Of a DNA stretch of 64,000 nucleotides, positions 1 through 64,000 are shown one piece after another. The DNA comes from Leptospiria bacterium (GTDB lineage Bacteria > Spirochaetota > Leptospiria > Turneriellales > CBDBES01), in the NCBI GenBank assembly GCA_965262015.1, contig OZ253494.1, positions 1,018,720 through 1,082,719 of the forward strand, in the 5' to 3' direction. Positions within the stretch are counted from its first letter, which is position 1; every line of letters starts with the position of its first letter. The notes under the pieces were generated by a model. It saw nothing but the letters and a program-made list of their open reading frames with translations. It ran no database searches and was not told the DNA's origin. Position numbers and translations under genes: made by a program.

Positions 1-1
1 T

Positions 2-661
2 TTAAACCACAAAGTTAATGATAATTTTAGTGCCTGCGGTTTATCTATCATTATTCATCCTTGTAGCCCTAGAATACCAACAGTTCACCTGAATATCCGC
101 TACATAGAGACTGGAGGTGGGCGATCTTGGTTTGGTGGAGGCATCGATCTCACGCCCTACTACCCTCATGAAGAAGACTTTAGCCATTTTCACAATACCT
201 TATTTAAAGCAGTAGAAGCAATTCAACCTAATCATTATAATATCTACAAGGAGCAATGCGATCAATATTTTCATATTAAACATCGTAATGAAATGCGTGG
301 CATTGGCGGGATCTTTTTTGACTATCTTGAAGATAATCATAAGGTATCTTTTTCTTTAATACAGTCCATAGGAGACCATTTTCTACGAGCATATGAACCC
401 ATTGTACTTAGAAGAGTGCATGAAATATATACGGAACAAGATAAGAAATTTCAACTCATCCGTAGAGGGAGATATATTGAATTTAATTTAGTGTATGATC
501 GAGGAACTCTTTTTGGCTTAGAAACGAATGGAAGAATAGAATCTATTCTAGTGTCACTCCCTCCACAAGCATCCCATCTTTATAATTTTAAACCGTCCTA
601 TTGGTCTCCACATAAAAAGATGTTGAAATATTATCAACCTAAAAAATGGACTTCTTTTTAA
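2..661 (+). CDS. hemF: Oxygen-dependent coproporphyrinogen III oxidase, 5'-truncated by window edge
   Basis: Frame 2 is open from the window edge. Its translation contains IIHPCSPRIPTVHLNIRY, WFGGGIDLTPYYP and RGIGGIFFDYLE, which are hallmark HemF blocks. The listed ORF 293..661 is only the part after an internal Met. Confidence 0.85.
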   Translation, partial: LNHKVNDNFSACGLSIIIHPCSPRIPTVHLNIRYIETGGGRSWFGGGIDLTPYYPHEEDFSHFHNTLFKAVEAIQPNHYNIYKEQCDQYFHIKHRNEMRGIGGIFFDYLEDNHKVSFSLIQSIGDHFLRAYEPIVLRRVHEIYTEQDKKFQLIRRGRYIEFNLVYDRGTLFGLETNGRIESILVSLPPQASHLYNFKPSYWSPHKKMLKYYQPKKWTSF

Positions 662-1232
662 AATATAATAATATCATCTCATAATGAGCACGACTATAAG
701 TCAATAGCCCCACACCCAAAACAATAACAAAGATCGCTAAAACATATAGACGGGAGGGATGCTGAAGAATATAAAGTAAACTTAACAGAAAGGCCAAAGT
801 TACCCCAATCTTACCCCATATATTTGGTCTAGCTACCATTCCATGCTCAAATAATAGATATATTCCCACTAATACACTGATTATTTCTCTGATGGCCACC
901 AGTAAAACAAGCCATAATGGCAGGTCTCTGTAAACATATAACACAATAAAAGCAGATATAACAGTACACTTATCCGCCACAGGATCCAAGTAACACCCTA
1001 ACAAGGTTTCCTGATTAAACCGACGTGCGAAAAAACCATCAAAAAAATCAGATACAATAGCAAAGATGATGATGCCCAATAAACCATATAATTGCTTATT
1101 ACTTCCTTCTGGCAACTGGAAGCAATAATACATTCCAGGTCCTAAACCAATTCTACTAATAGAAAGTAGATTAGATAACGTAAATATTTTACTACTAAAA
1201 ATATCACGAAGCGTTATATGTGTTTTGTTCAT
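639..1232 (-). CDS. CDP-alcohol phosphatidyltransferase family protein (PgsA-like)
   Basis: Multi-TM protein with the family motif D-x2-DG-x2-AR...G-x3-D-x3-D, seen as DFFDGFFARRFNQETLLGCYLDPVADK. Confidence 0.8.
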   Translation of the reverse strand: MNKTHITLRDIFSSKIFTLSNLLSISRIGLGPGMYYCFQLPEGSNKQLYGLLGIIIFAIVSDFFDGFFARRFNQETLLGCYLDPVADKCTVISAFIVLYVYRDLPLWLVLLVAIREIISVLVGIYLLFEHGMVARPNIWGKIGVTLAFLLSLLYILQHPSRLYVLAIFVIVLGVGLLTYSRAHYEMILLYFKKKSIF

Positions 1233-1251
1233 AAATAAACATTATACCACA

Positions 1252-2529
1252 CTAACTAACTTCTATAGTCTGATGACGTTCTGGCCCAACTGATATCCAC
1301 TTGATTGGTATTCCACAGTGTTTCTCTATGGTCAATATATAACTTTGTGCATTTGGGGGCAAATCAGAGAATACTCTACACTCTTCTGTTGATGAATTCC
1401 ATCCTGGTAGTTCATGGTAAATAACCTTAACCTGGTTATAAGCATAGGACGGTACATAATCAATTTTCTGACCATATAATTCATATTCAATACCAATTTT
1501 GATGGTAGAATACGAATCAAGAACATCTAGTTTAGTTAGAAACAAGATATTACAACCATTTAATTTAATAACATACTTAAGTGCCTGGATATCTAACCAA
1601 CCACACCGCCTTGGCCTACCAGTAGTAGCACCAAACTCATGTCCAAGTTTGCGTAATCGTTCATTCTCTTCACCATCCAATTCTGTAGGAAAGGGCCCCT
1701 CCCCTACTCGTGTAGTATATGTTTTCACAATACCAATCACATCAGTAATATACCTAAAATTAATACCTGTACCTGTCAATGCACCTCCAATCGAAGGATT
1801 AGAACTAGTAACATAGGGGTATGTACCAAAATCTACATCTAACATGGCACCCTGGGCACCCTCTAATAAGATTCGTTTATCCGAACGAATAGCCATATTC
1901 AAATAATAAGGGGCATTCACTAAAAAAGGCTTAATTAATTCTGTAACATCCTTCAACTGTTCACTCAATTTTTTCACATCATGGGGAGCCGCATCATAAA
2001 TTTTGGTTAGTACTCTATTTTGCTTCTCGACCACATACGGTAAATAGTCTGTATAAAACTCCTTATCCAGTAGATAAGAGAGTCGAATACCTTGACGGGC
2101 AATCTTATCCACATAACAATTACCAATACCTTTTTTTGTGGTTCCAATGCTATGATTAAGCTCAAGTTTCTCTTTCTCAGATAAGACATCCAGTTCTTTA
2201 TGGAATGGTAACAACATGTGAGCGTTGTCGGCCAAACGTATACGATCCCTGATTTGTATACCTCTTTCTTCTAATAAATTTACTTCTTGAATAAAAGCGA
2301 AGAGATCAATTACCATCCCTCCCCCTAATACACAGACCACATGAGGTAATAGAATACCTGAAGGAACTAGATGAAAGACATATTTATTACCGTCGACAAT
2401 CACGGTATGTCCTGCATTATTACCTCCCTGGTACCTTACAACAAAATCAGTATCCTTAGCAAAATAATCTATTGCTTTGGCTTTGCCTTCATCACCCCAT
2501 TGGATACCCATGACCACTAATACAGGCAT
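1252..2529 (-). CDS. purA: Adenylosuccinate synthetase
   Basis: Contains GIQWGDEGKAKAID, GGNNAGHTV, TTKKGIGNCY and FGATTGRPRRCGWLD. The start is placed at MPVLVVMG; the ORF-track start at 2547 adds 6 residues. Confidence 0.93.
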   Translation of the reverse strand: MPVLVVMGIQWGDEGKAKAIDYFAKDTDFVVRYQGGNNAGHTVIVDGNKYVFHLVPSGILLPHVVCVLGGGMVIDLFAFIQEVNLLEERGIQIRDRIRLADNAHMLLPFHKELDVLSEKEKLELNHSIGTTKKGIGNCYVDKIARQGIRLSYLLDKEFYTDYLPYVVEKQNRVLTKIYDAAPHDVKKLSEQLKDVTELIKPFLVNAPYYLNMAIRSDKRILLEGAQGAMLDVDFGTYPYVTSSNPSIGGALTGTGINFRYITDVIGIVKTYTTRVGEGPFPTELDGEENERLRKLGHEFGATTGRPRRCGWLDIQALKYVIKLNGCNILFLTKLDVLDSYSTIKIGIEYELYGQKIDYVPSYAYNQVKVIYHELPGWNSSTEECRVFSDLPPNAQSYILTIEKHCGIPIKWISVGPERHQTIEVS

Positions 2530-2661
2530 TAGGCAAACTACAATCATCCTAGTTCTAGTAAATCTTTTTTTAATTGATCTATTTTACAAATATACTCTAA
2601 AATTAGGGATGGCTAACTATGGGCAGTAAATAAGTGGTATTTCGAGTGACTAAATAAGCAA

Positions 2662-2734
2662 AGCCCACAACCAGAATCGAACTGGTGACCTTTTCCTTAC
2701 CATGGAAACGCTCTACCGACTGAGCTATGTGGGC
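2662..2734 (-). tRNA. tRNA-Thr (anticodon GGU)
   Basis: The reverse complement reads GCCCACATAGCTCAGTCGGTAGAGCGTTTCCATGGTAAGGAAAAGGTCACCAGTTCGATTCTGGTTGTGGGCT. It has a 7-bp acceptor stem (GCCCACA/TGTGGGC), anticodon stem TTTCC/GGAAA with loop ATGGTAA, and a GTTCGATTC T-loop. Confidence 0.85.
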
Positions 2735-2849
2735 AATATATGTTTTTTATAGCAGGTTTTCAACATAAAATGAAGACACCTTCATATATGGACACTGCCA
2801 TCCCTAACGGTAGGAGACAAATAAATGAACAGAAAAACGTAAAGTCATT

Positions 2850-2965
2850 TTTCGTTGTAGAACTCTTAATTTAGAAAGTCAATCTTGGTTTTGGACAATT
2901 TAAAGTGTTCATAAGCTGTTCTTCTTAAAAGTATTAAAAGTAAGGAGAACAACCAATGAAAATTT
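2850..2965 (+). repeat. Solo copy of an IS 5'-leader-like sequence next to tRNA-Thr
   Basis: By eye about 75% identical over ~115 nt to the reverse complement of 39421-39540. The shared blocks are GTTCATAAGC..., TAAAA.TAA.GAGA.CAACCAATG.AAA. Here the ATG (2957) opens only a 6-codon ORF. Confidence 0.35.
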
Positions 2966-3268
2966 ATTACGAATAACGGATACTTATACTGAAATATCTA
3001 TCAAAAAATAAATAGATCAAAGTCTGCTGTCTTTTATGAAATAAAATCAATCAATGGTATATATGAGGCAGAGTATGCTGAATATCCTACTGAAAAGAAA
3101 AGACTATACTTTGTTGTTACTTTGTAATACCAATAAAAAGTTTGATAAAGTAAGGTAAAGAGCGTATATTTATGGGTTGAACAACTTATGTTATAAAAAT
3201 ACTTGCTATGCACATTATACTGCATCTTTAATCACTTTTATGTGAGTTGGAACGATCTAAATCTTATC

Positions 3269-3751
3269 TTGCGTATAGGTCATGGGTATGATATTCATGC
3301 TATTATCCCTGGAGATGGAATATACCTAGGTGGAGCATATATTCAATGTGGATTTAGTTTAAAAGGACATTCTGATGCAGACGTAGTTATGCATTCATTA
3401 ACTGATGCTATTTTGGGTGCTATTAGTGAATATGACATTGGCCACTTTTTTTCAGATAAAAAACAAGAGAATAAAGATCGAGATAGTAACGACTTTCTAC
3501 AATTTGCACTTAGAAAGATGAAAGATAAAGGCTATATCATCAATAATATTGATTGCACAATCTTATGTGAAATACCTTCTATATCCCTTTACAGACAAAA
3601 TATTCGTTCTCTATTAACCCAATACATGCATATTAATATAGACCAAATTAGTATTAAAGGAAAAACACATGAGAAGTTAGACTCTATAGGTCGTGGTGAA
3701 GCCATTGCTGCACATACAATTGTATTGCTCTCTAAATCCCTAACAGGTTAG
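3269..3751 (+). CDS. ispF: 2-C-methyl-D-erythritol 2,4-cyclodiphosphate synthase
   Basis: Contains RIGHGYDIH, GHSDADVVMHSLTDAILGA and KGKTHEKLDSIGRGEAIAAH. The start is placed at the TTG giving (M)RIGHG; the upstream ATG at 3203 would add 22 atypical residues. Confidence 0.85.
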   Translation: MRIGHGYDIHAIIPGDGIYLGGAYIQCGFSLKGHSDADVVMHSLTDAILGAISEYDIGHFFSDKKQENKDRDSNDFLQFALRKMKDKGYIINNIDCTILCEIPSISLYRQNIRSLLTQYMHINIDQISIKGKTHEKLDSIGRGEAIAAHTIVLLSKSLTG

Positions 3752-3911
3752 ACATACCTCTAAAGATCTAAACTCCAAAAAATAGTACTTATTTTGGGAT
3801 ATCGTCCATACCTGTATATAGTATGGCTATGGCATCGATGAATAGATATAACACTTGTGATATGTTTGTTGACAGAATCATGTTAAAGTTCATTTTGATC
3901 ATGTCAATCTT

Positions 3912-4199
3912 ATGGCAAGCAAAAAGGGTACCAACCAAATACAAGATAGTATTACCTTTGAAGAGGCATTCAGAGAGCTAGAGACTGTTGTGCATAAATT
4001 AGAAGAGGGTAAGGATAGCCTATCAAATAGCATGAAATTATATGAAAGAGGAATACTACTTAAACAATACTGTGAGGAACAACTTAAAGAGGCACAAGGG
4101 AAGTGGGAAATATTAAAACAGAAGAAAGATAGTCCTGGAACAGTAGAGATAGAACCCCTGCCAAGAGATATTGTACAGCAATCTATTTTACCCGAATAA
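3912..4199 (+). CDS. xseB: Exodeoxyribonuclease VII small subunit
   Basis: 95-aa helical protein. FEEAFRELETVVHKLEEGKDSLSNSMKLYERGILLKQYCEEQL matches the XseB pattern. Confidence 0.8.
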   Translation: MASKKGTNQIQDSITFEEAFRELETVVHKLEEGKDSLSNSMKLYERGILLKQYCEEQLKEAQGKWEILKQKKDSPGTVEIEPLPRDIVQQSILPE

Positions 4200-4227
4200 A
4201 ACTTAAAAACAAATGAGTGATGACTGC

Positions 4228-5256
4228 CTAAATGGGTACTCTTTCTTTTAGTCTCAAAGCTACACGTGGGTTTATACTACTTTTTTTATGTTTTATTTCA
4301 AAGTGTAAATGGCTCCCTGTACTTCTACCAGTATTACCCACTCTCGCAATCCTAGTCCCTTTTTGAACAACAGTACCCTTACGTACTCGAATAGACGAAC
4401 AATGGGCATAAACACTAATATACTTATTTTTATGTCGGACAATTACTGTTTTACCGTACGCACCAAAAGAACCCGCATGTATAATAATCCCTTTGGCTAC
4501 AGCCTTTATGGATGTCCCCCATTTTGCAGAGATATCCATCCCTGTATGAAAATGCCTTTTACCCAGTATCGGATGTCGCCTCCAACCATAGGAACTTGTA
4601 AGTTTACCTCGTAGAGGCCAGATAAATCTTGAAATATACCGATATCTTGTAGTAGGTAAGGGCTTAGCACCACGCAAAAAAATACGTTCACCCCTTTTCA
4701 GTTTAGGCGATATATATTTGCTTACATTACTTAGAGAAAGTCGATAGGTTTTAGCAATTTTACCCAGTGTGTCACCATTGCGAACTTTATAATAGAGTCC
4801 TATTTGTGATGGGATATGTAATACATCACCAGGATGAATTATATTTTTTTCTACTTTGGGATTAGCTGATGTGATCGTATATACCGGTATATTAAATTTA
4901 TTTGCAATATTCCATAAAGACTCTCCAGGGCGAACAGTGTAATTAGTTGATTTTTTAACTTTGGATATGCCAACAATTTTTTTCTTTGAATTTTGTGCAT
5001 CCTTTTTAGTCCCATCTACTAATCGTTTAGTTTCCTCTTCTTCAGCAGGGTTAGCCCGTATACTCTCGAAGTATTGGCTAATCGCATTGTCAATTTCTTC
5101 ACCATAAACAATTACCTGAGGGTCAGAGGGAGGCTCAGAACTTTTAGGAATAACACTGGCATATTTGGGAGAAATATAACTAGTTAGAAAAATAATTAAA
5201 ATGAATGAAATGCAACAACTAACCAAAAATAGCAGAATTTTATCAAAAAGTTTCAT
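4228..5256 (-). CDS. LysM-domain M23 family murein endopeptidase
   Basis: N-terminal TM or signal segment. Two LysM repeats (YTVRPGESLWNIANKFNIP and YKVRNGDTLGKIAKTY). M23 metal motifs HTGMDI and GSHLHFEI. Confidence 0.85.
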   Translation of the reverse strand: MKLFDKILLFLVSCCISFILIIFLTSYISPKYASVIPKSSEPPSDPQVIVYGEEIDNAISQYFESIRANPAEEEETKRLVDGTKKDAQNSKKKIVGISKVKKSTNYTVRPGESLWNIANKFNIPVYTITSANPKVEKNIIHPGDVLHIPSQIGLYYKVRNGDTLGKIAKTYRLSLSNVSKYISPKLKRGERIFLRGAKPLPTTRYRYISRFIWPLRGKLTSSYGWRRHPILGKRHFHTGMDISAKWGTSIKAVAKGIIIHAGSFGAYGKTVIVRHKNKYISVYAHCSSIRVRKGTVVQKGTRIARVGNTGRSTGSHLHFEIKHKKSSINPRVALRLKERVPI

Positions 5257-5344
5257 ATATCTAAGAGAGACTTACCATATAACCCTCTATAGTATCGTCA
5301 TAATGATAATAAGATTTAAGTAAAATTGTTACATGGACATAAGC

Positions 5345-6202
5345 TTATTTTGAAAAACTACCAACAATCATATCACCCGTGTGAAAATATTTTGCTGACC
5401 AGTCCGCTAACCTTTTCTTGGTTTTATAAATTTGTGAGCCATATTCCAATGTAGTATATCCCGACCCATAGGTAAAAGAATGTTCTAGGTTAAGATGGTA
5501 TTTACGGAGCCATATTTTAAGAGCATGGCGACTAAAATACCAAAGATGTTCTGGCACATTTAGGTACCGCCACCCTATCCCGTATCGTTTTGCCCATAAA
5601 CCTATGTGACAGGTAGACAGATATAGTTTGCCATTAGGAGTTAATACTCGACTAATTTTTTGTAGAATAAGGTCTATATTAGGTAGATGCTCTATAGTAG
5701 CCCATAAAGTAATTAAACCATATGTTTGATCTGCTATATTCATATCAAGAAAATCAACTTTCTGCAACGAGATGGCTTGTTTAAGACCTTCGTCAATCAT
5801 GCTCTCTGCAATATCAATGCCTAAGGCATCCCATCCCCTTTTAGAAAAAAATTCTGTACAATGACCAGCGGCACAACCAATGTCTAGTGTTTTTTTCTCT
5901 CCAACCTCAAGTGTGTTTTCCCAAGCATAAAAAGATAATCCTTTTAAATTTTTTTTTAGAGTGCTTAGTATACTTTTTTTAACAATAAGAGAATGGTAGT
6001 TATTATAGCCTCTTTCTGTTCTTTGCGTAAAATATTCATCCTGGTAGAGTTTATTTAACTCTTGACCATCTGGTAGAGGGTATATCTGCCATAGATTACA
6101 TTTATGGCAGTCATAAATAGAATATATCTTATTAACTCGAGATTTCTTGTGGTATTTAATAGATAAAGCAGATGAACAATGATAACAAATTGGTTGTAAC
6201 AT
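5345..6202 (-). CDS. Class I SAM-dependent methyltransferase with N-terminal Cys-rich zinc-ribbon-like segment
   Basis: Motif I is LDIGCAAGHCTEFF. The N-terminus has CYHC...CHKC. Confidence 0.7.
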   Translation of the reverse strand: MLQPICYHCSSALSIKYHKKSRVNKIYSIYDCHKCNLWQIYPLPDGQELNKLYQDEYFTQRTERGYNNYHSLIVKKSILSTLKKNLKGLSFYAWENTLEVGEKKTLDIGCAAGHCTEFFSKRGWDALGIDIAESMIDEGLKQAISLQKVDFLDMNIADQTYGLITLWATIEHLPNIDLILQKISRVLTPNGKLYLSTCHIGLWAKRYGIGWRYLNVPEHLWYFSRHALKIWLRKYHLNLEHSFTYGSGYTTLEYGSQIYKTKKRLADWSAKYFHTGDMIVGSFSK

Positions 6203-6224
6203 CTACTACATTAGAAAATCGCCA

Positions 6225-7472
6225 CTAAGCATCTTTACCAATCACATGTACTACGTTAGTAGTAGCGGAGCCTCCAATATTCAAGGTAGCTACCCGCTTG
6301 GCATTTTCTACTTGATAACCTCCTGCTTGAGTAGATACTTGCTTGTAAGCATCAAGAATTTGTCTTGCTCCAGTACCGCCCACTGGATGACCTGCTCCAA
6401 TTAAACCACCTGAAGGATTGACAGGTAAGCTACCGTCAAAATCAATAACACCTTCTTCGATAGATTTCCATGCTTCACCAGGTTTGGCCAGGCCAAAGTG
6501 TTCAATTGCCGCATATTCTGAAGTTGTAAAACAATCATGTGTCTCAATAACAGATAAATCTTCAGGACCTTGTATATTAGCCCTTTGATAGGCGTCCGTA
6601 ATAGCTTTTCTTGTATGAGGTAAAGGATACTCACTATGTTGTGCCTCTTCTACTTTATCATCAAATAAAATAGGAGCAGTAGCATGTCCCCATCCCTGGA
6701 TATAAGGTATATCGTCTAAATTCAATCCTCTTTTTTGTGCATAATCCTTTGCTTTGGTAGCCGAAGCTAGAAAAATAACAATACCTCCATCAGTTACCTG
6801 AGAACAGTCTGTAAGATGTATCATACCACCAACCTGCATATTATAATTATCATGTTTATTTGCATGTGCTTTGCTCATATACCAATCCCGGGTTTGTGCC
6901 CGTGGATTACGTTTTGCATTTTTATAATTAATATCAGAAATAGCGGCCAGATGTTCATACTTCAGGCCATATTTATCACGATATAAATCCCCTAAGCGAC
7001 CAAAGAGCTTAGGGAATGGAAATAGTACTCCTTTGGCCTCTTTGTCATACCAGGCGGCAGTACCTAAAAAATCCCCGCCTGTCTTAGAGTCCACCTGTTT
7101 CATAAACTCAATACCCAATACCATACTACAATCATAAATACCTGCTTCAATTTCTGTACGAGCAGCCAAGGTAGCTACAGCACTAGAAGCACAGGCTGCC
7201 TCGTGTCTTGATGTTGGTAGTCCACGAAAATTTTTATCATAATTAACTGCCATAGCACCCAGATGCCCTTGACGATTATATAAACTTCCCGCAAAATTAC
7301 CTACATGAATGACATTAATATCTTTAACATCCAGTTGGGTCTCGAGAAGGCCTCCTTCAATAGTCTCATTCATCATGGCCTGCAGACTTTTATTTTCTTT
7401 GGACCAGTTACGGGCAAAATCTGTTTGATAGCCACCTAGAATATAAACTTTTTTTTGAGAATTTTTTGACAT
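6225..7472 (-). CDS. Thiolase-family acetyl-CoA C-acyltransferase
   Basis: Active-site blocks HEAACASSAVATLA, ETHDCFT and GHPVGGTGA. The start is placed at MSKNSQKK, which is preceded by AGGAGG (plus strand 7478-7490). Confidence 0.8.
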   Translation of the reverse strand: MSKNSQKKVYILGGYQTDFARNWSKENKSLQAMMNETIEGGLLETQLDVKDINVIHVGNFAGSLYNRQGHLGAMAVNYDKNFRGLPTSRHEAACASSAVATLAARTEIEAGIYDCSMVLGIEFMKQVDSKTGGDFLGTAAWYDKEAKGVLFPFPKLFGRLGDLYRDKYGLKYEHLAAISDINYKNAKRNPRAQTRDWYMSKAHANKHDNYNMQVGGMIHLTDCSQVTDGGIVIFLASATKAKDYAQKRGLNLDDIPYIQGWGHATAPILFDDKVEEAQHSEYPLPHTRKAITDAYQRANIQGPEDLSVIETHDCFTTSEYAAIEHFGLAKPGEAWKSIEEGVIDFDGSLPVNPSGGLIGAGHPVGGTGARQILDAYKQVSTQAGGYQVENAKRVATLNIGGSATTNVVHVIGKDA

Positions 7473-7507
7473 ATTTCCTCCTAAGCTAGTACAGCTCTTA
7501 TAGAACA

Positions 7508-8800
7508 CTACCTAGCAATCAAAAATCTAGATATTTCGGGTATGGTACATAAACTACCTTTTATATCTTTAGCTTCTAACAATGTAGTAGGTACAACAAT
7601 TTCATGTTCTTCCATTAAAATGGCCACTTCTCTAGGACCCCCCAACAGATCTACCCAACCCGAAGGAGGTAGCCAAGAAAAACCATATGACATAACGGTG
7701 TCGATACCATGTATAAAACTTTCTTTAGGAGTAGCCTCACCTATCCTGTAAAAACTATAAGCGATGTAGCCCAATAGTATTGTCTTGATAATATAAGATT
7801 CTGATGATCTCTCTTCCAATAAAAGTGAAATAGCTTTCTTATACTGCCCATCACACAGATATTGTTTTATATTTTCGATAAATGCAATTTTATTACGTTT
7901 AACTAGTTTATGAGACATAGTTTGTGGATCTAAAGCAAATTTATTTTTCTCCGCATCTCGTTTAAAAAAACCGCCTTTGTCTTGTGCTTTGAGACCTAAC
8001 ATACCCTTATCTACCATGGCTTGCATATAAGCGGGCATCTTATGTGTATCATGTGCTTCATCCTGTGTCTGGTTAAAAATATTATCTACAATAGCTTTAT
8101 GCACATCTAAACCTACTAGATCGATAGTGGCAAGAGGTGGCAGTGCCCGACCTGTATAACATCCCATCAAGTAATCCATTTCTTCAATACCAATCTTTTC
8201 TGCATAGATGGCAACATGATTCAATAGTTGAAAACCAATCCGATTCCCTGCAAAGGCAGCTGTATTAGACGTAACAATATTTTTTCTATATAGAACACGT
8301 TCACAAAATTCGTAAACAAATTTCTTAAATTCATCTGTATTTTTAGAGTGATAAATTAATTCATTAGCAATTAATTTGGATGGTGGATTATAAAAATGCG
8401 TACCTAAGAAGTGTTGTTGAAGAGATTCGCTACAATTAGATACCATTTCTTCAATGGATAAGCCTGAGGAAACAGTAGAAACAATGCTATCCGCTTTTCG
8501 TATTGATTCAAGTCTAGCAAAATATTGTTTTTTCAAATCAATATTCTCAGCAAGGGCCTCAAATATCCAGTCACATTGTGGTATAATCTTTTCTAGATCC
8601 TCATAACTATGAGGTTGAATATGTTCTATTAGTACACTACTTCTGGCCTGATTGACTGCATTCTCTATGCCCTTAGAAGCCTTTTCTTGAGTATTTGCAA
8701 AGAAATGACATTTTATGCCTGCCTGAGCAAAAATACCACCAGAAGTAGAACCCATATTCCCATTGGCACCCAGAATAGCAACTTTTTTGATCTCTCTCAC
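7508..8800 (-). CDS. 3-hydroxyacyl-CoA dehydrogenase family protein
   Basis: N-terminal Rossmann motif VAILGANGNMGSTSGG (GTG start). It lies directly upstream of the thiolase, forming a beta-oxidation pair. Confidence 0.8.
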   Translation of the reverse strand: MREIKKVAILGANGNMGSTSGGIFAQAGIKCHFFANTQEKASKGIENAVNQARSSVLIEHIQPHSYEDLEKIIPQCDWIFEALAENIDLKKQYFARLESIRKADSIVSTVSSGLSIEEMVSNCSESLQQHFLGTHFYNPPSKLIANELIYHSKNTDEFKKFVYEFCERVLYRKNIVTSNTAAFAGNRIGFQLLNHVAIYAEKIGIEEMDYLMGCYTGRALPPLATIDLVGLDVHKAIVDNIFNQTQDEAHDTHKMPAYMQAMVDKGMLGLKAQDKGGFFKRDAEKNKFALDPQTMSHKLVKRNKIAFIENIKQYLCDGQYKKAISLLLEERSSESYIIKTILLGYIAYSFYRIGEATPKESFIHGIDTVMSYGFSWLPPSGWVDLLGGPREVAILMEEHEIVVPTTLLEAKDIKGSLCTIPEISRFLIAR

Positions 8801-8950
8801 AAGCAGGATAAATCTGTATACCAGGATGATTTGACAAACATTTTATTTTTGAATAGCAGAGTTTATAAACTAAAGGGAAGTTATGTTTATACGTGCTTTA
8901 TCTTATGGTATATTTATGAAGACAAGTATAAATACCAAATAATTATTAAA

Positions 8951-10177
8951 TTAAGGCTTATAGTTTCTAGGGAAACGTATAGTAAAGCGGGTATAATGCC
9001 CCTTAGAATGTACTTGTATATAGCTATTATGTTCTTCAATCACTTTATTAACAAAAAACAAGCCCATGCCTGCATTATTACCTTGATTTTTAGTGGAAAA
9101 GAAGGGATCAAATATCTTCTTAAGTAGCTCATCAGAAATTCCGCCCGCACTATCAATAATATTAATAAGGATAAACTCATGATGCTTGATAGTACTTAAC
9201 TCTCTCTGCCCTTGCGAGAAATACTTGGTTTTATGCTTAGCATTCGTATCACTAATATATTCTGCAGTAATCCATAAATAAAGCTTATTCCGTTCTTCTC
9301 GTTGTTCTAGTGCCTGGAAGGTATTAGTGAATAAATTTTGGAATACTAGTTTTAATCTTTGTGCATCTCCATATACTGGAGATTTTCGATCTATTTTCCA
9401 TAACCAATGTACTTTCAAAACTATTTTATTCTGATAAAGTTTCTTAGTAATCGTGAGGGCTTCACCAATAACCTTTCTAATATTAACTGGATACAAAGGA
9501 TAGATATCTCTATTAACTGATCGTTGGATATTCATAATAATATCTAAGGCTGTTTTCAAACCATCTTTAACAAGACGGATATCAGGGTTGCTAGAAGGTT
9601 TTATATCTTTTAATTGATCTACTGTTAACCGTATCCCCAGTAAAATATTTTTTATTTCATGGATGATACTTTGTACGGTAGTCCCAATTGTTTGTAATTT
9701 AGCATTCCTATAATTAAGCTTTTCTTGTTCTTTCTGTAAAGTAACATCCACTAACGAATCAACTAACAAATAAGATGAGGTACTATCCTGAAGAAAATAT
9801 TGCTTAAGCCAGAAAACAGATGTCTTAAAGGAAAAATGTTCTTGCTGATTATCAATTTTGATTTCTTGATCGACTCTAAAATTATCACGTGCTAATTTTT
9901 GGAACGAATCGTGCTTATTTTTATAAAAACAAAAAGTACATGGCGAATCAAAGCCAAACAAAACTTGGTAGCATTTTTTCCCCAGTGCTTCCGTATAAGT
10001 CTTATGATTACTTAATTCTAGTGCAGAACGATTCAATCTAGTAATCGTAAAATTTTTATCAATGAGAATAATAGAGGCATCCAGAGTATCGATAAGACTC
10101 TGCAATTGCCCACTTTTAAAGCTAGCCTGCGAATAAGGGAAATTTACTTGCTCTGTGTGATTAGTTTCTAAGGACAT
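8951..10177 (-). CDS. PAS-domain sensor histidine kinase (orphan, no TM)
   Basis: H-box IIHEIKNILLGI. HATPase_c N, G1 and G2 boxes in FQNLFTNTFQA, DSAGGISDELLKKIFDPFFSTK and GMGLFFV. Confidence 0.8.
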   Translation of the reverse strand: MSLETNHTEQVNFPYSQASFKSGQLQSLIDTLDASIILIDKNFTITRLNRSALELSNHKTYTEALGKKCYQVLFGFDSPCTFCFYKNKHDSFQKLARDNFRVDQEIKIDNQQEHFSFKTSVFWLKQYFLQDSTSSYLLVDSLVDVTLQKEQEKLNYRNAKLQTIGTTVQSIIHEIKNILLGIRLTVDQLKDIKPSSNPDIRLVKDGLKTALDIIMNIQRSVNRDIYPLYPVNIRKVIGEALTITKKLYQNKIVLKVHWLWKIDRKSPVYGDAQRLKLVFQNLFTNTFQALEQREERNKLYLWITAEYISDTNAKHKTKYFSQGQRELSTIKHHEFILINIIDSAGGISDELLKKIFDPFFSTKNQGNNAGMGLFFVNKVIEEHNSYIQVHSKGHYTRFTIRFPRNYKP

Positions 10178-10239
10178 TTAAGATGAGGGGGTAGTTGTTT
10201 CTAAACCTACAACTACCCAAGTAAACTTTTAGGAGAATA

Positions 10240-10962
10240 CTAATATTGTAAAGAACGATAAAAATGCTTTGATGTTTCAGCATCTTGACCTGTGCCATGC
10301 TGTCTTTGAAATTCTTGGGTAAAACGAAAAAGTTTCTCAAAGTAAACAAGATGTTTTTCATAATATTTTCTTTTAAAATCTAGACGAACTGGGCGTGACA
10401 CGATATTTTCAAAAGCCCCCAGACGAGATGTATATGTCTTATCACCATTCACCTGGTGAGTCACTGATACATCACCATTTTCTTTAGTTAGAGGTTTAAT
10501 GTCGACAACAGTGCTTATCTCAGAAATATCTTGTTCATGATCATAATCAGTCACGGTAGTCTGGACTTTACTTAAATTATTACCCTGAAAATATAAACGC
10601 ATAGTCTTCGTGCGCAACCCTGATAATTCTGGAAGAAAATGTACTACTGGAATAAATGAGTAACTTTCTAATTCAATATATCCCTTACTAACATCCTTTG
10701 TAAATTTAGTTCGTTGGGGAGTATAACGAACATCTACATTCATCAGGCCTCGATACTCTTGCAGGCGTTTGTAAAGAACAAGGATCTTTTCATCCAAAGC
10801 AATCTCTGCTGACTTCATACTTGCAGAACTTTGTAAACTTGGATCAATAACCTTCTGTAAATTCTTGTCAATTGAAGTAAGTGAAGAAACACACAATAAC
10901 AACAATCCTGTAAAAAGAATAGCTTGACCCATGCCATTCCATTGATTTTTTTTTCGCAACAT
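10240..10962 (-). CDS. Exported hypothetical protein
   Basis: Positively charged N-terminus followed by a hydrophobic segment, GQAILFTGLLLLCVSSLTS. I recognise no other motif. Confidence 0.5.
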   Translation of the reverse strand: MLRKKNQWNGMGQAILFTGLLLLCVSSLTSIDKNLQKVIDPSLQSSASMKSAEIALDEKILVLYKRLQEYRGLMNVDVRYTPQRTKFTKDVSKGYIELESYSFIPVVHFLPELSGLRTKTMRLYFQGNNLSKVQTTVTDYDHEQDISEISTVVDIKPLTKENGDVSVTHQVNGDKTYTSRLGAFENIVSRPVRLDFKRKYYEKHLVYFEKLFRFTQEFQRQHGTGQDAETSKHFYRSLQY

Positions 10963-11049
10963 ATCTAATAATCTCCTTGCATGATAAACATCATTGGTAC
11001 TATTTCGACTGGCTAGAAATCAAACTTAAATTACGGAGACTAATAAAAT

Positions 11050-11886
11050 TTAACGTCTCAAAAAATCAATAACATCAGCCTGTAACATTTTCCCAAGTAT
11101 CCGTGGGAAAAAACGCCTCATATAATATAACAACCATGATTCAAATGAAACAGGTAATACCCCAATATTACGTTTTACCGCTTTAACAATCTTATTCGCT
11201 ACTTGATCTGGAGTATACCCCCTTAACTTATACAACTTGACTAGATTATCTTGCAACTTCATATCTGCCTTCATAGAACCTTCATAAATGGTGTTTCTTA
11301 TAATAGGAGTATTAATAATACCTGGACATATGGCAGATACTCCTATATCATAACGAGCTAACGTTTGCCTCAAAGCTTCTGAAAAACCTAAGACAGCAAA
11401 TTTAGTAGTCGTATAGATAGGAGTATCTTTTAAAGGCACATACCCCGCTAAAGAAGAGATATTTACAATGTGGGCAGGTTGTTTAGCCTGAATCATGTCA
11501 TGAACAAAGGTATGACACATGTGAACAGTAGATTTGAGGTTGACATCTATTAACTTATCCCACGTAGCTAATTCAGTATCCATAAATAAACCAGCAGCTC
11601 CAATACCAGCACAATTAACTAATAAAGAAATACAGCTATACTGCTTTGAAACATTATGATAAAGCTTTTGAATATTATCTATGCTACTAATATCACATAT
11701 ATAAGATTGTACTGGATACTTGCAACCTTCCTCTTGAGCCATACGAACAGTATCTTCCAGGGCCTTCTCTTGTATATCAGTAGCAATGACAACGCAATTC
11801 AACTTTGCAAGAGCGATCACCAACGATCTACCAATGCCACTTGCGGCACCTGTAACTAAGGCAACTTGAGCATCTTTAATTTTCAT
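11050..11886 (-). CDS. Short-chain dehydrogenase/reductase (SDR)
   Basis: TGAASGIGRS cofactor motif, NCAG, and the Y-x3-K catalytic motif (YTTTKFAV). Confidence 0.85.
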   Translation of the reverse strand: MKIKDAQVALVTGAASGIGRSLVIALAKLNCVVIATDIQEKALEDTVRMAQEEGCKYPVQSYICDISSIDNIQKLYHNVSKQYSCISLLVNCAGIGAAGLFMDTELATWDKLIDVNLKSTVHMCHTFVHDMIQAKQPAHIVNISSLAGYVPLKDTPIYTTTKFAVLGFSEALRQTLARYDIGVSAICPGIINTPIIRNTIYEGSMKADMKLQDNLVKLYKLRGYTPDQVANKIVKAVKRNIGVLPVSFESWLLYYMRRFFPRILGKMLQADVIDFLRR

Positions 11887-11895
11887 AAGTAAATT

Positions 11896-12786
11896 CTATT
11901 CTTCATGTGATTCCACAAAATCAGCGATATACTTTGTTACCTTATCTTTTTGTGAAAGATGTACCCAATGGCCTGCTTTTACCCTGTGAATAGAAACACT
12001 AGTTATATGATTATGATATACATTAAACTGCTCAGGTTTAATGAAGGGGTCATCTAATCCAAGTATAATTTGTGTGGGTACATTTATGCTATTACGAGGA
12101 GGGATCTTTTTGAACATCATTGGAATAACATTTTTCCGGTATAGACTTAACATATTCACAATACCATGCATAGATTCAGGGTCCATTGTAGGCAATCCTT
12201 TGGCATCATTAGGCAGACTCTCTTTTCGTGTCATAATTTTGTACAACCAATTTCTTTGGTATTTTAGTAAAAACTCAAATAACCACGGTATATGTATCGC
12301 ATAAATATACCAGCTGGATAGAAACTGTTTGAAGGCAGAAAATACATCTAGAGAGAAAAAAGTCTTGGATATATACCGTGCCATCAAGGTGGGATGTGGC
12401 CCAGAAATTGCTGTATAAGAAAGAACATGTTTACGATGACTCTCATCAAAAACAAAACACCATCCTAAAGCTGCCCCCCAGTCATGCCCCACAAGATGCA
12501 CTTTTTTATTAGGACACAATTCCTGTATTACATAATCAATATCTACTAAAATTCTAGCAATCTTATAAGCAATAGGGGTCCGTGGTAGATCGCTCTTGCC
12601 AACCCCAACAAGATCAAAAGCTACTACATGAAAATCTTTAGATAAACCCTCTAATTGGTGAACCCACGAGTGATGGCTATCTGGAAAACCATGTAAAAAA
12701 ATGATCGATGGCTTCTTAGGATTACCACCAGTCACAGCATGTAATTCTACACCAGGGTATTGGGTAGGTATTCTTTGTACTTTCAC
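11896..12786 (-). CDS. Alpha/beta hydrolase (epoxide hydrolase/haloalkane dehalogenase-like)
   Basis: LHGFPDSHHSW oxyanion region and the nucleophile elbow VGHDWGA. Confidence 0.8.
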   Translation of the reverse strand: MKVQRIPTQYPGVELHAVTGGNPKKPSIIFLHGFPDSHHSWVHQLEGLSKDFHVVAFDLVGVGKSDLPRTPIAYKIARILVDIDYVIQELCPNKKVHLVGHDWGAALGWCFVFDESHRKHVLSYTAISGPHPTLMARYISKTFFSLDVFSAFKQFLSSWYIYAIHIPWLFEFLLKYQRNWLYKIMTRKESLPNDAKGLPTMDPESMHGIVNMLSLYRKNVIPMMFKKIPPRNSINVPTQIILGLDDPFIKPEQFNVYHNHITSVSIHRVKAGHWVHLSQKDKVTKYIADFVESHEE

Positions 12787-12798
12787 TCTATCCCCCTC

Positions 12799-13662
12799 TT
12801 ACCATTTTTTCCGCTTTGCTTCACGCATATGTGGCAAATTATCATCCAGCCAATAAGCACCTGAATCATCTATCACAAGTAGTTCTTCCCATTTAACACC
12901 ATAACCTTTGTAACCAATATGTGGCTCAACTGCCCACAAACCTTCGTAGGGAACATGGTCAGACTCGTACCAGTCATTCCAAAGATGTGATTTAACGACA
13001 TGAGGCAATAAAGCAGATAAAAGAGAATGCGGAACAAGCCACTTGAATTGATCCAGACCAAATCGTAATAAATGTCGTTTACTTACTTGTTCGGGATCAC
13101 GTACTTTCATAACCCGGTGGGCTAGAACACGTCTAGGATATTTTTTATGAATATTAACATAGCCATCTTCATGAAAGAGCTTATTTAATTTTTTATAAAT
13201 TAAACTAAAATTAGATTTAAGATTGACTTGTTCATGTATGAACTTGCGATATTTGATCAAATCTTTACGCATCTTGGCATGAATGGTATCATCTTCTTCA
13301 CCAAACATAATAGAATAACCAATATCGGCGGCATAACCATCTACAATTGGAGCGATATCTAGAATAACAGGCATACCTTTGGACAGCTTGCGCTTTGTAG
13401 GAAAAAATTGGATAGGAATAATAAAATACTTGAAGCGGGTTCTATCCCCAAACCAAGCGAAAGGCTTGTGGAAGAAAGTTGTTACGCCCTTAGCAGACAT
13501 CCAATCTGTCATTAAACGTACAGCTTCTTTTTCGGTCATACCTTCTGTTAGCTGTTTACCCACTGACTCTACACATTCATAGGAAAGTTTTTGTACTGCA
13601 GAAAACTTGTCCAGATCTTTTTGTGAAAATTTATCTAATTGATATAAACTACTCATACACAC
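12799..13662 (-). CDS. M24-family (pita-bread fold) metallopeptidase-like protein
   Basis: ILDIAPIVDGYAADIGYS and WAVEPHIGYKGYGVKWEELLVIDDSG resemble M24 metal-ligand blocks. Confidence 0.55.
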   Translation of the reverse strand: MCMSSLYQLDKFSQKDLDKFSAVQKLSYECVESVGKQLTEGMTEKEAVRLMTDWMSAKGVTTFFHKPFAWFGDRTRFKYFIIPIQFFPTKRKLSKGMPVILDIAPIVDGYAADIGYSIMFGEEDDTIHAKMRKDLIKYRKFIHEQVNLKSNFSLIYKKLNKLFHEDGYVNIHKKYPRRVLAHRVMKVRDPEQVSKRHLLRFGLDQFKWLVPHSLLSALLPHVVKSHLWNDWYESDHVPYEGLWAVEPHIGYKGYGVKWEELLVIDDSGAYWLDDNLPHMREAKRKKW

Positions 13663-13848
13663 CTTAGATAATTTTATTCTCTATGGAATCAAGCATTTTT
13701 TAGCATAAACCTACAAAACTCAATTGACAGTTTGTATCTTTCATTTTTACGCATAAAACCTTATTTGATTGAAACAATAAATTATTATTGTTTCGACTAT
13801 CTTCTTAATTGGTTTCTTAGTAATCGAGAGAATTTTAATGCAATTTTG

Positions 13849-15060
13849 TTAATCTTCACTACCATGTGTACCAGCCTCTTTATCAGCTGCACGATGAGCA
13901 TTATTAGCGGCATCTTCACCTGTAGCTTCAGCTACTTTTCTGGCAGCTGTACTCACAGTATGGCTGGCTATTCCCGTTTGGCTTTCACTCAGAGCAAAGG
14001 CCTTATTATATGCTGCATCTCCAGCTGTTATACCTTTTTGGATGCGGTCCAGTCTATCACCAACACTATAGTCTATGGCCCAAGGGAATCTGACAGATAC
14101 ACTGCTGCGTCTAGGCAGAAATGTAGAAGCCAATGCAAATTTTCCGAATTTAACTTTGAGTTTCTTAGATCGAGCATCCTTATCAAAACTAAGGCCTTCT
14201 TTGATACTCATGATCTCAATAGATACTGTACTTGAGTTGTCAGAAGGAACAAAATAATCGCTGTTTGTGGTGCTGTCTGGACACCTATGTGGATCTAATC
14301 TGAATGTGATGGCTTCACTATTTGCTGGAATAGTAACCGTTATTGTGCTTTTTGTATTCCTAAGGGACTCTTCATTATCTCCCCCTATGAACTTAAAGGA
14401 ATAAAAATTAGCTGATAACGGGAAGCCGATACCAGGGTGGCCGATACCCCCTTGCACATTACAACTACCTCTATCATCTTCTATTATTGTCACACATTGG
14501 GTATTAACCCTAACCATAATAGGGCCTGTTCCAAGGCTCCCTGTTGTGAGAGTATCTGGACAGGGAGCCCCTGTCCCTGTAGTCGGTGCAGTACTGGGAA
14601 CAATCTTAGTATGGCGTGGCATAATCTTTGGGGCTCTATGATATGCTGTTGTCGTCCCACTACCTTCACTGTTTTCTATCGCCCACATTAAAGTAACTGT
14701 TACAGGCTTGTCTGTTGGAGTCATTCTTCTCACTGTATAAACAGGCAAACGATTGGTTTTGATTGTATTCTTTATTGTTGCTATTCCATCTTCCAAGCAA
14801 TCCGAGTATTCGCCTGAACAATCTAAACTTAGTGTGACATCCACCTCTGGCACCTCTGGCACCTCTGGCACCTCTGTACCAACCATATCGTCTGGATCGC
14901 TATCAATTACCGGAACGCTACCAGCCTTGCAATATGCAAAAAAACAAACAATTATTAGTAAGCCGTAAAGTAAATGGTAAAAGTATCTATGTGTGCTGTG
15001 CTGTGCTGTGCTGTGCTGTGCTGTGCTGTGCTGTGCTGTGCTGTGCTGTGTGGTTTTCAT
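13849..15060 (-). CDS. Surface/lipoprotein family A, paralog 1 (phase-variable leader, in frame = ON)
   Basis: MKTT(QHSTA)n-HRYFYHLLYGLLIIVCFFAYC signal-peptide-like N-terminus. It shares the blocks LDCS...IATI.NTIKT..LP.YT, FYSFKF, TF.LDPHRCPD and LKVKF with 26402-27608 and 27781-28992. Confidence 0.7.
   Translation of the reverse strand: MKTTQHSTAQHSTAQHSTAQHSTHRYFYHLLYGLLIIVCFFAYCKAGSVPVIDSDPDDMVGTEVPEVPEVPEVDVTLSLDCSGEYSDCLEDGIATIKNTIKTNRLPVYTVRRMTPTDKPVTVTLMWAIENSEGSGTTTAYHRAPKIMPRHTKIVPSTAPTTGTGAPCPDTLTTGSLGTGPIMVRVNTQCVTIIEDDRGSCNVQGGIGHPGIGFPLSANFYSFKFIGGDNEESLRNTKSTITVTIPANSEAITFRLDPHRCPDSTTNSDYFVPSDNSSTVSIEIMSIKEGLSFDKDARSKKLKVKFGKFALASTFLPRRSSVSVRFPWAIDYSVGDRLDRIQKGITAGDAAYNKAFALSESQTGIASHTVSTAARKVAEATGEDAANNAHRAADKEAGTHGSED
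14996..15050 (-). repeat. Pentanucleotide microsatellite (CACAG)11 on the coding strand
   Basis: 11 perfect CTGTG units on the plus strand, starting 10 nt after the ATG at 15060. They encode (HSTAQ)n. Confidence 0.95.
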
Positions 15061-15531
15061 AGGGGAAACGTGTTACACATGCCTAAAAAATCAACACTTT
15101 TTTATATAAAATTGTAAAATAGAGTGGAAAGTTGCTACCTGCTATGGACTGGAGGGCCTATCCAGGAGCTGGACAGAATAAACCTGGGTATACATACATA
15201 TGCAGAAGCCTCTAATACTCTTTAGAGTTTTTGAAATTTTGTATTTTCTGTTCGGCTGTTGTAGATAATAGATCCTGGATATTATCTGCCTGAGAAAATA
15301 ACTGTTTCTATTATCTTCTTGTTTGGTTTTAAGGGGAACAGCAAAGTTTATAGTAAATTAGATTGTCCAGGTTCATAATGGAATTTCCAATAGAAAGCCA
15401 TGACTTAATTATTAAGATATTTACAAGATATCTCATAATTATAGTGATAGATCATGTTTAGGAGGATTGTTTGATATTATGAGTCAACACCTCTTTTTAT
15501 TAGTCTATTAGATTCGTCAGTCCAGTAAATC

Positions 15532-17508
15532 ATGCTTGCAGAAGAATTGTCTAAGCTTAGTCATTACCATTTACGTAATATGGTGAATGTATGGGGCATG
15601 CCTGTTAGAGCAAACTGTACAAAACCAACATTAATCTCTAAGATCATGCATTATTACATGGATGATTATTATCTTAAAGGGGTATTAGAAAATTTAACGC
15701 CATTACAAGTTACTATTTTATGCGTAATACTGGAAAGTAAGACAGTTTTAACTCTAGGCGAAATTTCTCGGTCTATTCGAGTACAACCAATTAATGTTGA
15801 AAAAGAGTTATCTGTTTTAAAGCATTTTCTATTAATTTATCAAAAAAAAAATCGAGCCCGCATTACAAGTAATCTAGATAAATATCCTCCTTATGATGAA
15901 GTCAAAAATCGTATACTTACAGATAAGAATATCAAGGGAAATAAACTACGCATCACCATCGAAAAGATGGTATCTACAAAAGATATTGATACTTTTTCTA
16001 AGGAATATTTACATTTACTGGGGAAAAATATTTCTAAAGATAATTTGGTTACACAAGCCACAAGTACTAGTTTTCTGGAGAAGGTCTTAACAAAATTAAG
16101 TAACGAAGAAGCAATATTAATTGATGAAATTTTCCAAAATGGTGGTATCCTTGAAATTAATCATGCTCGACTTATTCTTGAAGAAAATAAGTTAAATCAA
16201 GAAGTAGCTATTCGTAGATTGGATAACTTACAAATCGTAAAAGATTTATATTTTGTTGAGCATCGCTTTATTCGTATGCTCATTATGCCTGTTGAGTTTT
16301 TTGAATATCTGAAAGAGAATCCTCTTGTTATTAGAGAAGTAGGCATTACTGCCATGGAAGAGAAAATTCTTTCTAATGAATTTGACTTCATCATTAATCT
16401 TAAAAAATTATTATTATTTATCTCTAATAAAGGTTTCACATTAACACAGTCTCAATCTATTAAACAAGTTGATCTTAAAAAAACAGAAGAACATATGATT
16501 GATATTGATGTTAGTCTTTTTAGAAAAAAAAGCCATATATACCAAGTGGAAATTGCCCTACCTATTCTAAAATTATTTAATTTAGTTTCACTTAAAACAG
16601 ATCATCTGATTTTAGAAAATAATTTTGAAGAATTTATTAAAGAAGATATACTTGTTTTATTACAAGATATTCTAGCAAAAATTAAAGAAACCGAAAATAA
16701 ATACACCAAAGGTGAAGGCTTTTTTCTTCCTACATCACTATCTTTTTATGATCAGGCTACTTTTCATGAATGTATTGAGATGATTGGAACTACAGGCCAC
16801 ATATCAACTAAAACCATTATTGCACAGATGATAAGAGAAAAAGTTGTCTTATCGCCTACCTTCAGCATACAAGAATTTCGAACCTCGTATATGGCAGAAT
16901 ATAAACGATTAGTTTCAGCTCTGCTTTATATGCAATTATTTGGTATTATTACGGTTTATTATCCAGAGCGTACTATTGAGTTATCAGAAATAGGGAAATA
17001 TCTTTTCTTCCAAGAGCCTCTCACGATGGAAAGCACAAAGGGATGTCTATATGTTAATCCTGATGGTTCTATCTTAGCAATGAAAGATGAAATGTCTTTA
17101 TTTGATATTGCAATATTAAAAGCCTTTTGTGTTCTTCAAGAAAAAAGTTATGTTTATAATTTTATACTAAATCGAGATTCCGTACAACAAGGTATTTTAT
17201 TAGGCTATAGTATTGACAAGTTACATACTTTGCTAGTAGAAAAGTCTAAAACAAAATTACCCCAAAATCTATCTTTCTGGGTAGAAGATTGGACTAAAGA
17301 ACTACCTATTATTGTTATCGAAGAAGGAGTAGTATTATTAGAAACATCCAACCCGCAACTTAAACAGTTGCTTGTGGGACAACTAAGAAACTCTAGAATT
17401 GTACTGAAAGATATATCCCCAACTACAATGATAATTGACAAAACAAAAATTAAAGACGTAATGTTACTTGCTGAAAAATTTGATATGATTGTTAAACTTA
17501 TTCGTTAG
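15532..17508 (+). CDS. Hypothetical 658-aa cytoplasmic protein
   Basis: Long uninterrupted ORF with no TM or signal peptide. I cannot recognise a catalytic motif. The N-terminus is helical (LSKLSHYHLRNMVNVWGM...). Confidence 0.6.
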   Translation: MLAEELSKLSHYHLRNMVNVWGMPVRANCTKPTLISKIMHYYMDDYYLKGVLENLTPLQVTILCVILESKTVLTLGEISRSIRVQPINVEKELSVLKHFLLIYQKKNRARITSNLDKYPPYDEVKNRILTDKNIKGNKLRITIEKMVSTKDIDTFSKEYLHLLGKNISKDNLVTQATSTSFLEKVLTKLSNEEAILIDEIFQNGGILEINHARLILEENKLNQEVAIRRLDNLQIVKDLYFVEHRFIRMLIMPVEFFEYLKENPLVIREVGITAMEEKILSNEFDFIINLKKLLLFISNKGFTLTQSQSIKQVDLKKTEEHMIDIDVSLFRKKSHIYQVEIALPILKLFNLVSLKTDHLILENNFEEFIKEDILVLLQDILAKIKETENKYTKGEGFFLPTSLSFYDQATFHECIEMIGTTGHISTKTIIAQMIREKVVLSPTFSIQEFRTSYMAEYKRLVSALLYMQLFGIITVYYPERTIELSEIGKYLFFQEPLTMESTKGCLYVNPDGSILAMKDEMSLFDIAILKAFCVLQEKSYVYNFILNRDSVQQGILLGYSIDKLHTLLVEKSKTKLPQNLSFWVEDWTKELPIIVIEEGVVLLETSNPQLKQLLVGQLRNSRIVLKDISPTTMIIDKTKIKDVMLLAEKFDMIVKLIR

Positions 17509-17535
17509 ATTTTTGTTATCTTATAGTAATTACAA

Positions 17536-18369
17536 CTATAAGATATATGGGCGAATATAGGTAATGCGTTTGATTTGTTGATAGAAAGGGTGTAAATTAA
17601 CTTTTAGCCCTTCTGCTTCCAATCCTTGCAAACTCTCTGTAAAATCAGAAACGAAAATTTTCAGATAGCCCGGAGTATTATTTGTATTATGGCTGTTTTG
17701 TTCATAGATGCTTTTTTTTAGCGATAGTGCTACTTCAACAGATGGATCAATTACTTGGAGTTGAGGATAAAGAGCTTGTATTCTACCCTTAATTAAAGGG
17801 TAATGTGTACACCCTAAAAGGACATGGGTTACTTGTTTTGTAATGAGATTATTCATATAGTTTTGAATAACCAGCTTAAACACTTTATCATCATCATAAG
17901 CTTCTTCGATGAGGGGCACAAATAAAGGACAGGCCTGTGTATGCAATATAATAGATGGATTATATTGATTGAGTAGAATATCATAGGCTTTACTAAGAAT
18001 TGTAGAGCGTGTACCAATTACAGAAGCAATAGTAGTGGGTGTGACTATTTTTAATAATGCAGAAATACCAGGCTCAATAACTCCCATAATGGATACGTTA
18101 ATGGATTTTTGTAATGTTGATAATGCAAAGGAAGATGCTGTGTTACAGGCAATCACTATCGTTTTTACTTGGTGTGCAAGTAAAAAATCTACAATCTCTC
18201 TAGAATAACGAATAATAGTTTCTTGGGATTTATTACCATAAGGAACTCGTGCCGTATCTCCAAAATAAATAATGTTTTCATTTGGTAGTAAATTTTGTAC
18301 AGCAGCAACTATACTAAAACCACCAAGACCACTATCAAAAATACCGATTGGTGCTTGTGACATATTCAA
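17536..18369 (-). CDS. murI: Glutamate racemase
   Basis: IGIFDSGLGG, IACNTASS and LGCTHYPL contain the two catalytic Cys motifs. Confidence 0.9.
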   Translation of the reverse strand: MNMSQAPIGIFDSGLGGFSIVAAVQNLLPNENIIYFGDTARVPYGNKSQETIIRYSREIVDFLLAHQVKTIVIACNTASSFALSTLQKSINVSIMGVIEPGISALLKIVTPTTIASVIGTRSTILSKAYDILLNQYNPSIILHTQACPLFVPLIEEAYDDDKVFKLVIQNYMNNLITKQVTHVLLGCTHYPLIKGRIQALYPQLQVIDPSVEVALSLKKSIYEQNSHNTNNTPGYLKIFVSDFTESLQGLEAEGLKVNLHPFYQQIKRITYIRPYIL

Positions 18370-18460
18370 GTAACTCTTTTACAATAACTACTTTGTAGTA
18401 TCCTAACTTAGTACCAAAGATATTTGTTTCTATTATTTTGCATGTACCGTATTTATAGTT

Positions 18461-19681
18461 TTATTCAATAAAGGCTTTGTGAACCACATTTAACGCCCTG
18501 TGGGCCTGCTCTTTATCTATTACACATGAGATTTTAATTTCACTGGTAGATACCATCAAAATATTAATTTTCTCTTGAGATAAAACTAGAAAAGTCTTTG
18601 CTGCTACCCCTGAATGAGACTTCATCCCAATCCCAATAACAGATAAAATAGCAATTTCTTCTTTTACCTCTAATTCTCCTTGTTTCCATAATTGTATACA
18701 TTCTTTTACAATGTCCTGGGCTTCTCTAAGATTATTCTGGGTCACGGTAAAAGAGATTGTGTTCATCTGATTTTTACCAATAGACTGTACAATCATATCC
18801 ACCACAATATTCTTTTCTGCTAACATCGTGAATAATTGTGCAGCTATTCCTGGTTTATCTGGTATATCAATAACAGATATCTGAGCCTCATCATCTTTAA
18901 GGGTCACTCCTGTCACCCATATCTCTTCCATATTTTTATCCCCCTTATTTACCAAGGTACCTTCTCTAATATTATAACTAGAACGTACATGTAGTATAAC
19001 ACTATATTTTTTAGCAAACTCAACGCAACGAGAATGCAACACACCTGCTCCTAAAGAAGCAAACTCTAGCATCTCATCATAAGAAATGTGTTCTAATTTT
19101 TTTGCACTAGAAACTACCGCAGGATTGGCAGTATATACTCCATCTACATCCGTATAAATTTCACATTCTTTTGCCGAGAGCTCAGCTGCCAAAGCAACCG
19201 CAGTAATATCTGAACCACCCCGACCTAGAGTAGTAACATTTTGATTACTACCTATCCCTTGAAACCCCGCTACAAGACATACTTGATGTGTTTTAAACGC
19301 CTGTTTAATTTGTTGGGTATCTATTTTTTTAATCCTGGCATTACTATAATTGTCATCTGTCACAATATTAACCTGAAAAGCTAAAAAACTAATGGCCGAA
19401 ATCCCTTCAGTATGCAATGCCATGGCTAAAAGTGATATTGATATTTGTTCACCCGTTGAAAGCAACATATCCATTTCTCGTTTTGCAGGGTTTGGTGTGA
19501 TCTCGTATGCTAGTTTAGTAAGATTGTCTGTAGTTTTACCCATGGCTGATACAACAACTACCAATCGATCATTTGGCTTAAGTTTCTGTTTTATACGTTT
19601 AGCAATTTTTTTCAAACGGTCTACATCACTAACTGATGTACCGCCATATTTCTGAACATATATGGGATTCGAAATTTTCAA
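18461..19681 (-). CDS. lysC: Aspartate kinase
   Basis: VQKYGGTSV, VVVSAMGKTTD, RGGSDITA and two C-terminal ACT-like repeats. Confidence 0.9.
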   Translation of the reverse strand: MKISNPIYVQKYGGTSVSDVDRLKKIAKRIKQKLKPNDRLVVVVSAMGKTTDNLTKLAYEITPNPAKREMDMLLSTGEQISISLLAMALHTEGISAISFLAFQVNIVTDDNYSNARIKKIDTQQIKQAFKTHQVCLVAGFQGIGSNQNVTTLGRGGSDITAVALAAELSAKECEIYTDVDGVYTANPAVVSSAKKLEHISYDEMLEFASLGAGVLHSRCVEFAKKYSVILHVRSSYNIREGTLVNKGDKNMEEIWVTGVTLKDDEAQISVIDIPDKPGIAAQLFTMLAEKNIVVDMIVQSIGKNQMNTISFTVTQNNLREAQDIVKECIQLWKQGELEVKEEIAILSVIGIGMKSHSGVAAKTFLVLSQEKINILMVSTSEIKISCVIDKEQAHRALNVVHKAFIE

Positions 19682-19709
19682 GTTAGTCTTTTAATATAGG
19701 TATAGTATT

Positions 19710-20477
19710 CTATCGCAATGTATGTAAAAATGCTCTAATTTCATCTGGAGTAACTTCTTGATTAATTTTAATAACATAAGTAGAGAATAATATATCATGT
19801 AATAGACATGGTTTTTGAGCTATCTCGAATATAACAACCTGTATTAAAGCAAGTGGGTAAAAACGAAAAAAACCTCTAAAAAAAGCATGTGCAAAGTCTA
19901 AGGGCCTACCATTCTTATCTACAACCATAATGCCAAGCTTTTTCCTTAGAGGAGACATACCTGGATGTTTTATATTTAACATTGATTCATGATAGGCGAT
20001 ATAGGCATGCCATAAAATAATAATAACAAAGAAACCCAATATATATATTAACGAACCTAAAGGTACAGCCATACCATTCATGACTAGTAAATTGTTTTTA
20101 ATAAGATCTGGCCATAGCATATATTTTAGAGTACCCGGCAAAGGGATTGCATAGGTAAAAAGAATCTGTAGACCATTAAGCGTAAGAGCCCATGCGATTA
20201 AACCCAACCGCAGAAAATTTTTTTCGTAGAAATAGCTCCATATTCTGTAACCTATTGATGGTATTTCAATAGCAGGTATTTTCATTTTTATATAAAGGTC
20301 TTTAAAATATTCTGCTTTTTTGTGTTCTCCTATATCTAAAAAGGTATAGTAAGCAAATTTAATTTCTTCACTACTAAGATTATCAAACTTAGTCATATCT
20401 ATACCGTCTAGCTTAGTATGTTCAACAACTTTCGCAGATTCATTTTGTTCGTTTTGTTCGTTTTCCTTTGGGGGCAT
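19710..20477 (-). CDS. Membrane protein, RDD-family-like
   Basis: Three or four TM segments. The C-terminal block KLGIMVVDKNGRPLDFAHAFFRGFFRF resembles the RDD signature. Confidence 0.45.
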   Translation of the reverse strand: MPPKENEQNEQNESAKVVEHTKLDGIDMTKFDNLSSEEIKFAYYTFLDIGEHKKAEYFKDLYIKMKIPAIEIPSIGYRIWSYFYEKNFLRLGLIAWALTLNGLQILFTYAIPLPGTLKYMLWPDLIKNNLLVMNGMAVPLGSLIYILGFFVIIILWHAYIAYHESMLNIKHPGMSPLRKKLGIMVVDKNGRPLDFAHAFFRGFFRFYPLALIQVVIFEIAQKPCLLHDILFSTYVIKINQEVTPDEIRAFLHTLR

Positions 20478-20484
20478 CTTTATT

Positions 20485-23400
20485 TTATTTCCTATGATAT
20501 TCTCGTCTTTCTTTTTCTAAGTCTACTAATTGGCTACCCGTAAAAGGTAGGCTTCCTTTAATATGGTGAAAGATATAGCCCCTTTCTTCCCAAATTGCAT
20601 AATAGGCTGGAACAACAAATAAAGTTACCATGGAAGCAAAAGCAAGCCCCCATCCAATAGCCAATGCCATAGGTTTAAGAAAAGGGTCATCTCCACCAAT
20701 TCCATATGCCGTGGGTAATATTCCAAAAACGGTAGTTAGAGTTGTAAGAATGACAGGCCTTAATCGAAGCAAACAGCCTTGTACAATGGCATCATATTGC
20801 TTATGGCCTTCAGATTTTCTTTGTCTAATAAAGTCTACCATTACAATAGAATCGTTCACTACAACACCCGCTAAAGCGATCATGCCAAACATAGCCAAAA
20901 AGCTAAAAACGAGATTTGGTAGAAAAAACAGTTTGTGCATACCAAATGCGAAAGTAACGCCCGTTAAACTTAACGGCACAGCAATAAGGATTACCCTAAG
21001 ATACCTTAAATTATTATACAAGAGAATAAGAATAATAGCAATACCTAAAAGAGCGATAACAGCTGCTCGTTTTAAACTATCCATGGATTCTTGTGTATCT
21101 TCGTACTCTCCACCCGCTACTACTCGTACACCTGGAAATTTTTTTAGAGTGGGTTGTAATTTATCTAATATAGTTTTATTGACTTGCACAGCAGTTGTCT
21201 GACTTTCATTGATTTGGGCATTAACATATACAACCCTCTCAAAGTTTTTGTGTTGTATCTCGGATAAACTACCTTGTTCCCTAAATTTAACAAATTTATC
21301 AATGGCAACCATATTGCCGTATCGATTGCGTATTTTTACTTTCTTAAGAGAACCAAGTGTATTACGTAATTGTTTTGGGAAAATAACACGTATATCAATA
21401 TCTTCATCAATATTTTTGATTGTGCTTGCAACGGTGCCACTGAAAGCCGTACGCACACTATTTGCAATCTGTGCTACTGTGACGCCCGCAAAAGCAGATT
21501 TTTTTTCATCTATGTCTACATTAAATTCTTTCTTATCAGATTCCCAACTATCTTTGATGCTATATACCCCAGGAACAGAATATAGAACTTGTTTCACTTT
21601 TTGAACAAATGTAAGAGTACTTTCAAAATTACTGCCCTGTATTTCTAATTGTATTGGTGCACCAACAGGAGGTCCTGGTGCCACTAGGCTACTAGCAAGC
21701 CGTATAAACTTTTTTGGTTCTTGTTTCACTATAGCAATTTTATATAAGGGTGATGAGTTGCCCTGTTGTGTTGCCTTATAAATAAAGCCATGCTTAGCAT
21801 AAAAATAAATTTTTCTCTTTGAGGGTACATAAACAGAGCGATATATTCCATTTGAAGTAGGAAACGTAATCACTTCTTTTAAGGTTTTTAAATTAATTAA
21901 AGCAAGGGTATCATGAGTATTTACCCAAATGTGGTGTTTATGAATCGGATCCGTCTTGAGCCAGGAGATAGGGCGATTATAGATATGAGCATGCTGAACT
22001 TGACGGAAAGTTTTAAGGTCAAGCATATGTATATGACCTTGTTCAGAGCCCATTATAATTTGTTGATTAGCTTCATCCAGAGTGATGGCATTAATTTTAC
22101 CCATAGGTACCTGTATATCTGGAATAAATCGCTTTTCTGCCAATTGATAAAGTGGTATACTGTCAATACGTTTACGAAGATTCATCTCATCTTCTTTATA
22201 CTCCCATATATCTAGGTTACTATCTCCATACGAAATGGCACAAATATGATATTTTTCTATACATTTAATAAAATTAATGGTCTTTTTGTATTGATGCACC
22301 GAGTCCTTGTCCATTGTAGTAGGGTCAATCTGGTATACATATCCCAATTGTGAAGTAAAGATGTCAAAAGGAGCGTTAGAGATTGGATAAAATCCATTGA
22401 CAAGATCAAAAACACCTAGATCAATAGTTTTTTGGGCAAGAACTTTATTGCTCTTTATGTCAAGAGATACATAGATGTTATCCATTGTTATAGCATTAAG
22501 CTGTTTACCCTTATTGACAACAATACCCCCTAATAGGGCCTCTATGTTCAATTTATACTGTTTTATCTGGTCGGTACGGGTATTCAACAAATGAAGATAG
22601 TTATCATTACGAATGTGATATAAAGTATCTTGGGCACCCTCCATAACAGCTACATGATGCACTGGTTTTTTAATGTCTAGTTTTCCTTGTAAGTAAGCAT
22701 GAATTTGCCCAGCTGTTCTTCCTCTAGCTGCCTCTGGAGCCAGAAAGATTGAGATTTGTGCATAATTGGATCCTCGTTTCGTAAACGGATCATTTATATC
22801 AGTTTGCTGTATGCCTACCCTGGTAGTATAACTATCAAGTTCACTTTTAGGTAAAGAACCTATAGTTTTTTCCATAGATTTTAGTCTTGAACGTGTCTCT
22901 CCCAAAACAATACCTTTTTCTGTTTCCACAGAAAAGCTTATTATTCTAATCCCTTCTTTGGGGAAGAGAATAAAACCAATCTTGCCAATAAGATATATAC
23001 TAAAGAGAAAGGTTGCAAATGTTATGAACAATGTAGTGTATTTATAAGTGATAGCACGTTCTAAAAGAGGACGGTAAACCTTGAGTAAGACTGCCATCAA
23101 TTTTACCTGTGCTCTGTGTGCCCAATTTTTCCAACTCGCTGGCTCATTTTTACGTGCATCAGTTGTCTCTTTGCTTTCTGCAAGATCAAGCACATGAGCG
23201 GGTAGCACAAAAAAACTTTCTATCAATGAACCAACCAAGGCTATAACAACCACGGCACCCATAATCCATATAAATTTTCCCATTAAACCACTCATGAAAA
23301 TAAGAGGACTGAAGGCAAAACACGTGGTACTAATGGATGCAACAACAGGCTTAACCATTTCTTGGGTGCCGTGAATGGCAGCCTGTGTAATAGGCATCCC

Positions 23401-24645
23401 TTCTTGGATATATCGATATATATTTTCTGAAATAATAATAGCGTCATCTACTACCAAACCGATCGCCATCACAAAACCAAACATAGACAATAAATTGATG
23501 CTTATACCAAAATACTGCATTAAAATTAGGGTAATGGCAAAGGCAAATGGCATACCCATACTCACAGCTATGGAGATACGCCATCCTAAAAAGAAAAATA
23601 GAACTCCAAATACTAGGAACAGACCAATAATAACATTACTGGCTAGCACGTTTAGTCTACGTCTTGTATACATTGACAGGTCATTGTAAGTTGTATAGCT
23701 GATACCTGCCTCTGGGTTTTTCTCTAGTATATTTTTTACATCACGAACTAGATGAAGAACATCGCCTTTGTTCCTTTTCAGGATAGCAGCAATAATAGCA
23801 GGCCGACCATTCGCATTTTCCAACATACTTAAGGCTTCAAATGTATCTTTGACGTTAGCGATATCGATTAACTTAACAGAGGCTCCATAGTCATTTGTGC
23901 GAATAGCAAGATTGCGTATTTCATCTAAATGATTAAACTCTTTATCAATCCTTACGTTATAGTCCCTACCAGAGTGGGATACGGTACCACCAGAGAGATT
24001 AAGATTTCTGTTAGCTAAAGATGAAATAATATCATCATGAGATATATTGTAACGTGCTAACTTGGCAGGGTTAATTTCAATATGGATTTCTCTACTGGGT
24101 TTACCTCTCACATCTACACGACCTATGTCAGGAAGTAACTCAATCTCATCGACTATATTACTTATGTGCTTACGAAATGCAAGCTCAGATATTTTGGGAT
24201 CATCTTTGTAAAAAGCTACTTCAATAATACCCTGAAGATCAGTCTTGATCTCAATGACAGTTGGTTCTTCTGCATCGTCTGGGAAACCTACCTTAGCGAT
24301 GTCAACAGCATCTTTGATTTCTTGCAGGGTCTTACTTTGGTCTGGTATACCCTCTTCTAACTGCATTGTGATCGTAGATCGATTTTCTAGTGATTTAGAA
24401 GTTATACTTTTTACGTATTCAATACCTTTTAGCTGTTTTTCGATTGGTATTGTTAATAATGATTCTACTTCTTGTGCTGCTGCCCCAGGATATATTGTGA
24501 CGATGTTGACAAAGCCCAAATTCACTGGCGTAAAAACTTCACGTCTGGCTTCTATAACAGCAAATAAACCTGCCACAAGCAGTGCGACGGATATTATGTT
24601 TGTGATTAGACTATTTCGTACTAAAAAAGCAATTAACTTATTCAC
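20485..24645 (-). CDS. RND (AcrB/AcrD/AcrF-type) efflux transporter with an oversized second periplasmic loop
   Basis: 12-TM RND layout. Conserved TM4 and TM10 blocks are GLVVDDAIIISENI and AGVVVNDSIVMVDFI. Length is 1386 aa against roughly 1000-1100 aa typical for the family. Confidence 0.85.
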   Translation of the reverse strand: MNKLIAFLVRNSLITNIISVALLVAGLFAVIEARREVFTPVNLGFVNIVTIYPGAAAQEVESLLTIPIEKQLKGIEYVKSITSKSLENRSTITMQLEEGIPDQSKTLQEIKDAVDIAKVGFPDDAEEPTVIEIKTDLQGIIEVAFYKDDPKISELAFRKHISNIVDEIELLPDIGRVDVRGKPSREIHIEINPAKLARYNISHDDIISSLANRNLNLSGGTVSHSGRDYNVRIDKEFNHLDEIRNLAIRTNDYGASVKLIDIANVKDTFEALSMLENANGRPAIIAAILKRNKGDVLHLVRDVKNILEKNPEAGISYTTYNDLSMYTRRRLNVLASNVIIGLFLVFGVLFFFLGWRISIAVSMGMPFAFAITLILMQYFGISINLLSMFGFVMAIGLVVDDAIIISENIYRYIQEGMPITQAAIHGTQEMVKPVVASISTTCFAFSPLIFMSGLMGKFIWIMGAVVVIALVGSLIESFFVLPAHVLDLAESKETTDARKNEPASWKNWAHRAQVKLMAVLLKVYRPLLERAITYKYTTLFITFATFLFSIYLIGKIGFILFPKEGIRIISFSVETEKGIVLGETRSRLKSMEKTIGSLPKSELDSYTTRVGIQQTDINDPFTKRGSNYAQISIFLAPEAARGRTAGQIHAYLQGKLDIKKPVHHVAVMEGAQDTLYHIRNDNYLHLLNTRTDQIKQYKLNIEALLGGIVVNKGKQLNAITMDNIYVSLDIKSNKVLAQKTIDLGVFDLVNGFYPISNAPFDIFTSQLGYVYQIDPTTMDKDSVHQYKKTINFIKCIEKYHICAISYGDSNLDIWEYKEDEMNLRKRIDSIPLYQLAEKRFIPDIQVPMGKINAITLDEANQQIIMGSEQGHIHMLDLKTFRQVQHAHIYNRPISWLKTDPIHKHHIWVNTHDTLALINLKTLKEVITFPTSNGIYRSVYVPSKRKIYFYAKHGFIYKATQQGNSSPLYKIAIVKQEPKKFIRLASSLVAPGPPVGAPIQLEIQGSNFESTLTFVQKVKQVLYSVPGVYSIKDSWESDKKEFNVDIDEKKSAFAGVTVAQIANSVRTAFSGTVASTIKNIDEDIDIRVIFPKQLRNTLGSLKKVKIRNRYGNMVAIDKFVKFREQGSLSEIQHKNFERVVYVNAQINESQTTAVQVNKTILDKLQPTLKKFPGVRVVAGGEYEDTQESMDSLKRAAVIALLGIAIILILLYNNLRYLRVILIAVPLSLTGVTFAFGMHKLFFLPNLVFSFLAMFGMIALAGVVVNDSIVMVDFIRQRKSEGHKQYDAIVQGCLLRLRPVILTTLTTVFGILPTAYGIGGDDPFLKPMALAIGWGLAFASMVTLFVVPAYYAIWEERGYIFHHIKGSLPFTGSQLVDLEKERREYHRK
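21690..22670 (-). other. ~320-aa insertion (aa ~660-985) in RND periplasmic loop 2
   Basis: Extra non-TM, beta-strand-like sequence lies between ...YLQGKLDIKK and the conserved GPPVGAPIQLEIQGSNFE block. Confidence 0.6.
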
Positions 24646-24651
24646 GATATA

Positions 24652-25491
24652 TTATTTTATGGAAGGCAGTAATCCCTGGACCATTTTTCTCAAATTCCTT
24701 CTCAGACGGGTTCTTATGTAAGGTTTGATTAGACAACCTTTTATATGATAGTGATTAATTTTTTGCATAAACGTTAATATGTTTTCGTGTAGAGCGGAAC
24801 CAACAATAAAACCATCAGCTATTTTTAATAGCTGTTCTGTTTTACTCCGTGAGTCTACACCAAACCCCACTAGAACAGGTAGACTGCTGTGGCATTTAAT
24901 GGTTCTGACGATCTTATGGATCTTTACAATGTTATGTTGTGACTGTCCCGTAACACCTTTAGTAGCCACCAAATAAATAAATCCACGTGCATGAGAGGCA
25001 ATTTGTTGTATTCTCTCTTTTGGTGTTGTTAAGGCAATAAATTGTATGATAGGTATATTATCATTATATTTTTTGGCTTCGGCAAATGGCAGATCAGGTA
25101 TGATTACTCCTTTGACTCCCATACTACCTAACTTTGTAAGTAATTTATCCATGCCATACTGCCAGAATACATTAGCATATCCCATGAATAAAATAGCTCT
25201 ATCAGGGAAGGCCTCGTATAGACGTATAACAAAATGGAATATATGCTCCCATTGAAATATGTAGGTAGCTAGGATTTCTTGGAAAACAGTTTGCAAGACT
25301 ACACCATCCGCCACTGGGTCAGTAAATGGTATCCCAATTTCAATGGCATCAGCCCCTTCTTCGAATAGGGTTTTAGCTAGTACCAAGCTAGTATCCCAAT
25401 CAGGGAAAGGGACGGCAAGATAGGGTATAAATAGGTAACCCTTCAGGGAATATCTATATTCTAGGTATTCCTCTAGTGCCAAATCAGACAT
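24652..25491 (-). CDS. trpA: Tryptophan synthase alpha chain (no trpB in window)
   Basis: EIGIPFTDPVADGVVLQ (catalytic Glu/Asp region), KGVIIPDLP and VGFGV...GFIVGSAL. Confidence 0.8.
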   Translation of the reverse strand: MSDLALEEYLEYRYSLKGYLFIPYLAVPFPDWDTSLVLAKTLFEEGADAIEIGIPFTDPVADGVVLQTVFQEILATYIFQWEHIFHFVIRLYEAFPDRAILFMGYANVFWQYGMDKLLTKLGSMGVKGVIIPDLPFAEAKKYNDNIPIIQFIALTTPKERIQQIASHARGFIYLVATKGVTGQSQHNIVKIHKIVRTIKCHSSLPVLVGFGVDSRSKTEQLLKIADGFIVGSALHENILTFMQKINHYHIKGCLIKPYIRTRLRRNLRKMVQGLLPSIK

Positions 25492-25523
25492 ATCGTCATA
25501 GAAAGTTTCATTTAAACAAATAC

Positions 25524-26228
25524 CTATTGATTTAATTTGATAAAGAGTTTCTCTAGATCCGTTTTTTCTTCTTTAATCTCTTGGCATGTTTTTTGCGCTA
25601 TTATCTTGCCCTCTCGAATGAATAGACATTGATCAGCAGTATGTGAAACCTCGCTTAGAATATGAGAAGATAATAAGATAGTATGCTCTTTTTTGAGAGA
25701 TAAAATGAGGTTGCGTACTTCTATAATTTGTATGGGATCTAAATCACTAATGGGCTCGTCTAGAATAAGCACGGGTGGTTGATGTACTATAGCTTGAGCC
25801 AGGCCAAGCCTTTTGTGGTAGCCTGCAGATAATTGACCAATTAGATGATTTTTCTTATCTACTAATTGTGTTTTCTCTATACTATTTTTTATTGCTTCTT
25901 CTTCCCCTTCTATCGTACCTTTGCGAAGTCGGTAAAAAAAACTGAGTAACTTAACTACAGTCATGTTTGGATAAAAAGAACAGCGCTCGGGTAAATATCC
26001 GATTTGTTGTTTAAATTGCATGGGTTGTTCAAAAAGATTGATACTGTTAATGTAGATCTGCCCGCTAGTAGCGGATAAAACCCCAGTCAGCATACGTAAG
26101 GTGGTAGTTTTCCCTGCTCCATTTAAACCCAATAGAGCAGTTACCTCGTTAGGCTGGATACTAAAACTAACACCATCAACAGCTAAAAAGTCCCGGTATT
26201 TTTTTGTTATGTTGTTTGCCTCTACCAC
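25524..26228 (-). CDS. ABC transporter ATP-binding protein (ABC-2 type)
   Basis: Walker A GLNGAGKTT, signature LSAGYHKRL, Walker B LILDEP and H-loop SSHIL. Confidence 0.85.
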   Translation of the reverse strand: MVEANNITKKYRDFLAVDGVSFSIQPNEVTALLGLNGAGKTTTLRMLTGVLSATSGQIYINSINLFEQPMQFKQQIGYLPERCSFYPNMTVVKLLSFFYRLRKGTIEGEEEAIKNSIEKTQLVDKKNHLIGQLSAGYHKRLGLAQAIVHQPPVLILDEPISDLDPIQIIEVRNLILSLKKEHTILLSSHILSEVSHTADQCLFIREGKIIAQKTCQEIKEEKTDLEKLFIKLNQ

Positions 26229-26401
26229 AATGAAGTATCCGTAACTTACGGCTGGACGTTTTATTTAATGATATTTAATGACAAGCTTATTTTTAAAGCA
26301 CCCTTCATTTTTCAAGAGTATTATGTATCTTCTAAATTAAAGTGCAAAATTTATATACAAAAAATTTCAATGTAATGTTAGTTTATATTCTTTCTTTTTC
26401 A

Positions 26402-27608
26402 TTACTCAGCACTACCATACTGGCCAGCAACTTTATCAACTATATCATAAATATCATTGTTAAATAATACATCGTTTTCTGTTTGTAGATCACTTAGTGT
26501 TTTCTTAGTTTTTTCCACAAGTGCATTCTTAATTGCTTGCTTAAAAACTGCGTCAGTTACACCCAATCCTCCATTAGAAAATTTAACTTTTAGGCTTTTG
26601 CTTGTCGTATCGTGAGCGAAGTCTGCAACTCGTTCGGCAACGGGGACAGCTGTTTGATCGAGACTCTTAATACCAACAGATATTGTTGATGAAGATTTAG
26701 TAGGAACTTCATAATCATCACTTGTACTGTTGTCTGGACATCTATGTGGATCTAAATGAAATGTAGTGCTTCGGCTACCTTCTGGAATCTCTACGCTTAT
26801 AAGATGTATTGCCCGCCCAGTTCCGGGAACTGTCCCATCCTCTGGATCTTCTATAGCTCTACCATCTGACTTTATGAACTTAAAGGAATAAAAAGTAGCT
26901 GACCATTTATGATCTACATTGTTAGTCTGCAATTTACAAGAATGCCTTGCTATCGTAGGATTATAGGACATATCATCATATTTGAAGTTAACAAGAGGAG
27001 GACTAACCTTTGGATGCAGATCGTATGCCTTATGTCTACTAAGACCCACGTTTCTCATAGTGCCAGTCGCATAAGTCTTGCTGCCCCTAACACTTCCTAT
27101 GCCACGACCAAAACCACTACCATCAGCGGCAGCCACGTCCCATCCTATCTTAACTGTTAAATCATATTCTGTAGAACCTTTTCTGCATAACGTATACATA
27201 GGTAAATTATCTGTTTTTATTGTATTGGTTATTGTTGCTATTTTGTTGCCTTCGGTCCCCTTCTTGCAATTCTTGTGACCTTTGCTTGAACAATCTAAAC
27301 GCAGGAAGACATCTTCTTCTGGTGGATCAACATCACATGTATGAACATCCTTAATTGGTGGGTCGTTACTATTCGGTGGGTCGTTGGGGTTGGGGCTATT
27401 CGTCGGATCGCTAGCATCCACTGGACTGCTATCTCCTCCTGGACTGCAATACGTAAAAAAACAAATAGTTATTAGCAGGCCATAAAGTAACTGGTAAAAG
27501 TATCTATGTGTTGTGCTGTTGTGCTGTTGTGCTGTTGTGCTGTTGTGCTGTTGTGCTGTTGTGCTGTTGTGCTGTTGTGCTGTTGTGCTGTTGTGCTGTT
27601 GTGCTCAT
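26402..27608 (-). pseudogene. Surface/lipoprotein family A, paralog 2: reversibly frameshifted (phase OFF)
   Basis: The ATG at 27608 reads MSTTAQQHN... and stops at TAG 27506-27504. The body frame (339 codons, 26402-27421) is open upward through the repeat but has no start and is closed by TGA 27607-27605. The ATG-to-CAT(HRYFY, 27508) distance is 100 nt. Confidence 0.8.
27511..27605 (-). repeat. Octanucleotide microsatellite (CAGCACAA) x 11 + 7 nt on the coding strand
   Basis: Perfect TTGTGCTG units counted on the plus strand from 27511. The tract abuts the ATG (27606-27608). Confidence 0.95.
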
Positions 27609-27640
27609 GAGTGAAACGTAGTTTTATATACTTACAAAAG

Positions 27641-27665
27641 CAATACTTTTTTTAAAAAAGTATTG
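27641..27665. promoter_or_regulatory. 25-bp palindrome CAATACTTTTTT-T-AAAAAAGTATTG, 33-57 nt upstream of the family A ATG
   Basis: Perfect 12-nt arms. An identical copy lies at 29025-29049 at the same distance from the paralog's ATG. Confidence 0.4.
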
Positions 27666-27780
27666 AAAATTGTAGAAAGTTAAATTTGTATCAAGAGTAT
27701 TATGTATCTTCTAAATTAAAGTGCAAAATTTATATACAAAAAATTTCAATGTAATGTTAGTTTATATTCTTTCTTTTTCA

Positions 27781-28992
27781 TTACTCAGCACTACCATACT
27801 CTCCAGCAACTTTATCAACTACATCATAAATTTCATTGTTAAATAATACATTCCTTATTTTTTCTAGCTGATTTAGTACACCAGACGCCATCTCCGTACC
27901 ACCCGTCTCCACCACATTACCATTCATATTCAAACTTACTTCACCACTACTCACCGTTACACTACCCACCTCTTTACCATCTGCAAATGTGGTCTCAAGT
28001 GCAGTCTCAATTGCAGTCTTAAACGTTATCCCCCCTATAGAAGTATCCAATTCCTCATTAGAAAATTTAACTTTTAGGCCTTTGCTTGTGTCATCGGAAG
28101 TAAGAGCTACACTCTGTTCGGCGGTATCGAGACTCTTAATACCAACAGATATTTTTGATGAAGATGCAGGAGGAGCGTCATAATCATCACTTGTACTGTC
28201 GTCTGGACATCTATGTGGATCTAAACGAAATGTAGTGCTTTGGCTACCTGCTGGAATCTCTACGGTTATACGATTTATTGCCTCCCCAGTTTGGGGAGGC
28301 AATAAATCTATAGCTCTACCATCTGAATCTAGGAACTTAAAGGAATAAAAAGTAGCTGAAAGATCATCAGACCGCACTATACAAGAATGCCTCTTTGGAG
28401 ATGTATTACCAGAGTTGTAACGAGCATTAAAGTATCGGAAGTTAACAAGAGGGGGACTAACCTTTGGATGCAGATCATACGCAGAAGTCGACCCACTACT
28501 TCCTAAGCCACGACCAAAACCACTACCCTCACTGCCAGTCACGTCCCATTTTAACTCAACTGTTAAATCATATTCTGTAGAACCTTTTCTGCATAACGTA
28601 TACATAGGTAAATTATCTGTTTTTATTGTATTGGTTATTGTTGCTATTTCGTTGCCTTCGGTCCCCTTGCAACCCCTATAACCGCTTGAACAATCTAAAC
28701 GCAGGAAGACATCTTTGTCTGGTGGATCAACATCACATATATGAACATCTTCGTCTGGTGGAGGAGGGCTACTACTTACCGGATCGTTACCAGCCTTGCA
28801 ATATGTAAAAAAACAAATAGTTATTAGCAGGCCATAAAGTAACTGATAAAAGTATCTATGTGTTGTGCTGTTGTGCTGTTGTGCTGTTGTGCTGTTGTGC
28901 TGTTGTGCTGTTGTGCTGTTGTGCTGTTGTGCTGTTGTGCTGTTGTGCTGTTGTGCTGTTGTGCTGTTGTGCTGTTGTGCTGTTGTGCTCAT
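27781..28992 (-). CDS. Surface/lipoprotein family A, paralog 3 (in frame = ON)
   Basis: M(STTAQQHN)5STT-HRYFYQLLYGLLITICFFTYC, then the family blocks LRLDCSS, IATITNTIKTDNLPMYTLCRKGSTEYDLTV, ATFYSFKF, TTFRLDPHRCPD and LKVKF. The C-terminus VLFNNEIYDVVDKVAGEYGSAE is shared with paralog 2. Confidence 0.75.
   Translation of the reverse strand: MSTTAQQHNSTTAQQHNSTTAQQHNSTTAQQHNSTTAQQHNSTTHRYFYQLLYGLLITICFFTYCKAGNDPVSSSPPPPDEDVHICDVDPPDKDVFLRLDCSSGYRGCKGTEGNEIATITNTIKTDNLPMYTLCRKGSTEYDLTVELKWDVTGSEGSGFGRGLGSSGSTSAYDLHPKVSPPLVNFRYFNARYNSGNTSPKRHSCIVRSDDLSATFYSFKFLDSDGRAIDLLPPQTGEAINRITVEIPAGSQSTTFRLDPHRCPDDSTSDDYDAPPASSSKISVGIKSLDTAEQSVALTSDDTSKGLKVKFSNEELDTSIGGITFKTAIETALETTFADGKEVGSVTVSSGEVSLNMNGNVVETGGTEMASGVLNQLEKIRNVLFNNEIYDVVDKVAGEYGSAE
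28863..28989 (-). repeat. Octanucleotide microsatellite (CAGCACAA) x 15 + 7 nt
   Basis: Perfect TTGTGCTG units on the plus strand from 28863, abutting the ATG (28990-28992). The ATG-to-CAT(28860) distance is 132 nt, which is in frame. Confidence 0.95.
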
Positions 28993-29024
28993 GAGTGGAA
29001 CGTAGTTTTATATACTTGCAAAAG

Positions 29025-29049
29025 CAATACTTTTTTTAAAAAAGTATTG
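29025..29049. promoter_or_regulatory. Second copy of the 25-bp palindrome upstream of family A paralog 3
   Basis: CAATAC-T7-A6-GTATTG, identical to 27641-27665. Confidence 0.4.
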
Positions 29050-29346
29050 AAAATTGTAGAAAGTTAAATTTGTATATGGACATATTTAGAATATCACATA
29101 CATATATAGTAGTTAAAAATAAAAAAAGGTATCAAGGGGCTATTATAGAGCTATAAATACCTACTTTGATCTATTCATAAGCATGAAAAAGGCTTTTGGG
29201 GGGTATGAAATATAGATACAATGTATATTTAAGAACGGCTAACTACGTCTATTTCTGTCCAGAACTGATATTAACTCTCTAACCTAATTCAAATCTTTGT
29301 ATAAAAAACGCTTGTCATAGCAATAGCATCATATACCCGGTACCGC

Positions 29347-29631
29347 ATGGATTTGCGTAAATATGAAGCAGTTATTGTGATAAAAGATTCGGAATCATCT
29401 GTCGCAGGGTTGGCTAATCTTACACAAATTTTTGAAACGAATCAAGCCAAGAGTCTTGTTATGAGCAAACAAGAAGTAAAACCACTCTTTCACGCAAAGA
29501 AAAAACAGAAGAAAGGTATGTTTTGTTTTCTTAATTTTTATCTTAAGCCGTCAGCCGTCCATACCTTAAATACAACTCTCAAACGACATGCGGATGTTTT
29601 AAGTACGTTTATTATACTGTCCCCCAAATAA
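29347..29631 (+). CDS. rpsF: 30S ribosomal protein S6 (divergent)
   Basis: MDLRKYEAVIVIK... and ...FCFLNFYLKPSAVHTLNTTLKRHADVLSTFI follow the S6 pattern. Its position immediately upstream of ssb supports the call. Confidence 0.7.
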   Translation: MDLRKYEAVIVIKDSESSVAGLANLTQIFETNQAKSLVMSKQEVKPLFHAKKKQKKGMFCFLNFYLKPSAVHTLNTTLKRHADVLSTFIILSPK

Positions 29632-29637
29632 ACAATT

Positions 29638-30099
29638 ATGGCTAATGATTTAAACCGAGTACTACTCATAGGTAGATTAACACGAGATCCAGAACTAAAA
29701 TCCACCTCTTCTGGTGCATATTTTTGCAAATTTTCCATAGCTAGTAATCGCAGTTACTATAAAAAAGAGACTGGCGAGACCCGTGATGAAGTAGGTTTTT
29801 TTGACTGTATAGCATGGAATAAACTAGCTGAAATTTTAGGTAAATACTTGCAAAAAGGTAAGCGTGTAGCCATTGATGGTAATTTACGTTGGTCACAATG
29901 GGAGAATCAAGAAGGAAAGAAACAGTCAAAGGTAGAAATATATGTTGATACGTTTCAGTTTCTTGATAATAAGTCTGATACGATAAACTCTAATGCAGTG
30001 CCTTCGTCAGGGCAAAATGCAACAAATTATGATTCTCCTCCTGCACAACCATCCACTAATCAAGATAATTTTATTAGCGACGATGATATGCCTTTCTAA
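29638..30099 (+). CDS. ssb: Single-stranded DNA-binding protein
   Basis: OB-fold N-terminus NRVLLIGRLTRDPELK and an acidic tip ending DDDMPF. Confidence 0.9.
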   Translation: MANDLNRVLLIGRLTRDPELKSTSSGAYFCKFSIASNRSYYKKETGETRDEVGFFDCIAWNKLAEILGKYLQKGKRVAIDGNLRWSQWENQEGKKQSKVEIYVDTFQFLDNKSDTINSNAVPSSGQNATNYDSPPAQPSTNQDNFISDDDMPF

Positions 30100-30113
30100 T
30101 TCGTTAGTAAAAA

Positions 30114-31187
30114 ATGCTATTGTCACAATTATTCACTCTTTTTTTCTCTCTTCCGTTCAATTTAATCACAATTGCATTTGTGTTCTGGTGTTTGCCTAGT
30201 GCCGTACCAAGGCGCTACATCTTAACTACAATACTCATTATATTGGCTTCTTCGATACTATTACCACAACAAGCATTACTTACTTTCTGGCTACCAGGCG
30301 GTAGTTCAATAATCTTATGTATTATAGGCATCACAATCTTTTTTCTAGATAACAAACAGTATCATAGCACTATGAAAAAAAGCTATAAACTCAACCGCAA
30401 TAAGACAAAACAAGAGTTAATGAAGATAGATGATATTTTTGAAAGACATAAAGCATATTTAGAACGTGTTAAGAAAATGAGTCAAGACCTACTCAAGAGA
30501 GATAAAGAGATCGGGAAGCAGGTTACGCTCTATTTTGTCGTCGCTATTTTAGCCACTTTCTTTCTAACAGCTATATACTGGATATGTGCCTACCACTACA
30601 ATTGGGAGGTACTGAACCTTTTTAAAGAAGACTTCATGAAAAAATTGGATACTCTTTTGACAACCCTACAACATGATAAAAAATCTATTAGCACCAACCT
30701 AATGGATTACAAATCATATTTTTTTGTAGCTATTTTAATCACAAATGTATTATGTATATTTCTAAGTATTGCTGTATTACGTCTAATGAATATCCGGAAA
30801 AAAGTTATATCCTTTTACCCTCCTGAAATTACCTTTTTTCACATGCCTGATCATACAATTATAGTTTTTCTTGTTTTATTAAGCTTATTTACTTATGCTT
30901 TAGGAAGACATCCCACAACTTCATCTTTCTTTGAATGGACAATGACACTTCTGTCTATTAATGCCTTGTTATATATAGTACAAGGTATTGCTACTATAAC
31001 TATCCACTTAAGAATTCGACTGTTGCCACCACGTGCTATTTTAGGCCTCTATTTTGTTCTAAGCTATTTTTCTATCCATATTTTTGTATTTATAAGTTTT
31101 TGCTTTCTTTTGATTGGTTTGTTAGATTTTGTTTTTGAATTTAGAAAAAAGGCTTTACAACCCAAGTTACTCACTTCCCACTCTTGA
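30114..31187 (+). CDS. Polytopic membrane protein, DUF2232/YybS-like
   Basis: About 8 TM segments. It occupies the same position (between ssb and rplI) as yybS in Firmicutes. The assignment rests on topology and context only. Confidence 0.45.
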   Translation: MLLSQLFTLFFSLPFNLITIAFVFWCLPSAVPRRYILTTILIILASSILLPQQALLTFWLPGGSSIILCIIGITIFFLDNKQYHSTMKKSYKLNRNKTKQELMKIDDIFERHKAYLERVKKMSQDLLKRDKEIGKQVTLYFVVAILATFFLTAIYWICAYHYNWEVLNLFKEDFMKKLDTLLTTLQHDKKSISTNLMDYKSYFFVAILITNVLCIFLSIAVLRLMNIRKKVISFYPPEITFFHMPDHTIIVFLVLLSLFTYALGRHPTTSSFFEWTMTLLSINALLYIVQGIATITIHLRIRLLPPRAILGLYFVLSYFSIHIFVFISFCFLLIGLLDFVFEFRKKALQPKLLTSHS

Positions 31188-31198
31188 CGAGTCTATTC

Positions 31199-31825
31199 AT
31201 GAAAGTTTTATTAACAAAAGATGTCCCTAATCTAGGGAAAAGTGGCAATATCAGAATAGTCAAGGATGGTTACGCCAGAAACTATTTATTGCCTAATTCA
31301 CTAGTAATTCCATTTAACGCAAACTCTAGTAAACACAAACAATTTTTAGAGGAAATGTCTTTGAAAAAAATCGCAAAAAGACGTCGTGAGGCCGAAGAAT
31401 ATCAGGGCAAGGTTGAAGGTGTAACGGTTACTTTTCAGGTTAAGGTAGGGGAAGGCGGTAAACTATTTGGTAGCATTACAAGTCTTCATATTCATAGAGA
31501 GCTTAAAAATCAAGGTATCGCAATTGACCGACGTGACATTAACCTTGATAGCCCTATTCGCAGTTTAGGTATATTTTCTGTATCTACTAAGTTATTTGAT
31601 GATATTGCAGCAAGTATCAAGGTAGTTGTGCAAGATGAGCACGGTAATACATCCTTTGTTCCTCCCAAACCAGAAACGGAGAATGATGATTCGCTTGATG
31701 AATACAGAACTGAAAACGTTCAAGAAAATACATCTTCGTCTCAACATGATGAGAAATCTTCAGACGAACATGATGAGCAATCTTCAGACGAACATGATGA
31801 ATCGTCCGAACATATAGACACTTGA
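31199..31825 (+). CDS. rplI: 50S ribosomal protein L9 with an acidic repeat tail
   Basis: MKVLLTKDVPNLGKSGNIRIVKDGYARNYLLP. The C-terminal ~60 aa are acidic, HDEKSSDEHDEQSSDEHDESSEH, encoded by 24-nt repeats at 31741-31815. Confidence 0.88.
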   Translation: MKVLLTKDVPNLGKSGNIRIVKDGYARNYLLPNSLVIPFNANSSKHKQFLEEMSLKKIAKRRREAEEYQGKVEGVTVTFQVKVGEGGKLFGSITSLHIHRELKNQGIAIDRRDINLDSPIRSLGIFSVSTKLFDDIAASIKVVVQDEHGNTSFVPPKPETENDDSLDEYRTENVQENTSSSQHDEKSSDEHDEQSSDEHDESSEHIDT

Positions 31826-31880
31826 ACCCAAAATACCAATATGATGTCTTCACCTCCGTTGATGTCTATCCCCTCTACCC

Positions 31881-33212
31881 GTGAATATCTATGATGAAGA
31901 GGCCGAAAGTGTTGTATTAGGCACATTGTTCCAGAATGCAGATACTTTTAGTGATATTGGCGAATATGTTAGAGAAGATGACTTCTACACCGAATCACAT
32001 CGACTAATCTTTCGTAGCTTTGCCCAAATGATTGACCAGGGTACCAAGCCTGATATAGTCTTAATCGCTTCAGACCTAAGAGAAAAAAAAGTATTAGAAA
32101 AAGTTGGTGGAAACACTTATCTAACACAATTAGCAAGTAGTGGTAGTCTGTTAAGTGCAGAATCCTGTGCTAAAAAAATCAAAGAGTTATCGTTACGTCG
32201 TTCTTTATTCTATCACCTTAAAGACTTAGAAAAACAAGTTTTTGATTCAGATGTTAGTATAGAGGCATTATTTTCAAAAGCTGAAGAATCTATATCTTCC
32301 ACAGCTGATCGATATAGTGCACATGATGTTAGGCATATTAAGATGTTGGATCAGGACTTTCAGGAATATATTAAACATATAAAAGCTGCTGAAGGCGGTA
32401 TCACTGGCTTACCTACTCATTTCAAAAAATTAGATGAGTTAACCACAGGCTTTAAAGCAGGACAGTTCATCGTTTTGGCTGCTCGACCTGGTGTTGGTAA
32501 AACTACACTAGCCCTCAATATCGCATCTCAGATGGCATTAAAATCTAATCTTACTGTTTTAATATTTTCACTTGAAATGAGTAGTATTGAGCTTTTATTA
32601 AAAATGGTATGTGCGAATGCTTTTCTTGACTCAAGCAGGGTTCAAAAAGGCTATATCACGGATAAAGAAATTCATAAAATTTACCAAGCATGTGCACAAA
32701 TTTATGCTAAACAGATTTACATAGATGATAGCCCTCATTTGACCAGCTGGGAATTAAAACAAAGAAGTAGGCGATTAGCTCACCAATTAAATACCCAAGG
32801 TAATAAACTTGATTTTATTATTGTTGATTATTTACAACTTATAGCTGAAAAAACACGAGCTGAAAATCGTCAGGTAGAAGTGGCTCACTTATCCCGAACT
32901 ATGAAATTAATCGCAAAAGAATTACATGTACCTATCTTAGTTGTTTCTCAGATGAACAGAGCAATAGAACAGAGGGGCAAGGACCATAAACCACAGTTAT
33001 CTGATTTACGAGAATCGGGAGCTATTGAACAAGATGCTGACACCGTAATATTTATTCATCGAGAAGAACTATATAATCCTGAAATAGCCGAAAGTGAAAA
33101 AGGCACTGCCGAACTTATTCTTGCAAAACACCGTGCTGGCCCAACTGGCTCTGTTAAGTTAGCTTTTAAAAAAGAAACAAACAGCTTCTATGATTTTATG
33201 CGTGACGGATAG
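31881..33212 (+). CDS. dnaB: Replicative DNA helicase
   Basis: GTG start. EAESVVLGTLF, Walker A AARPGVGKTT, IIVDYLQL and SQMNRAIEQR. Confidence 0.93.
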   Translation: MNIYDEEAESVVLGTLFQNADTFSDIGEYVREDDFYTESHRLIFRSFAQMIDQGTKPDIVLIASDLREKKVLEKVGGNTYLTQLASSGSLLSAESCAKKIKELSLRRSLFYHLKDLEKQVFDSDVSIEALFSKAEESISSTADRYSAHDVRHIKMLDQDFQEYIKHIKAAEGGITGLPTHFKKLDELTTGFKAGQFIVLAARPGVGKTTLALNIASQMALKSNLTVLIFSLEMSSIELLLKMVCANAFLDSSRVQKGYITDKEIHKIYQACAQIYAKQIYIDDSPHLTSWELKQRSRRLAHQLNTQGNKLDFIIVDYLQLIAEKTRAENRQVEVAHLSRTMKLIAKELHVPILVVSQMNRAIEQRGKDHKPQLSDLRESGAIEQDADTVIFIHREELYNPEIAESEKGTAELILAKHRAGPTGSVKLAFKKETNSFYDFMRDG

Positions 33213-33214
33213 CT

Positions 33215-33712
33215 CTATTCTTTTAAACTAATTTTTGAGCCAGGTATAATATTATTATTTTTAAACCAACCTTGATTTGTTTCAATCACATATTGCACTA
33301 GCCCGTTAGACGGTACTAATTTTTTGCTTAAAGGTTGCATGGTTTTGATAGAAGTAACTACGCCGTTGGTATTAATAAAAGCAATACTCAGTGGAATATA
33401 AGTTGATTTCATCCAGAAGTTCACTATCTGTGGATATGACCATTCAAAAAGCATACCTGTACCTTTCTTTAAAGAAGAACGGAACATTAAGCCTTTTCGT
33501 TTTTCAGCGTTAGTTTTAGCAACCTCGCATAATAACTCCACAGGACTATTATGAACATCCCTAAAAATTACCGTCAAATAGGTAGTAGATTTGGTATTCT
33601 TTATGGAATCTTGTACAGCATCTTTCTCAAGTACTTTACTAACACATTGCAACGAGAAAAGTATACCCCCAAAACAGATAAAAATAGATATAATAGTAAT
33701 TCTCAACTTCAT
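33215..33712 (-). CDS. DUF192-domain exported protein
   Basis: RKGLMFRSSLKKGTGMLFEW...NFWMKSTYIPLSIAFIN. The start is placed at MKLRITIISIF (signal peptide). The longer ORF to 33907 would overlap the divergent zapB-like gene. Confidence 0.65.
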   Translation of the reverse strand: MKLRITIISIFICFGGILFSLQCVSKVLEKDAVQDSIKNTKSTTYLTVIFRDVHNSPVELLCEVAKTNAEKRKGLMFRSSLKKGTGMLFEWSYPQIVNFWMKSTYIPLSIAFINTNGVVTSIKTMQPLSKKLVPSNGLVQYVIETNQGWFKNNNIIPGSKISLKE

Positions 33713-33807
33713 TGCTAAACTGATCTGAGAATAGACCGATATGTCTGGCAAGTATATTTCATAATATACTTGCCATTTTATGTGCATTTTAGGAGGTATT
33801 TTATAAT

Positions 33808-34629
33808 ATGATGACAATGGAACAATTAGAACAACTAGAACATAGAATTGTAAAAGCTCTAGACTTAATATCAGATTTAAGATTAGAAAATACACAATTA
33901 GAATCACAAATCGAAGAACACAAAATTGATGAACAAGAAAAAAATGAAGAGATTAAACATTTAAAATTAGAATTACAAGAAGCCACTGAGGCATTACAAG
34001 AGATTAAAACTAAGGAAGCAGAGCTTGAATCCAAGGTAGTAAGTATATTATCCCGCCTAGAAAATATGAAAAATAAGACTACTAATATTGATATGAGCGA
34101 TAACTCGACGCCTATCATGGAACGAGCTAAGTCAATGTCAGACAATTCTCATCAGACTGATCTTGATAATACTCCAACTCTACCACAAAGTGATTTTGAA
34201 GAAAAAGCCTTGGATGAAAAAACAGAGGTGCCACACGTTGTCCCTATACTGGATGAAATAGGCAATATTGAAGAAGATACACTAGAATCTCTTGAAGATA
34301 CCAACATTGATATTTCAGAAATAGATTTAGATATTACTGGTACTTCTAGTACGGACGAATCTAAAGATGACAATGATATGCTTCTTCTTGACGATCAAAT
34401 AGATACACCCTTACCTGACGCATCTACACAAAAACATAGTAAACAAGATGAAGAGAAAGTAGAACACCATGAAAAAAATAATCTAGATAGCGATTTAGCG
34501 GATCAAGACAATAGTCATGAAATTTTAAATGTCTTTCATGATGATGATGATTTCCTTATAGTTGATGACGAAGCGGATGAAGATAATCCCACTACTGCGA
34601 ATACCCTTCATGGTCACTCTAAGGTATAA
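33808..34629 (+). CDS. ZapB-like coiled-coil protein with a long acidic tail
   Basis: The N-terminus MEQLEQLEHRIVKALDLISDLRLENTQLESQIEE resembles the ZapB leucine-zipper pattern. It lies directly upstream of zapA (2-nt gap). Confidence 0.5.
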   Translation: MMTMEQLEQLEHRIVKALDLISDLRLENTQLESQIEEHKIDEQEKNEEIKHLKLELQEATEALQEIKTKEAELESKVVSILSRLENMKNKTTNIDMSDNSTPIMERAKSMSDNSHQTDLDNTPTLPQSDFEEKALDEKTEVPHVVPILDEIGNIEEDTLESLEDTNIDISEIDLDITGTSSTDESKDDNDMLLLDDQIDTPLPDASTQKHSKQDEEKVEHHEKNNLDSDLADQDNSHEILNVFHDDDDFLIVDDEADEDNPTTANTLHGHSKV

Positions 34630-34631
34630 AA

Positions 34632-34964
34632 ATGTCTTTGGTTGCAGAAGTTAACACATCCACCTTCTCTAAGGTAAAAGTAAAAATCTTGGACAAAGAA
34701 TACGTACTCAAAGGGGAGGTAGATCCCTCTTACATGCAAGAGGTAGCTCTATTTGTTGATAAGCGTATTCGTGATTTACAACGTAGTCTGAACAGTATGA
34801 GCATGGATAAAGTTATATTATTAGCTTTTCTTAATTTAGCTGATGACCATTTACAACTACGGGTGGCTTCTAATGATAATACTCATGAAGGTGAAGCAGA
34901 TCTGATATCACAAAAAACTGCTTATTTAATTAATCTACTTGAAGAAAACATCATCGGTAAATAA
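34632..34964 (+). CDS. zapA: Cell division protein ZapA
   Basis: VKVKILDKEYVLKGEVDPSYMQEVALFVDKRIRDL is a typical ZapA N-terminal domain followed by a coiled coil. Confidence 0.75.
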   Translation: MSLVAEVNTSTFSKVKVKILDKEYVLKGEVDPSYMQEVALFVDKRIRDLQRSLNSMSMDKVILLAFLNLADDHLQLRVASNDNTHEGEADLISQKTAYLINLLEENIIGK

Positions 34965-34972
34965 TACAATAA

Positions 34973-36358
34973 CTATCCGAGACGTGCACGTAGCTTGAGA
35001 TAAGGTCCTCCATCTGTCACCTTTACCCACTCCTTGTGACCCTTACCACACATCCCTAGACCATTGATTTCAAACTCTTGAGACATCATGCTAATAGACT
35101 TAAGTACATCAGGTACATAACCTGTAATGATCACAGGTGAATAAACTTCACCTGTTAATTTGCCATTTGTAATTTTTTCAGCATATAAACCCTCTAACTG
35201 GATACCCCATCCTTTTGGATCTTCCATACCATTCGTAGCCCTCTTAATAAAATAACCACTCTTTACAGAAGCAATCATATCTTCTATGGTATCATGACCA
35301 GGTAAAAAGTATGTATTTGTCATTCTAGAATAGACTTTTTTCTTATAGGACTCACGGCGACCATTTGGTGTCCGTTTTATACCAAGGACACTGGCACTTC
35401 GGTGATCTGTGATAGGCTGTTTAAGTATTCCTTTATCAACAATATGTGTTTCACTTGCTTCTTGACCTTCATGATCAAAAAAATAACTACCAGCAACCCC
35501 TTTCAAGGCAGGCGAATCTACCAAGGTCACTAGTGGAGATGCAACTTGCTTATTAATATATTCTTTGGCTTTTGCTCTATTTTTCAAAAGAGTATCCGCT
35601 TCAGTGCCATGTCCAAAAGCTTCATGTGCTAGCATCCCAGACATACTAGGTGCAAAAATACAGGTATAAAAACCAGGTTGGATCCGTTTAGCTGTTAAAA
35701 TTTTATTACCATCCTGCAACATCATATCTAAAAGATTTGGAGACGGAGAGATATTATCCCAGGAACCTTGGTAACCATACCCGTCATAAATATGAGTTGT
35801 ATATTGCTTATACTTTAAAACTGCAGAAAATATAGCCTCTACATAAGAAATTTTTTGTTCAAGTTGTTTATGACGGCTAATATAATACTCATGATTAATT
35901 GTTCTTTTGAACATAGCTTGGCTCATTACCACAAGTTTATCCCGTTGCTGTATTTGATGTACAATATTTTGTGCTTTTTGTACAAGTTCACTTAATTCGG
36001 TTCTATCCGTATCATATGAAGCATCAAACTTTTTACAGGAATTCTCTTCTTCTCTCATATTAGCCAAAACACCACTACTATTATGTTTTTCTAATTCAAT
36101 TTGAAAATTTTTTACTATGTTATTCAGCTGTTTATGAGAAATAAGAGAACTTGATGATTCATACACCACGCCATTTTTTACAACAGAAATTACGATACCT
36201 TGTTTGTATTCAAGCCCTTCAGCTAAGGTCTGATTTAGATTAGCATGAATTTTGGTACCATAAGACTTTTGGTATAGCCCTCTAACAAACTGATAATCTT
36301 TAAATAGAGGATTTAAAGCAGATTTAATATCATCTGGTGAAATGTGTTTATCTTGCAT
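34973..36358 (-). CDS. tldD: TldD/PmbA-family metalloprotease
   Basis: HEAFGHGTEAD zinc motif and the C-terminal GMCGKGHKEWV...GGPYL block. Confidence 0.85.
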   Translation of the reverse strand: MQDKHISPDDIKSALNPLFKDYQFVRGLYQKSYGTKIHANLNQTLAEGLEYKQGIVISVVKNGVVYESSSSLISHKQLNNIVKNFQIELEKHNSSGVLANMREEENSCKKFDASYDTDRTELSELVQKAQNIVHQIQQRDKLVVMSQAMFKRTINHEYYISRHKQLEQKISYVEAIFSAVLKYKQYTTHIYDGYGYQGSWDNISPSPNLLDMMLQDGNKILTAKRIQPGFYTCIFAPSMSGMLAHEAFGHGTEADTLLKNRAKAKEYINKQVASPLVTLVDSPALKGVAGSYFFDHEGQEASETHIVDKGILKQPITDHRSASVLGIKRTPNGRRESYKKKVYSRMTNTYFLPGHDTIEDMIASVKSGYFIKRATNGMEDPKGWGIQLEGLYAEKITNGKLTGEVYSPVIITGYVPDVLKSISMMSQEFEINGLGMCGKGHKEWVKVTDGGPYLKLRARLG

Positions 36359-36461
36359 ACAGTATAGATCGAAGATGTTAATGATAAGAGTTTTTGTGTC
36401 AAGAATAATAAAGTTGACAGTTTTTAGTTAAATTCTCTATTAAAACAGGCAGGAGTCATCT

Positions 36462-37676
36462 ATGTTTCGAATAGTAAAGTTTCAACCTAATGCGGCCATT
36501 GTTGTGGAAGGCAAGATGGCAGATCAGTTTTATATTGTGAAAGAAGGGCAAGTACAATTAACACCCGAAATACCTATACCTGGAGAGGAGGTAGCACAAC
36601 TATTAAAAACGGGTGATTTCTTTGGAGTCGTATCATCAATGAGTGGTCATCCGTATATTGAGACTGCACAGGCCATTTCACAGGCCTCTACCATCGCAGT
36701 ACACAGGGACCAATTTGCTTGGTTAATCCAGAAAAATACCCCAATAGCGATGAAAATCATACGATATTTTTCACAACGTTTACGAGTTATTGACCAAGCT
36801 ATTACTAAGTTGTCCTTCCATGACGACGTGCAAGATGAAGATATTCACTTAATGTTTAATGTTGGTGAATACTATGATCAAAATAATTTAGATCAACAAG
36901 CTATTACCGCATATCAGAAATACCTGTATTATTGTCCACAAGGTCCGCATGCCTCTAAATCTAAAAGTCGTCTACTGAGCTTGGGAGCTAGTGATATCTC
37001 GGAAGAACCCTCAAAAACCAGCCTAACTACATCGTTTAAAGATGGAGTTATGATTTTTATTGAGCATGAGCCGGGTGCAGAATTATATATTATCCAGCAG
37101 GGCAATGTGAAAATCACAAAAATTGTTGATAAGAATGAGGTATTGCTCGCAGTTCTACGACCTGGCGACATCTTTGGTGAAATGGCATTACTGGATAATA
37201 AGCCTAGATCGGCATCAGCTTGTGCCTATGGTGACGTAATAGTATTTGCCGTCAATAAAGCAAACTTTGAAACTATGGTACAGATGCAACCCCAACTAGC
37301 TGTAAAATTGATCACTATTTTAAGTGAAAGAATTTGGGCTGCCTATCGTCAGCTAGCTAATCTATTAATTATTGATCCACTAGGTAGAGTGTATGACATG
37401 CTGCTAATTCTAGTACAGAAGAAACAGATAGCAATACAACCTAAGACTTCTTATACATTTGATATTGGAGTACAAGAACTGAGTGACATGATTGGTTTCC
37501 CTAAAGAAGAAGGTGAAAAACACGTCATTGAACTATTAAAAAACAAAGACTTCAGATTAGATGGTGGAAAAATAATATGTAGTGATTTGGTGGAATTAGA
37601 GAAACAAGTCCTTTTCTACCGTAAAAAGACAGCCATTGAAAGAAAGCGTGATGCAACTATTTCTTCACGCTACTAA
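36462..37676 (+). CDS. Protein with two cyclic-nucleotide-binding domains
   Basis: Two cNMP-like beta-barrels, GDFFGVVSSMSGHPYIETA and GDIFGEMALLDNKPRSASA, separated by a helical linker. A good RBS (AGGAG) lies upstream. Confidence 0.75.
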   Translation: MFRIVKFQPNAAIVVEGKMADQFYIVKEGQVQLTPEIPIPGEEVAQLLKTGDFFGVVSSMSGHPYIETAQAISQASTIAVHRDQFAWLIQKNTPIAMKIIRYFSQRLRVIDQAITKLSFHDDVQDEDIHLMFNVGEYYDQNNLDQQAITAYQKYLYYCPQGPHASKSKSRLLSLGASDISEEPSKTSLTTSFKDGVMIFIEHEPGAELYIIQQGNVKITKIVDKNEVLLAVLRPGDIFGEMALLDNKPRSASACAYGDVIVFAVNKANFETMVQMQPQLAVKLITILSERIWAAYRQLANLLIIDPLGRVYDMLLILVQKKQIAIQPKTSYTFDIGVQELSDMIGFPKEEGEKHVIELLKNKDFRLDGGKIICSDLVELEKQVLFYRKKTAIERKRDATISSRY

Positions 37677-37691
37677 TCTCATCCCCCTGCT

Positions 37692-38018
37692 TTAACTATT
37701 ATATTTATATAATATATAGATGGATATTGCAAAAGAGGCAAGAGATGATATGCAACTTACCCATATTAGTGATTTATAGAAACCAAGTTTTTTACTAGTC
37801 CTTTGTAGCCATTTATCTGTTTCTTTAATTTCTGCTTCTAACCCCAGAATAGTTTGTTCAAACCTAACTATACTATCGACAGTATGGCGATTACCCACAT
37901 GCTCATCTACCAATGGTGCTATTTTTTTTAATAAGCCAGAAATAATGGGATAATATTTAATAACACTATCAATAGTAAGTTTTTTTAAAAATAAAGACAT
38001 AAAGTTAATAGACCTCAA
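37692..38018 (-). CDS. Small hypothetical protein with a C-terminal TM anchor
   Basis: 108-aa ORF whose start overlaps the stop of the upstream reductase gene by 14 nt. C-terminal TM segment LIWVSCISSLASFAISIYILY. Confidence 0.45.
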   Translation of the reverse strand: MRSINFMSLFLKKLTIDSVIKYYPIISGLLKKIAPLVDEHVGNRHTVDSIVRFEQTILGLEAEIKETDKWLQRTSKKLGFYKSLIWVSCISSLASFAISIYILYKYNS

Positions 38019-38889
38019 TGATTAATTGTCTATCTATCAACTGTTTATATTCTAGAGAATCGATCTTTAAAGAAAGCACACTTACTATTCTATTGATAAT
38101 ACTATTCTTCATAGACTTAAGCCCACATAAATAGATTAAAGTTTTAGGGTTAGATAAAATTTCTTTCATCTCTGTATGATATTTTTCAATTAAATGATCT
38201 ACATACATCTTTTCACTTTGTGTACTTGATGTTTCTCTACTTAAGGCAGTATCATAGCTTACCCATTCATTATATTTCTGCCATTCTTCATGATATAACA
38301 ACTCGGACTGATACTTTACTCCTAGAAATAAATAAATAGGATGCTTAATTGGATGTCCCATTCGTTTTAACTTTTGTAACATACCACGAAAAGGAGCAAT
38401 ACCTGTTCCTGTCCCAAAAAATATATATGGTCTATCTATATATTCTGCCGTAGGTAATAGAAAATGCTTACCTGCTGGCCCAGTCAAAGAGACACTGTCG
38501 CCCACTTTTAAATCACATAAATAATTTGAGACAATACCATACTTTTTGGTATTTGTTTCAGGGTCTAAATATACTACACGTTTTACACAGATTTCTACTT
38601 GATTGGGGGAAGAAGAACCTCCATGAGCAGATGCAATGGAATACAATCGTAAAACTGGTTTTGTAACATTAGCAGTTTCGGGTGTAACAAGGACCCCAAC
38701 ACTTTGCCCTTCCGCAAAATTAAGATCTTGTTTTGTTTCAAAAACAATGTGTTTTACTTGATTTTCTGGATCATCATGTGAAAATAGATCACGCATTTCT
38801 ACAACACGTGCTTCTAATGGACCTGATTTTCTATACGTATTTACTGGAACAACCGGGAAGATAGAATTTAAGGCACTACTCATTATCAA
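38005..38889 (-). CDS. Plant-type ferredoxin-NADP+ reductase
   Basis: FAD motif RLYSIAS, NADP motif GTGTGIAPFRG, and a C-terminus ending ...IIEVY (terminal aromatic residue). Confidence 0.85.
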   Translation of the reverse strand: MIMSSALNSIFPVVPVNTYRKSGPLEARVVEMRDLFSHDDPENQVKHIVFETKQDLNFAEGQSVGVLVTPETANVTKPVLRLYSIASAHGGSSSPNQVEICVKRVVYLDPETNTKKYGIVSNYLCDLKVGDSVSLTGPAGKHFLLPTAEYIDRPYIFFGTGTGIAPFRGMLQKLKRMGHPIKHPIYLFLGVKYQSELLYHEEWQKYNEWVSYDTALSRETSSTQSEKMYVDHLIEKYHTEMKEILSNPKTLIYLCGLKSMKNSIINRIVSVLSLKIDSLEYKQLIDRQLIIEVY

Positions 38890-38928
38890 CTCCTATATTA
38901 GGTTGGGGGAAAGACCAGAATATACCGC

Positions 38929-39219
38929 TTAACTAGACTCTTTATCACTGGATTTTACTGCTGAAGATTCATTATCTTTACTTTGAGTTTTATCCTGAAT
39001 TTTTTTATTTTCGTTAGATTCTGTTGTATCTTTCTTATTCTTGTAGTCAGTAACGTAAAACCCACTTCCTTTGAAGTGGATACCAGCACCGCCTGATATC
39101 TTTCTTTTAATCTCTTTACTGCCACATTCCCCACAAGATAATTCTGGTGATTGTGACATACCATGAAAAACTTCAAAACCGAAATCACATTGGTTACAAT
39201 AATACTCGTAAGTAGGCAT
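38929..39219 (-). CDS. FmdB-family zinc-ribbon protein
   Basis: MPTYEYYCNQCDFGFEVFHGMSQSPELSCGECGS is the canonical FmdB CxxC...CxxC N-terminus. Confidence 0.85.
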   Translation of the reverse strand: MPTYEYYCNQCDFGFEVFHGMSQSPELSCGECGSKEIKRKISGGAGIHFKGSGFYVTDYKNKKDTTESNENKKIQDKTQSKDNESSAVKSSDKESS

Positions 39220-39295
39220 AGGTTATACTCACTTCAGATCATGAAAAAATGATGGAGCTGTCAATGCATTAATTGGTTACTATTGTAGAATCCAT

Positions 39296-39560
39296 GGACA
39301 TATGTTACAGTTATTGCCTAGGCCACTTTCATAGATTCGTAAAATCTCTTTGTGGTGTTAAAAAATCTTCTTAGTTGTTTGATTGTGTTCTTGATCTGTT
39401 TTTTAGCAATGCTAAAAGGAGTTTCCATTGGTTGCTCTCTTTATTTTTAGTATCTTAAAGAAAAACGGCTTATGAACGCCTTAAACTGTCTAAAAATGGA
39501 ACCTACGCTTTCAAATTTTCTAAGACTTCATAGAAAAAATGGTGGTAAGAGATTAATCGC
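39296..39560 (-). mobile_element. Internally deleted IS remnant (5' leader/start fused to the 3' end of an rve-type transposase gene)
   Basis: The minus strand encodes METPFSIAKKQIKNTIKQLRRFFNTTKRFYESMKVA*. The last ~70 bp (39300-39366) are essentially identical to 45010-45077, and the 5' part is homologous to 2850-2965. Confidence 0.45.
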
Positions 39561-39701
39561 CTCGTATAAAAAGTCTATAACTGTAATATAAAATTAGAAA
39601 AACTAATTTTATATGAAACATGGTGATAATCAAAAAACAGCTAAAAAAACTAAATACCCCACCCCAACGTGGGATGGGTAAAATAATATACGAGATTACA
39701 A

Positions 39702-41299
39702 TTATTGTGTTATGGTTATCTTTCGGATACGATGGTTGCCCGTATCTGCCACATATACATTGCCTAACTTATCAACCGCTACATCTTCAGGCCTTTTAAA
39801 TTGTACTGAAGTACCTGTGCCATCAGAACTACCACTACCGCCACCCGCCAATGTTGTAACCACACCATCAGGCGTTATTTTGCGGATACGATCGTTATCA
39901 CGATCTGCCACGTATACAAACCCTTTACTATCAACCGCTACTCCACTAGGCTTATTAAATTTTGCTGAAGTACCCACACCATCAGAATTACCACTACCGC
40001 CACCCGCCAATGTCGTAACCACACCACCAGGTGTTATTTTTTGGATACGATCGTTATCACGATCTGCCACGTATACAAACCCTTTACTATCAACTGCTAC
40101 ACTAACAGGAGTATTAAATTGTGCTGGACTCCCACCACCTGCAAATGTTGTAACCGTACCTGTGGACGTTATTTTGCGGATACGATCGTTCACAGTATCT
40201 GCCACGTATAATACATTGCCTGAACCATCAACCGCTACTCCATAAGGATTACTAAATCGCGCATCGGTACCCATGCCCTTCGTACAGCCGGAGGAGGGGG
40301 GAGTACATGGCATGCCTCCTACCCCACTTACGTTACCACCTGCCAAGGTTATAACCGTACCCGTACCCGTACCACTAGAAGGAGGTGTTATTTTTCGGAT
40401 AAGACTTCTAACCGAATCTGCCACATATACAAACCCATCACTATCAACCGCTACACCTTCAGGCTGATAGAATTGTGCTACACCAGGCATCCCAGGCATG
40501 TCATCCATACCGCCCACAGCACCAGTACCTGCGAATAAACTAACCGTACCTGTGGACGTTATTTTGCGGATACGATGATTCTGACGATCTGCTACATATA
40601 TTATATTGCCTAAACTATTAACCGCTACTCCAGCAGGCTCACTAAATTTTGCATCTGTACCCATGCCATCTTTGCAGGACTCTCCTATTGTTGCGAGGAT
40701 AATGCGAGTAGTAGTGCCACATTTAGTAGCAGTACCCATAGTACCCCCCTCGTTACCACCTGCTAACGTTGTAACCGTAACCTCGGCACAGGTTTTATCA
40801 CTTTTTAAGGCATAATAGTCATCGCAGGAAGTACATTTTTCTATACCCTTCCCAGGAGCTTTACCTGTTAATGGCACACCATTGGGGCAAATAAAATTGA
40901 ATGGTCTGCAAAGTTCACCATTTAGATCAAAACTAGGATCGCAAGAAACACATTTTTCTGTGTTAGCGGTTGAAACCTTTTCTGTTGATTCAACACCATT
41001 CGTACAAATAGGATCAAACTGTCCAGAACCACCACCAGAAGGGGTAGTAGCGTCGGCAGAGGCACCACCACCACATTGGACAGCAGCACTTACCACCAAT
41101 ACGGCAAATACGCTGATCGAGAAGTATCTTTTGGATACATGGAAAGAATGTTGACCTTGATCAACAATTCGTTCTAAAAATTTAGGAAAAGACTTATAGG
41201 TTGCTTGTTGCTTGTTGCTTGTTGCTTGTTGCTTGTTGCTTGTTGCTTGTTGCTTGTTGCTTGTTGCTTGTTGCTTGTTGCTTGTTGCTTGTTTATCAT
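39702..41299 (-). pseudogene. NHL-repeat lipoprotein, paralog 1: reversibly frameshifted (phase OFF)
   Basis: The body ORF 39702-41099 has Cys-rich modules plus NHL blades (GVAVDSKGFVYVADRDNDRIRKITP...). The SD-preceded ATG at 41299 reads MINK(QQATSNK)4QPISLFLNF and stops at 41176-41174. The body frame continues upstream as ...YKSFPKFLERIVDQGQHSFHVSKRYFSISVFAVLVVSAAVQCGGG (lipobox) with no start codon. ATG-to-body offset is 200 nt. Confidence 0.75.
41201..41291 (-). repeat. Heptanucleotide microsatellite (CAAGCAA)13 on the coding strand
   Basis: 13 perfect TTGCTTG units on the plus strand, beginning 8 nt after the ATG (41299). Confidence 0.95.
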
Positions 41300-41362
41300 T
41301 TTAGTACCTCTCTTTACTGCACCAATGTATGATGCATTGAGACACGAAGTTCTCGTTAGCAT

Positions 41363-41392
41363 AGGATATCTTCTTAATGAATAAAATGTCAA
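41363..41392 (-). promoter_or_regulatory. Candidate sigma70-type promoter of NHL paralog 1
   Basis: The minus strand reads TTGACA (41392-41387), an 18-nt spacer, then TATCCT (41368-41363). An AAGAGAGG RBS lies 7 nt before the ATG. Confidence 0.4.
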
Positions 41393-41476
41393 TTGTTTTT
41401 TATTTATTATCTTTCCAGGTTCTTTTTTTTCAGTAATTAAATATTCGTTTTGCTAACAATCTGTCAGAAAAATGTT

Positions 41477-41625
41477 ATGTATTTGGAAGGTCTATTTTCT
41501 CTAGCGGGCGGAGTTGCAGGTCTACTTCTTAGTAGGGTTACCCTTTTAGTATTCTGGTATTAGCTGGATTTATTGCCCTTTCTGGCGTTGCTGTTTTAGT
41601 TAGCATTGTTTTGGTTGGCTCGTGA
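41477..41625 (+). pseudogene. Degenerate fragment of an HME-RND (CzcA/CusA-like) transporter gene
   Basis: Across frameshifts it reads ...LAGGVAGLLLS..PF.YSGIS..AGFIALSGVAVLVSIVLVGS*, which resembles the TM11-12 block GTPFSISAGVGFIALFGVAVLNG. Confidence 0.4.
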
Positions 41626-41669
41626 GAAACGGCTTATCACAGCCACAACGCAACACAGAGGAATTGTGA

Positions 41670-41819
41670 AATCTTGGTACCGCCAGCATTATCTATGGAC
41701 AGTATCATCATATATCACCTGGATATAAGCCACTCTACTTGTCGGAGTTTACTTGGCGTTTTAATAATAGAAAAAATAAGAATGTGTTCAGGGAATTTAT
41801 GAAAAGGACTATTTTGTAG
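41670..41819 (+). mobile_element. C-terminal remnant of an IS1595-family (ISXO2-like DDE) transposase
   Basis: Translation is NLGTASIIYGQYHHISPGYKPLYLSEFTWRFNNRKNKNVFREFMKRTIL*. The Y-H-H-[IV]-S...YL.EF.[WF]R.N.R tail is typical of this family. It is truncated 5' by TGA at 41667. Confidence 0.6.
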
Positions 41820-41829
41820 TTAGTTTAAC

Positions 41830-42246
41830 TTAGTTAGCACGATTCATATTTCTCGCAATACCATTTCCGCCCAACAAACCTATTGCAAGCGTTACAAAAT
41901 GACTTAGTATAAGATAACCTTCTTGTTGCCCGTCTACAAATACTATCAAATAAACTGATAATCCTAAGATAAATGCACACACACAACAAGCAAATAATAA
42001 AAGATGATTACGGATCTTTCTGTTAGCCGTTATATTTTCCTGTTGGTTGTCGATCTGTTTACTACTTAGTTCAAAATTTCTCTGGTTATTTTTATCATTT
42101 ACCTCAAGTAAAGAACTATCATTACGGGCTTGCTTTATCCTAAGCTATAGATACTTGTTCTCATTGTCCAAAAATTTCCCAATGGCTTTCTCTTGAGAAA
42201 AATTATTTTGAGTGTGATCATTCTTAGACGTATCTTTCCTATTCAT
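41830..42246 (-). pseudogene. Small membrane protein gene interrupted by one in-frame TAG
   Basis: 139 codons in one frame: MNRKDTSKNDHTQNNFSQEKAIGKFLDNENKYL-TAG(42147-42145)-LRIKQARND...two TM segments...ARNMNRAN*. Its ATG overlaps the stop of the upstream ORF (ATGAATAG). Confidence 0.5.
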
Positions 42247-42517
42247 TTATATTTCTAATAGGGATCTCATTATTCATACTTAAAAGAGAATGCCGTATTT
42301 TTCTAAGATAATGTCTTTTTTCTTCAGATGAAATTACGATCTTACCTACATGAGACAAAGAAGCAGTAGCTTTATGTAACATTTCTGGACAAGTCTTTTG
42401 TCTATATTCTATTTCCTGACAAGCATCAGCAATACTAAGAACAGAGACATCATTAAATACTCCCATACCATAACCCTCCAACATCACACGTTTCGACATA
42501 TCAGCATACACAATCAA
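42239..42517 (-). CDS. Hypothetical 92-aa protein
   Basis: Intact ORF, translationally coupled to the interrupted membrane-protein gene downstream. I recognise no motif. Confidence 0.4.
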   Translation of the reverse strand: MIVYADMSKRVMLEGYGMGVFNDVSVLSIADACQEIEYRQKTCPEMLHKATASLSHVGKIVISSEEKRHYLRKIRHSLLSMNNEIPIRNINE

Positions 42518-42879
42518 GTAATTTTTGTAAAATGCCCATTTTCCGATCTATCACACGAATCTTTGATTTTAATGTAGATTTTTTCAGCTGTCAATTCGCT
42601 AACATTGCATATCAGCGAATTATACTCATGTGTGTCATCGTCTGACATGCCATAATGAATAAAATCATCAGTTGGGTCACATAACCTATGTGTGCCAATT
42701 GTCTTTTACCAATGCTACAATAAAATCATATGCCTCAGTAGAAATTCTTTCTACAAATAAAAATTCATCCGTAGTCAATTCGAAAAGATCAGCTTGTCGC
42801 ATGCGGATTTCTATACTTTGTTGGCAATATATATTGTCAATAAAGTATAGATGTCTATTGTAAAGATTCTTGATGTTGG

Positions 42880-42994
42880 GAAAGGCCATCAGAAGGGTTA
42901 GTAGCGTCGGCAGAGGGGAGAGGGGGCACCTCCACATTGGACGGTGCTTACCACCAATACGGCAAACACGCTGATCGAGAAGTATCTTTTGAAT
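42880..42994 (-). pseudogene. 5' fragment of a third NHL-family gene (signal-peptide region only)
   Basis: The reverse complement reads FKRYFSISVFAVLVVSTVQCGGAPS... It matches 44380-44465 apart from a 7-nt insertion. Promoter, ATG, heptamer tract and body are all missing. Confidence 0.6.
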
Positions 42995-43134
42995 AAAAGG
43001 TTTATAACCGCAATATAAAATTAGAAAAACTAATTTTATATGAAACATGGTGATAATCAAAAAACAGCTAAAAAAAGAAAACTAAATACCCCACCCCCAA
43101 CGTGGGATGGGTATAATAAGATACGAGATTACAA

Positions 43135-44588
43135 TTATTGTGGTATGGTTATTTTGCGGATACGATCGTTACCCGTATCTGCCACATATACATTGCCTAA
43201 CTTATCAACCGCTACATCTTCAGGCCTATTAAATTGTACTGAAGTACCTGTGCCATCAGAACTACCACTACCGCCACCCGCCAATGTTGTAACCACACCA
43301 TCAGGTGTTATTTTGCGGATACGATGATTATTAAGATCTGCCACATATACAAACCCTTTACTATCAACTGCCACTCCATAAGGCTTATTAAATTTTGCTG
43401 AAGTACCCACACCATCAGAACTACCACTACCGCCACCCGCCAATGTTGTAACCACACCATTAGGTGTTATTTTTTGGATACGATAATTATCACGATCTGC
43501 CACATATACATTGTTTGAACCATCAACTGCTACACTAACAGGCCTATTAAATTGTGCTGGACTCCCACCACCTGCAAATAAGCTAACCGTACCCATACCA
43601 CTAGAATCAAGCGTTATTTTATGGATATGATTGTTCCCAGTATCTGCCACGTATACAATCCCTGAACTATCAACCGCTACTCCAAAAGGTTCGCTAAGAC
43701 TAGTACCCGTCAAGGTATCAACCACACCTGCAGACGTTATCTTACGGATACTATTGTTGAATCTATCTGCCACATATACAAACCCATCACTATCAACCGC
43801 TACACCTTCAGGCTGCCGGAATTGTGCTACATTACCCGGACCATTCATAAAACCTCCTCCTTCTATCATCCCTCCCATACCATCCGCAGTCATACCAGTA
43901 CCTGCGAATGAGCTAACCACACGACCAGGCGTTATTTTGCGGATACGATTGTTCTGACGATCTACTACATATATATTGTCTAAACTATCAACCGCTATTC
44001 CAGCAGGATTATTAAATTCTGCTGAAGTACCTATGCCATCCATACAGCTGGAGGAGGGTGGAGTACATGGCATGCCTCCACCCTTGTTACCACCCGCCAA
44101 CGTTGTAACCGTAACCTCGGCACAGGTTTTATCACTTTTTAAGGCATAATAACTATTGCAAGAAGTACATTTTTCTATACCCTTCCCAGGAGCTTTACCT
44201 GTTGATTCAACACCATTCGTACAAATAAAATTGAATGGTCTGCAAAGTTCACCATTTTTCTCAAAACCAGTATTGCAAGAAACACATTTTTCTGTGTTAG
44301 CGGTTGAAACCTTTTCTGTTGAGGGAACACCATTCGTACAAATAGGATCAAACTGTCCAGACCCACCACCAGAAGGGATAGTAGCGTCGGCAGAGGGGGC
44401 ACCTCCACATTGGATGGTGCTTACCACCAATACGGCAAATACGCCGATCGAGAAGTATCTTTTGAATACATGGAAAGAATGTTGACCTTGATCAACAATT
44501 CGTTCTAAAAATTTAGGAAAAGACTTATAGGTTGCTTGTTGCTTGTTGCTTGTTGCTTGTTGCTTGTTGCTTGTTGCTTGTTTATCAT
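43135..44588 (-). pseudogene. NHL-repeat lipoprotein, paralog 2: reversibly frameshifted (phase OFF)
   Basis: Body ORF 43135-44430 (431 codons, NHL blades). The ATG at 44588 is followed by 7 heptamer units. ATG-to-body offset is 158 nt, the same wrong frame as paralog 1. Upstream in the body frame is ...HSFHVFKRYFSIGVFAVLVVSTIQCGGA. Confidence 0.75.
44532..44580 (-). repeat. Heptanucleotide microsatellite (CAAGCAA)7
   Basis: 7 perfect TTGCTTG units on the plus strand, 8 nt after the ATG (44588). Confidence 0.95.
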
Positions 44589-44650
44589 TTTAGTACCTCT
44601 CTTTACTGCACCAATTATGATGCATCGAGACATGAAGTTCTCGTTGGCAT

Positions 44651-44680
44651 AGAATATCTTCTTAATGAATAAAATGTCAA
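44651..44680 (-). promoter_or_regulatory. Candidate sigma70-type promoter of NHL paralog 2
   Basis: The minus strand reads TTGACA (44680-44675), an 18-nt spacer, then TATTCT (44656-44651). The geometry is the same as at 41363-41392. Confidence 0.4.
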
Positions 44681-44765
44681 TTGTTTTTTCATTTTTTATC
44701 TTTTCATGTTCTTTTTCTTTAGTAATTAAATATTTAATTTGCTAACAAATTGTCAGAAGAATATT

Positions 44766-44898
44766 ATGTATTTGGAAAGTCTATTTGCTTTAGCGGGCGA
44801 AGTTGCAGGTCTACTTCTTAGTAGGGTTACCTTTTAGTATTCTGGTATTAGCTGGATGTATTACTCTTTCTGGTGTTGCTGTTTTGGTTGGCTCGTGA
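44766..44898 (+). pseudogene. Second copy of the HME-RND gene fragment
   Basis: Co-duplicated with the NHL unit. It matches 41477-41625 but carries a short internal deletion. Confidence 0.35.
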
Positions 44899-45009
44899 GA
44901 AACGGCTTATCACAGCCACAACGCAACACAGAGGAATTGCGTGAATACATACTCTAAAGAGTACAAGTATCAAGTATTTGTAAGTGATTGGCTGTGGAAT
45001 CCCATAGAT

Positions 45010-45600
45010 ATATGTTACAGTTATTGCCTAGGCCACTTTCATAGATTCGTAAAATCTCTTATGTGGTGTTAAAAAATTAAAAGAAGAATGTGGGCTTTTT
45101 GTATTATACCACGTGAGATATTCATCCATCTTTTTTTGTATTTCTTATATGGATAAATTTGACTAAGAATCCATATCTGCTTCTTTTCCTAAATTTCAAC
45201 GAAATCTTTCTATCTTGCTGTTTAATTGAGGTGTACAAGGTTTAATCAAATGATGATGGATATATTATGTTCTTGTAATATCTGTTCAAAACCACATAGC
45301 CTATCTTTCTCTTTTCGAGTACTATTTAGAAAAGAAATATATCTGTAGGTAAATTCCACACTATTGTCAGTTTGTATAACTTTAGGTTTACCATAAGCTC
45401 CATAAAAAGCTATTGACAGATTTAGTATAAAATGGTTGGTGTAGCCATCTAACGCTCATCTTACTCACTTTAAGTAGCTGTATCCCTACCTTTATGGCGA
45501 CTCAGACCCCAAACGAATAAATATTCACTAATATCATTCATATCGTGTCTGCTCGCTAGCAGATAAAGTCTCCTATTGTATACTTACCTGAATCCCTTAT
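45010..45600 (-). mobile_element. Degenerate rve (DDE integrase-core) transposase pseudogene
   Basis: Minus-strand translations give AFYGAYGKPKVIQTDNSVEFT (the TDNG.EF core) and MDEYLTWYNTKSPHSSFNFLTPHKRFYESMKVA* (C-terminus). Several stops and frameshifts lie between them. Confidence 0.55.
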
Positions 45601-45654
45601 ACCTATACCTTGTTGTCAATACTAATCTGTGAACTACATGCAGATAGATTATAT

Positions 45655-48600
45655 ATGAAACATAATATGAGATTACTATTAATTATACTAGGAATATTTG
45701 GTATACATAGTTTATATTCAATACAAACACCTGAAAAAATCCAATTTCAGAAAATAGATGTTCAAGATCATACCATAGTCAATCAAATAACAGGTAGTGT
45801 ATTTACTCAAGATCACCATCCGCTATCTAATATTCATCTTTGTTTGATAAAATTAGATAAAATTTCACAAAAGCAACAGAATAATAGATTGCATTGCTAT
45901 AAAACAACTATTTCAGATAAACAGGGATATTTTAAAAGCACAATCATAGATCAAGGTACTTATCAAATTAAATATGAAGATAAACAACATAAGTATAAAA
46001 CATATATAAGCCCCTCTATTGTAGTTCGTGAGAATCATCTCATACAAGGTCAACAGTGGAATATGAAACCTGCATATTTAAAAATAACTGAACAATATTT
46101 TAAACTAAAAAAGGAAGTACGTATTTACATAAAAAATAAATTAAATAATCAACTTGTTAAACAGAAAATGTGGATACAGTTACAACTTGACCTTGATAAT
46201 ACACCTGTAAAATGTACATTATATGAGGAAGAGTTTTATAGTTGTCCTTTATACAAAGAAATAGAAATTACTAAACATGAATCTACAGAACTTAAACTAT
46301 GGCTAAAAGTAACATACCAAGATAATACTTTTGACATACAAAATCAAATTATTATTAAAAATCCAGTCAATCAACCAGTTAAAGATAGGTTGGTAATATC
46401 AAAACAATCTAATAACTATAAGTTAGTCGAAGAGAATAAACAGTATTTATACACACTTTTATGTGATACTCAGTTAGCCCAAGATAGTGTAACATTAGAA
46501 TTTCAAACTTATTTTCCTCGTATAGATCAAGAGAGTGATTTTTTTGATTCTCATAAGATTATAGCTAATTTCATGGGAGATATTACAAAATCAATTGCCT
46601 TATCTTTTACTATAAATAAGCAAAATTTTAGACAGGTAATTTCTCTAAAAAATTTTGATCACAAGTTGGCAACTATAGAACATAATTATTCACATCGTAA
46701 CTTTAACATCCAAATGTATATCTATAAGAAAAAGAAAAATGGTAGTTGGGAACTAAATAATAACTACCAGAATCCCCTTAAACAAAGTTATGCAATAGAA
46801 GCCTCGTCCATTAATTACATCACTATTAATCTAAAGAATGTAACTACAACAAAGAAGCAAACAAATATACAAGTATCTGGAAATATTTGCCTAGACATAC
46901 CCGATGAAAAAAATTGCAGTAAAGAAGATATCCCTAATAGAGCTGAGATAATACTTAAACTTCCAAATAAAAATTTATTCTTTTTTACAAATTCTAGTAA
47001 ACAGAATGTATTTAGTGAAATCATCATAGAATCTTTAAAAGCATCTCAAATCAAAGAAATTAGTATATCATATAGACCCTCTACGTACCAGACCGTAAAT
47101 CTAATTAAATGCTCCCCTGAATCCACAATGCCTGATTGTTTTGTATGGGATGACGAAAACAAACACTTACAATTACCTTACATTAATTTAATCCATAAAA
47201 AGAATTATATCCAAGAATTATATTTAGAACTTACTAGTATTAATAGTCAAAGTAAACGTCTGCCTTTCTCATTACCTATTAAATTAGAAATAGAAGGGAA
47301 TTCTTTTTTTGTAGAAACAAGTCAAAATTCTAGTACAACTGTAAGGGTGGAACTTAATCAAGGATGCTATATCGGCGAAAAAATAAATATTACCATCACA
47401 CCAACCATCCCTCTAGCACTTAAACAAATTTTATCTACTATACGTCCAAAATCAGACATACCATACCAAACAAGTATTACTTGCACACCCACTAATCATT
47501 ATCACCTAAATGTCATGTACAAGCATGGTATTTATATTAAAGGTTCTGTATTTAATACATCTCACCAGGGAGCTCAGGACTTATCTCTTATGATAAAATA
47601 TCATGGAAATATCTTGCATGAAATACGTACTAATGCAGAAGGTCAGTTTTTATTCCACCTAACAGATACATTTTTAAAACTACCGAGTAAGGAAGTATTA
47701 CATATCTATACTAAGGATGTCTCTAAACCTCTTAAGGAGATCTCGCTCTATAATTATAAAATAGGTGATACAATAAATACAGAAATTATTATTCAAGATA
47801 GTGATACTGGAATAGAACTATGGTCTCTTGTAGGACACGTATACGATGAAAACAACCTGTCTGGTATTGAGAAAGTTAAGGTACAATTACATAAAACCCA
47901 TCTTGATCAAAAAATAGATATTGGGCAAGCCTATACCCAAAATAATTGTCAAGATAAGTCATCCTGTATCTTTCAAATATCTCATCTCTCTATTCCTAAA
48001 CGATATGACATTACTAGTGTACTAAAATCATACTCGATTAGTATGGAACATCCTTATTATCAGGCCAGAGACTCTATCAGTGTAGCAGATATGATAACAA
48101 ATATTAGTATCCTAAAAGAGAAGAAACAAATCATTATTCATGCACAAAAAGATAATTTATTTTTAAGACCAATAAAAACGATATCTCTGCTAATAAAATC
48201 TAGTATGAGTTTTACATCCCAAAACATTACACCCTCTAGCGTATTTATAAAATATATCCAAAACAATATACTGGTTCAGATCCAAGATTCTACAAAAAAT
48301 ATTTTATATAAGGGTAAATTAGAGTCACCTATTGTACTTACATGGGAACAGGGTATTATGCAAGCATTACAAAATGAAAAAACAAATAATATAAAATTTC
48401 AATATTTTTTAAAGGAGCCCCATGAGATTCATATGGTGATGGAAGAAGTGCAAAGCTTAAAAGAATTATGCTCCGTTAATATAACAGAAATTCATTTAAA
48501 ACCTCATTTAGTATTCAAAGCACAAATTCATAAACAGCAATTTGATATTGTAGCTTTACAAATGAATTTTTCTCAAGCCTTGTTACAAAGAACTAAATTA

Positions 48601-50073
48601 CCAGCTTCTTTCCATCTTAATGATATGGTATTAAATAAAAAAAATTGGGAGATCGCATTTTTAGACATGACATGGCAACCAAGTACAATGCGCTACCTTC
48701 CCCATAAAAACAAGATTGAAATTGGATATTTGACTTGGTCATCTATTCAGCCTACGATACAAATTCGTCAGACAAAATCTTTTTTGAAACAGATGTTTCA
48801 TTTTTACTTTGTTGGCTGTAAAAATAAGAGATGCTTAATAATAAATGAAAAATTAGCTTCATATACTTTTTTATTTCAAGCATCCTATAAAAATTGGCTG
48901 GGCTGGAATGACATAATCGAATATGAAGATCTCAAAGAACAAATAAGTTTTACTTTATCCATAGATAATATTACCATTACACAGCCAATTGAGGTAACTA
49001 CTAAACTAAAATATGATAGTGATTCAGAAGGTCCTTTTAAAATACAAATAGCACCTAGTTTAAAAATCAAGAATCTTTCCACAGATATCATTAACCATTG
49101 GTATAAAAATGGCATCCCTAATACTAAAGATATGAAATTGAATTTACTGGATTATAATACCCTAACAACACATAAAGAGCCTGATAAAGAAATTTGGATA
49201 TTTAGAATGCAAATTGTACACAATAAACTGCCTGCAAATTTAACCCAGTATCCTTTGCATAAAAATATTCCTAAGGATGTATTAAAACAAATGTCTTTTG
49301 TGGAACAAAATAAAAATGCGTATGTACGAGGCTGCTATGCTTCTTTTTTTTACCCTCGTTACAAAAACTATGTAAGATGGGATAAATTATCATGGGTTGA
49401 TGCTAAAGGTAAAAAAGTAAAAACAAATAAGGGTAAGGGTTCGCATGTATATATTGGTTGTCAGAATACAAATCGATTTAGTCGTGCCTGTCCTAGTAGA
49501 AAATATCACTGGCAAGAAGTAGAGCAACATGACATCCAAGGTTATAAGGAGTATACTCGACGTAAGCGAAATAATAACGAGAGAGGTAACCCTTATGGAT
49601 GCAATACATTTTGTACGTTAGCTGTCAGTGCCATGGCATATGATTATCTGGGTTTTGATCTACAAGCCCCACCAAAATCCATAAAAATTGGTAACCAAAC
49701 TTTTACAGATTTAAATGGAAATAATATATCATATGTTCTAGAAAATGACTTATTAAATTTAAACTCTACTACATATACTTTGAAACAATGGTATTTAGCA
49801 GAACAAAAAGCTAAGGAGGGTCAATTAGTTTTTATTACACTAGATAACTGCACCTCGAAATTAAATAGGCAATGTAGAACAGGTCATATTGCAGTCCTCA
49901 CTGGAGGAAGAAAAACTAATCAGAAAACAAAGAAGAATGCGGTAAATAATTTGTACATATACCAGGCAGGAGCTTCTTTTGGATTTATGACTTTAGAACA
50001 AGGTTTTGGATATTATATTTATGGTAGACCATCAAAAATTAAATTTGTGGTAGTACCACGCCCTACTTCATGA
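45655..50073 (+). CDS. Giant secreted protein: multiple CarboxypepD_reg/Ig-like modules plus a C-terminal papain-like (NlpC/P60-CHAP-Tae4-like) Cys-His domain
   Basis: Signal peptide MKHNMRLLLIILGIFGIHSLYS. Modules include ITGSVFTQDHHPLSNIHL...DKQGYFKSTIIDQGTYQIKY and IKGSVFNTSHQGAQDLSL...NAEGQFLFHL. In the C-terminus NPYGCNTFCTLAVSAMAYDYLG (Cys codon 49612-49614) is followed 91 aa later by TGHIAVLTGG (His codon 49885-49887). Confidence 0.7.
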   Translation: MKHNMRLLLIILGIFGIHSLYSIQTPEKIQFQKIDVQDHTIVNQITGSVFTQDHHPLSNIHLCLIKLDKISQKQQNNRLHCYKTTISDKQGYFKSTIIDQGTYQIKYEDKQHKYKTYISPSIVVRENHLIQGQQWNMKPAYLKITEQYFKLKKEVRIYIKNKLNNQLVKQKMWIQLQLDLDNTPVKCTLYEEEFYSCPLYKEIEITKHESTELKLWLKVTYQDNTFDIQNQIIIKNPVNQPVKDRLVISKQSNNYKLVEENKQYLYTLLCDTQLAQDSVTLEFQTYFPRIDQESDFFDSHKIIANFMGDITKSIALSFTINKQNFRQVISLKNFDHKLATIEHNYSHRNFNIQMYIYKKKKNGSWELNNNYQNPLKQSYAIEASSINYITINLKNVTTTKKQTNIQVSGNICLDIPDEKNCSKEDIPNRAEIILKLPNKNLFFFTNSSKQNVFSEIIIESLKASQIKEISISYRPSTYQTVNLIKCSPESTMPDCFVWDDENKHLQLPYINLIHKKNYIQELYLELTSINSQSKRLPFSLPIKLEIEGNSFFVETSQNSSTTVRVELNQGCYIGEKINITITPTIPLALKQILSTIRPKSDIPYQTSITCTPTNHYHLNVMYKHGIYIKGSVFNTSHQGAQDLSLMIKYHGNILHEIRTNAEGQFLFHLTDTFLKLPSKEVLHIYTKDVSKPLKEISLYNYKIGDTINTEIIIQDSDTGIELWSLVGHVYDENNLSGIEKVKVQLHKTHLDQKIDIGQAYTQNNCQDKSSCIFQISHLSIPKRYDITSVLKSYSISMEHPYYQARDSISVADMITNISILKEKKQIIIHAQKDNLFLRPIKTISLLIKSSMSFTSQNITPSSVFIKYIQNNILVQIQDSTKNILYKGKLESPIVLTWEQGIMQALQNEKTNNIKFQYFLKEPHEIHMVMEEVQSLKELCSVNITEIHLKPHLVFKAQIHKQQFDIVALQMNFSQALLQRTKLPASFHLNDMVLNKKNWEIAFLDMTWQPSTMRYLPHKNKIEIGYLTWSSIQPTIQIRQTKSFLKQMFHFYFVGCKNKRCLIINEKLASYTFLFQASYKNWLGWNDIIEYEDLKEQISFTLSIDNITITQPIEVTTKLKYDSDSEGPFKIQIAPSLKIKNLSTDIINHWYKNGIPNTKDMKLNLLDYNTLTTHKEPDKEIWIFRMQIVHNKLPANLTQYPLHKNIPKDVLKQMSFVEQNKNAYVRGCYASFFYPRYKNYVRWDKLSWVDAKGKKVKTNKGKGSHVYIGCQNTNRFSRACPSRKYHWQEVEQHDIQGYKEYTRRKRNNNERGNPYGCNTFCTLAVSAMAYDYLGFDLQAPPKSIKIGNQTFTDLNGNNISYVLENDLLNLNSTTYTLKQWYLAEQKAKEGQLVFITLDNCTSKLNRQCRTGHIAVLTGGRKTNQKTKKNAVNNLYIYQAGASFGFMTLEQGFGYYIYGRPSKIKFVVVPRPTS

Positions 50074-50573
50074 TTATGATACAAAGAGCTACCCTGGTAT
50101 ATATTACTGTAATCTATCTAATATCCTTACCTATTAGTGCCACTGATACTTCTGTAAAACAGATTAATCACTTTTGTCTAAATAATCAAACAAATATGGT
50201 AAAGAAATATCTGGAAAATAAAATATATCGTATTCTAGCTGCGAGTAATAATGAAGATTGGTATTTTCAACCTAAAGGTATTGTAACATGGTGTGAATCC
50301 TATTCAACAGCTTGCTTACTTGAACCTACTATACAAAAACACAAAGGGCAATGGATTATCAAAAACTATAAATATGGCGTAGAATTATTAGTCTATGACG
50401 AAAAACACTCCCTCGTGATACAGATGCCTATTTATTTTTTTGTAGATAAGCCCAAGTATCATGGATTATGTATAGGACTAATCAAAGGACAGAATGTAAA
50501 TAAGCTAACATGCCAGGAACATCAGAAATTTTATGTTCCTGAAATTTATTTAAAAAAGAAATTATTACCTTGA
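50070..50573 (+). CDS. Small exported Cys-containing protein, translationally coupled to the giant protein
   Basis: ATGA start/stop overlap at 50070-50073. Signal peptide MIMIQRATLVYITVIYLISLPISA|TD. Confidence 0.6.
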   Translation: MIMIQRATLVYITVIYLISLPISATDTSVKQINHFCLNNQTNMVKKYLENKIYRILAASNNEDWYFQPKGIVTWCESYSTACLLEPTIQKHKGQWIIKNYKYGVELLVYDEKHSLVIQMPIYFFVDKPKYHGLCIGLIKGQNVNKLTCQEHQKFYVPEIYLKKKLLP

Positions 50574-50579
50574 TAGGGT

Positions 50580-52634
50580 TTACTTTTTTTCTTTTAATGA
50601 AGCTAAAAAAGGAGCTATTTGTTTATTGGCAGAATCAATACTTTGTAATTTTAGTGCATACTCTGTAGCTTTATCATATAAACCTTGTATTTTATAGAGC
50701 TTCATGGCTAATATAAAAACCTCTGCTTTTTTCTTCTTGGTAACTACCTTATCAATATAATAACAAGCTTCCTTATACTGTTTTTTAGCTGTATATAACT
50801 TTGCTAAAGCGAATAAGACATTGGGTATGTTTTTTATTAGTTTATTAGCTTCTAGTAAATAAGATAAACTTTGGTCTATATCCGTTTTTAATGCTTGTTG
50901 AGCTTGTTTATATAGTACAGTAAGTTCATGCCATTTTACATCCAATTGTAGTGAAAATAAAGTTATATCATCCTGAGGGGAAAACGAGGAAGAAAACATT
51001 GTTAACTCTTCTTTAACTTTTGTATGTATTTCTTCTAACGTATTATTTTTCATTTCACTAATAATATGTAAAAGTCGCTGCTCACCAAAAGGTTCATTAC
51101 TTTGATTCGTATATTCTGTAATACCATCTGTATAAATAAAAATCTTATCTCCACTATGCAATAATAATGATTTTGATTCATAATCTTGAATGGGCTTGGG
51201 GAATACGCCAATTAAAGAACCATTTGTTTGTAAGGATATAATTTCATCATTTTTGTAAGAATAATACAGGGCATGGGCATGGGCGGCATTACAATAAGAA
51301 ACTTGATTAAGCGAGTCAATTTTTATACCAAAACAAGTTAGATAATCATCCGTCTTGATAATACCAGATAGCTTAGCATTCATATCAAAAAATATTTCAT
51401 CTACTGTGCTATCAGCGGTAGAAGTATTATAGAGAAACTGCTTAGCAGTCATAGTAAGCAAGGCAGCTGGAATACCATGACCAGATACATCGCCAACAAA
51501 AATATAAAGATGATCATGCGCTTTAATTACTTCATAAAAATCTCCAGAAATCATTTGTAATGGTAAATACGTTGTAGAAAAAGATATAGCATTCCAAGGA
51601 TAAATCTCCTTAGGCATCATTCCTTGTTGTATGGCAGCACCTGTTTTAAGGCCCATTTCTACTTCTTTATTCTGTAATTTAAGCTCTTGGTGAAGAACAT
51701 TCAATTCAGAAGTAAATTTAGCTGTTTGAATCTCATATTCACGATGTACTCTATTAATAGCACGATCAAGTTTTGTGTCTTTGGCTAATTTACGCCTATG
51801 TCTATATTGACTGATACGGCTTATAAAATTATCTTCTTGAAAATAATCAGCCCAATAGGAGACATGTCCACGTAAATAAAAGATATTATTAATATTATAT
51901 TTAGGATTAGAATCAGTTATATTATTTCCATTTTGGTCAAGTATTGAATTTTTTGGTCCTGCATAATATTTGATATTATCAATTTCATTAAAATCAAGAG
52001 GAGAAAGGGGTGTACTTCTTTCCAAAAATGTATAACGTTCCGGATGATTTCTAAATTTGGTCTGTAACATTGTCTTTACTATACCATTTAGCATATACAC
52101 ACTGGATAAATGGGGCCTCTTAAATTCACTAGGTAAACGCTTATAAGTCCATGATAAACAGGTTCTTTGTGTTCTATTCTTCTTATTTCTCATTGTGCGA
52201 CTACGGGCTATACTAACGATACTCATGATATTACTAGACTGTTTGACTCTCTTCAATAACATCCGTAACGGCATAGTACGTACTATTGATGAGATAAGGG
52301 CATTCCTATTCCCCATAAACGCACCTAGTTTAGTATATACCGTTGGATCATTATCAAACCATTTTAGCCATTCTATCATAAAAGCTACTTCAAGCAGATA
52401 AGAATTCCAACTTTTATTACCCATTAAGTGTCGATGAATACTACTACCCGACTTGATACCAAGATTAGCAAATACGGAATCACATGCATCTTGTCCTTTA
52501 TGAGTTTTTAAGAATAATGTGGCCTGTTGTATATAGCTTGAACTACGCTCTTTTTTTGTAATAGCAACATATAGATCAATAGGTTGCTTGATTATCTGGA
52601 CATTATGAAAACAATCTAATGGTAAAGGTTTCAC
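50580..52634 (-). CDS. PP2C/SpoIIE-family serine phosphatase with a novel N-terminal domain and C-terminal TPR
   Basis: PP2C blocks SGDFYEV, FVGDVSGHGIPAALL, IFIYTDGITE and QDDITLF. The C-terminal helical repeats are TPR-like. Confidence 0.8.
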   Translation of the reverse strand: MKPLPLDCFHNVQIIKQPIDLYVAITKKERSSSYIQQATLFLKTHKGQDACDSVFANLGIKSGSSIHRHLMGNKSWNSYLLEVAFMIEWLKWFDNDPTVYTKLGAFMGNRNALISSIVRTMPLRMLLKRVKQSSNIMSIVSIARSRTMRNKKNRTQRTCLSWTYKRLPSEFKRPHLSSVYMLNGIVKTMLQTKFRNHPERYTFLERSTPLSPLDFNEIDNIKYYAGPKNSILDQNGNNITDSNPKYNINNIFYLRGHVSYWADYFQEDNFISRISQYRHRRKLAKDTKLDRAINRVHREYEIQTAKFTSELNVLHQELKLQNKEVEMGLKTGAAIQQGMMPKEIYPWNAISFSTTYLPLQMISGDFYEVIKAHDHLYIFVGDVSGHGIPAALLTMTAKQFLYNTSTADSTVDEIFFDMNAKLSGIIKTDDYLTCFGIKIDSLNQVSYCNAAHAHALYYSYKNDEIISLQTNGSLIGVFPKPIQDYESKSLLLHSGDKIFIYTDGITEYTNQSNEPFGEQRLLHIISEMKNNTLEEIHTKVKEELTMFSSSFSPQDDITLFSLQLDVKWHELTVLYKQAQQALKTDIDQSLSYLLEANKLIKNIPNVLFALAKLYTAKKQYKEACYYIDKVVTKKKKAEVFILAMKLYKIQGLYDKATEYALKLQSIDSANKQIAPFLASLKEKK

Positions 52635-52703
52635 TTATCTTACCCAAACACAATCCAATTTGGAATTTACTATCATATATATTACCCTCTTTGCATTTAT
52701 TAA

Positions 52704-53900
52704 TTAGTGCCTTATATACTCCGTCCAAGATAGCCAAGAAAATATTGGTACAAATAGAGATTTAAAATTAGTCCTAGTTAATGAAGTACTAATATTTAAA
52801 TCTCTTTGGTTAGTAGCTTGTTCGAAGCTACTAGTTGCCTCTGCACTTCCAGTAAAAGCAGACTTATGACAATTATTATACTTACCTCTCTCAAATAATG
52901 CTACTCCACTAGTTTGTTGAACCAAAACACATACTGCAAAATTAAATACATTAAGATTTTCAAAACGTACCTTTGTTCCATGCACTAGTGACAGACCTGC
53001 TCGATTATGTGGAGTATCCTTTGGCACAACCACATAACCATTGTTTAATGTTGGATTGGAAATAGGTTCACGCAAAGGAATAACACGATTATTTGTTCCT
53101 TCAATGCCATTATCACCATCCAATGGAAATAATATATAATCTTCTATACTCCCTACCCAACCATTACTCCAATTAATTTGATCACCTAAATTTTCTGTAG
53201 CGATCAAAAATTTTACATTTACACCACCACCAATAATGGATAAACCATCACCTGCATTTTTATGCAAATGTATATGGCTTACAGATATATGCGAACCTAC
53301 AGCACGCAATGTTAATCCAGCTAATACTTGTTCTCTAACAAACTCTTTACCAGCAAACTCTATCCGTACATAGCTCATCTTACCTGCATTACCCCCCTTA
53401 TTACCACCAAACAAGCCAGTTCCAGCTAAACCAGTTCCTACATTAGAGCCATCTGCTTGTTGACCAGCATTATATCGTCCATTACCATTAATAATAATCC
53501 CACCCCAATCACCCTTATTACGATGTCCAACCGATTTTCCACTAGTGAAAATAATGGGACCATCGGAGCGTCCATCTAATGATATGTGTGAGCCTCTTTC
53601 GAAAATAAGTACTGTAGGCTCAGATACTGCTGCTAGAACCGTTGTACCCGATGCAATTATTAACATTGCACCACTCTTAACACGCACATAGCCCTGCATA
53701 CGCACACAAGATTTACCTCCTAATCCCCCCCAAAGCGTTTTCTTACCTATTACACCAGTTTTAATCTCACCATCTGAATTATTCTCGTAGTTACATGCCG
53801 TAGTGGTTGCTGGAGCAAAATTAACTGCATTCTGTGTTTCTTGAACAATGTTCGAACAAGATAATATAAATAATATACTTATTAATAAAATTTTTACCAT
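52704..53900 (-). CDS. Lipoprotein, beta-helix-like Gly/Asn-rich
   Basis: Lipobox LFILSC|S. The Gly-rich turns GDWGGIIINGNGRYNAG...GTGLAGTGLFGGNKGGNAG are suggestive of a parallel beta-helix. It is the last gene of the TBDR operon. Confidence 0.6.
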   Translation of the reverse strand: MVKILLISILFILSCSNIVQETQNAVNFAPATTTACNYENNSDGEIKTGVIGKKTLWGGLGGKSCVRMQGYVRVKSGAMLIIASGTTVLAAVSEPTVLIFERGSHISLDGRSDGPIIFTSGKSVGHRNKGDWGGIIINGNGRYNAGQQADGSNVGTGLAGTGLFGGNKGGNAGKMSYVRIEFAGKEFVREQVLAGLTLRAVGSHISVSHIHLHKNAGDGLSIIGGGVNVKFLIATENLGDQINWSNGWVGSIEDYILFPLDGDNGIEGTNNRVIPLREPISNPTLNNGYVVVPKDTPHNRAGLSLVHGTKVRFENLNVFNFAVCVLVQQTSGVALFERGKYNNCHKSAFTGSAEATSSFEQATNQRDLNISTSLTRTNFKSLFVPIFSWLSWTEYIRH

Positions 53901-53908
53901 AATAAAAG

Positions 53909-56152
53909 TTACTCCGACAACCTAAATTGTACTAATTGGTATGTTTTACTCATAATTGGATTGTTAAGCTTATCATAACTTGGTTTGTAACGTTTCCTTT
54001 TGTAAGCTTTTACAGCTGCTCGATCGAGACCAAAACCTAACTTTCTACCAATGATTTTAGCATTCAGCACCTTACCAGTCTTAGATATCACTAACTCCAA
54101 CATAATATTTCCTTGAATAGCATTTCGCCGAGCAGCTATTGGATAATCGATCACAACATTAGACTTGTCTAATGGTACAGGCATGCTGGCACCAATAGAT
54201 AAAGGATTTATAGCCTGGGCTAGAAATTTTTTCCGCTCTAGTGCTTTCTTTTTAGCTTGCTTGGCTTTCTTTTTAGCTTGCTCGGCTTTCTTTTTAGCTT
54301 GCTCGGCTTTCTTTTTAGCTTGCTCGGCTTTCTTTTTAGCTTGCTCGGCTTTCTTTTTAGCTCGCTCGGTGGTCTTTTTAGCTCGCTCGGTGGTCTTCTG
54401 CCCAGCTTTCTCTTTAGCTTGCTTGGCTTCCTCTTCAGCTTGCTTGGCTTTCTCTTTAGCTTGCTTGGCTTTCTCTTTAGCTCGCTTGGCTTCTTCTTTA
54501 GCTCGCTTAGTTTCTTTTTCAGCTTGCCTGGCTTCTTCTTTAGCTCGCTTAGTTTCTTCTTCAGCTTCCTTGGCTTCTTCTTCAGCTTCTTTAATTCTAT
54601 CTAATCTTTTAGAACGAAGCTTTTCAATGGGTATAGGAGTACCTGGTATTGTTAATTGCGTTTGTATCTTAGCTTGTTCTTGAATAATCTCTTCAGGCTG
54701 TTTATCAAATGGTACAAGTATTTTCTCAGGAACTTTGTCTAACTTTACTTGTTCTGGTATAATTTTTTCTTCTTCTGGTATTTCTTTCTGTACTTCTTCC
54801 TGTACTTCTTTTTTGCTCTTAGACGTAGAGACTATATTAAAAGCATAAATAATCTTCTTATCCTTCTTAGATAGCTGGGCAGTATAGGCTGCCTGCTCTG
54901 AGGCATACTCCACTTCTATCTGCCAATAATAACGCCCAACATCTAGATCATTAACAATAAAGCTTCTACCGGACACTAGTTTATTAATAATTATATTGCG
55001 CATCTCTTTGTCTTTGGCAACAAGAAGTCGTACAGGCACTGAACGTTCTAAATCCCAACGAAATCGAATAGCTTCACCCAACTTTGATATAGAATTATAA
55101 GCAGGAGACTGTAATAAGAGCCCTACCGAGCCTTCAATACGGAAATCATGGGGCACAGAAGCGGTTAATTGCCCATCACGCTGTCCAGTGACCTGCCAAT
55201 ACCATGTACCAGCTGACAAGGCAACCTTCTTTTGGAATCCATTGGTCTTATATATAGCTTTTTTATCAAAAGTTTTTGTAGAAGAAATATACAACTCATA
55301 CGAATCTAGATCCACTAATGCATTCCATCTAAAAAGAATATCATACTTAGATTTACGACTGTCTAAAACAAACAGACCGGCTGGCTCAGGATGAATACTT
55401 AAAATATCAATTTGATGAAGTGCTTTTTTTACTCTTCCACTCTCTTTATCCTCGACAATAGATAAAACCTCACCTGCTATGATAATGTCTTCACTTAGAT
55501 CTTCCTCTACCTGCCCTGGTTTATCCTTTTGTCTCTTTGCACTCTTCTTTTTTTGCCCATCTTTTGGTGCACCAAGCTCATTCTGAGAGACTGCAGCAAC
55601 TTTCTCTGTGGGCGGGGGCTTTGCCTTATTTAAACGTACTGAACCACTCTCCACATATACATTAGTTTGTTGATTAATTCTTTGTAAAGTAACTTCGGCA
55701 TCACCAATATTAATGATAGAATCACCCAAACGTATTTTAGTAGTATCTGTTTCTGAAGCCCCAGTGGCTCGTAAAATACCACTGTTAAAGACTAAACCAA
55801 GATCTTGACCATGAACCTGTATTTGCAACAAAGAGTTAGATTCTATTTCAATAATACTACCTGTTCTAAGAACAATCATTGCACTCGAATTCTCTTGTGT
55901 AAGGATATAGTCGTTATAATATACATCTGAATCTATGGCAATTACTTCCCAAATAAAACGGCCTGATAGCTTCCGTAATACAACGTTAGATGTATGCACT
56001 ACTTTACCTAGAACTTGTGCACCTGATTCATGAGAAAGCGAACGGGTAAAATGTAAATAGACAAGAACAGACCAAATAATAGAATTTAGTAACAAAAATA
56101 ATATAACTTTTGTACCGCCCTGACTTTTATTAAATGAAGGATTTTGTAACAT
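53909..56152 (-). CDS. Membrane-anchored FecR-like / K-E-A-repeat / TonB C-terminal domain fusion protein
   Basis: TM segment VILFLLLNSIIWSVLVYLHF. FecR-like block ILTQENSSAMIVLRTGSIIEIESNSLLQI. About 110 aa are almost pure K/E/A/Q. The TonB_C-like end is YPIAARRNAIQGNIMLELVISKTGKVLNAKII...AVKAYKRKRYKP. Confidence 0.7.
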   Translation of the reverse strand: MLQNPSFNKSQGGTKVILFLLLNSIIWSVLVYLHFTRSLSHESGAQVLGKVVHTSNVVLRKLSGRFIWEVIAIDSDVYYNDYILTQENSSAMIVLRTGSIIEIESNSLLQIQVHGQDLGLVFNSGILRATGASETDTTKIRLGDSIINIGDAEVTLQRINQQTNVYVESGSVRLNKAKPPPTEKVAAVSQNELGAPKDGQKKKSAKRQKDKPGQVEEDLSEDIIIAGEVLSIVEDKESGRVKKALHQIDILSIHPEPAGLFVLDSRKSKYDILFRWNALVDLDSYELYISSTKTFDKKAIYKTNGFQKKVALSAGTWYWQVTGQRDGQLTASVPHDFRIEGSVGLLLQSPAYNSISKLGEAIRFRWDLERSVPVRLLVAKDKEMRNIIINKLVSGRSFIVNDLDVGRYYWQIEVEYASEQAAYTAQLSKKDKKIIYAFNIVSTSKSKKEVQEEVQKEIPEEEKIIPEQVKLDKVPEKILVPFDKQPEEIIQEQAKIQTQLTIPGTPIPIEKLRSKRLDRIKEAEEEAKEAEEETKRAKEEARQAEKETKRAKEEAKRAKEKAKQAKEKAKQAEEEAKQAKEKAGQKTTERAKKTTERAKKKAEQAKKKAEQAKKKAEQAKKKAEQAKKKAKQAKKKALERKKFLAQAINPLSIGASMPVPLDKSNVVIDYPIAARRNAIQGNIMLELVISKTGKVLNAKIIGRKLGFGLDRAAVKAYKRKRYKPSYDKLNNPIMSKTYQLVQFRLSE
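54242..54600 (-). repeat. In-frame 21-nt tandem repeats encoding (AEQAKKK)n and related K/E/A heptads
   Basis: Seven consecutive 21-nt units at 54242-54388 (GGCTTTCTTTTTAGCTTGCTC and variants), followed by degenerate copies to ~54600. Confidence 0.9.
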
Positions 56153-56155
56153 ATT

Positions 56156-59044
56156 TTAAAATACGTAATCCAGTACAATATGAAAATTACGTCCTTGTTT
56201 ATACTCATACACTACTTGCCTTGTTGTACTTCCTGGTAAAATAGTTGTTTGTGCGATTGCAGGATCAAGTAAATTGGATAATATGAAGCGCATACGTAAA
56301 GTATCGTAAAGACGCTGAGTTATTGATACACCCAAGCGATAAGCTCTTTCTTGTTCAATCTGGTTACGGAAACCTTGAACTCCTACTCTCGTAATGTACC
56401 GACCTGTTGTATGAAAGATCATAGAAAATAGAGTACCATACTTCTGATGAGCATAATTTATACTAGCATTAACGATATAAGACGGTTGGCCTTGTAAACG
56501 TCTCTTTGTGTCCAATAAGGAAGAGGCGATTGTAGCAAAAATATCAGGATTATTAATCTCTTTATACGATATAGTGTTGGGGAAGTCGATTCTAGAACTA
56601 CCCAATGTGAGATTACCTGTAAGATAGATATCACCCCAAGTTAATGGAAGCAACTGATCAAAACGATATCTTCCTTCTAGTTCAACACCATAAACATGAG
56701 CCCGATCAGCATTAAAAAACGTATAGGTATTGCTTGTAGAAATGATGGGCAACTCCTCAATTGGCTTCCTAATATCTTTGTAATACCCACTAATGGATAT
56801 AAAATCCTTTAAACCAAAATACCATTCAAAACGTATATCTACATTATCAATGTTAGATTTTACAAGTTGAGAGTTTCCAAAGATAGTATCACCAGTAACA
56901 GCACTGGTGGTCACGTATGATCCAAACTCTCTATAATCTGGACGGGCCATACTATGAGAGTATGACGTTTTTAATTTTACATTTTCTATAACAGTATATG
57001 ACAAAATAATAGAAGGTAAAATATCATAGTCAATAAACTCTGTTTTATTTGCACTGTTAGTCAAACTTAAAGTCTGTGAGCCAGTTACTAACTGAGAATA
57101 TTCAAGCCTAGCTCCAGTAGAGAGATGAATCTCACGTGTAAGGGGCATCACTAATTGAAAAAAATAGGCATAAATACTTTGGCTAGATTGGGTACGATTC
57201 CCTGTATCATTATTTTCAGTAAAGCGAACGCCATCTATAAGCTTGTCGTCTAATATAGACTGAAAGACACTTTCAGCATCATTTGCTAATACATTGGAGG
57301 AGAATTGCGAGCTATCACTAATCTCCCAAAGAAAACTACGTAATAAATTATCTCGATTACGATATAAATAATTAACACCAGTCTTAAAATGGGATTTGAA
57401 TTGGTCCCACTGTCTAAAATCAAACTTCCAGTATATTGAGCCATTATAAGTAGAATCAACATGTAGGTTATAATCTCTATGAAATTGTTGCACTAAGTAA
57501 TTGTCTGCTACAGCACCTTTATGGTAGTTTGACTCTCGTTTATCAGGTTCGTCTCTTGTAGAAAGAGAATAACCAAAATCCCACCCTAATTTATGAGATT
57601 TATCAATGGAGTGAATTCCATCTATACCAAGAAATAAAAAACCTTGACCAACATAATGTAATAAATCTTCACGAGTAGCACCATCTAAATCACTTTCCAC
57701 AAAAGTACGTACGGCATTGTTACTAGAGTTATGGCTATAATAAGCTACAAAATTCAGCTTATTCTGTTTATTTATCCAATAATGAGATGATAAAGCCAGA
57801 CCATACGTAGTTTGGTAAGCAGAGAGGTTACTAGTTTCAGTTGATAGTAGTGCACCTGACGTATTATAAGCATCTTTTTTCTCCACACGATTTTGTGAAA
57901 GTTCTCTAAACAATAAAGAGAAAAAATAACTAAGGTTAGAGGTTGGGCTAAAAACATGCTGGTTGGTATACTGCACGATCCCATTTATCTGTGGAAGTGC
58001 TCTTTTGCTCCGGATATTCCAAATATTATTATTTGCAAACAATTGTGTAGTTTGGAATTTAGCATCATTATCTGAAGGCTGTACGATTTGTTTAGATAAA
58101 TCACTTGGGAGCCGTCTATTCGAATCAAATGAACTCAAGCCCAAGCCATCTAATCCGCTACCATCATAAGTCTGAAAAGATCTAAAACTAGCCCGTGTAT
58201 TAAAACCCATAACAAATATTAGATTAAGTCTTTTTTTATCTATATATTCACTGAGATGTATATTCGTAGTACCACCCGAAAATTCACCTATTCTACTGGG
58301 AGAGTAGATCTTATCAATAATCACATTGTCAATGAGATAAATTGGGAATATACTTGAGATTACTCCTTTAGTATCAGGGTCTACTGAACCAATCAAGAAA
58401 TTATTAAGATACAAGGAACTGTAACGACGACCAAGACCACGCACATGAATAAAATCTCCGTTGATCGTATGCACACCTGGGATACGTACTACCGTGTTGG
58501 CAACATTATCATCTATGAACTGTGCACTTAACTCAAAGCTAATCCCATCTTCAAATCCATCATGACGCTTTCTTCCTCCAGTCAAAGCAGATTCACTATT
58601 ATTAATCACTGTTACTGGCCCAGCACTTGAACTTGTAATGGTACTGGGCAGTGCATCATAAGCAATTTTTAAATGATAATTTCTTACTACAGGCGAAACC
58701 TCTACCTCATCAATATCAGTAGTAGTATCATCTTTTTGATCACTACTAACACTTTGTGTTGCAATCTTATCTTTTAAGGAAATATAACCAGGAAGCACTA
58801 ACTTCATCTTGTATATCTTCCCAGATAATAGCCCAGGGAAGGAATAAAAACCATCTTTATTTGTAATTTCAACTAACGTTGCGGGGCCTTCTAATAGCAC
58901 AGTAACCCCAACGACAGGTAAGTTCGTTTCATAATCCCGCACTGTGCCTTGTAAAGTTACTCCAAAGAGAACAGAAGGCATACAAACCAGGAAGTAAGAT
59001 ATCCAATATTTTAAATACATGTGAACTATAAACAAAGCCACCAC
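56156..59044 (-). CDS. TonB-dependent outer-membrane receptor with an N-terminal CarboxypepD_reg domain
   Basis: GTVRDYETNLPVVGVTVLLEG...NKDGFYSFPGL (CarboxypepD_reg), then a plug (VRGLGRRYSSLYLNN) and a large barrel ending ...FHIVLDYVF with terminal Phe. The true start may be the internal MYLKYW. Confidence 0.85.
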   Translation of the reverse strand: MVALFIVHMYLKYWISYFLVCMPSVLFGVTLQGTVRDYETNLPVVGVTVLLEGPATLVEITNKDGFYSFPGLLSGKIYKMKLVLPGYISLKDKIATQSVSSDQKDDTTTDIDEVEVSPVVRNYHLKIAYDALPSTITSSSAGPVTVINNSESALTGGRKRHDGFEDGISFELSAQFIDDNVANTVVRIPGVHTINGDFIHVRGLGRRYSSLYLNNFLIGSVDPDTKGVISSIFPIYLIDNVIIDKIYSPSRIGEFSGGTTNIHLSEYIDKKRLNLIFVMGFNTRASFRSFQTYDGSGLDGLGLSSFDSNRRLPSDLSKQIVQPSDNDAKFQTTQLFANNNIWNIRSKRALPQINGIVQYTNQHVFSPTSNLSYFFSLLFRELSQNRVEKKDAYNTSGALLSTETSNLSAYQTTYGLALSSHYWINKQNKLNFVAYYSHNSSNNAVRTFVESDLDGATREDLLHYVGQGFLFLGIDGIHSIDKSHKLGWDFGYSLSTRDEPDKRESNYHKGAVADNYLVQQFHRDYNLHVDSTYNGSIYWKFDFRQWDQFKSHFKTGVNYLYRNRDNLLRSFLWEISDSSQFSSNVLANDAESVFQSILDDKLIDGVRFTENNDTGNRTQSSQSIYAYFFQLVMPLTREIHLSTGARLEYSQLVTGSQTLSLTNSANKTEFIDYDILPSIILSYTVIENVKLKTSYSHSMARPDYREFGSYVTTSAVTGDTIFGNSQLVKSNIDNVDIRFEWYFGLKDFISISGYYKDIRKPIEELPIISTSNTYTFFNADRAHVYGVELEGRYRFDQLLPLTWGDIYLTGNLTLGSSRIDFPNTISYKEINNPDIFATIASSLLDTKRRLQGQPSYIVNASINYAHQKYGTLFSMIFHTTGRYITRVGVQGFRNQIEQERAYRLGVSITQRLYDTLRMRFILSNLLDPAIAQTTILPGSTTRQVVYEYKQGRNFHIVLDYVF

Positions 59045-59267
59045 ACATGGCCTTGTCGCAATAACGAGCCAATAAGATGAAATGTCAACACACTATTTAC
59101 GACATGGTACTGCATTAAATTCATTAATTTTAGTTAAAAGATGCTCAAGATTACCATCTATAACAAAGATAATAAATATAAAATACTTTTTCTACTTTAG
59201 TTTTTCACTAGACTGTCGCTAACTTAGTATGTGGGAGAGGATATCCTCGTAGGGGGAGGGAATTATT

Positions 59268-59933
59268 ATGAAAAGGCTGTTATTAATATTCTTTTGTATT
59301 TCTCTTGGGCTACTTGCTGGTCCCAAAGATAATATTAGCAATCCATGGGATACTACTAATATTGAAAAGGAAATTAAAGTGCTCCATGCTAATCTTGCCA
59401 AAATATTTAGTAGTAATGATATAGATGGAATTAAAAATAATCAGTACAGTACAGATATCAATATGGGCTATCATAACTTTTTTAGTGATCGTGAGAAATA
59501 TGTTTATCGTCAGAGAGCTGTATGTTATTTTTCAGGTTTAAAATTACAAAAAATTGTATTCCTATACCAGCAAAGTGATACAACAAGATATTTCACAGAA
59601 GTAAGGCGTATAGAAGTAAATAACATAGGTGGTAAAACCATGGGTTCCATGCAGATTATATATGTTAGTTGGACATTGGATGAAGATCTGACAAATAAGG
59701 CAGTAAATAGGCAACTATTACCTCTCGATCCTAAACAGGCATTCCCTCCCGCGGCAGAAATTAAGATATATCATTTAGAATCTTTGAAACCTAGACAGAG
59801 ATATTCCACATTAAGAGAGTACAGAAAAATGTTAAATAAGTTAGGTCGTATGATTGAATACCGGATGCAACACAAAGAATACCAAAAAAATATTCAAGTG
59901 AACCATTCACTTAAAATTGGTAAGAACAACTAG
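59268..59933 (+). CDS. Exported hypothetical protein
   Basis: Strong RBS (GGGGGAGGG) and signal peptide MKRLLLIFFCISLGLLAG. No recognisable motif. Confidence 0.55.
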   Translation: MKRLLLIFFCISLGLLAGPKDNISNPWDTTNIEKEIKVLHANLAKIFSSNDIDGIKNNQYSTDINMGYHNFFSDREKYVYRQRAVCYFSGLKLQKIVFLYQQSDTTRYFTEVRRIEVNNIGGKTMGSMQIIYVSWTLDEDLTNKAVNRQLLPLDPKQAFPPAAEIKIYHLESLKPRQRYSTLREYRKMLNKLGRMIEYRMQHKEYQKNIQVNHSLKIGKNN

Positions 59934-59993
59934 AATAGTGGTTGATAAAAATAGTATAGTACATATCCTTATAACAATGCTCAGACATGTTCG

Positions 59994-60461
59994 TTAGCTT
60001 ATAAAGGCAAAAAAATAAAAAGCAAGACCAAGTAAAACAGTTAACCATAGACAAATAAACGCTACACGCCCTAGTCGCTTATGCATGAGGCTACTTTGGT
60101 TTGGAGATATAGAAGTTCGAAAAGCATACATAGCATGAGAAAAAGTAATTGTCCACATAATGACAGTAGATATGGCAAAACATAAGTGTATCCATAAAAT
60201 AGGCCAAACTAAGGTTACATAGTATTTTGAATTCTTAGCACTATCTATCCAACCGTAATAACGTACTTCAATTTCAAATAAAATAATAGTGAAAATTAAT
60301 AATCCAGTTAAAAATAATTGTAATTTTCTATGTAATAGATAATTCCGTTGAAAACGTACAGTATAAATACTATATGTCAGAACCATTAAGGCAAGAAGGA
60401 AAATAACAATAATAACGTCCATTCGCCATGAAGCACGTGAAATATTGATAAATAATACCAT
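59994..60461 (-). CDS. DUF420-family membrane protein
   Basis: 4-5 TM segments with the conserved His-containing blocks HRKLQLFL, ILWIHLCFAI and MHKRLGRVAFICLWLTV. It lies next to respiratory genes. Confidence 0.55.
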   Translation of the reverse strand: MVLFINISRASWRMDVIIVIFLLALMVLTYSIYTVRFQRNYLLHRKLQLFLTGLLIFTIILFEIEVRYYGWIDSAKNSKYYVTLVWPILWIHLCFAISTVIMWTITFSHAMYAFRTSISPNQSSLMHKRLGRVAFICLWLTVLLGLAFYFFAFIS

Positions 60462-60523
60462 ACTTCTCTGAAATTCTAATTAAGATACTCAACAACTAAA
60501 AACAATCTTTAGCTATAAAAAAA

Positions 60524-60594
60524 AGCGGGCGATGGGACTCGAACCCACGCTAAAAGCTTGGAAGGCTTTTGTGCTACCGTTACACCACGCCCGC
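60524..60594 (-). tRNA. tRNA-Gly (anticodon UCC)
   Basis: The reverse complement reads GCGGGCGTGGTGTAACGGTAGCACAAAAGCCTTCCAAGCTTTTAGCGTGGGTTCGAGTCCCATCGCCCGCT. Acceptor stem GCGGGCG/CGCCCGC, anticodon stem AAAGC/GCTTT with loop CTTCCAA. Confidence 0.85.
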
Positions 60595-60604
60595 ATCAGT
60601 ATTG

Positions 60605-61825
60605 TTAATGTGGCTGGTGAAAATGGAGTGATGTTTGTAAATCTACATCTCCAACAGGTAATTCATTAGATTTGGCAAAATAATGAAAAAATACATAACC
60701 AAATAAGCCTACCGAACCCATAAATGCTCCTATCTCATTCCAAGATACAGGGAATCTATTTTTTATATTAAATCCACCGTATACACTCCAAATAATATCC
60801 ATAAACCCCATAAATAAACACCAACAAGCTATGCCACACAAAACTTTTGGTTTTCTTTTAACCTGTCTAGAAAGTAATACAATAAACGGTACAATAAAAT
60901 GCCCTACCCAGAATAAGATAGTAAACAGGCCAAAGAAATTTTTATGAGTAAAACGTAGACGTCTTTCTAAGTAGATAGTTTCTTCTGGTAAATTAGTATA
61001 CCATATTAACATGAACTGTGAAAATGCAATATATGCCCAAAAAATAGTAAACATAAGTAAGAACTTACCTAAATCATGATAGTGCTCAACTGTAACTTGT
61101 TTTAGTCCATTATTATATTGAATAACATACAAGAGAATAATCCAAGCTGAAATACCTGAATATGCTGCACCTGAAAATACATAAATAGGGAACATCGAAG
61201 AATACCAATGTGGTTCTAAGGACATGACAACATCAATTGAAAAAAAGGCTAATAGATATGCCATCCCAACCATATAGCCTGCTCCCATTCTTACTAATTT
61301 GTCTTTTATGGCAACTCTTTCTGTGGGATTACAATCATCCTGCACTAAAGATTTTTTATGCATCATACGCCCTAACATATACAGCATAACAAAATATAAG
61401 ACCACACGGGAGATGAAGAATGGAGTATTTAGATACCAGGCTTTAGCATCCAATAGTGTATCCTGTTTAATCAGACCAGTGCAATCATGATTAATAGTAC
61501 AATGTTCATAATGGGCCCATTCATATATGTGAGATAGACTAAAAAATAAAGCGATCATAAATAAAAAAGTAATAGGAAGTATATATACCATGGTCTCTGG
61601 GATACGGCGAATAGCAACTGACCATTTAGCACCTGCAATAAATTGTAAGGCTGTAAAAAAGCCCCCACTCACGGAGACTGTGAACAGAAAACATATCACT
61701 GCAAGCAACAATAACCAACCTTGATCAGGCGAAATATAGAATGTCATCATTAAGGTTACAAGCCCCAAACCTACCATGCCCAATAAGATAGAACGCACAT
61801 CTGAAGATAGTATAAATTTTTGCAT
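60605..61825 (-). CDS. actF: Alternative complex III subunit ActF-like (NrfD-related polytopic membrane protein)
   Basis: About 10-TM protein that follows the actC-actD-actE genes in the canonical order. Confidence 0.65.
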   Translation of the reverse strand: MQKFILSSDVRSILLGMVGLGLVTLMMTFYISPDQGWLLLLAVICFLFTVSVSGGFFTALQFIAGAKWSVAIRRIPETMVYILPITFLFMIALFFSLSHIYEWAHYEHCTINHDCTGLIKQDTLLDAKAWYLNTPFFISRVVLYFVMLYMLGRMMHKKSLVQDDCNPTERVAIKDKLVRMGAGYMVGMAYLLAFFSIDVVMSLEPHWYSSMFPIYVFSGAAYSGISAWIILLYVIQYNNGLKQVTVEHYHDLGKFLLMFTIFWAYIAFSQFMLIWYTNLPEETIYLERRLRFTHKNFFGLFTILFWVGHFIVPFIVLLSRQVKRKPKVLCGIACWCLFMGFMDIIWSVYGGFNIKNRFPVSWNEIGAFMGSVGLFGYVFFHYFAKSNELPVGDVDLQTSLHFHQPH

Positions 61826-61853
61826 ATTATATCACCCTAATAAATTGTATTTG

Positions 61854-62420
61854 TTACCATATAACAGCGGATTTTTTTTGTAAATACTTTACGTAGTGTG
61901 CAATAGCCCATTTATCTTTTTCTAATATATGCGTTGAATAGCTTTGCATAGAACGTATACCCACTTGAATTACATGATATATCCGCTTAGCAGGCCAGGT
62001 AACAGGAGGCACTTCTCGATTAGGCACCTGCACAAGAGGTCTCACTCCAACCCATTTTTTCTTAATTGGACCATCACCTTTACCACTAATACCATGACAA
62101 GGAGCACAATAGATAGCATATTGTTTTTTTCCTCTTCGTAAAACAATGTTACTGATATGATTAAAAGGACTTTTTAATTCAGAAGCTATTTGATCATAAT
62201 TCTGTAAATACTCTTTCATAGTATATACAGAAGATCCATAAGGTATAGTATTCTCAGGAGGTAACATTGCCCCCTGTCGCTTACCAATAAAATCATACTC
62301 TTGTGAATCTACAGCAGGTGAATAATGCATATCCGGGAAGTAATCATAGCCAACACATCCTACCTGCAAGAATATGAACAAAAAACAACTACAACGTTTC
62401 ATAGGTATTTGTCTAATCAC
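61854..62420 (-). CDS. actE: Alternative complex III monoheme cytochrome c subunit (lipoprotein)
   Basis: Single CAPCHG heme motif and an N-terminal lipobox-like LQVGC. Confidence 0.7.
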   Translation of the reverse strand: MIRQIPMKRCSCFLFIFLQVGCVGYDYFPDMHYSPAVDSQEYDFIGKRQGAMLPPENTIPYGSSVYTMKEYLQNYDQIASELKSPFNHISNIVLRRGKKQYAIYCAPCHGISGKGDGPIKKKWVGVRPLVQVPNREVPPVTWPAKRIYHVIQVGIRSMQSYSTHILEKDKWAIAHYVKYLQKKSAVIW

Positions 62421-62964
62421 TTAAAACCACCTTGGTAATATGGTGAGGCAAATCACCTAGTATGGTTTTTATTTTTTTTTCATCTATCTCATCACCAATC
62501 CAAATACATAAACGATCTTGGGTTGTTCCTGGTGCAAATAATGGCCTACTTGGCTTATATGAGCGAGATAAAAACAAGAAAGCAACCAAGGTAAAAATAC
62601 CACTGAATAAAATTGTTAATTCGAAAGTAATAGGAATATAAGCAGGCCAAGCGAAGAATGGCTTACCTCCAATATTCATAGGCCAGTCTATCACATCTAC
62701 ATAGAACATAAAAGAGAATGAAAAAGAACAGCCCAAGATACCACCCAATAACGTAAATAAGGTTAACCATGAGCGTTGTAAACCCATTGCCTTATCTAAA
62801 CCATGTACAGGAAATGGAGTAAAGCAATCTATTTTTTCTATATGGGAAGCAACTAACTTCTTCGTGGCCAAAAGTAATGTAGATTCATCTTTAACATACA
62901 CCAACCATCCAGAATTAACTTCTTGGTAGCGAAACAGACCTTTGCGAATATCACTAAACTTCAT
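62413..62964 (-). CDS. actD: Alternative complex III subunit ActD (DUF3341)
   Basis: A soluble N-terminal half plus two TM segments, overlapping actE by 8 nt. The call rests on position and size. Confidence 0.6.
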   Translation of the reverse strand: MKFSDIRKGLFRYQEVNSGWLVYVKDESTLLLATKKLVASHIEKIDCFTPFPVHGLDKAMGLQRSWLTLFTLLGGILGCSFSFSFMFYVDVIDWPMNIGGKPFFAWPAYIPITFELTILFSGIFTLVAFLFLSRSYKPSRPLFAPGTTQDRLCIWIGDEIDEKKIKTILGDLPHHITKVVLSD

Positions 62965-62976
62965 ACTGTCTTCTCA

Positions 62977-64000
62977 TTATATTTTTTTATGCTCTAACTC
63001 TAAACGTTCGTTAGCTTCATCAGCCTTAACTTCGCTAAATGCAATTACGGGTAGTACTCTAACAAAAATAAGATAGAGGGTAAAAAAGAAACCAAACGAA
63101 CCTAATAAAATACCATAATCCACCCAGGTGGGTATGTAGAGGTCCCAACTAGAGGTCAAAAAATCCCTGTGAAGAGAAGTAATAATGATAACAAAACGCT
63201 CAAACCACATGCCAATATTCACCACAATGGACACTGCGAAGAGTACATATATATTTGTACGCAATTTTTTGAACCACATAAAATGTGGTGAAACCACGTT
63301 ACAGGTAAACATTGTCCAGAATGCAAATGCATATGGACCTTTAAGTCGATTTAAAAATACATACTGTTCAGGTTCATATCCACTATAGGCTGCCATAAGA
63401 AATTCCATGGTATAAGAAAAAGAAACGATCATTCCTGTTACCAGGATAATAATACCCATATTTTCTAAATGCTTCATGGTAATATATGCTTTGAGTTTAA
63501 AAACTTCACGAGTTATAATGAGCAAAGTAAGTACCATTGCAAAACCCGAATAAATAGCACCTGTCACAAAATAAGGTGGAAATAAAGTTGAATGCCAACC
63601 AGGAACAACGGCAGTAGCAAAATCAAATGAAACAATTGTATGTACCGAAAGGACGAGGGGTGTTGACAAAGCCGCAAACATCAGTACCATTTTTTCATAA
63701 TGAGACCATGCTCTGGCAGAACCAACCCAACCCAGTGCCATGGCTCTAATGGATATCTTTTTTACTTTAAGTAAAAAAGAGGAAATAGGCCCTGTAGCTT
63801 GTAATTTTTCTTGGCGGTCCCTAATATTGGCTAGATCAGGTACCAATCCCATGTACCAAAAAATAATAGAGATAAGAGCGTACGTAGTAATGGCAAATGG
63901 ATCCCAAACAAGAGGTGATTTAAAGTTTACCCATAAAGGGCCTCTTTCGTTTGGATAAGGTACGGCCCAAAAAATAAACCAGGGCCTACCAACGTGTATA
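62977..64000 (-). CDS. actC: Alternative complex III quinol-oxidising subunit ActC (NrfD/PsrC family), 5'-truncated by window edge
   Basis: The frame stays open upstream of the listed Met to the window end: ...IHVGRPWFIFWAVPYPNERGPLWVNFKSPLVWDPFAITTYALISIIFWYMGLVPDLA... Confidence 0.75.
   Translation of the reverse strand, partial: IHVGRPWFIFWAVPYPNERGPLWVNFKSPLVWDPFAITTYALISIIFWYMGLVPDLANIRDRQEKLQATGPISSFLLKVKKISIRAMALGWVGSARAWSHYEKMVLMFAALSTPLVLSVHTIVSFDFATAVVPGWHSTLFPPYFVTGAIYSGFAMVLTLLIITREVFKLKAYITMKHLENMGIIILVTGMIVSFSYTMEFLMAAYSGYEPEQYVFLNRLKGPYAFAFWTMFTCNVVSPHFMWFKKLRTNIYVLFAVSIVVNIGMWFERFVIIITSLHRDFLTSSWDLYIPTWVDYGILLGSFGFFFTLYLIFVRVLPVIAFSEVKADEANERLELEHKKI

Follow-up and report, generated by a model that had tools for sequence, protein, structure and literature searches.

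The question raised by this locus is what function a Cys- and His-containing module may have at the C-terminus of a giant protein that appears to be exported, and whether the small protein encoded directly behind it serves as its partner. The initial annotation of the window (the whole stretch of DNA that was analysed, 64 kb in length) had taken the two for an effector/immunity-like pair. In our opinion the best explanation of the whole is an exported Tae1/Tse1-like lytic toxin with a coupled periplasmic inhibitor, and we would give this explanation about even chances.

The gene of the giant protein is a 4.4-kb open reading frame without interruption, and the surrounding DNA has 29-31% GC. The frame opens at a TTG (45610..50073, + strand; 1487 amino acids), nevertheless the downstream ATG is the likelier start (Table 1); residue numbering refers to the 1487-aa frame throughout. 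The length and the signal peptide assigned previously were borne out by the database copy and by the single N-terminal hydrophobic segment (the cleavage sites of both signal peptides of the locus were placed by eye). Of the many CarboxypepD_reg/Ig-like modules that had been described, a single PF13620 match could be recovered (25 bits, under the 32.3-bit cut-off), and self-BLAST revealed no internal repeats. It is the two relatives of 3000 amino acids, P0003 and P0004, that contain three or four CarboxypepD_reg domains each. In BLASTP comparisons the stalk is 27% identical to P0004 (E 2e-26), the window protein is 43% identical to P0003 across aa 1068-1483, and its first ~870 residues have no similarity to either of them. 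Three relatives of the stalk were present in the collections searched, two with the same C-terminal module and one that has lost it by deletion; among these three neither alternative C-terminal toxin domains on homologous stalks nor spare immunity cassettes were seen, and RHS, FilH and HINT elements are absent from the giant-protein system. The layout of a polymorphic toxin is present: an N-terminal trafficking signal, a stalk of ~1200 aa and a C-terminal module.

Table 1. Coordinates of the features of the locus (positions within the window)
Feature	Position	Strand	Basis or remark
Degenerate IS remnant (rve-type transposase) preceding the giant gene	45028..45470	-	two-frame fragments
Giant exported protein gene	45655..50073	+	1472 aa from ATG 45655; database copy P0002 also 1472 aa
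Sec signal peptide of the giant protein, predicted, MKHNMRLLLIILGIFGIHSLYS	45655..45720	+	sole hydrophobic segment (Kyte-Doolittle scan)
Weak CarboxypepD_reg-like (transthyretin-like) module, aa 59-139	45784..46026	+	Pfam PF13620, E 2.5e-5
Pre-domain stalk, aa 878-1171, with ASYKNWLGWNDIIEYED motif	48241..49122	+	common to P0003 and P0004
C-terminal ~255-aa module, aa 1233-1487	49306..50070	+	five-member alignment A5; Tse1 matches
Cys1335, predicted nucleophile, T-x-C	49612..49614	+	invariant 5/5; pairs with Tse1 Cys30 (global hhalign)
His1426, predicted general base, G-H-[IV]-A	49885..49887	+	invariant 5/5; pairs with Tse1 His91 (hmmsearch, hhalign)
Q-A-G-x-x-F-G-x-M-x-x-x-x-G-F-G motif, aa 1452-1467	49963..50010	+	invariant in the family
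Small exported protein gene (167 aa), proposed periplasmic inhibitor/immunity protein	50070..50573	+	ATGA overlap
Signal peptide of the small protein, predicted, MIMIQRATLVYITVIYLISLPISA	50070..50141	+	single N-terminal hydrophobic segment; -3/-1 = I-S-A

The C-terminal module can be divided into a ~100-aa N-terminal subdomain (NKxAYxxG...W) and a predicted Tae1/Tse1-like Cys-His core. Both motifs pointed out in the initial annotation were found in place, NPYGCNTFCTLAVSAMAYDYLG at aa 1327-1348 (nt 49588-49653) and TGHIAVLTGG at aa 1424-1433 (nt 49879-49908), with the 91 residues from Cys1335 to His1426 that had been counted. Since these two residues, together with Gln1452 and Gly1454, are invariant in five homologues, the motifs exceed chance; T-x-C, G-H, QAG, FG, M and GFG are likewise kept in all five proteins bearing the module. 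Conservation of Cys1331, the first Cys in the motif, is confined to the giant proteins, and Cys1335, not Cys1331, is the candidate nucleophile. The six other Cys residues of the module, presumably non-catalytic, are all conserved in P0003; they are kept in both exported giant versions and are mostly missing in the three versions that have no signal peptide, a pattern that fits an extracytoplasmic, disulfide-stabilised enzyme.

When 1.84 billion representatives were searched exhaustively with HMMER, only the window protein itself, P0003, P0004 and P0005 were returned, and scans with DNA patterns added one protein from metagenomes (locus L002) and one from IMG/VR (locus L033). The module family has five members across all collections searched, and it was previously without annotation. 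Pattern scanning of the GTDB genomes gave no further homologue of the module; the pattern GH[IV]A[IV]xTGN found chance matches only (nucleotidyltransferase-like and tail-fibre-like proteins), and scans with patterns from profile A1, which were poorly chosen, confirmed no relative in genome, viral and metagenome contigs. In a word-indexed homologue search the module had zero matches, itself included, and profile A1 recovered P0005 only.

The only characterised protein found by the family profile was Tse1/Tae1, the T6SS amidase of Pseudomonas aeruginosa, which belongs to NlpC/P60. In an hmmsearch of the PDB with the five-member profile the best 8 distinct sequences were all Tse1 (E 0.067-0.12); four sequences had given E 0.5-0.7 with the full module and 0.33-0.5 with the trimmed core, before the fifth was added. 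When the family was compared pairwise with Tse1 (the sequence used is identical to 4eob_A), hhalign reported a probability of 81-86% and a score of 38-40, while 200 shuffled controls scored 11.6-11.8 ± 2.1-2.3 with a maximum of 22.4. The local alignment spans the middle and the His half only; the forced global mode, from which alone the Cys30 pairing comes, sets Cys1335 against Cys30, His1426 against His91, Gly1454 against Gly111 and Ser1456 against Ile113. Three active-site positions of Tse1 are aligned in the conserved order, and all three module residues are invariant in 5/5 members. Furthermore, a profile of the giant proteins and a profile of the phage proteins each matched the same Tse1 segment around His91. 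[quoted passage not shown] By analogy, Cys1335 would be the nucleophile and His1426 the base, and the backbone near Gly1454 might support the His and the oxyanion hole, the part that Gly111 and Ile113 play in Tse1.

It should be emphasized that the Tse1 similarity is suggestive and lies below conventional significance (best PDB E 0.067), that is, no significant sequence or profile match places the module within Tae1. The Cys-His spacing is 91 in the window protein and 61 in Tse1, and the ~100-aa N-terminal subdomain as well as the invariant QAG..FG.M....GFG motif are additional to Tse1. Pfam and NCBIfam (to E ≤ 1-10), PHROGs and PADLOC contained no family for the module. The hydrolase reading proposed earlier had named NlpC/P60, CHAP and Tae4-type enzymes; its NlpC/P60 part stands on the remote, sub-significant Tse1 similarity and on context, while CHAP and Tae4 lost ground, as no Tae4 or CHAP chains were among the PDB hmmsearch matches at E ≤ 10. 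Probabilities in hhalign were 0.5% against MepS and 8% against the CHAP domain of LysK, with unverified reference sequences. A T9SS C-terminal sorting domain was also considered and rejected: NCBIfam applied to the last 257 aa gave only two photosystem-subunit matches (E 0.025-0.076). AlphaFold2 models of aa 1205-1487 reached a pLDDT of 32.6 from the single sequence and 34.0 from the 3-sequence alignment A1. In our judgement the module is quite probably a cysteine hydrolase of NlpC/P60 type and would represent a remote relative of Tae1/Tse1, a very rare family within this papain-like superfamily.

The family members without signal peptide (3/5) come from phage or viral-type contigs, either as standalone proteins or with a LysM-like fusion. 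P0005 (locus L001) and the L002 protein each stand directly after a small protein that combines a single N-terminal membrane segment with a coiled coil, and both are surrounded by phage tail genes (phrog_772, E 7e-48; phrog_6185, E 5.5e-10). The two membrane/coiled-coil proteins give no BLASTP alignment with each other, so that their kinship depends on their weak matches to phrog_1009 alone; the one in L001 also faintly matches an Rz-like spanin. Neighbouring genes on the phage contigs have tblastn matches to Leptospira LE1-like phages, where the neighbouring tail-fibre gene is present and the gene order differs in the region around it, and a tblastn search with P0005 in 50,697 GenBank phage records gave zero matches. 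The position of the P0005 and L002 homologues appears to be lysis-cassette-like. The module of L033 adjoins a protein whose sole PDB match is T4 lysozyme (E 0.59). Additionally, MurI and an M23/LysM peptidase are encoded in the window, so its organism makes a D-Glu-containing wall. Peptidoglycan is in our view the likely substrate; the module would most likely cut the stem peptides, possibly at the gamma-D-Glu-mDAP bond as Tse1 does, a bond that we infer by analogy.

The description of the downstream gene proved accurate, since the ATGA overlap (50070-50073) and the 167-aa frame are both present, and the product has one N-terminal hydrophobic segment and 5 Cys residues. No family was found for it in Pfam, NCBIfam, PHROGs, PADLOC or the PDB, nor any similarity to Tsi1; the word-indexed search returned the protein itself only, and its sole other relative is a remnant in the locus L004. 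There, right after the stop codon of P0004, an out-of-frame 'KPSKIKFVSVP' agrees at 9/11 positions with the last residues of the module, and it is overlapped by a 68-codon frame with homology to residues 1-53 of the small protein (Smith-Waterman score 72 versus 27.7 ± 4.9 for shuffled sequences, 0/2000 as high; phmmer E 6e-5). As a truncated relative of the small gene here still overlaps what is left of the module, the two were linked and have decayed together. No homologue of the small gene was detected within ±10 kb of P0003, which has an intact module and is followed by a gene for a 436-aa BACON-like protein, and none in the phage loci or L033. In the window there are no cassettes further downstream, as the stop codon of the small gene lies 6 nt from a convergent SpoIIE gene.

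Since the enzyme would cross the periplasm of its own producer, the co-translated protein with a signal peptide would most likely be its cognate periplasmic inhibitor, which shields the sacculus of the producer. The immunity role attributed to it in the initial annotation is plausible: the coupling, the signal peptide and the joint decay in L004 speak for it, and the lack of a counterpart near P0003 and of any known immunity family speaks against it. We regard inhibition of the module by this protein as a balanced proposition.

Upstream the locus abuts an IS remnant, as had been stated, with frameshifted fragments ('KVIQTDNSVEFTY' and 'LNSKIERF...YNTKSPHSSFNFLTPHKRF') the motifs of which we take to be those of an rve transposase. 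The absence of T6SS, T7SS and CDI genes was likewise upheld for the window's 50 ORFs with a length of 150 aa or more (Pfam or NCBIfam scans covered 45 of them, and the other 5, of 150-190 aa, lie inside longer scanned genes of the opposite strand). The 64-kb window shows no sign of machinery for delivery or for export through the outer membrane; the giant protein would leave the cytoplasm by the Sec pathway, and a route through the outer membrane is presumed.

The same hydrolase evidence, the Tse1 matches, would apply to a wall enzyme directed at the producer itself, tethered to a long periplasmic or surface scaffold, for instance for cell separation or for the insertion of an envelope structure, with the small protein as regulator or chaperone. 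Sec export puts the module into the producer's own periplasm, no delivery machinery was found in the window, P0003 has no adjacent small gene and no toxin polymorphism was seen, all of which would suit such an enzyme. However, a rare and patchy family (five members, the module having been lost from P0004) fits a housekeeping role poorly, its other members sit in phage or viral-type contigs, the giant gene lies in low-GC DNA beside an IS remnant, and module and small gene decayed jointly in L004 as an accessory module would; we consider a self-directed function unlikely. A papain-like enzyme that acts on something other than peptidoglycan is improbable. It could be a protease, deamidase, transglutaminase or acyltransferase with a protein or lipid target, perhaps in a eukaryotic host, and the small protein would then be a chaperone or have no functional connection with it. 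The superfamily includes such enzymes and papain-like toxin domains show great variety (PMC3482391), Tse1 is a distant match (best E 0.067), and nothing in Tse1 corresponds to the invariant Gln1452 or to the GFG motif; nevertheless the sole detectable relative is a peptidoglycan amidase, the homologues follow membrane/coiled-coil proteins in phage tail regions or adjoin a T4-lysozyme-like gene, and the wall of the window organism contains D-Glu.

It might also be supposed that a giant gene rearranged beside the IS picked up a lysin module from a phage and that this module is now a non-functional relic, the small frame being a leftover or unrelated. The IS remnant directly upstream, the low GC of the region, the first ~870 aa unlike P0003 or P0004 and the demonstrable decay of L004 could be read in this way, but the 4.4-kb frame is intact despite the AT-rich DNA, all family-invariant residues are retained, and the small frame is full length, with signal peptide and ATGA coupling, which makes a relic highly improbable. 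We see a very slim chance that the module is no hydrolase at all, in which case a binding domain would have kept its Cys and His residues for structural reasons, for instance as metal or disulfide sites, and would resemble Tse1 by accident. Such a view could point to the lack of a statistically significant match to any characterised family and of a confident AlphaFold fold; against it, hhalign scores the family over 10 sd above the shuffled controls, adding an independent member strengthened the match, three positions of the active site are paired in the right order, and the giant and phage sub-profiles converge independently on one Tse1 segment.

Returning to the exported lytic toxin with its inhibitor, the arrangement can be compared with known systems. 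The partner of Tse1 is also a small (~170 aa) periplasmic immunity protein with a signal peptide (PMC3391265), to which the 167-aa protein is analogous in arrangement and not homologous. In contrast to Tse1, a free 154-aa T6SS substrate, the window module is fused to a 1200-aa Sec-exported stalk; the traits of T6SS substrates (no signal peptide, linkage to T6SS) are not those of this locus, which has a signal peptide and a 64-kb surrounding without T6SS genes. Polymorphic toxins (Zhang et al. 2012, PMC3482391) are likewise large exported proteins that end in a peptidase-type toxin domain and are followed directly by a small gene, and their papain-like domains, similarly to the window module, are also found in bacteriophages. 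Several of these papain-like toxins were assigned to a Sec/'T2SS' trafficking class, and for Tox-NlpC/P60 the survey lists RHS repeats and the routes T6SS, PVC and TcdB/TcaC, and gives no immunity family (PMC3482391). The window locus differs from polymorphic toxins in having no RHS/FilH/HINT elements, alternative tips or spare cassettes, and at the place of the downstream immunity gene typical of them lie the coupled small gene here, a remnant of it in L004 and no homologue of it after P0003. The "unusual delivery scaffold" of the initial annotation was an overstatement, because polymorphic toxins that carry a signal peptide and a papain-like C-terminus were already described (PMC3482391).

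NlpC/P60/CHAP endolysins and virion-associated lysins of phages share with the family the occurrence in phage or viral-type contigs (3/5 members), whereas the window copy forms the C-terminal end of a Sec-exported giant protein encoded on the chromosome, possesses additional conserved Cys pairs and is coupled to an exported partner. Bd3459 of Bdellovibrio is a Sec-exported predatory peptidoglycan endopeptidase, and the adjacent Bd3460 is a self-protection protein. The logic is alike in that a lytic enzyme has to pass through the periplasm of its producer and is neutralised there by an inhibitor encoded alongside it; the Bdellovibrio pair differs in its unrelated fold (a PBP4-type DD-endopeptidase with an ankyrin inhibitor) and has no giant carrier.

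On its long stalk the pair may act as an exported lytic toxin/immunity module. That module and small protein are employed against other bacteria is possible, though we lean against it. A bolder form, in which a Sec-exported giant fibre of a lineage possibly related to Leptospira delivers a Tae1-like amidase to neighbours without T6SS, T5SS/CDI, T7SS or other known contact-dependent apparatus while an orphan immunity protein protects the producer, seems rather unlikely; if true, it would mean a new route for cell-wall toxins, based on a domain that has been traded with the lysis cassettes of phages.

Should the module prove to be an active peptidoglycan amidase, it would constitute a new, extremely rare NlpC/P60/Tae1 branch missed by standard profile libraries, and as this branch is common to phage contigs and giant exported proteins, it would exemplify how a lysin domain can be put to new use at the tip of a secreted protein. 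The understanding of toxin/immunity systems would be unchanged by this; a known theme would be extended to a new domain family and a new carrier. The joint decay of module and small gene in a related genome hints at mutual dependence, and a Sec-exported lytic enzyme with a co-translated partner would offer a simple system for studying how the wall is protected from the cell's own exported hydrolases.

The Cys- and His-containing motifs that the initial annotation had recognized near the end of the giant protein are real, and Cys1335 and His1426 are indeed 91 residues apart (residue numbers refer to the 1487-aa frame; the protein has 1472 aa when translation starts at the ATG at 45655, the same length as the database copy P0002). 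The stop codon of the giant gene lies, as had been described, within the ATGA that opens the gene of the small protein, and both products carry a single hydrophobic segment, N-terminal and of signal-peptide type; the small protein has five Cys. The many CarboxypepD_reg/Ig-like modules attributed to the giant protein could not be recovered: the single CarboxypepD_reg match in Pfam is sub-threshold (aa 59-139, 25 bits where 32.3 are required), and no internal repeats were detected by self-BLAST. Its stalk is largely without annotation, apart from one weak transthyretin-like module, and the stalk region aa 878-1217 is common to both 3000-aa relatives, P0003 and P0004.

Coordinates of the giant and small genes, the conserved motifs and the related loci
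Feature	Position	Strand or contig	Remarks
Giant-protein ORF	45610..50073	+	1487 aa from TTG
NPYGCNTFCTLAVSAMAYDYLG	aa 1327-1348, nt 49588-49653	+	contains Cys1335
TGHIAVLTGG	aa 1424-1433, nt 49879-49908	+	contains His1426
Small-protein ORF	50070..50573	+	167 aa
Frameshifted rve-type transposase remnant	~45028-45470	-	upstream of giant gene
Module remnant and 68-codon small-gene homologue	19139-19360	L004	immediately behind the P0004 stop codon
Lysozyme-like protein, module protein and small exported ORFs	2594-6552	L033, IMGVR_UViG_2654587566_000002	

The C-terminal module proved to be very rare. The last 257-307 aa of the giant protein gave no match in Pfam, NCBIfam, PADLOC, PHROGs or the PDB sequence search, and when 1.84 billion representative proteins were searched exhaustively by HMMER with aa 288-1487, four came back: the giant protein itself, P0003 (3060 aa), in which the module is present and 41% identity extends across the C-terminal 530 aa, P0004 (3045 aa), in which only the stalk region aa 875-1175 was matched, and P0005 (244 aa), a standalone module on the phage contig L001. 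Scans with DNA patterns built on the QAG..FG.M motif found no copy in the GTDB species genomes and yielded a 256-aa homologue on the metagenome contig L002 and a 431-aa protein on the 45.6-kb IMG/VR contig L033, which matches the family profile at E 3.6e-28. The whole ~250-aa module can be aligned across the five proteins that contain it, and all five share N1234, A1237, G1241, W1257, Y1312, T1333, C1335, L1377, A1397, A1401, G1404, L1406, G1425, H1426, A1428, G1432, Q1452, A1453, G1454, F1457, G1458, M1460 and G1465-F1466-G1467. Since Cys1335 and His1426 are invariant, the two motifs belong to a real family and are not chance matches. Cys1331 is conserved among the giant proteins only. The window module has six Cys besides the catalytic one. 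P0003, the second exported version, retains all six, and most of them are missing from the three versions that have no signal peptide, a distribution that would fit disulfide stabilisation outside the cytoplasm.

The module is probably an NlpC/P60-type cysteine hydrolase with Tae1 as its closest known relative; the hydrolase reading of the initial annotation is thereby supported, through convergent and individually weak evidence, namely the profile matches, which single out Tse1, and the context of the homologues. When the PDB was searched with the family profile by hmmsearch, the top eight places were occupied in every run by Tse1/Tae1 of P. aeruginosa, with E falling from 0.5-0.7 (four sequences) and 0.33-0.5 (trimmed core) to 0.067-0.12 after the fifth member was added. 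The places below went to unrelated proteins (E 0.26-1.5); the aligned Tse1 segment terminates at GHVAVV, which holds the catalytic His91. Comparison of the family profile with Tse1 (query sequence 100% identical to 4eob_A) by hhalign gave a probability of 81-86% and a score of 38-40, against 11.6-11.8 ± 2.1-2.3 (maximum 22.4) for 200 shuffles of Tse1, although conventional significance is reached by none of these module-Tse1 similarity values. Profiles made from the two giant proteins only and from the two phage proteins only each match the same Tse1 segment independently. In the global mode, where the alignment is forced and where alone Cys1335 is paired with Cys30, the invariant T-x-C falls on Cys30 of Tse1 (NCSGF), His1426 on His91 and Gly1454 (of QAG) on Gly111. 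The catalytic dyad of Tse1 is Cys30-His91, its His is stabilised by the carbonyl of Gly111, and the oxyanion hole is formed by the amides of Cys30 and Ile113 (Benz et al., PMC3391265). The likeness to Tae4 and CHAP enzymes was not recovered, there being no Tae4 or CHAP structure among the PDB matches; hhalign probabilities, with unverified sequences of both proteins, were 0.5% for MepS and 8% for the CHAP domain of LysK. Two AlphaFold2 runs ended with pLDDT values of 32.6 and 34.0.

The homologues on the phage contigs L001 and L002 would, by our reading, be placed like an endolysin or tail lysin, since they are lysin-sized, have no signal peptide and follow a holin- or spanin-like gene amid tail genes. 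On L001, P0005 is the final gene of a tightly overlapping array that includes a phrog_6185-like protein (E 5.5e-10) and a tail-like protein (phrog_6122, phrog_5795), and it overlaps the end of a gene (3164-3436) for a 90-aa protein with a single N-terminal membrane segment and a coiled coil, which matches phrog_1009 (E 8e-4) and, faintly, an Rz-like spanin. On L002 an 82-aa membrane/coiled-coil protein (3627-3875; phrog_1009, E 0.047) directly precedes the 256-aa homologue, which is followed by a tail-fibre protein (phrog_772, E 7e-48) with best matches in Leptospira LE1-like phages (34% identity); the L002 phage resembles Leptospira phages. The 82-aa and 90-aa proteins gave no BLASTP alignment to each other; phrog_1009, a family of unknown function, may represent holins or spanins. 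In L033 the module forms the C-terminus of the 431-aa protein, which has no signal peptide and, judged by eye, a putative LysM-like N-terminus. The preceding 335-aa protein, also without a signal peptide, has T4 lysozyme as its sole PDB match (E 0.59, aligned across the catalytic N-terminus), and upstream, in divergent orientation, lies the gene of a putative AAA-type ATPase, recognised by eye from a GPSGTGKT motif. Six nt downstream of the module gene there is an ORF for a 156-aa lipoprotein-like product, then further small exported proteins, one of which (141 aa) matches PDB 6ar7 at E 2.6e-9 and is presumably DUF1311/LprI-like. This cluster could be the lysis region of a prophage or else a toxin/immunity island.

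The small protein matched only itself among 5.8 billion clustered proteins and gave no Pfam, NCBIfam, PADLOC, PHROGs or PDB match. Its link to the module is best seen in L004, the locus of P0004. P0003 and P0004 are homologous over their whole length (29% identity), and P0004 terminates ~25 residues short of where the module would start. Right after its stop, in another frame, stands KPSKIKFVSVPSQDAN*, a remnant of the module end (9 of 11 positions identical to RPSKIKFVVVP), overlapped by a 68-codon ORF (MLIKKIMHSLLFYLFLLIKLNAQSADLKYLNSACINGLIQPVTKYLEGKIYH...) that aligns with residues 8-53 of the small protein (Smith-Waterman score 72 against 27.7 ± 4.9 for shuffles, reached by 0 of 2000; phmmer E 6e-5). 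In L004 the catalytic module has thus been deleted naturally, with truncation and decay of the small gene, and the overlapping remnants indicate that the two were already adjacent, with an overlap, in the common ancestor of the window protein and P0004, which today share only 27% identity. Such joint decay is the expected pattern for a toxin/antidote or enzyme/inhibitor pair. On the other hand, P0003 has an intact module but lacks a small-gene homologue within 10 kb; the gene that follows it at a distance of 116 nt encodes a 436-aa BACON-like protein. No small-gene homologue was found at the phage loci and L033 either; at the phage loci this is expected, because phage enzymes stay in the cytoplasm until lysis. 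The immunity reading therefore remains plausible, favoured by the coupling and joint decay and weakened by P0003, and we consider the chances that the small protein is the cognate periplasmic inhibitor to be about even.

In its way of working the pair would resemble Tae1/Tsi1, but it is not a member of that system, since no match is significant, the giant protein has a signal peptide instead of T6SS export, the small partner is unrelated to Tsi1 and, as noted initially, the 64-kb window contains no T6SS genes (nor T7SS or CDI genes). The general architecture of polymorphic toxins fits the giant protein, although RHS, FilH and HINT elements, polymorphism of the toxin tip and spare cassettes are all missing. 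Zhang et al. 2012 (PMC3482391) describe papain-like toxins at the C-terminus of proteins with a signal peptide, as well as NlpC/P60 toxin domains and their phage relatives, hence the proposed scaffold, whose role in delivery is hypothetical, would be only mildly unusual.

The stretch 46000-52000 comprises both the giant and the small gene together with a convergent SpoIIE/TPR gene, and the IS remnant marks its upstream boundary. Its GC content is 29-31% against 33-41% elsewhere in the window, and it may have been acquired horizontally. The remaining genes are those of an ordinary chromosome (IspF, PgsA, M23/LysM peptidase, MurI, TrpA, SSB, L9, DnaB, RND pump, alternative complex III, TonB-dependent receptor, NHL-repeat proteins, SpoIIE phosphatase). 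Perfect (GTTGCTT)n tandem repeats at 41200-41293 (13.4 copies) and 44531-44582 (7.4 copies) lie ~100-150 nt upstream of both paralogous minus-strand NHL-repeat genes (39702-41099 and 43135-44430); with a period that is not a multiple of three and a copy number differing between the paralogues, they may act as a slipped-strand phase-variation switch. The TonB-dependent receptor, whose N-terminus has a weak sub-threshold CarboxypepD_reg match, adjoins the gene (53909-56152, minus strand) of a 747-aa protein that combines a weak FecR-like match near its N-terminus (E 5.9e-4, under the Pfam cut-off) with a C-terminal TonB domain and a long stretch of repeats rich in Lys, Ala and Glu (KKAEQAKKKAEQ...). 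The best family of the sensor histidine kinase at 8951-10177 is Leptospira LIC_12097 (E 7e-52, below its cut-off), and a relationship between the organism and Leptospira is possible. At 90% identity, PurA, DnaB and aspartate kinase of the window each form a cluster of one among about 15 billion proteins, thus the organism appears to come from a poorly sampled lineage.

Starting from the observed homologies, invariant residues, gene coupling and joint decay, we propose that the 1472-aa protein would be exported by the Sec pathway and that its stalk would display a C-terminal Tae1-like cysteine amidase, whose fold, substrate and cleaved bond are predictions. The co-translated small protein would reach the same compartment and block the enzyme, which would protect the sacculus of the producer. 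After passage through the outer membrane, and possibly proteolytic release, the enzyme would attack peptidoglycan outside the producer, or neighbouring cells. The main significance of the module is that it may represent a previously undetected, phage-shared branch of the Tae1/NlpC-P60 lineage; in addition, it offers a tractable putative enzyme/inhibitor pair.
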